Virus record (IMG/VR): IMGVR_UViG_3300046524_000594
Source of the DNA: an uncultured virus (IMG/VR IMGVR_UViG_3300046524_000594)
Taxonomy: Duplodnaviria > Heunggongvirae > Uroviricota > Caudoviricetes
Length of the DNA: 20,000 nucleotides
Direction: 5' to 3' (one strand)
The notes under the pieces are model-generated. The model was not told the origin of the DNA. It ran no database searches and saw only the letters and a list, made by a program, of their open reading frames with translations. Positions 1 to 20,000 of the stretch are shown one piece after another. Each line of letters begins with the position of its first letter. Positions within the stretch are counted from its first letter, which is position 1. Made by a program: the position numbers and the translations under genes.

Positions 1-45
1 TCCTTTCGGGTTCGGGCTGCACCCTCTGTGCTACCCATGGAAAAC

Positions 46-74
46 ATTATGTACCTTTAGGGTACACTTAGCAA
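46..74 (-). promoter_or_regulatory. Sigma70-type promoter with a palindromic operator, for a gene starting just left of the window
   Basis: Minus strand TTGCTA (74-69), 17 bp spacer, CATAAT (51-46). Palindrome TGTACC-N5-GGTACA at 50-66 lies in the spacer. AAAGGA (RBS-like) at 6-1. Confidence 0.55.
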
Positions 75-119
75 GAGATATTCTGCTGTGAATTAGCCAC
101 TCCGCTTCCTGCCCGACAC

Positions 120-479
120 CTATCTGGGCTCCTTGCGACGCTCGACCTTGCCCGGCTCACTTCCGAACCGATGATCACGCAGGCAACCGTCGCAGCTGAG
201 ACGCGTGCACATCCAGCGCTTCACCTTGGGCCAATACGTAACCATGAACATGTGACGCAATCCGGCCAGAGCCAACGCAACGTGCATCGTTACCCCCGCT
301 GAGTTCGGCGTGAAGAAGAAACGGTCAGACCGCGCGAGGATGGCGTAACCGCTGATGGCGATCACTGCATAGAGGATCTTGCCGATGACACCGTCACGGA
401 CCTTCCCGCTCAGCGCGCACCAAGTGGCCCAGAATGCGATGAATCCAGCGGCGTACGCGTTCAGATATTCGAATGTCAT
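120..479 (-). CDS. Multi-pass membrane protein of the lysis/late region (holin or antiholin-like), 119 aa
   Basis: ATG at 479 overlaps the upstream stop (ATGA). About three hydrophobic segments and a basic C-terminus (MTFEYLNAYAAGFIAFW...). Confidence 0.65.
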   Translation of the reverse strand: MTFEYLNAYAAGFIAFWATWCALSGKVRDGVIGKILYAVIAISGYAILARSDRFFFTPNSAGVTMHVALALAGLRHMFMVTYWPKVKRWMCTRLSCDGCLRDHRFGSEPGKVERRKEPR

Positions 480-802
480 GGGCTTGGTCCTCCGAATTTG
501 CTCCGGATAAATGACCACAGGTCTGCGGCTTTGATCGCTCTGGTGATAGCAGCCATGAGCGATCCGCCGAACGTACCTAACAGGAAGCCCACCCCGGCGA
601 CACTGCGTGGCTCGATGATTCCAAAATATGCGCTGACCATGCCGGTCAGGTAGTGGGCACAGGCCATGCCCGTGAGGAGAAACAGAAGCCATGACTTTCG
701 GTCAGTCAGGTCATCCTTATGCCAGCGGGTGGCGACGAGAGCGCCAAACAGGCCAGCGATCAGCCAGTCGAATTTGTCGAGCAGGCGGTGAAAAAACTCC
801 AT
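476..802 (-). CDS. Putative holin, 108 aa
   Basis: ATG at 802 with GGAG upstream. Three hydrophobic helices. First late gene downstream of Q and the late promoter. Confidence 0.65.
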   Translation of the reverse strand: MEFFHRLLDKFDWLIAGLFGALVATRWHKDDLTDRKSWLLFLLTGMACAHYLTGMVSAYFGIIEPRSVAGVGFLLGTFGGSLMAAITRAIKAADLWSFIRSKFGGPSP

Positions 803-834
803 GCGCTCGACTCCGTACTGGGCATGAAAGGCAA

Positions 835-875
835 TACTACATATTTGTTGTATTACCACAAAAGTGATGTATACT
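835..875 (+). promoter_or_regulatory. hicAB promoter with two tandem palindromic operators
   Basis: TACTACA-N4-TGTTGTA (835-852) and TACCACA-N4-TGATGTA (854-871) overlap TTGTAT (848-853) and a TATACT -10 (870-875). Confidence 0.6.
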
Positions 876-903
876 GGACCCATCCAAACAGCGAGGCGAG
901 GTG

Positions 904-1083
904 ATGAAGTTCAGCGAGTTCAGACGATGGTTGAAGGCCCAAGGGGTGACTTTCGAAGCAGGCAAAGGAAGCCACTTCAAAGTCACCGCCCCAAACGGCA
1001 ACAGGACAACCTTCGCGGATCACGGGGCTAAGGAAATGCCCGAAGGGACCCGCAAGGCGATCATTAAACAACTGGGGCTCTGA
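904..1083 (+). CDS. hicA: HicA-family mRNA interferase toxin
   Basis: MKFSEFRRWLKAQGV..GKGSH..DHGAKEMPEGTRKAIIKQLGL, with the GSH motif and typical size. GAGG RBS. Start is 901 (GTG) or 904. Confidence 0.92.
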   Translation: MKFSEFRRWLKAQGVTFEAGKGSHFKVTAPNGNRTTFADHGAKEMPEGTRKAIIKQLGL

Positions 1084-1134
1084 GAGCCCCCTTCACCTGC
1101 CTGAGCGCTGAACGATCACCTCCGAGGAGTGAAC

Positions 1135-1848
1135 ATGTACGACTATGCAATCCGATTTGAACGTGACGAAACGCCAGGCCTTGCGGTTTTCTGCCGTGAC
1201 CTGCCCCAGCTCAACAGCTACGGCGACGATGAAGCGCAGGCGCTCAGCGAAGCTGTGGACGCTATCGAAACTACCCTTTCGATCTATGTGGACGAGCGAA
1301 AGGCAATCCCAGCAGCTACCCCGCAAGAAGAAGGCGAGCACGTCGTCCATCTTCCAGCAGTTACTGTGGCGAAGATTGCGTTGTGGAACGCGATGATGGA
1401 GCGCGACATGCGCAAGGCTGATCTCTGCAGGTTGCTTGGGGTCAGTCAGACACAGGGCGATCGCCTGGTGGACTTCCTGCACACATCAAAAATGGAACAA
1501 CTGGAGAAGGCCTTGGAAGCACTAAATACCGCTGTGCGCGTTACGCCAGCAGACCCGGAGTGGATCAACCTTCCCTATGGAGGAGGTCAAGCAGGATTCT
1601 ATGCAGGTCGATTGGCTGACGCGCTTAAGGACATGCCAAATCAGCAGATCTTAATCGGTTCAGTTGCAGGAAGCTTGGACAAGGTGAGACCCAACTCTCT
1701 GGACCACCTGTTGCGCACTCGGTATGCCAAACGTCCAGACACCATGCAGGCAGTTCAGGAAGTGATCCAGGACTTGGTGGCAACCGGCAAGTTTGAGTAC
1801 ATCCCCAAGCAATCCGGAGTGCCAGCCGGACTGCTTCGCCTGAAGTAA
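1135..1848 (+). CDS. hicB: HicB-family antitoxin with an extra ~95-aa C-terminal domain
   Basis: N-terminal HicB fold (YAIRFE..VFCRDLP..SYGDDEAQALSEAVDAI), HTH (RKADLCRLLGVSQTQGDRL), GAGGAG RBS, directly after hicA. Confidence 0.88.
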   Translation: MYDYAIRFERDETPGLAVFCRDLPQLNSYGDDEAQALSEAVDAIETTLSIYVDERKAIPAATPQEEGEHVVHLPAVTVAKIALWNAMMERDMRKADLCRLLGVSQTQGDRLVDFLHTSKMEQLEKALEALNTAVRVTPADPEWINLPYGGGQAGFYAGRLADALKDMPNQQILIGSVAGSLDKVRPNSLDHLLRTRYAKRPDTMQAVQEVIQDLVATGKFEYIPKQSGVPAGLLRLK

Positions 1849-1868
1849 CAGCAGCCCAAGCTTTAGCC

Positions 1869-1900
1869 AAGACCCTCCTTCGAAAATTGTGAGGGTCTTT
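1869..1900 (+). terminator. Possible hicAB terminator hairpin
   Basis: AAGACCCTC-13 nt-GAGGGTCTT just after the hicB stop; the U-tract is short. Confidence 0.4.
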
Positions 1901-2090
1901 CCCCTCCTGTCCGCCAAAGGCTTCACCATCGCTGGCACCCAAATGCACCAGTCTCGACGGATCACCTCGCGCAGCAGATGAAAGCATGAGGTCACTGCTC
2001 GCGGGCTGCCGGTGTTTTACGCAGCACGGCACTACCGGCTTATCAGAGTCCAGATGTCCCTTGAAGGGCTGTTCTGGCTACAGGTGCAAC
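1891..2090 (-). ncRNA. Candidate structured RNA in the late leader
   Basis: Multibranch fold closed by TGCACC/GGTGCA, with internal stems CCAGA/TCTGG, GCCGGT/ACCGGC and AGCAG/CTGCT, plus a 3' hairpin GAGGG-GAAAGA-CCCTC. Confidence 0.45.
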
Positions 2091-2102
2091 AAAACGCGGG
2101 CA

Positions 2103-2130
2103 CAAAAAAACCCGCTCGATGGCGGGTTTC
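2103..2130 (-). terminator. Intrinsic terminator tR'-like, downstream of the late promoter
   Basis: Minus strand GAAACCCGC-CATCGA-GCGGG-TTTTTTT. Confidence 0.85.
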
Positions 2131-2171
2131 TCGGAACAAGTTGCCGAAGGCAAAATACTCAATGTGGCGAA

Positions 2172-2200
2172 ATGATGCCCTCAGCCGCACGGGAAGTCAA
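2172..2200 (-). promoter_or_regulatory. Late promoter PR'-like
   Basis: TTGACT (overlapping the Q stop), 17 bp, CATCAT, about 40 nt upstream of the terminator. This is the lambdoid Q/PR'/tR' layout. Confidence 0.7.
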
Positions 2201-2778
2201 GCGGCCTCCTTCATCTGATAAATTACTGCTCCAACCGGGCTCAAAGCCATGCGATCCAGGTCCTCGCAGCAATCGAAGGTAAGCCTGACTATGCACTCCC
2301 AGTCCCGATCCCAATTACAGGATTCGAGCCGAATGCCGTACTCAGCCATCAGCCAAGAACGGAACGCCTCGGGCTTGATCATCGGGTCGTCGTTCGCGGA
2401 CTGACCACCTTGGTGCATGTGCCGATAGCGGCGCATCACGCCCTTCACCACGTACTCAAGCTTCTCCCGCTTCGCGGCGGTCATGCGCTTTGATTTGGAA
2501 ACCACCATGCCGAACACCACATCCTCCGCTGCCTCGCGGATGTCGTCGCTGCGGTGCGCGGCGTACATGTACTCGCCGAACACACGGACCTGAGGGTGCA
2601 GCTTGGCAATGACGGACTGAATGTGACCCGCCAGCGCGCTGTGTACGGCGTGGTTCGCGGTTGGCCCCCGCTCGGTGCTTTGGACCACCACACCCAACTG
2701 AACAACGTCGGAGGTTTGGCCTGGTGCCGGGCTGTAGGTGCAGTCATGCCATGCCTGACGTGCGGAATTGATCTTCAT
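2197..2778 (-). CDS. Putative late-gene antiterminator (Q-like)
   Basis: 193 aa, after ninG and directly before the promoter, terminator and lysis genes. Function assigned mainly from position. Confidence 0.65.
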   Translation of the reverse strand: MKINSARQAWHDCTYSPAPGQTSDVVQLGVVVQSTERGPTANHAVHSALAGHIQSVIAKLHPQVRVFGEYMYAAHRSDDIREAAEDVVFGMVVSKSKRMTAAKREKLEYVVKGVMRRYRHMHQGGQSANDDPMIKPEAFRSWLMAEYGIRLESCNWDRDWECIVRLTFDCCEDLDRMALSPVGAVIYQMKEAA

Positions 2779-3380
2779 GCTGCTCTCCCCTTCAGCTCTT
2801 TGATTTTCGCCCGGTACTGCGCCTTGATCTCTTGCAGGTCCGAGATGGTGTATTTGCGTGCCTCATGAGGCCCTTCGAGCCATGCCAGCTTTTCGGCACC
2901 AATCCTGTTCACCAAGCGAATGCGGTACTCGACCGCGTTGCCGGAGAGGTTGCGGTTACAGCGCACGCACTGGCGGTGAACGTTGAACGGCTCGAATCGC
3001 AGTTCAGGACAGGCGCCGACTGATCGGTAGTGGCCGGCGTCCCACCGGCTGCCGGTGATCAACCCTTCATCAGTGGCGATCGAATCGCAGCTGATGCATG
3101 GCAGGTGCGCGTCACGGAGACGGATGAAGGCGTTGAACTCTGTCTGAGCTTCGCGCATGTGCTCTGCCCTGCTCTTCAGCTTCTCCTTGCGAACCTTGAT
3201 CTCCCGGCGGTTCCGCTGAGCAATCGACTTGCGCTGCTTCTCCTGCGCCTGGCGGGCAAGTACCACCGCGCAGTCCGGCGAGCACCATTTCTGAAAGCTG
3301 CGCGTCGGGGTGAAGGTCACACCACACCCAGCGGCTCGGCAGCGCTTCGGCCGCATCGGCTTTGTGGACTGAGGGATCAC
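2775..3380 (-). CDS. ninG: NinG/Rap-family recombination endonuclease
   Basis: N-terminal Cys cluster (C..C...FQKWCSPDC), FNAFIRLRD..LPCISC, WDAGHYRSVGA..ELRF..NVHRQCVRCN. Confidence 0.92.
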   Translation of the reverse strand: MIPQSTKPMRPKRCRAAGCGVTFTPTRSFQKWCSPDCAVVLARQAQEKQRKSIAQRNRREIKVRKEKLKSRAEHMREAQTEFNAFIRLRDAHLPCISCDSIATDEGLITGSRWDAGHYRSVGACPELRFEPFNVHRQCVRCNRNLSGNAVEYRIRLVNRIGAEKLAWLEGPHEARKYTISDLQEIKAQYRAKIKELKGRAA

Positions 3381-3484
3381 AGCCCACCCCCGAACTGGCA
3401 GGCCACAGGCTGAGCGTGATACGCCGCTTCCAGCATCGTGACGACGCAGCGGGCGACACTTTTGAGGGCCTGATAAGTCTTCAT
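3377..3484 (-). CDS. Small hypothetical protein, 35 aa (not in ORF track)
   Basis: MKTYQALKSVARCVVTMLEAAYHAQPVACQFGGGL; ATGA and GTGA overlaps with both neighbours. Confidence 0.6.
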   Translation of the reverse strand: MKTYQALKSVARCVVTMLEAAYHAQPVACQFGGGL

Positions 3485-4068
3485 GCGTAGCTCCCGATCA
3501 TGTCAGCAGCGGACTGAGCCGCCTGCTCAGACTCAAAATGCGAAGACAGCACCAGTCGCCAGCAGGCGTTGAAAACGTCGCGATAAAGAGGCTCGAACGC
3601 CAGATCGTCCATTGATGACCAACTGATCGACTTGCGCTCCTTGCGGATGCCGTCGGGCGTCTGCACCAGGTGGAAATGCCCGGCCTCGATGGTGATCCAG
3701 TCGCGGAAGGCCTCGCGGCTCTTGTCCACCGCTGGGAAGCGCTCGGCGCGCTCGGCTTCGATCTGCGCAACGTACGCAGCCACGGCTTCTGACAGCTGAC
3801 CCGGCTTGCCGCTGGCCTTCTCGAAGAACTTGGCCAAGCCCTGGATGCCGCGCAACTCCTGCCGAGGCACAAGACCGCCGACTGGCTCCCAGTACTCCCA
3901 CGCCAGATCCAGCATCGAGAAGAACTTGCCGTGGAATTTTGCATTCCGCATCTTGGTGAACTTGCCGTGGATGACCTGACCGGCCTTCCACTTCTGCATG
4001 GTTTCGCGATCGGCTTCGGTGGCGGGCACCAGACCTTGAGCAGTGCGAATGAGGGCGACTTCAGCCAT
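3481..4068 (-). CDS. DUF1367-like nin-region protein, 195 aa
   Basis: ATG at 4068 with GAGG RBS. Motifs GLVPAT..D, RNAKFHGKFF, AFRDWITIEAG, SISWSSMD..F..LY. Confidence 0.8.
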   Translation of the reverse strand: MAEVALIRTAQGLVPATEADRETMQKWKAGQVIHGKFTKMRNAKFHGKFFSMLDLAWEYWEPVGGLVPRQELRGIQGLAKFFEKASGKPGQLSEAVAAYVAQIEAERAERFPAVDKSREAFRDWITIEAGHFHLVQTPDGIRKERKSISWSSMDDLAFEPLYRDVFNACWRLVLSSHFESEQAAQSAADMIGSYA

Positions 4069-4231
4069 GGCGAATGTCCTCGATTGCAGCCTCAAGGACA
4101 TAGACGGCCAGCAGTACCCAGAAGATCGGCCAGAGGAGGACGTACCTGTAAAAGAACGCCAGCCTGCTCGTGGACAGAGCTGTGATAATGGCTCCAGCGA
4201 AGTAGACGCACGCAAGTTGATCAAGCGTCAT
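4061..4231 (-). CDS. Small membrane protein, 56 aa (not in ORF track)
   Basis: MTLDQLACVYFAGAIITALSTSRLAFFYRYVLLWPIFWVLLAVYVLEAAIEDIRHG; GGAGG RBS; fills the gap and overlaps both neighbours. Confidence 0.65.
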   Translation of the reverse strand: MTLDQLACVYFAGAIITALSTSRLAFFYRYVLLWPIFWVLLAVYVLEAAIEDIRHG

Positions 4232-4772
4232 GGCTGGCCTCCCAGCTCATGGCTGCGTCGATCTGATCGCGAGCCATATTTTCGCAGCCCGGTACGCCGT
4301 CATAGGACTTTTGTAGCCAATCCAAGCGGGCGGCATCCTTGCGCAGCGCCTCGTTCTCGGCCTTGAGATTTTCGCTGGCGTGATAGAAGCCATCGCCGAT
4401 CATTTCGGCGTGATTTTGTTTTGCGACCGCGCATTCAGCTTCGGTTTTTAAGCGCTTGTTCTCGGCCTTGAGCTGATTCCAATGCATCTCTGCTTTTGGC
4501 CCATGGACGAAATCCACGATCTTCATGCGTTCAGATAGCCGCTCAATCTCTGCGATCAACTCCAGCACTGCGGCAGGGTTGGCGGCGAGCACCAAGTCCG
4601 CGTAGTCCTTGTTTTGGGCCATGAACTCGGGGAATGAGCGGTTCTGATGCACGTCGAAGACAATGCCGTTGTCGTTGCGGATGTACAGGGCGCCATAGCT
4701 CTGCATAAACCTCAGCGGCTGATGAGCCTTGCAACGCTCGGCGATGGCCTTCAAATCCTGAATGTCGGTCAT
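4221..4772 (-). CDS. Ead/Ea22-like phage protein, 183 aa
   Basis: ATG at 4772 with GGAGG RBS. AANPAAVLELIAEIERL motif followed by coiled coil. Confidence 0.7.
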   Translation of the reverse strand: MTDIQDLKAIAERCKAHQPLRFMQSYGALYIRNDNGIVFDVHQNRSFPEFMAQNKDYADLVLAANPAAVLELIAEIERLSERMKIVDFVHGPKAEMHWNQLKAENKRLKTEAECAVAKQNHAEMIGDGFYHASENLKAENEALRKDAARLDWLQKSYDGVPGCENMARDQIDAAMSWEASHDA

Positions 4773-4984
4773 TGGTAATCCTCCGCGAGCGACCACTTGG
4801 TGTTGTTCCGCTGGCTGTGATCAGAAGTGACAAGGCCATCGTTGCGCATCTTTTCAAGCTCACGCCGGATCTCTTTCGTCGTGTATGGCGTCACGTCGAA
4901 ACGAAACCACCAAGTGCAAAAGACGTTGCAGTTCTGAGCGCGGCATTGACGCATATAGGCAAGTATCTGTTCGCGCAGACTCAT
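4769..4984 (-). CDS. Hypothetical protein, possibly winged helix, 71 aa
   Basis: GGAGG RBS and coupled overlaps. IRRELEKMRNDGLV pattern. Confidence 0.65.
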   Translation of the reverse strand: MSLREQILAYMRQCRAQNCNVFCTWWFRFDVTPYTTKEIRRELEKMRNDGLVTSDHSQRNNTKWSLAEDYQ

Positions 4985-5097
4985 CGAAAAACCTCCTGCA
5001 GATTCGCAGGCGCAGTCACCCGCTGGACTTTGTGGTGCAGGCCATAACCGGCTACCACGACGATGATGGTCAGAACGATCCAGATTCGGTTGGTCAT
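4981..5097 (-). CDS. Small single-TM peptide, 38 aa (not in ORF track)
   Basis: MTNRIWIVLTIIVVVAGYGLHHKVQRVTAPANLQEVFR; ATGA overlaps at both ends. Confidence 0.6.
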   Translation of the reverse strand: MTNRIWIVLTIIVVVAGYGLHHKVQRVTAPANLQEVFR

Positions 5098-5879
5098 GCT
5101 ATAGCCCTCTGCTTCTGCAGCTCTTCGATGGCTTCCATGTGCTTGATCACACGCTCGTTTAGGTCGCGACGTTCCCGGCGGCGACGGTGAGCCTCGACCA
5201 GCTTGCGTTTGGTGTTTTGCAGGTGCATGGCTTGCTTCAGTTCGCGAATCTTCTGAGCGACGTTCGCGGAAGGCTTCGCAACAGTCCCGGTAAGCAGGCC
5301 CGCGATTGCACGGCCGTCTTCGGTGACCGGCTCATGGGTCATGTCGGCGATCAGCAGCTGTGCACGCTCTCGCGGGATGCGCTGCAGCTCGGCAGCCTTG
5401 TGGATGGCGGCCACGCGGCGACCAGCGTCGAACCCCAGCGATATTTTCCAGTTCACCGTCTGAGCATTGGTACGAGCCTCAGTGACGAACCGGTCGTAAG
5501 CACTGATGAACGCCATGCGCGCGCCGATCTTGTCGCCAGCATCAAGCACTGGGCGCGCAGCATTCAGGGCCAGCTGAATTTCATCGGTCATTACTACCGT
5601 GTCGAACTCATCGCTGGACGCCAGAGCGATGGCCCATGCTTCGTCACGGCCTGGGCGACCGTCCTCCGCTTGGATGCGATTGAGCACTGCGGCCAACGTC
5701 AGCTTGCCAGTCAGTTCGCGGCGGCAGGACTGGAGCGCTTTGCGAATTTCGCCCGCTGAGTATTCAGCGAGGTCTTCGGCCATCAGCTGAGCAGCGCCGG
5801 CACTGATGGTCTGACCCAAAGTTTCTGCGGTGGCGCAGATCGCCCCGGCCAGTTGTGCGATTTCGTCAGAGGAAAGCAT
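5094..5879 (-). CDS. Replication protein in the P position (helicase loader/inhibitor-like), 261 aa
   Basis: ATG at 5879 with AAGGGGG RBS, directly after the initiator. RPGRDEAWA motif. Function inferred from position. Confidence 0.6.
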   Translation of the reverse strand: MLSSDEIAQLAGAICATAETLGQTISAGAAQLMAEDLAEYSAGEIRKALQSCRRELTGKLTLAAVLNRIQAEDGRPGRDEAWAIALASSDEFDTVVMTDEIQLALNAARPVLDAGDKIGARMAFISAYDRFVTEARTNAQTVNWKISLGFDAGRRVAAIHKAAELQRIPRERAQLLIADMTHEPVTEDGRAIAGLLTGTVAKPSANVAQKIRELKQAMHLQNTKRKLVEAHRRRRERRDLNERVIKHMEAIEELQKQRAIA

Positions 5880-6834
5880 TGCGAGGTCCCCCTTCCCGGA
5901 TGTTATGGGCGGCCTGCTGCGCGGCGTTGATGTTCGCCTGGGTGTCTTCGATCTGGCGGGCGGTGCGGCCATTCATCTGGCGGCCAGTGGCCCACTGGGT
6001 GTGGTAGGCCTCAGCTTTGGCGATCAGGTTGGTGAGGCTGTGGCAGTCGTTGACGATGCGGGCGTCGTTGATGGTCAGGTAGTACGCCGCAACGCTATGG
6101 GCAACGTCGATGCCGAGGCGGTCAACCAGCTTGCCGAGAATTCCACCAGCGATAGCGTTCCAAACCGGCCAACACTGGTAGCGCTTGCGGTAGGCCATGG
6201 CGTAGTTCGCCCAGGCCTTGAACGTTTTGCAGTCGCGGTCTTTGGGACCTGGCATGTCGGCAGGGATCTCGACACGAGGAGCATCTGGGCGATCAACCAC
6301 AAGTACCAAACTCCCGGACTGGGTCGGCAGCGCCGCACCCTCCGGCAAGTCCTGACTTGTACCCTGATTGGTATCCTGATGATTGGTATCCTGATTTGTC
6401 GGAGATTTTTCCGACCCTTGCTCGGATTTTTTTCCGACTCTGCTCGGAGATTTATCCGAGGTAGATCGGATATTTTTCCGACCCTTGTTTTCAGGTGGGG
6501 TCGGATATTTTTCCGACCCATCGATTTTCTGGTTCCACTCGGCAGCTTTCGCGGTCAGGCGAAACAGTGTGATGTTGGAAGTACTCGAAAGCTGGATCAG
6601 TCCCGCCTCATCCAATGCCTTCAACATGCGGTACGCAGTGTCGGGTTTATCGGTGAGCAGCGGCAGTTCTTCGACGATCTTCGCCTTGCTCAGTGCAAAG
6701 AAAACGCCTTCGTCAGTGGTGACCGGCTTAGTCCAACTCGGGCAACCGTAGATGAAGGCAAACAGCAGGGCTTGCTGAGAGTTCAGCCCCCACTCCAGTG
6801 CCTTCACCTGGTTGATGGTTACGGTGAATTGCAT
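5866..6834 (-). CDS. Phage replication initiator (O-like)
   Basis: 322 aa with N-terminal wHTH-like region, and a central low-complexity segment that coincides with the iteron array. Confidence 0.8.
   Translation of the reverse strand: MQFTVTINQVKALEWGLNSQQALLFAFIYGCPSWTKPVTTDEGVFFALSKAKIVEELPLLTDKPDTAYRMLKALDEAGLIQLSSTSNITLFRLTAKAAEWNQKIDGSEKYPTPPENKGRKNIRSTSDKSPSRVGKKSEQGSEKSPTNQDTNHQDTNQGTSQDLPEGAALPTQSGSLVLVVDRPDAPRVEIPADMPGPKDRDCKTFKAWANYAMAYRKRYQCWPVWNAIAGGILGKLVDRLGIDVAHSVAAYYLTINDARIVNDCHSLTNLIAKAEAYHTQWATGRQMNGRTARQIEDTQANINAAQQAAHNIREGGPRNAFL
6364..6516. repeat. Replication origin: five palindromic iterons plus adjacent direct repeats
   Basis: TCGGA-N6-TCCGA starting at 6399, 6422, 6444, 6466 and 6501. 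TGATTGGTATCCTGAT direct repeats at about 6364-6396. Confidence 0.85.
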
Positions 6835-6835
6835 G

Positions 6836-7636
6836 TCAGGCCTTCCCGACCAATTTGGCCAATTCGAGGAAGCGATCGACGTACCAGTGAGGCTGCGTTT
6901 CGCGGGGGGATTGAGGGCTGGTCAGGTTCTTGCCGTAGGCAAGGCCCTTATCAGTGATCGACCAGAACGGGACGACCTCCTGCTTCGAGTTCTTGCGGGT
7001 CAGCACCTTGAGGTAGCCAGCGGCTTCGAGCTTTTTGTTGAAGGACACGACAGAACCGCCTAAGCCGAATTCCTTCAGCAATGCGGTAGCGGATTTGGTG
7101 GGCATGGAAGATCCGCCGGCGGCATCCGGCGCAGCGTCGACGGCGTAGCCTGGGAGAAACTTTGGATCGAGGCCATTGTTCTCCGCGATCTTGGTCAGCA
7201 TGAGCATCTGGCTGGACGGTGCAGGCTTCAGCAGGCGCGTGAAACACTCCATGATGGCGATTTCGCCGATTACTTTTGTTCCGTTCGCCGTGACGGCCTC
7301 ACGTGACGCCGACTGCTGCTCCAGTTCGTGCCAGCGTCGGATGACCTTCATACGCAGGCCAGCGCTGTAACCGGTGAGCAAGCAGTCTGTGTGCACGCGA
7401 TCAAGCAGATATTCGGTTTGCTCGCGGTTCCGGCCGTCGAGGTAGATGTGAGCAAAACTGCTCACATTAACTTTCAGCTCGGAAGCCATGGTTTGGATAT
7501 CACGCTTGACGTCTGGATGACGCTTACCGGTCAGGTTCGCAATCTCGCGCGAAGACATCGTGCGCGCCACGTTTTGCTGATGCTGAAAACGTGGCGCGGC
7601 TTGTGGGGTATTGATCAAGGTTTGATGGCTGTGCAT
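6836..7636 (-). CDS. Rha-family regulator/antirepressor with an ANT/KilAC-like C-terminus, 266 aa
   Basis: TMSSREIANLTGKRHPDVKRDI and GYSAGLRMKVIRRWHELE; C-terminal KSATALLK..ITDKGLAYG..ETQPHWY. ATG at 7636 with GAGG RBS. Confidence 0.8.
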   Translation of the reverse strand: MHSHQTLINTPQAAPRFQHQQNVARTMSSREIANLTGKRHPDVKRDIQTMASELKVNVSSFAHIYLDGRNREQTEYLLDRVHTDCLLTGYSAGLRMKVIRRWHELEQQSASREAVTANGTKVIGEIAIMECFTRLLKPAPSSQMLMLTKIAENNGLDPKFLPGYAVDAAPDAAGGSSMPTKSATALLKEFGLGGSVVSFNKKLEAAGYLKVLTRKNSKQEVVPFWSITDKGLAYGKNLTSPQSPRETQPHWYVDRFLELAKLVGKA

Positions 7637-7660
7637 ACTTGCCTCACTCGATTTGCAAAT

Positions 7661-7686
7661 AGCCACCCTGCCCGGTGGCTTTTTTG
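7661..7686 (+). terminator. Intrinsic terminator antisense to the PR operon
   Basis: AGCCACC-CTGCCC-GGTGGCT-TTTTT with the U-run on the plus strand. Confidence 0.7.
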
Positions 7687-7696
7687 TGTCTAAAAC

Positions 7697-8122
7697 TCAG
7701 GCGACCTTTACGGACTGCTTGAACACTTCCAGGCTGACGATCACTTCGTCCGCTTCCTTGATCAGTTCCGACTTTTCGCGAGAGCACACTCGCCCATCGG
7801 CCTGGGCGTCATAGGCGAGACGAGTCACGTCAGCCAGATCGACATGCAGGCGCATCAGTGCGGAATTGAGATCTGTAGGTGTTGGCTTCTCTTTCGGGAC
7901 TAGGTCAAACCCGAAGTGCTCGGCCCAAGCTTTCAGCGGGCGGAAATCCTCGGTGTACTTCATGATCCGGTGCAGCTCCTGCACGTTCATCTTGTGGCTG
8001 TCGTAGTCCGGGTTGGCTTTTTGCGACAGCAAAGTGCGCGACGGGAAGCTCGCGCCTTCGGCGATCCGGCTTGCACCGTGGGTGTCCACCACGTCGTAGA
8101 TGGCCTTCATCAAGTCCTGCAT
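7697..8122 (-). CDS. cII: CII-type phage regulatory protein
   Basis: 141 aa after cro. LLSQKANPD..H.M...EL, and ADGRVCSREK..LI..A C-terminus typical of the CII/CP76-like family. GAGG RBS. Confidence 0.75.
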   Translation of the reverse strand: MQDLMKAIYDVVDTHGASRIAEGASFPSRTLLSQKANPDYDSHKMNVQELHRIMKYTEDFRPLKAWAEHFGFDLVPKEKPTPTDLNSALMRLHVDLADVTRLAYDAQADGRVCSREKSELIKEADEVIVSLEVFKQSVKVA

Positions 8123-8140
8123 GTCACACCTCGAAAATTG

Positions 8141-8174
8141 TTACGTGGCGTTACGCCACCAGCGACGCGATCAT
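8141..8174 (+). promoter_or_regulatory. Putative CII-activated PRE-like promoter
   Basis: TTAC-N6-TTAC direct repeat (8141-8154) just upstream of the cII start, analogous to lambda TTGC-N6-TTGC. Weak -10 GATCAT at 8169-8174. Confidence 0.5.
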
Positions 8175-8203
8175 TTGTTTACCAACTGATCAAGGACGTA
8201 TCC

Positions 8204-8410
8204 ATGACCGACTCTTCCGAACTGCAAGGCGAGATAACCGCCCTCTGCTGCTTCCTGGATGCATTGGCATCCACCCTGCCCCTGTCTTCTCAGATGAGGC
8301 TCTGGCCTGCGTTTGAGCAGAAGGCCAGTCAGTTGCGTGATCGGTTGAGCCAAGAGGCCCTGCGCGGCTTCGAACTGGCGACGATTTCGCTTAGCTCGAA
8401 GCGCGGTTAG
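8204..8410 (+). CDS. Hypothetical protein between cII and cro on the opposite strand, 68 aa
   Basis: AAGGA RBS, ATG at 8204 (MTDSSELQGEITALCCFLDALA...). Stop overlaps the cro stop. Confidence 0.6.
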   Translation: MTDSSELQGEITALCCFLDALASTLPLSSQMRLWPAFEQKASQLRDRLSQEALRGFELATISLSSKRG

Positions 8411-8586
8411 GCTGCTTGAGGCTTGCTGCATGCTTTGAACTTCCCGCTGGTGAGGACTTGCAACTGAAACTGCCGCGCCTCTGGAACGGTTTCGCCCCAC
8501 ATGGTCACCGCGCTAGGACTGATACCCAGGGCGTCAGCAAGCTTGGTTTTACTGCCGAAGTGGGCGGCAACTTCTTTGGTCTTCAT
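8407..8586 (-). CDS. cro: Cro-family repressor, 59 aa (not in ORF track)
   Basis: MKTKEVAAHFGSKTKLADALGISPSAVTMWGETVPEARQFQLQVLTSGKFKACSKPQAA; HTH; divergent from cI; GAGGA RBS. Confidence 0.92.
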   Translation of the reverse strand: MKTKEVAAHFGSKTKLADALGISPSAVTMWGETVPEARQFQLQVLTSGKFKACSKPQAA

Positions 8587-8611
8587 CTGACGTGGTCCTC
8601 GCGTTAGCTTG

Positions 8612-8692
8612 AATAAATTTCAGCATCCTTAAATTCCCACGTCAAGGGCTATCTTCAGCATGCTGCATACTTAAATTCAGTTAGCTTAATAT
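8612..8692. promoter_or_regulatory. OR operator region with PR and PRM
   Basis: Three 14-bp sites TTCAGCATCCTTAA (8619), TTCAGCATGCTGCA (8654) and TTCAGTTAGCTTAA (8676). TTGACG -35 on the minus strand at 8645-8640. CTTAAT about 8 nt before the cI ATG. Confidence 0.85.
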
Positions 8693-8698
8693 CGGCCT

Positions 8699-9349
8699 AT
8701 GGATAGACATGAACGTATTGCCCGCGCCATTCAGCTGAGCGGCTTGAAGAAAGGCGAGATTGCTTCCGCTTGCGGAGTCGCGAACTCGGCCGTAACTCAA
8801 TGGATTACAGGGGAAAGCAAAAGCCTGAAGCCCGAAAACCTCTATGCCCTTGCGAAGGCGACAGGATTTCGAGCCGAATGGCTAGCCATTGGTGAGGGTC
8901 CAGAGAAAGAACCTGACTCGAACGTTGCGATGGCGGTACAGCCCGACATGATGTTCCGGTATCCGGTCATTTCGTGGGTCGCCGCGGGTGCCTGGGCCGA
9001 AGCTGTTGAGCCCTACCCGCCTGGCTTTTCTGATCGTTACGAGATGTCTGAGTACGATTCGAAAGGCCCAGCGTTCTGGCTAGAGGTCAGAGGTGACTCG
9101 ATGACATCACCAGTCGGTCAGAGTGTCCCCGAGGGCAGCCTAATCCTAGTGGACACTGAGGCGGACGCTTATTCCGGCAAGCTGGTGATTGCAAAGCTGT
9201 CGAACAGCGACAAGGCCACATTTAAGAAGCTGGTCGACGACGGTGGCAGACGGTTCCTCAAGCCTTTGAACCCCGCCTATCCGATTGAGGCGTGCGAGGA
9301 CGACTGCCGGATTATCGGCGTAGTCGTAAGGGCACTCATGAAGCTCTGA
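8699..9349 (+). CDS. cI: CI repressor (HTH plus S24 autopeptidase)
   Basis: N-terminal HTH; VAAG cleavage site; GDSM catalytic Ser; TFKKL catalytic Lys. Confidence 0.95.
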   Translation: MDRHERIARAIQLSGLKKGEIASACGVANSAVTQWITGESKSLKPENLYALAKATGFRAEWLAIGEGPEKEPDSNVAMAVQPDMMFRYPVISWVAAGAWAEAVEPYPPGFSDRYEMSEYDSKGPAFWLEVRGDSMTSPVGQSVPEGSLILVDTEADAYSGKLVIAKLSNSDKATFKKLVDDGGRRFLKPLNPAYPIEACEDDCRIIGVVVRALMKL

Positions 9350-9420
9350 GGGTGTTTAGGCCCTGAAGCTGTTGAGGTCTATTGGCGCGGAGCGCTGCAC
9401 CTCATAAATGGAGTTAACTA

Positions 9421-10572
9421 ATGAAGAAGACGTATTCCAACAACTCTGACCACCGCCTACGCGCGGCGTCCAAAAGGGGGGCTCGGGGAAATCGCCCTAA
9501 AGGTACGGGCGCACCACTAGATCTCAACCCAATCTTCCTCAAACCCAATATCAAGTCACTTAAAGCGAATACATTGTTCTCGCCGCCTAGAGTCCAAGCA
9601 CCGTCTAAGCTGGATCTATACTCCAAATCAAACTTTGAGTTGTTTTGCAACTTCATAACCAACCTGAGCAACCTATCCGCGCACAACGAACGGGTTATCA
9701 TCTGCTTTAGGGACACTCATCGAATCACTGCTGCGGCGGCTTTGAGGCTTTTGGCTGAGGTTTCTCATCTGCTCCACACGCACAAGCACCTAACATTTGG
9801 ATGCTCGGTTTCACATCGCCGTCGCGGAAAATACAAAAATACCGATAGAGCAATCGAAGCTGTATTACAACAAATTGGTTTTTTCAAACTTATTGGACAA
9901 CCAGAACGCGCGCCTACTAACCGCGCGGATATTTCGATGTGGAGGCAAGAGTCTGGAATATTGGCAGACGGTACGCTCGCTGGCCGACTCCTCAACTGCT
10001 TACCTTCCTCCGTGTCAAAAAGATCAAAAGCACAGCTGTATAAAGGCGCAATTGAAGCCATGGCAAACAGCGCTGACCATGCCTACCCCATCGCAGAAGA
10101 TGCCTCGATTTCAATAGATAACAGATGGTGGATGCTCGTAGGCCTTAACCAGTCTAGCCTGACACTAATCGTATGCGACCTGGGTGTGGGAATTCCAGTT
10201 ACATTACCCAAGAAACATCCAGATACCATGCTCCAATCCATTTTCAGGACGTTTGGGATCGTGGGTAACGGAGATGCCGAGTTGATTCACGCTTCGACAT
10301 TCATCAAAAGAAGTAGGACAAACCAAACCCATAGAGGCAAAGGAGGTGCCGACATTCGTTCTATAACTGAGCACTTCCCATCTGCCCTGTTGTCTATCCG
10401 AAGTAATCGCGGGTGCTATGTGGTTGCGGGACCGGAGTATCAAGGTCGAGTCAGGCCAGATTACCGAACGATCGATGGGACTGATGATCGTGAGTGGTCA
10501 GCAAGCTACGACGGGTCCATCCGTGGTACGATGATAGAATGGACTGTGTCCTTGAAGGAATTGGAAAAATGA
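9421..10572 (+). CDS. GHKL/HATPase-fold ATP-binding protein (anti-sigma kinase-like) with a degenerate STAS-like N-terminal domain
   Basis: N-box EAMANSADHAY, G1 box VCDLGVGIP, G2 box RGKGG, terminal GTMIEW strand. GGAG RBS. AT-richer than the flanking genes. Confidence 0.8.
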   Translation: MKKTYSNNSDHRLRAASKRGARGNRPKGTGAPLDLNPIFLKPNIKSLKANTLFSPPRVQAPSKLDLYSKSNFELFCNFITNLSNLSAHNERVIICFRDTHRITAAAALRLLAEVSHLLHTHKHLTFGCSVSHRRRGKYKNTDRAIEAVLQQIGFFKLIGQPERAPTNRADISMWRQESGILADGTLAGRLLNCLPSSVSKRSKAQLYKGAIEAMANSADHAYPIAEDASISIDNRWWMLVGLNQSSLTLIVCDLGVGIPVTLPKKHPDTMLQSIFRTFGIVGNGDAELIHASTFIKRSRTNQTHRGKGGADIRSITEHFPSALLSIRSNRGCYVVAGPEYQGRVRPDYRTIDGTDDREWSASYDGSIRGTMIEWTVSLKELEK

Positions 10573-10913
10573 AGACAATATTTGTGAGAGAATTTTCTGA
10601 GTTTCCCGGGCCAAGATATGAATCTCTCGGTCCGCACTCTGGGGAAATATTCAGGAAGACTGTTCTTTTGCCAGCAATCGAAGATAGCCAAGGGGAGGTA
10701 TCTGTAGTACTAGATGGCGTATTCGGTTACGGATCGTCGTTTCTTGATGAAGCCTTCGGAGGTATGATCAGAGACGGTGTGTCAAATGAGATTGCGTTAA
10801 AAATATGTGAAAGGCTAGTTTCGGAAGATGACCCAACATTGCTTACCGAAATAACTCAATGGGTTAAAGAGGCTATTTCAGAGAGAGATTCGAAACGTGT
10901 CGACCCTACCTAA
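10569..10913 (+). CDS. STAS-like (DUF4325-like) protein, 114 aa
   Basis: ATG at 10569 overlaps the upstream stop (ATGA). FSEFPGPRY..G.HSGE.FR and VVLDGVFGYGSSFLDEAFGG motifs. Confidence 0.8.
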   Translation: MKTIFVREFSEFPGPRYESLGPHSGEIFRKTVLLPAIEDSQGEVSVVLDGVFGYGSSFLDEAFGGMIRDGVSNEIALKICERLVSEDDPTLLTEITQWVKEAISERDSKRVDPT

Positions 10914-11373
10914 TACTGGCGCAGACGTTGGTGCAATTGTAGGTTGGACGTTTGCCTTTATTGGTGTTGTCTCGACACTTTATGGTTGGCGAGTCAGAGG
11001 GCAACAGCAAAAGTGGCTCGCTAAAAAAAAGGATATCCACGAGGCCATCGATAGGGCCGTAAAATCCCTTATAGAATTTGAGGATTCGTCCCTTAGTTTC
11101 TGGACTGAAAAAGACACTAAGATTTCGCAGCAGCACCTTTTAGCTCTACACCGCAGAATGATCGTGGCATTCAAGCAGGTTTCAGAGTTCAGCGAAAAGG
11201 CGCTTCCATCTCAGTATCTTGCCGATTTAAAAAAATTTACGACCTTGGATTTTGAAAAAGCCAAACGACCTATCAGTCCGCAGGCGCCAAGAGTTGCGAA
11301 TATCGCTTTAGCGGCCGGCAGATTGCTGAATTCTAGCTATCTCATGAAGTCATGGGGCGACGTGAACACCTGA
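10897..11373 (+). CDS. Membrane-anchored helical protein, 158 aa
   Basis: GTG start overlapping the STAS gene. One N-terminal TM segment (VGAIVGWTFAFIGVVSTLYGW) followed by amphipathic helices. Confidence 0.75.
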   Translation: MSTLPNTGADVGAIVGWTFAFIGVVSTLYGWRVRGQQQKWLAKKKDIHEAIDRAVKSLIEFEDSSLSFWTEKDTKISQQHLLALHRRMIVAFKQVSEFSEKALPSQYLADLKKFTTLDFEKAKRPISPQAPRVANIALAAGRLLNSSYLMKSWGDVNT

Positions 11374-11393
11374 CCATTGCCAAAATCTTAATG

Positions 11394-11421
11394 GCCTGTC
11401 CGACATTGGACGGGCTTTTTT
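11394..11421 (+). terminator. Intrinsic terminator ending the cI/accessory operon
   Basis: GCCTGTCC-GACATT-GGACGGGC-TTTTTT. Confidence 0.85.
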
Positions 11422-11462
11422 ACGTCAGCACACCAAAAGAGAACATTTGTACTCCTCCCCTG

Positions 11463-11503
11463 TTGCCATTCGCCTGGATCCTTTTTACTGTATATGCATA
11501 CAG
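11463..11503 (+). promoter_or_regulatory. LexA (SOS) box overlapping a sigma70 promoter
   Basis: CTGTATATGCATACAG (11488-11503) fits CTG-N10-CAG. TTGCCA (11463), 17 bp, TACTGT (11486). Confidence 0.85.
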
Positions 11504-11524
11504 CAGTAGAAACGGAGGTTCATT

Positions 11525-11776
11525 ATGCTTCAGCAACCCGAGTTCACCCAGATTAAACCCCGCTCCTACGAGCAGATCGGCCACCGCGTCAAAGAGATCA
11601 TCAGCGATCCCAGTGTTCAAAAGGTTCAGTTCGTCACTGTCTCCAGGCTGCCCAACGAGGGCAAGTCCGACTGGGGGAGGCTGATGGATGAGATCGCCAG
11701 CACCCAAGGCATCCGAGTGCAGAGGGTCGATGAGGACTCCTTCAAGATCGGCTGGCGGGAATACTGTGAAGCCTGA
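11525..11776 (+). CDS. DUF1654-like protein, SOS-regulated
   Basis: GGAGG RBS. SYEQIGHRVKEIISDPSVQK..V..LPNE...W..LMDEI..TQGI pattern. Confidence 0.75.
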   Translation: MLQQPEFTQIKPRSYEQIGHRVKEIISDPSVQKVQFVTVSRLPNEGKSDWGRLMDEIASTQGIRVQRVDEDSFKIGWREYCEA

Positions 11777-11781
11777 GCAGG

Positions 11782-11805
11782 AGCCTGCAGAGTGCGGGCT
11801 TTTTA
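11782..11805 (+). terminator. Intrinsic terminator
   Basis: AGCCTGCA-GAG-TGCGGGCT-TTTT. Confidence 0.8.
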
Positions 11806-11817
11806 TCGGCCGAGAAA

Positions 11818-11878
11818 TTCAGCAAGCTGAAAATATATATTCAGCATGCTTGACTGTTTATTTCAGATTGCTTAAATT
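11818..11878 (+). promoter_or_regulatory. OL operators and PL promoter
   Basis: TTCAGCAAGCTGAA (11818), TTCAGCATGCTTGA (11840) and TTCAGATTGCTTAA (11862) match the OR sites. TTGACT (11850), 17 bp, TAAATT (11873). Confidence 0.9.
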
Positions 11879-11909
11879 CTCTCCATCGCAGCGACACACC
11901 GCTCCGACC

Positions 11910-11922
11910 CGCTCTTTAACAA
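11910..11922 (+). promoter_or_regulatory. boxA antitermination element
   Basis: CGCTCTTTAACAA matches the consensus boxA, about 25 nt after the PL start. Confidence 0.85.
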
Positions 11923-12185
11923 CCAGCGCCATGAACGACTACCCGGCCAAACCGGTTAGGTCACTCCCGGCACCATCGGTGGGAGGTCAGTAAACCGAAG
12001 GAAACAAACCGCTGCGCTTGTGAGGCGACCGGCGCCAGATGAAAGCCATTGAGGGGCTCAGTCTGGCGAGGTAATGACCGAACTGTGCGAATGACCCTGA
12101 CGGGCGCAGCGAGTGATAAGACTGAACGATTCACTGAAGCACCTGGGCGACCGGGTGCTTTGGGAATCCACTGGAGGAATAAGGC

Positions 12186-12371
12186 ATGAGCCTGAAAGAT
12201 CAGGGCTACCGCTTCTGCGTCAGCCCGAACAAGCAAGACGCCAGATGGCTAGCGCCGAACATCTGGAAAGCGATGCACGCCGACTGGATCGACGTGACGG
12301 ACTGGTCAAGCGAGAAGCTGGTCGCGTTCGTGACGCCCGAGCCGCAGCAGGAAGAGCTGTTCTCAGCGTAA
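12186..12371 (+). CDS. Hypothetical protein, first PL gene, 61 aa
   Basis: Strong GGAGG RBS. Not arginine-rich, so not N-like. Confidence 0.75.
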   Translation: MSLKDQGYRFCVSPNKQDARWLAPNIWKAMHADWIDVTDWSSEKLVAFVTPEPQQEELFSA

Positions 12372-12397
12372 AAGCAGTCGGCATTCGCAAGAGTGCC

Positions 12398-12554
12398 CAT
12401 CGGAGATTGATCGAAGCGTGCCCAAGCGGGCTGCAGCGCTAGGATCGCAAAGCCCCGTGAAGTTCCTGAGCCGGTATGAGCAAGACGGCCAATACCAAAA
12501 ACGCGGCGGGAAGCAAGCGGGCCAGCGCCCCGGTGCTTCGATCAATCTCCGATG
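12398..12554 (+). ncRNA. Structured RNA domain closed by a perfect 20-bp inverted repeat
   Basis: CATCGGAGATTGATCGAAGC (12398-12417) pairs with GCTTCGATCAATCTCCGATG (12535-12554). Confidence 0.55.
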
Positions 12555-12751
12555 CAGATGCAGGGCCGGGCTGACGGGCAAGTGTAAGACCTGAGGGATC
12601 GCGGGAATCGTGGTCGATAGAGTGAGTAAGCGCCCAGATGGTCACGGCGAGTCCAAGAATAAGCGGCTGAAACCTTCGCCCCGGTGAAACTCCGGTGTCA
12701 CTGAGGCCGCTAATAGTCATGCCGGGATCAGCTCCGGTCATCTGCACCCCA
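12554..12751 (+). ncRNA. tRNA-shaped RNA with a large central insert
   Basis: 7-bp acceptor-like stem GCAGATG/CATCTGC followed by A-CCCCA, stacked on a 5-bp T-like arm, with a D-like arm at the 5' side. Confidence 0.5.
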
Positions 12752-12846
12752 TTCAACAGGTAGCCACTGCCTTCTCAGTGAGCGAGCAGTACGCGTTTGA
12801 CTCACAGATTAACGCTACGCTTCCTGCTCACTCAAACGAGGCGTTA

Positions 12847-13092
12847 ATGATGAAAGTGAAAGAAATGATTGCTGCTCTACAAAAGCTTGATCCTGAGGTG
12901 ACCTTGCTCTCGCTTTGCGAGGACGCGGAGGTCCTGGAGAAGGGCCAAGCAATTCGAATATTCGAACCGTATTCTGCGGATATGTTCTTCGCGGATATGG
13001 GCCGCGACTCCGATTACAAAGGCCGGCTGAGTATCACTGCGGCCGGCGAGGGTCGAAAGCTCGCAAGCATCAACGTAACCACTGACTTTTAG
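12847..13092 (+). CDS. Hypothetical protein, 81 aa
   Basis: GAGG RBS before ATG at 12847. MKVKEMIAALQKLDPE N-terminus, common in phage proteins. Confidence 0.7.
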   Translation: MMKVKEMIAALQKLDPEVTLLSLCEDAEVLEKGQAIRIFEPYSADMFFADMGRDSDYKGRLSITAAGEGRKLASINVTTDF

Positions 13093-13250
13093 TTAGCTGC
13101 ATCGACTAGCCGCCGTAAGCGGCTCCCTCCTGCTTCCACCCTCCCCCAATACGACCGCATCGACAGGTGCCCGCGTGCTTCACGGCACGGGCTTGGTCAC
13201 CTGCGCGGGCATCTGATCAATGCGGTTGAACAGCGCCTACGGAGGCGATC

Positions 13251-13667
13251 ATGAACTCATTCGCAAGAGCGCAAGCGCGCTGGGACAACATGCAACCGGA
13301 TGACGACTCCGGGCGTGAAGAAGCGGCTCACCGCTGGATCGAAGACACAGCCGAGAACCTGATGCGCGGCTGTGACCTGGTGATTCGCCGCCGTCTCTGT
13401 TCCCCCATCGTCGTCGAGTACTCCACGTTCCTTTCCGAGGTTCAGTTGCATCTGAATCAGCGGCAGATCGACGATGAAGATCCTGATGACTTCTTCGCTC
13501 AGCTGGTCATCGCGGCTCTTGGCGGCGCACCGGCCAAGACGTACGCCTTGGGTCTGCTCGGCCAGGGACAAACCCCGATGGGCAAGCTGTTCGATATCGC
13601 CGTCGCGCTGGTCGAGCCGCACGCCGAAGCAGGCCTTGAGGCTGAAGCAGAGGATGCGGACCTATGA
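13251..13667 (+). CDS. Hypothetical phage protein, 138 aa
   Basis: GGAGG RBS; first gene of a translationally coupled run. Confidence 0.8.
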   Translation: MNSFARAQARWDNMQPDDDSGREEAAHRWIEDTAENLMRGCDLVIRRRLCSPIVVEYSTFLSEVQLHLNQRQIDDEDPDDFFAQLVIAALGGAPAKTYALGLLGQGQTPMGKLFDIAVALVEPHAEAGLEAEAEDADL

Positions 13668-13858
13668 GCCCGCACATCCTGATCGACGTTGCGCTTGAAG
13701 GGCTTGAGGACTGGGACTGCCCTGCTTTCAACGAGGTGTTGGTGCAGAAGCAAATCACCGACCACCTCACCAATGGCGTCATCACCATCCCTGAGTTCCA
13801 CCACTACTGTGAGCGCCTGGTGAAAATTCTCCAGCGGCGCGGGAGGCTTGCGGCATGA
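13664..13858 (+). CDS. Hypothetical phage protein, 64 aa
   Basis: ATGA overlaps with both neighbours. Confidence 0.75.
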   Translation: MSPHILIDVALEGLEDWDCPAFNEVLVQKQITDHLTNGVITIPEFHHYCERLVKILQRRGRLAA

Positions 13859-14286
13859 GCAGAAGCGGATACAGCGACGACAACGATGACAACTGGTCTC
13901 TGATTTGTTGGCGCGGTGCTGTGAACTCAGCGCTGCGTGGCAAGCGCGGGCAGGCGTTCTTAACAGAGCTGGCCACCGCGCTCGATGCCATGCCAGTTAA
14001 GCGTCTGGTTACCGAGCAGCTTCAGGCCGACGGCGACTTCTGCACGCTCGGTGTGGTTGGTCAGTCTCGTGGTCTGGACATGACTGTCATCGACCCTGAC
14101 GACGCAGAGGCTGTAGCTGACAGATTCGGCATAGCCTAGGCCATGGCTCGCGAGATCGTTTGGGAAAACGATGATCACCCGGGGGTGTATGACCCTCAAC
14201 AGGGATGGCGGCGCGAGACTCCGGAAGAGCGCTGGACCCGCATGCGTAAATGGGTCGATAAGCAGATCAAGGAGGTTGCCCAGTGA
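13855..14286 (+). pseudogene. Phage hypothetical gene interrupted by an in-frame TAG at 14137-14139
   Basis: The frame continues after the TAG (AMAREIVWENDD...ETPEERWTRMRKWVDKQIKEVAQ) to a TGA at 14286 that overlaps the next start (GTGA). Confidence 0.75.
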
Positions 14287-14477
14287 CCACGCCAATCGTG
14301 AAATCTCTGATCGACGAGCAGCTCGACGACATCGAAAGAAAGCTTGCTGTCATGGGCTTTGGCCTTGCGTTCAATGAGGTGCTCGGCCTGCCGCGCGAGA
14401 CCCCGGTTTGCGATCTGACTAAGCGCTTGGCGCCGATGCAGAAAGGGAGACGAATTGCAGTGAGGGTTCGGCCGTGA
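14283..14477 (+). CDS. Hypothetical phage protein, 64 aa
   Basis: AAGGAGG RBS, GTG start, coupled to the next gene. Confidence 0.75.
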   Translation: MTTPIVKSLIDEQLDDIERKLAVMGFGLAFNEVLGLPRETPVCDLTKRLAPMQKGRRIAVRVRP

Positions 14478-14845
14478 GCTTTTACGAAGACAACGTCGCC
14501 GACGGCTCTCACTGCATGAACTGCTGCGAATTCATCGGCGATGACGTGGGCTACCCGCGCGCTTGCCGGAACTGCGGCGGTGAAGGCAGCGAGCCAAACC
14601 CCGAAGGCCACAAAAAACGCATGAAGGCAGAAGCCATGCAGCGCTTTGATGTGGGGCTTTCGAAGGCGGGCCTGCCTTACAAGAAGCACAACAACGGCTT
14701 CCACGTCGTTCTGACGCTTCCGGATGGTCGATGCATTGATGTTTGGCCCAGCACGAAGAAGTGGCAGCTTCGCGGCGACCGCATCAGCCGGAACGGTAAG
14801 GCCCTGCATGATCTGGTGCTGCAGCAGGTGAGGCCATGGTTATGA
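14474..14845 (+). CDS. Hypothetical protein with an N-terminal zinc-ribbon-like motif
   Basis: CMNC...CRNC; IDVWPSTKKW; coupled overlaps. Confidence 0.75.
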   Translation: MSFYEDNVADGSHCMNCCEFIGDDVGYPRACRNCGGEGSEPNPEGHKKRMKAEAMQRFDVGLSKAGLPYKKHNNGFHVVLTLPDGRCIDVWPSTKKWQLRGDRISRNGKALHDLVLQQVRPWL

Positions 14846-14949
14846 CCCGCTACCAGCACGCAAAGCGCTGGGCATTCTGGCGCGGCAGCTTCTTCACCCT
14901 GCTGTTCTGCTCTGTCTGGATGATCGCCAGCGCTTACGCACCGCACTGA
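14842..14949 (+). CDS. Small single-TM peptide, 35 aa (not in ORF track)
   Basis: MTRYQHAKRWAFWRGSFFTLLFCSVWMIASAYAPH; ATGA overlap; GAGG upstream. Confidence 0.6.
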   Translation: MTRYQHAKRWAFWRGSFFTLLFCSVWMIASAYAPH

Positions 14950-15011
14950 TTCAACCCCCACCCTATTCAATCGCGGCGCCCCGGCACACGGATGGCGCGG
15001 GAGACATTCGC

Positions 15012-15740
15012 ATGCCTGATAAAAATCTCAGCATCTGGAGCCAGGTCGAGAAGACTGACACCAGGTACACGAAAGACGCCAAGGTCGGCGGTCAGCAGAT
15101 CACCAGCCTCAACGGCACCGCGATGATCATGAAGGCCACCGAGGTCTTCGGCCCAGTGGGCATCGGATTCGGCTGGTCGATTACCGAAGAGCGCTTCGAC
15201 AAAGGTGCCGAGATGTTCAGCGGCGAGGGCGACAAGCGCTTCAGCCTGGGCTTCGAGCTGAACCACACCGTCAAGATACTGTTCTGGTTCAAGCACGGCG
15301 GCGAACGCGGCGAGCTGGAGCAGTACGGCTGCACACCCTACCTCTACAAATCGAAATTCGGGACCACCACTGACGGTGAGGCGCCGAAAAAGTCCCTCAC
15401 CGACGCCATCAAGAAATCACTGTCGATGCTGGGCTTCAGCGCTGACGTGTTCCTCGGGATGTTTGACGACCGGGACTACGTGCAGCAACTGCAGGAGGAG
15501 CAGGCAATCGAGCAGGCGGTCGACAAGGAAGCCGAGATGGCTCGCCAGCAAGAAGACCGATTGGCCTTCATAAAATCGACCATTGAGACCATGCAGGGCG
15601 CCCAGTCGCCGAATGAGCTCAAGAAGATTCACGACCACGCAGTTCGCCAACTCAAGGCGCGCAAGGATGAGAAAGGCGCTGCGCGCATCTCCCTTGAGTG
15701 GAACCGACTCGCCAACCCCAAACAGGAGACCGCAGCATGA
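15012..15740 (+). CDS. Single-strand annealing recombinase, Rad52/Sak-like
   Basis: ATEVFGPVGIGFGW and EAPKKSLTDAIKKSLSMLGFSADVF resemble the Rad52-family core. Located in the recombination position. Confidence 0.7.
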   Translation: MPDKNLSIWSQVEKTDTRYTKDAKVGGQQITSLNGTAMIMKATEVFGPVGIGFGWSITEERFDKGAEMFSGEGDKRFSLGFELNHTVKILFWFKHGGERGELEQYGCTPYLYKSKFGTTTDGEAPKKSLTDAIKKSLSMLGFSADVFLGMFDDRDYVQQLQEEQAIEQAVDKEAEMARQQEDRLAFIKSTIETMQGAQSPNELKKIHDHAVRQLKARKDEKGAARISLEWNRLANPKQETAA

Positions 15741-16300
15741 CCCAGCTTTACGCGCTCACCGGCCAACTGGCCGAATTGCAGGACATGGCCGACACCGACG
15801 ACGAGGGCCTGAAAGAGGCCCTGCAGCATGCCATGGATGAGATCCAGGGCGACTTCAACGTAAAGGCTGACAACATCGTCATGTTGCGCCGGAACATCGA
15901 GAGCGATGTCACCGCCATCGACGCTGAGATCGAGCGCCTCGCTGAGCTCAAGCGCATCAAGGCGAACAGCGTTTCGCAGATCACCGACTACCTACGCCGC
16001 AACATGCAGGCCGCAAACATCACGTCGATTAAGCGTCCGTTGTTCACCATCACCCTGGCCCAAGGCAAAGAGAAGGTCATCGTCGACAACGAAGACGCCG
16101 TGCCTGACGAGCTGACAGCGGTGAAGACCAGCATCGCGCCGGACAAGAACGCCATCGCGGCGAAGCTCAAGGAAATCCGCGAGCACAACGAAGACGTGCG
16201 TAAGCGCATGGCGGCTGGCGAAGACGCCGAAGCCGAGCTGCTCGAAGAACCGTCGTGGGCTCACCTTGAGCGCGGCGAAAGCTCAATCCGTATCAAGTGA
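15737..16300 (+). CDS. Siphovirus Gp157-like (Gam-like) protein, 187 aa
   Basis: MTQLYALTGQL..L, coiled coil EIERLAELK, YLRRNM, PDKNAI..LK, AHLERGESSIRIK. Confidence 0.85.
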   Translation: MTQLYALTGQLAELQDMADTDDEGLKEALQHAMDEIQGDFNVKADNIVMLRRNIESDVTAIDAEIERLAELKRIKANSVSQITDYLRRNMQAANITSIKRPLFTITLAQGKEKVIVDNEDAVPDELTAVKTSIAPDKNAIAAKLKEIREHNEDVRKRMAAGEDAEAELLEEPSWAHLERGESSIRIK

Positions 16301-16307
16301 GGTACTC

Positions 16308-16922
16308 ATGATCAGTCTCGAATTGAGCATGGTCCGGCACAACCAGCCGAAGTCGGCCGAACTGGCTGCAGCGATGGATGAGTATCTTCGCCGCGGTGGT
16401 CAGGTATCAGAGGTCGCAGGGCCTATTCCGGCTCCACGGCCATACGGGTACCGCACTGCTCCCGCCCCAGTCGAATCGCCAGATCGCAAGCCGCTACCGC
16501 CGCGCCGCAGCAAAAAGGAATCGATGCAGCACCTGCGCATTGTTCCCGACATCGAGGAGGCTAAGGCCAAGCCGGTGAAGCTGAGGACGCCACCGGCTGA
16601 CTTGGATCGTGTTCGCGATCTGGCCAAGACGCTCTCGCAGGGCGAAGTCGCCGAACTCACTGGAATCAGCCGCAAGCAGCTCTACACCCTGGCGCGGGCT
16701 TACGGCTTCGAATTCCAGCGGGCTGCCAATGGCGGTGCCGCGAACCTGGTGCACAACCAGAGCGACCCCGTGAAAGATGCCCGGAATGTCGAGCGCATCA
16801 AAGCCCTTCGCGATATCGGGGTAAGCCAGCGCAAGGCCACCCAGCACATGGGCATCAGCACCAAGTATTTCCGCAGGCTCGTTCGTGATTACAAGATCGA
16901 GTATCCGGCGGCTAAAAGGTGA
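16308..16922 (+). CDS. Putative DNA-binding protein with two HTH-like segments, 204 aa
   Basis: GAGG RBS. SQGEVAELTGISRKQLY and SQRKATQHMGISTKYFRRL. Confidence 0.7.
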   Translation: MISLELSMVRHNQPKSAELAAAMDEYLRRGGQVSEVAGPIPAPRPYGYRTAPAPVESPDRKPLPPRRSKKESMQHLRIVPDIEEAKAKPVKLRTPPADLDRVRDLAKTLSQGEVAELTGISRKQLYTLARAYGFEFQRAANGGAANLVHNQSDPVKDARNVERIKALRDIGVSQRKATQHMGISTKYFRRLVRDYKIEYPAAKR

Positions 16923-16994
16923 AGCGCGTCTTCAAGGCGCCACAGCAGCGCAAGCGCAATCCACAACACCACCTACCACCGAGCGGGCTTGCTT

Positions 16995-17222
16995 ATGCTG
17001 ACTCTCGTTACCAGCTACCAGATGACCATGGAAGACGCTCTACTGGCCATGCTTCTGGCGTATCGAATCCACGGAACGGATGCAGCAATCAAAGCGACTG
17101 CGCATCGTGTCCGGGACAAGGTGCGGATCGGCTGCCGACCAGCAATCAACAACGTGATCCGCTGCCGGTCTCAGCTGGAGTGGGCGAAAAATCTCTGTGA
17201 GGATGAAGAGTCATGGCGATGA
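16995..17222 (+). CDS. Hypothetical protein, about 75 aa
   Basis: Helical-looking ORF whose end overlaps the next gene. Start uncertain. Confidence 0.5.
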   Translation: MLTLVTSYQMTMEDALLAMLLAYRIHGTDAAIKATAHRVRDKVRIGCRPAINNVIRCRSQLEWAKNLCEDEESWR

Positions 17223-17557
17223 CCCAGCAGCAGCGCGACGAGAAGACCGCGCTCAAGAGGAAGGCGCACGGCGAAGAAGAGTTGCGGTTGCGTGTCCGGC
17301 CTGGCACGAAGCAGGCGCTCGCCGAACTGATGGCCTGGGCGGAGATTGAAGAACAAGGTGAAGCGCTGACGCTGATGATTCACCATCTTCACGGATTAGG
17401 GCCTGATCGGGCCCTGCCGCTTCTATCGATACCGCGCCACGAAATAACGGTATCGCCAATTGTGGCGCGGAAACTGGAGCTGGCCTTTCAGCGTGAGGCT
17501 GTCCGATCGGGGCAGAATTATGAGATTGGCTCGGCGCCCCAGCTGTATCTGGAGTAG
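17213..17557 (+). CDS. Hypothetical phage protein, possibly ribbon-helix-helix-like
   Basis: MAMTQQQRDEK..RK..GEEELRLRV..GTKQALAELM pattern. 3' end overlaps a convergent gene. Confidence 0.7.
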   Translation: MAMTQQQRDEKTALKRKAHGEEELRLRVRPGTKQALAELMAWAEIEEQGEALTLMIHHLHGLGPDRALPLLSIPRHEITVSPIVARKLELAFQREAVRSGQNYEIGSAPQLYLE

Positions 17558-17766
17558 AGGTGAGTCCTGCAATCTTCAGTCTTCTTCGCCTTCTCTTTGG
17601 CGTTGAGCCTGAAACGATCACCTACTTTGTGCTTCTCCCGAAAGCTTTTATCGCACTCTATAACCATGGTTGTCGGGTACTTCTGTCCAGGTAATGGCCT
17701 GACCCTAACTGCGCCGCGGCGTGGGTCAAAGAACAGCTCAACATCCACCGATATGTAATCCGTCAT
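17518..17766 (-). CDS. Reverse-oriented moron, hypothetical, 82 aa
   Basis: AAGGAG RBS 5 nt before ATG at 17766. Beta-rich and basic. Confidence 0.7.
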   Translation of the reverse strand: MTDYISVDVELFFDPRRGAVRVRPLPGQKYPTTMVIECDKSFREKHKVGDRFRLNAKEKAKKTEDCRTHLYSRYSWGAEPIS

Positions 17767-17819
17767 CTTCACTCCTTGACCCGGCCCATGCCGGTCACCA
17801 CGTATAGCCCACCATCAAC

Positions 17820-18026
17820 CTATTCGCCACCGAACTCGAGCGCATCAGCTGCAACCTCGATCTCTCGGATAGCGGCCACAACAGACGGCGATACGCTCTT
17901 AGGCAGAAGCGTCAGCGACCCAATTGCCTGTTCGCAAAGCTCATCGACATCAACGTGAAGCTCGCGCGCTGCGTTCAGTACAGCTTCAAGCGCGATAGAT
18001 AGCGCCAATTCCCTGTTCTCTCTCAT
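17820..18026 (-). CDS. Reverse-oriented hypothetical protein, 68 aa
   Basis: GGGAGAAGG RBS before ATG at 18026. Acidic and helical. Confidence 0.7.
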   Translation of the reverse strand: MRENRELALSIALEAVLNAARELHVDVDELCEQAIGSLTLLPKSVSPSVVAAIREIEVAADALEFGGE

Positions 18027-18104
18027 GACCTTCTCCCTTCCTGTGGAGAGGTAAGCGTAGGCCATTTTTCCAGTACCAGGGACCGTCCGAAGCCACGATG
18101 CTCA

Positions 18105-18533
18105 TTACCTCTTGAGATAGAAGGTAACTAGTGCAACGGTGATACCTGCAAGCAAACTGAGAAGTCCAGAGATCACAAGCTTTCTATTGTCGGCACGTCG
18201 GGATTCAAAAAGCTCTAGACCTTTAGGGCCAATGTAAAAATAGGTCCCTTTGTCATCCAGCCCGCTCATCACATGAGCGGATTCGTAGACCTGAGCGCCT
18301 GGACCTTGGCAATAAGCCTGGAATGAATGAGTAATCAATGTGTCTCGAAAATCCATGTCAGCCTTGGGCATAGGCCCGGTGTAGCCAATATGGCCAGAGT
18401 TCATCAGGGCAACTAATGGGTAAAAGTCGCGGTGATCGCCGTCGCGCCGTTTGACAGAGCTCAACACCTCCGTAGCAGTCAGCGTATTGCAAGTGTGAAT
18501 GCGCTTAAGCAATCCCCAGTATGAGCTTTTCAT
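18105..18533 (-). CDS. Reverse-oriented moron with a C-terminal TM helix, 142 aa
   Basis: GAGAGG RBS before ATG at 18533. YIGPKGLELF then LVISGLLSLLAGITVALVTFYL. Lower GC. Confidence 0.75.
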   Translation of the reverse strand: MKSSYWGLLKRIHTCNTLTATEVLSSVKRRDGDHRDFYPLVALMNSGHIGYTGPMPKADMDFRDTLITHSFQAYCQGPGAQVYESAHVMSGLDDKGTYFYIGPKGLELFESRRADNRKLVISGLLSLLAGITVALVTFYLKR

Positions 18534-18610
18534 CGTTTCCTCTCGACCGGCATGCCGGTGCACTAACTAGTTTTCAACTTAACGTATCACGCCAGTGGCG
18601 AGGATCCCGC

Positions 18611-19480
18611 ATGAACCCCTACAAAATGTCCGGGACAACGGTCGTCAGCTTCTCTGGCGGCAGGACCAGCGCCTTCATGCTGCGAAAGGTGCTAGACAAT
18701 AACGCCGATCTGGGCGACCTGATCGTCACCTTTGCCAACACTGGCAAGGAGCACCCGGCCACCCTGGATTTCGTTCAGGAATGCTCAGTCCGCTGGGGCG
18801 TGCCTATTGTCTGGCTTGAGTTTCGGGATGACGAGCGAGGTTTCGCCATCGTCGACTACGAGACAGCCAGCCGCAACGGCGAGCCATTCGAGGCGCTGAT
18901 CAGGAAGCGCAGCTACCTGCCAAACCCGGTCACAAGGTTCTGCACTATCGATCTGAAAATTCGCGTGATCCACAAGTACCTCCGCATGGTTGGCTGCTCA
19001 ACAGAAGAAACGCCGGTGGACATGATGACCGGCATTCGGGCAGACGAGCCACGCCGAGTCGCGAAGATCCGGAATCGAAAGACGACCAGCGAGAGCAAGC
19101 ACGCCACGATGGTGATGCCGTTGGCTGACGCCGGCGTCGGTGTCCAGGACGTGACCGACTTCTGGAACACTCAGCCCTTTGACCTGATGCTGCCGACCAT
19201 CAATGGCCGAACGTTGGAAGGTAACTGCGACCTGTGCTTCCTCAAGGGTGCAAACCAGGTCTATTCGATTATCGCCAGCGACCGTGGCAAGCCGGTACGC
19301 AAAGCTGACTGGTGGGCCCGAATGGAGCGCACCGCGGTAGCCAGCAGCGGCATCACTGGGAACGGCGCCCTCTTCCGCTTCGACCGGCCGAGCTATCAGC
19401 AGATGCTCGACTATTCGGAAATTCAGTTCGACATGTTTACCGATTACGAGGAGACTATTGCATGTTTTTGCGGAGACTAA
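18611..19480 (+). CDS. PAPS-reductase-family (adenine nucleotide alpha hydrolase) protein, 289 aa
   Basis: PP-loop VVSFSGGRTS, FANTGKEH, RFCT..LK, GIRADE.RR, GNCDLCF, terminal CFCGD. GAGG RBS before ATG at 18611. Confidence 0.85.
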   Translation: MNPYKMSGTTVVSFSGGRTSAFMLRKVLDNNADLGDLIVTFANTGKEHPATLDFVQECSVRWGVPIVWLEFRDDERGFAIVDYETASRNGEPFEALIRKRSYLPNPVTRFCTIDLKIRVIHKYLRMVGCSTEETPVDMMTGIRADEPRRVAKIRNRKTTSESKHATMVMPLADAGVGVQDVTDFWNTQPFDLMLPTINGRTLEGNCDLCFLKGANQVYSIIASDRGKPVRKADWWARMERTAVASSGITGNGALFRFDRPSYQQMLDYSEIQFDMFTDYEETIACFCGD

Positions 19481-19508
19481 TAGCTAAGTTGAGCCGCGAT
19501 AGACTCAA

Positions 19509-20000
19509 TTACAGTTTCATAGACTTTACCCTTACCCACTCATTTTTTATTATCTTTTGAGCTACAGCTACCACTGCGTTCCCTAGATCAGCACTTGGCT
19601 TGCGCGATGACGCAGCGTCAATATATGCATTCATTGCCAACAGAAGGTTTTCAGTCTCCTTTTCTACCGGATTCGTATATAGCTGAACCTTTGAATAGTG
19701 CAGTTTTGCAGTCGACAGACTTTGTGCGAATTCTGAATAAAGCTTGTCGTACACATCTTGCGATCGGTAAACATCTGCCTGAGTCTCAGGCGCCATGTGC
19801 TGTCTGTTATAAAGCTTATTTGATGCAGCAGATAAATCGTCACCCGCGGCGACGAAGGATGCCACTGCATCCCTCAAGCTATTTATCCACTCTTGTCTAC
19901 TACGCGCGACAGCTTCAGCCTTAGAGTGCGCTATACGGCTTGCCTCCTGAGAATCGGCTAGCTCTTTTTGAGCTTTTATAGACCTCCGAAAAGTGTAAGC
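19509..20000 (-). CDS. Reverse-oriented AT-rich moron, 5' end outside the window
   Basis: The frame of ORF 19509..19877 stays open to base 20000 (AYTFRRSIKAQKELA...RSRQEWINSLRDAVASF...). Helical. Confidence 0.75.
   Translation of the reverse strand, partial: AYTFRRSIKAQKELADSQEASRIAHSKAEAVARSRQEWINSLRDAVASFVAAGDDLSAASNKLYNRQHMAPETQADVYRSQDVYDKLYSEFAQSLSTAKLHYSKVQLYTNPVEKETENLLLAMNAYIDAASSRKPSADLGNAVVAVAQKIIKNEWVRVKSMKL

What the first reader, a model, noticed from the sequence alone, without database searches (positions are those of the whole stretch)
12554..12751. tRNA-shaped ~200-nt RNA in the early-left leader with complementary D-like and T-like loops
Seen: GCAGATG (12554-60) pairs with CATCTGC (12739-45), followed by A-CCCCA. 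Stacked on it is GCCGG-GATCAGCT-CCGGT (12721-38), giving the 7+5 bp acceptor/T geometry. A 5' arm CCG-GGCTGA-CGG (12566-77) has GCTGA complementary to TCAGC in the T-like loop. The anticodon arm is replaced by about 140 nt with further hairpins (GATCGCG/CGTGGTC, CGCC/GGCG, AGCGGCT/GGCCGCT enclosing CCGG-TGAAACT-CCGG). Known: the phage P1 C4 and P4 CI RNAs are matured by RNase P. Inference: an RNase P-processed tRNA mimic acting as a regulatory RNA scaffold or a decoy for tRNA-targeting defences.
Basis: partly seen in the sequence, partly recalled or inferred. Interest (0 to 1): 0.7.

Follow-up and report, generated by a model that had tools for sequence, protein, structure and literature searches.

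The report
tRNA-shaped cargo RNA of Pseudomonas phages
A roughly 190-base RNA in a Pseudomonas prophage folds like a tRNA whose anticodon arm is replaced by a swappable insert; it belongs to an uncatalogued family that also occurs as a stand-alone gene in many Pseudomonas chromosomes, and what it does is still unknown.

Summary
Window 12554-12746 (+) is one copy of a conserved, sharply bounded element. It has a 7-bp acceptor-like stem stacked on a 5-bp T-like arm, a 5-bp D-like hairpin, and a 141-nt insert where the anticodon arm would be.

- **Relatives:** I collected 116 copies (98 distinct) from Pseudomonas prophages and chromosomes.
- **Covariation:** The three shell helices stay paired through many compensatory changes, with at least 14 different fully complementary acceptor stems. 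The insert falls into 34 unrelated sequence clusters.
- **Databases:** ARAGORN and Rfam 15 do not recognise the element, and six paper searches found no description.
- **Chromosomal form:** A ~176-210-nt relative is a single-copy gene with its own promoter-like element and terminator in 29 of 151 sampled genomes of the genus. This suggests the RNA itself is the product.
- **Loop-loop pairing:** Only a CUG/CAG core is invariant.

My best reading is a tRNA-mimicking chassis, co-transcribed with the early-left operon and released by host tRNA-processing enzymes, that carries an exchangeable effector domain. RNase P cleavage, the RNA ends and the function are all untested.

The parts
12554..12746 (+). 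Whole tRNA-shaped RNA (193 nt: shell plus insert plus discriminator-like A12746)
   Evidence: Full-length hit to my covariance model R1, 116.1 bits, E 2.4e-27. Homology to 21 viral contigs starts and stops here. The L014 copy is identical.
12554..12560 (+). Acceptor-like stem, 5' strand (GCAGATG)
   Evidence: Pairs with 12739-45. In alignment A7 the helix is 100% paired, and 6 of 7 pairs change on both sides. At least 14 different complementary versions occur.
12564..12579 (+). D-like hairpin: stem 12564-68/12575-79, loop GGCTGA 12569-74. The window copy has a G.G mismatch at 12565/12578.
   Evidence: Stem versions include GCCCG/CGGGC, GCCCA/TGGGC, GCGCA/TGCGC, GTGCA/TGCAC, GCCAG/CTGGC, ACGCA/TGCGT and GTGAG/CTCAC.
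12580..12720 (+). Insert ('cargo') in place of the anticodon arm. Domain I is 12596-12654 (inner stem 12609-16/12639-46). Domain II is 12662-12711 (inner hairpin 12678-84/12692-98).
   Evidence: RNAalifold consensus of 26 copies of this insert type; the sequence is nearly invariant, so there is little covariation. In relatives it is replaced by unrelated inserts: 34 clusters in 98 distinct copies.
12721..12738 (+). T-like arm: stem GCCGG/CCGGT (G.U closing pair), loop GATCAGCT
   Evidence: The stem directly abuts the acceptor 3' strand. Versions include GCCGG/CCGGC, CCCGG/CCGGG, GCCAG/CTGGC and GTCGG/CCGGC. It is 100% paired in A7, and 2 of 5 pairs change on both sides.
12739..12745 (+). Acceptor-like stem, 3' strand (CATCTGC), followed by A-CCCCA
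   Evidence: The tail after the stem varies between copies (ACC in 11 of the 35 end combinations, by my reading of the table). No CCA is conserved.
12398..12554 (+). Neighbouring upstream RNA module: a 20-bp perfect stem (12398-12417/12535-12554) closing a 117-nt insert. G12554 is shared with the acceptor stem.
   Evidence: the repeat finder I1. L216 has the same insert with a different but complementary closing stem, and the same module position is seen in >=120 viral loci that share a leader.
11850..11878 (+). Promoter-like site (TTGACT-17-TAAATT), a possible early-left promoter about 0.7 kb upstream
   Evidence: Consensus scan only. A terminator-like hairpin at 11393-11416 ends the CI/moron unit before it.

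Best explanation
Window 12554-12746 encodes a non-coding RNA that mimics the upper half and elbow of a tRNA. It has a 7-bp acceptor-like stem stacked on a 5-bp T-like arm, plus a D-like hairpin. The anticodon arm is replaced by a 141-nt two-domain insert. It belongs to an uncatalogued family found in Pseudomonadaceae, in which one conserved shell carries many unrelated inserts.

Proposed mechanism, all inferred:
1. The element is transcribed as part of the early-left operon, directly behind another long-stem RNA module.
2. The tRNA-like shell is recognised by host tRNA-maturation enzymes. RNase P would cut between U12553 and G12554, and 3' trimming would stop at about A12746.
3. This releases and stabilises the RNA.
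4. The exchangeable insert is the working part, binding a still unknown protein or RNA.

The chromosomal relatives have their own promoter-like element and terminator. This suggests the released RNA, not merely the cut in the mRNA, is the product. Phage copies may use or compete for whatever reads the host RNA's shell.

Shown here: conservation, boundaries, strand, helices, modularity and distribution. Inferred: processing, stability and effector role.
For: **Boundaries and modularity**
- The 25-mer is exact in 21 viral contigs. Homology starts at GCAGATG and ends at CATCTGCA, with unrelated flanks and several unrelated middles.
- There are 116 copies, 98 distinct, in 34 insert clusters. Three insert clusters occur with two wholly different but complementary acceptor stems.

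**Helices**
- In A7 (42 distinct sequences, phage and chromosomal), 91.3% of cells are paired, against 24-39% when partners are slid.
- The covariation score is 0.308 against 0.105 in shuffles (0 of 500 reach it).
- The acceptor is 100% paired with 6 of 7 pairs changed on both sides. The T stem is 100% paired (2 of 5). The D stem is 87.6% paired (2 of 5).
- Most other insert types fold into the cloverleaf-like shell without constraints.

**Strand**
- One search lists 20 G.U cells in 10 pairs on the + strand; these would be A.C on the other strand.
- The element is in the same orientation as the early-left genes.

**The RNA is a product**
- 29 of 151 genus genomes carry a single ~176-210-nt relative.
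- All 14 flanks examined show a conserved -10-like element about 7 nt before G1 and a terminator 10-20 nt after the stem.
- The neighbours are ordinary and differ between genomes.
- The RNAalifold cloverleaf of these copies has 12 compensated pairs out of 50.

**Link to tRNA processing**
- In prophage L281 the element ends an array holding tRNA-Ser(UGA), two more tRNA-like genes and Proteo-phage-1 RNA.
- Some inserts themselves contain tRNA-like arms (L184, L288).

**Not coding**
- No PHROG family matches the three overlapping ORFs.
- Copy lengths run from 85 to 210 nt.

**Present in RNA libraries**
- Contigs from 4 runs in 3 studies hold close relatives. This is weak evidence.
Against: - No RNA ends were seen. 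The RNA-library contigs run on beyond both ends of the element, and DNA carry-over is not excluded.
- The window's own fold is no more stable than shuffles, and its MFE uses the rival long pairing.
- The window copy carries a G.G mismatch in the D stem and an atypical linker, so it may be slightly decayed.
- The T loop is not a canonical T loop, and no CCA is encoded. Recognition by tRNA enzymes is therefore assumed, not shown.
- Loop-loop pairing has no covariation, and its outer pairs are lost in the chromosomal class.
- In some copies the acceptor continues into a 17-20-bp stem. That looks more like an RNase III substrate than an RNase P substrate.
- The sequences were gathered with structure-aware filters (a script requiring pairing; a covariance model). 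This inflates the percentage paired.
- Many copies are close relatives, so cell counts are not independent events.
- Neither a partner nor a target of the insert was found.
Confidence: 0.55

Rival explanations
1. It is only a cis-acting processing signal. The tRNA-like fold is a punctuation mark that lets RNase P and 3' nucleases cut the early-left transcript, setting the stability or expression of the flanking mRNAs. The excised piece has no function of its own, as with plant mitochondrial t-elements.
For: It lies between ORFs in a polycistronic operon, with no promoter or terminator of its own. It sits in an array of closed-stem modules just after a stop codon. Earlier notes from this scan proposed the same for other prophages (unchecked leads).
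Against: A stand-alone chromosomal relative has its own promoter-like element and terminator. A punctuation mark would not need a nearly invariant 141-nt insert, nor 34 alternative inserts.
Confidence: 0.15
2. It is a decoy or sponge for a tRNA-binding factor in phage-host conflict. Such a factor could be a toxin or defence enzyme that acts on the acceptor end or elbow of tRNAs, or a host tRNA-processing or modification enzyme.
For: The shell keeps exactly the parts read by enzymes that do not look at the anticodon. It is expressed from an early operon. The family is carried by temperate phages, and inserts turn over rapidly.
Against: No anticodon loop exists, so it cannot bait anticodon nucleases. 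No defence or counter-defence gene is consistently linked. A chromosomal copy under its own promoter is hard to explain as an anti-defence decoy. The conserved insert would be unnecessary.
Confidence: 0.12
3. It is a DNA-level feature: terminal inverted repeats of a small mobile or recombining cassette, or linker sequences for mosaic exchange between phages, with no RNA function.
For: It has sharp boundaries, unrelated flanks and interchangeable middles. One chimeric copy, L275, joins a type-A 5' half to a type-B 3' half. Chromosomal copies sit in different neighbourhoods.
Against: Three local helices are kept by compensatory change. G.U pairs favour one strand. In the chromosomal class a promoter-like element and a terminator frame the same strand. 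No transposase or integrase is adjacent in the loci examined.
Confidence: 0.06
4. It is a decayed tRNA gene, or a tRNA gene disrupted by an insertion, drifting without function.
For: ARAGORN and Rfam fail to recognise it. The window copy has a stem mismatch. Some arrays hold real tRNAs.
Against: The shell loops and the 141-nt insert are nearly invariant across 30 distinct copies of this type. The helices are kept by compensation rather than decaying. The family has at least 14 acceptor versions, all fully paired.
Confidence: 0.04
5. The complementary loops pair between molecules rather than within one, so the RNA forms dimers or rings, as phi29 packaging RNA does (recalled).
For: GCUGA and UCAGC are both in hairpin loops and nearly invariant in phage copies. 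A co-deletion in L184 keeps GCGA/UCGC.
Against: The chromosomal class keeps only 3 complementary bases. L304 lacks the D-loop partner. The element has no link to packaging genes and lies in the early operon.
Confidence: 0.03

Closest known systems
Engineered 'tRNA scaffold' for expressing recombinant RNAs, and tRNA-gRNA or tRNA-miRNA arrays (Ponchon & Dardel 2007; MHV68 tRNA-miRNA; recalled, not read here)
   Same: A cargo RNA is placed where the anticodon arm would be. The tRNA shell provides processing by tRNA enzymes and protection from nucleases. Many cargos fit one shell.
   Different: Those are engineered or eukaryotic-viral and use true tRNA sequences. This is a natural bacterial and phage family whose shell is not recognised as tRNA by ARAGORN or Rfam. 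Processing is not demonstrated here.
Phage P1/P7 C4 RNA and P4 CI RNA (RNase P-matured immunity RNAs; recalled)
   Same: Small phage RNAs cut out of an early or immunity operon transcript, with RNase P making the 5' end.
   Different: No Rfam hit to C4 or any other family at E<=10. No complementary target of 11 nt or more above chance in the window. This element is much larger, with a modular insert, and has a chromosomal relative.
Phage T4 stable RNAs 'species 1 and 2' in the tRNA gene cluster (recalled)
   Same: tRNA-like stable RNAs of unknown function, co-transcribed with phage tRNAs and processed with them. Prophage L281 has the element at the end of a tRNA array.
   Different: Different phage type and host. 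No sequence relation was tested. Most arrays here hold no true tRNA: ARAGORN called 1 tRNA-Ser and 1 odd 'tRNA-???' in the 106 locus scans.
tmRNA (SsrA)
   Same: The 5' and 3' ends form an acceptor/T-arm tRNA-like domain around a large internal domain. The gene is stand-alone with a terminator.
   Different: ARAGORN finds no tmRNA and Rfam has no hit. A real D-like hairpin is present. No tag reading frame was identified. The window copy has A3-U70, not G3.U70. No CCA is encoded.
Bacterial Y RNA-like YrlA (tRNA-mimicking module; recalled)
   Same: A non-coding RNA with T-like and D-like arms that mimics a tRNA elbow.
   Different: As I recall, YrlA is permuted, with its ends in the Ro-binding stem. 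No Rfam hit here. No Ro60/TROVE gene among the window ORFs scanned.
tRNA-like processing signals: plant mitochondrial t-elements and mascRNA/MALAT1
   Same: A tRNA-shaped fold inside a longer transcript that recruits RNase P and 3' processing.
   Different: The stand-alone chromosomal gene and the conserved cargo argue that here the excised RNA itself matters.
Proteo-phage-1 RNA (Rfam RF03044)
   Same: An orphan structured RNA of proteobacterial phages. It is present in this window at 2004-2083 (-) and lies directly upstream of the element in prophage L281.
   Different: A different fold and sequence. The element itself gives no hit to that model.

Membership tests
Canonical tRNA | Detected by tRNA finders or covariance models | tested here: not met
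   ARAGORN: 0 genes in the window. Rfam tRNA clan: no hit at E<=10 on 12300-12900.
Canonical tRNA | 7-bp acceptor stem stacked on a 5-bp T stem (12-bp minihelix) | tested here: met
   12554-60/12739-45 and 12721-25/12734-38 are contiguous. Both helices are 100% paired in A7.
Canonical tRNA | Anticodon arm with a 7-nt loop | tested here: not met
   It is replaced by a 141-nt insert. The short relatives L009 and L145 also lack a 7-nt anticodon loop.
Canonical tRNA | T-loop consensus (TTCRANN) and encoded or added CCA | tested here: not met
   The loop is GATCAGCT, or AGAYCAGCA in relatives. The tail after the stem varies, and CCA follows directly in only a few copies such as L323. CCA addition cannot be tested here.
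tmRNA | Detected by ARAGORN or Rfam; G3.U70; tag reading frame | tested here: not met
   No ARAGORN or Rfam hit. The window has A3-U70, while some relatives have G3.U70 (GCGGATG/CATCTGC). A tag frame was not searched for systematically.
P1 C4 / P4 CI type antisense immunity RNA | Covariance-model match | tested here: not met
   No Rfam family matched at E<=10.
P1 C4 / P4 CI type antisense immunity RNA | Loops complementary to target sites in the same operon | tested here: inconclusive
   Only one 11-nt antisense match in the 20-kb window, at chance level. Shorter seeds of 8-9 nt, as I recall for C4, were not tested.
P1 C4 / P4 CI type antisense immunity RNA | 5' end made by RNase P | not testable with these tools
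   The public runs available were held only as assembled contigs, which show no RNA ends.
YrlA / bacterial Y RNA | Rfam match; ends in a Ro60-binding stem; nearby rsr gene | tested here: not met
   No Rfam hit. The ends are in the acceptor-like stem. No TROVE-like protein among 32 window ORFs scanned against PHROGs.
t-element-like processing signal | tRNA-like fold inside a polycistronic transcript | tested here: met
   It lies between ORFs of the early-left operon with no terminator behind it.
t-element-like processing signal | No function beyond directing cleavage | tested here: inconclusive
   The stand-alone chromosomal relatives and the conserved insert argue against it, but no function was measured.
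New family proposed here (tRNA-shaped shell with cargo) | Acceptor 7 bp + 3-nt linker + D hairpin with (G/A)(G/A)CUGA loop + insert + T arm with AYCAGC loop + acceptor 3' strand | tested here: met
   The window scores 116.1 bits, full length, against model R1. All features are present, with one G.G mismatch in the D stem.

The most novel reading that the evidence does not exclude
Pseudomonas and its temperate phages share a natural 'tRNA scaffold' platform. A tRNA-shaped chassis is read by the host's tRNA-processing machinery, or by a dedicated chassis-binding protein. More than 30 unrelated RNA cargos have been swapped into it. Phages fire such cargos from the early-left operon to act on the host or on rival elements, and the chromosomal single-copy gene is the host's own member of the system. 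If so, this is a modular RNA-effector delivery system in phage-host conflict, and the chromosomal RNA is an undescribed, widespread Pseudomonas sRNA.
Probability: 0.3. Interest if true: 0.85.

Novelty: new variant of a known kind. Interest (0 to 1): 0.65.

Why it matters
tRNA mimicry by RNAs that do not decode is known from a handful of cases, such as tmRNA, YrlA, viral tRNA-like structures and mascRNA. This would add a large, modular bacterial and phage family.

- It was found in 48 of 151 sampled genomes of the genus and 28 of 151 of the family.
- It includes a probable new chromosomal small RNA with its own promoter-like element and terminator.
- It also covers up to about 900 nt of unannotated structured RNA in the early operon of isolated phages such as Aurca01.

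The findings give concrete, testable molecules for two questions: how phages use host tRNA-processing enzymes to make regulatory RNAs, and why one shell carries so many different inserts. The shell may also be useful as a natural RNA-expression scaffold for Pseudomonas.

Tried and rejected
- **Degenerate 3'-end pattern in viral contigs.** None held the element. One (L086) had a T-arm-like compensated hairpin and was not followed up.
- **Window region against named phages.** Only a 67-nt match in an unannotated faecal phage.
- **Own assembly.** It is not held (error). The nearest virus record, G001, has no match.
- **Rfam.** Nothing for the element at E<=10. Nothing relevant in 14 related loci at E<=1. 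Nothing for the five chromosomal-copy loci searched at E<=0.1.
- **VIPR guide RNAs (preprint 10.64898/2026.10.15.759431; outline and sections 3 and 17 read).** vrRNAs are tandem GGYNN pentamers, which are unlike this element. Rejected.
- **Antisense targets in the window.** One 11-nt and one 12-nt match, at chance level.
- **Coding reading.** The overlapping ORFs (105 aa and 72 aa on the - strand, 58 aa on the + strand) match no PHROG, and copy lengths vary from 85 to 210 nt.
- **RNA-library contigs.** They show relatives of the element in 4 runs from 3 studies but give no ends, strand or level. The uncovered flanks mean nothing, because the contigs come from related prophages with other flanks.
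- **Rival long pairing (D 5' strand with T 3' strand).** It is paired in 98 of 160 cells (61%), against 99-100% for the cloverleaf helices, in 32 of the 36 listed end combinations. That set was pre-filtered for cloverleaf pairing.
- **Weak covariance-model hits.** Window 7654-7816(-), L205:716-812, L202 and L321 were treated as chance or as other module types.
- **Earlier-findings look-ups.** By place and by sequence: nothing.
- **Paper searches.** No description of this RNA in the listings. PMC5870498 (passages read) was irrelevant.
- **PADLOC and Pfam on the low-GC genes next to CI.** Only a DUF4325 match in 10494-10913; 11525-11776, behind the terminator that ends that unit, matched DUF1654. 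No defence-system match for those genes.
Full report
**1. The observation**

- GCAGATG is at 12554-60 and CATCTGC at 12739-45. The repeat finder reports an 8-nt perfect pair, 12553-60/12739-46.
- The hairpin GCCGG-GATCAGCT-CCGGT is at 12721-38, directly abutting the 3' strand.
- CCG-GGCTGA-CGG is at 12566-77, and its loop GCTGA is complementary to TCAGC in the other loop.

The window alone is weak evidence. The fold of 12554-12751 is no more stable than dinucleotide shuffles (z = -0.10 on the + strand, 0.57 on the - strand). ARAGORN finds no tRNA or tmRNA in the window. Rfam 15 finds only Proteo-phage-1 RNA, at 2004-2083(-), and nothing at E<=10 in 12300-12900.

**2. Setting**

PHROG matches show a lambdoid prophage.
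- The minus strand (120-8500) carries CII-like, Ant-like, O-like, NinB, NinG and holin genes.
- The plus strand carries a CI-type repressor (8699-9349) and three lower-GC genes. A terminator-like hairpin follows at 11393-11416, then a promoter-like site at 11850-78.
- After that come small ORFs, the RNA region, then an exonuclease (15012), a Gam-like gene and an excisionase-like gene.

So the element lies in the early-left operon, on the sense strand, between ORFs 12186-12371 and 12778-13092. Exact matches to part of the element occur in nine genomes named Pseudomonas: P. baetica, trivialis, antarctica, edaphica, iridis, poae and three unnamed species.

**3. Relatives define a bounded, modular element**

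The 25-mer at 12721-45 recurs exactly in 21 viral contigs. When these are aligned:
- homology begins at GCAGATG and ends at CATCTGCA;
- the flanks are unrelated or mosaic;
- the two ends are constant while the middle comes in several unrelated versions.

In most relatives the element is the third module of a non-coding array that starts right after a stop codon.
- First come conserved leader hairpins.
- Module 1 is a 17-20-bp stem beginning CATCGG and ending CCGATG, closing a variable insert of about 100 nt.
- Module 2 is a hairpin of about 48 nt, GATGCGG...CTGCATC.
- Module 3 is the element studied here.

The window has module 1, a 20-bp perfect stem at 12398-12417/12535-12554. It lacks module 2. 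L216 has the same module-1 insert closed by a different but complementary stem.

In the isolated phage Aurca01 the array fills an unannotated 920-nt gap between CDSs, about 3 kb downstream of CI. Of the 80 leader-bearing loci with 900-nt flanks, 21 hold at least one copy of the tRNA-shaped element.

**4. The helices are real**

I built a covariance model (R1) from 17 copies with different inserts. After dropping seven weak or chimeric hits (window 7654, L205:716, L202, L178, L184, L275, L321), 116 copies remain. Of these, 98 are distinct, and their inserts fall into 34 clusters by shared 8-mers.

*Acceptor stem.* It occurs in at least 14 fully complementary versions:
- GCAGATG/CATCTGC, GCGGATG/CATCCGC, GCAGACG/CGTCTGC, GTTGATG/CATCAAC, GGGGATG/CATCCCC;
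- GCAGGTG/CACCTGC, TGATCTG/CAGATCA, CGATCTG/CAGATCG, TGATCCG/CGGATCA, TGGTCTG/CAGACCA;
- GTAGGTG/CACCTAC, GTAGGCG/CGCCTAC, ATAGGTG/CACCTAT, and GTGGTG/CACCAC (the last read from the L330 fold).

Three insert clusters occur with two wholly different acceptor stems.

*Pair counts.* On an alignment in a single register (A7: 42 distinct sequences with a 9-nt T loop, both phage and chromosomal), the count of structure pairs gave the following:

| Measure | Result |
|---|---|
| Cells paired | 91.3% (24-39% when 3' partners are slid) |
| Covariation score | 0.308 (0.105 in shuffles; 0 of 500 reach it) |
| Acceptor stem | 100% paired; 6 of 7 pairs changed on both sides |
| T stem | 100% paired; 2 of 5 pairs changed on both sides |
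| D stem | 87.6% paired; 2 of 5 pairs changed on both sides |

*The 8-nt T-loop class.* This class includes the window. Its D stem appears as GCCCG/CGGGC, GCCCA/TGGGC, GCGCA/TGCGC, GTGCA/TGCAC, GCCAG/CTGGC and GTGAG/CTCAC.

*Strand.* One search lists 20 G.U cells in 10 pairs, which favours the + strand.

*The rival pairing.* Pairing of the D 5' strand with the T 3' strand is kept in only 98 of 160 cells. It was scored on 32 of the 36 listed end combinations; one chance hit and three combinations with a 1-nt shorter 3' strand were left out.

*Caveats.* The script set was pre-filtered for pairing, the model-selected sets lean towards the modelled structure, and many copies are close relatives.

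*The window's own copy.* It is identical to L014. It has a G.G mismatch in the D stem (12565/12578) and the linker CAG instead of the usual AAT.

**5. The loop-loop pairing is not established**

Against it:
- In A7 the three central pairs (CUG/CAG) never vary.
- The two outer pairs are unpaired in 26 and 28 of 42 sequences, mainly the chromosomal class (D loop GACUGA, T loop AGACCAGCA).
- L304 keeps the AUCAGC T loop, but its D hairpin has a UUG loop.

For it:
- L184 has lost one base from each loop and keeps GCGA/UCGC.
- L286 has a G.U in place of a G-C.
- L178 has different loops that still share GGC/GCC.

The invariance could equally reflect protein recognition.

**6. A chromosomal relative shows the RNA is a product**

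In 151 genomes sampled from the genus, 48 have a hit at E<=0.001. I read the sequence of every hit listed.
- 29 genomes carry one copy of a 176-210-nt relative: GTAGGTG-AAG-ACGCA-GACTGA-TGCGC ... GCCGG-AGACCAGCA-CCGGC-CACCTAC-T.
- The other 19 have only prophage-type or unclassified hits. One of these, L321, is probably false.

In all 14 loci with long flanks:
- the gene is preceded by a conserved block reaching to about -95;
- that block includes a -10-like element, mostly TGCTATTCT, about 7 nt before G1, which suggests (by inference) a start at or next to the acceptor stem;
- it is followed within 10-20 nt by a GC-rich hairpin and a T run.

The neighbours are ordinary genes that differ between genomes. 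Examples are methionine aminopeptidase, a LysE-type exporter, MFS and LysR genes, a Cys/Met PLP enzyme and trmA. None is phage-like.

RNAalifold on these 14 copies gives a cloverleaf: a 7-bp acceptor, a 4-bp D stem, a long branched domain closed by a 6-bp stem in the anticodon position, and a 5-bp T arm. Of its 50 pairs, 12 are compensated. Rfam has no hit for these copies at E<=0.1.

At family level, 28 of 151 genomes have hits. Among the 10 new loci I read were further stand-alone versions followed by terminators (L323, L330).

**7. Links to tRNA biology**

- In prophage L281 the element closes an array of tRNA-Ser(UGA), two further tRNA-like genes and Proteo-phage-1 RNA.
- Some inserts contain tRNA-like arms: L184 (ARAGORN calls it 'tRNA-???'), L288 and L281.
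- Otherwise ARAGORN finds no tRNA in the arrays. The 106 locus scans gave only the L281 tRNA-Ser and the L184 'tRNA-???'.

**8. Expression**

The public runs available were held only as assembled contigs. Contigs from 4 RNA-library runs in 3 studies hold 95-99% identical relatives of 12554-12746. They continue into the flanks of related prophages. They therefore show presence in RNA libraries at best, and say nothing about ends or strand.

**9. Interpretation**

Shown here:
- a conserved, strand-specific, tRNA-shaped shell around exchangeable inserts;
- its location in phage early-left RNA arrays;
- a stand-alone chromosomal form.

Inferred:
- The shell is read by host tRNA-maturation enzymes. 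RNase P would cut at U12553/G12554, and 3' trimming would stop near A12746. The 7+5-bp stack is the length I recall these enzymes measuring.
- Copies whose acceptor continues into a 17-20-bp stem may be released by RNase III instead.
- The shell gives stability, and the insert is the effector.

This resembles the engineered tRNA-scaffold trick (recalled). The main rivals are a pure processing mark, a decoy for tRNA-binding factors, and a DNA-level cassette. The stand-alone gene, the conserved insert and the compensated helices argue against each in turn, but do not exclude them.

**10. Novelty**

No Rfam family matches. Six full-text searches found no description in their listings. The named phage records leave the region unannotated. 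Supplementary sRNA tables of Pseudomonas transcriptome papers were not searched and could list the chromosomal RNA under a local name.

I file it as a new variant of a known kind, the tRNA-mimicking non-coding RNAs.

Noticed in passing
window 12398-12554 (+): A second structured module lies directly upstream: a 20-bp perfect stem closing a 117-nt insert. L216 has the same insert with a different, complementary stem. In relatives this position holds many different inserts, some with a canonical GGGTTCGAATCCC T arm (L005, L141). It looks like an RNase III-type substrate.
   Followed up: partly
other genomes: L291-L303, L274, L305-L320 (for example L291:1501-1692): A single-copy chromosomal gene for a 176-210-nt tRNA-shaped RNA occurs in 29 of 151 genomes sampled from the genus. 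It has a conserved upstream block and a Rho-independent terminator, and Rfam has no match. It is probably an undescribed Pseudomonas small RNA.
   Followed up: partly
window 2004-2083 (-): A Proteo-phage-1 RNA (RF03044, 61.7 bits) lies in the late part of the right operon. In prophage L281 the same motif sits directly upstream of the tRNA-shaped element, after three tRNA(-like) genes.
   Followed up: partly
window 13855-14286 (+): Two adjacent in-frame ORFs (94 aa and 47 aa) match the N- and C-terminal parts of one PHROG family (phrog_25637). They are separated by a single TAG at 14137-39, followed by GCC ATG. This could be a nonsense mutation, a natural split, or read-through.
   Followed up: partly
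window 9421-11373 (+): Three lower-GC genes lie between CI and a terminator-like hairpin (11393-11416), in a rexAB-like position. They are a 383-aa protein (phrog_3364), a DUF4325 STAS-like protein and a 158-aa protein. None has a PADLOC match. This may be a lysogen-expressed exclusion module.
   Followed up: partly
relatives, for example L270:4070-4130, and downstream of the element in L004, L012, L015, L017: A conserved hairpin, GGT(A/G)GCCACTGCC(T)(T/G)CCCAGTGAGCGA, is followed by AGGAG and an ATG with a stop after 0-2 codons (ATG-TAA, ATG-AAG-TAA, ATG-GAC-TAG). This is a start-stop mini-ORF motif. The window keeps the hairpin (12763-12786) but not the mini-ORF.
   Followed up: no
L184:714-785 (-) and L288:1501-1687: Some inserts carry tRNA-like arms. 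L184's module-1 insert is called 'tRNA-???' by ARAGORN, with a 2-base anticodon. L288's insert has a canonical GCGGG-TTCGAAT-CCCGC arm. The effect is one tRNA-like shape nested inside another.
   Followed up: no
L275:1501-1580 (-) and L308:151-318 (-): These are decayed or recombinant copies. L275 joins a type-A 5' half to a type-B 3' half, so its acceptor strands cannot pair. L308 has two unpaired positions at the outer end of its acceptor stem.
   Followed up: no
window 18521-19480 (+): A PAPS-reductase-like gene matches SspD (PADLOC, E 1.1e-16), a component of phosphorothioate DNA-modification systems.
   Followed up: no
window 7654-7816 (-): A weak hit to my model R1 (18.1 bits, E 0.03) lies inside coding sequence and includes a hairpin CGCCCAGGCCGATGGGCG. 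It is probably chance.
   Followed up: no
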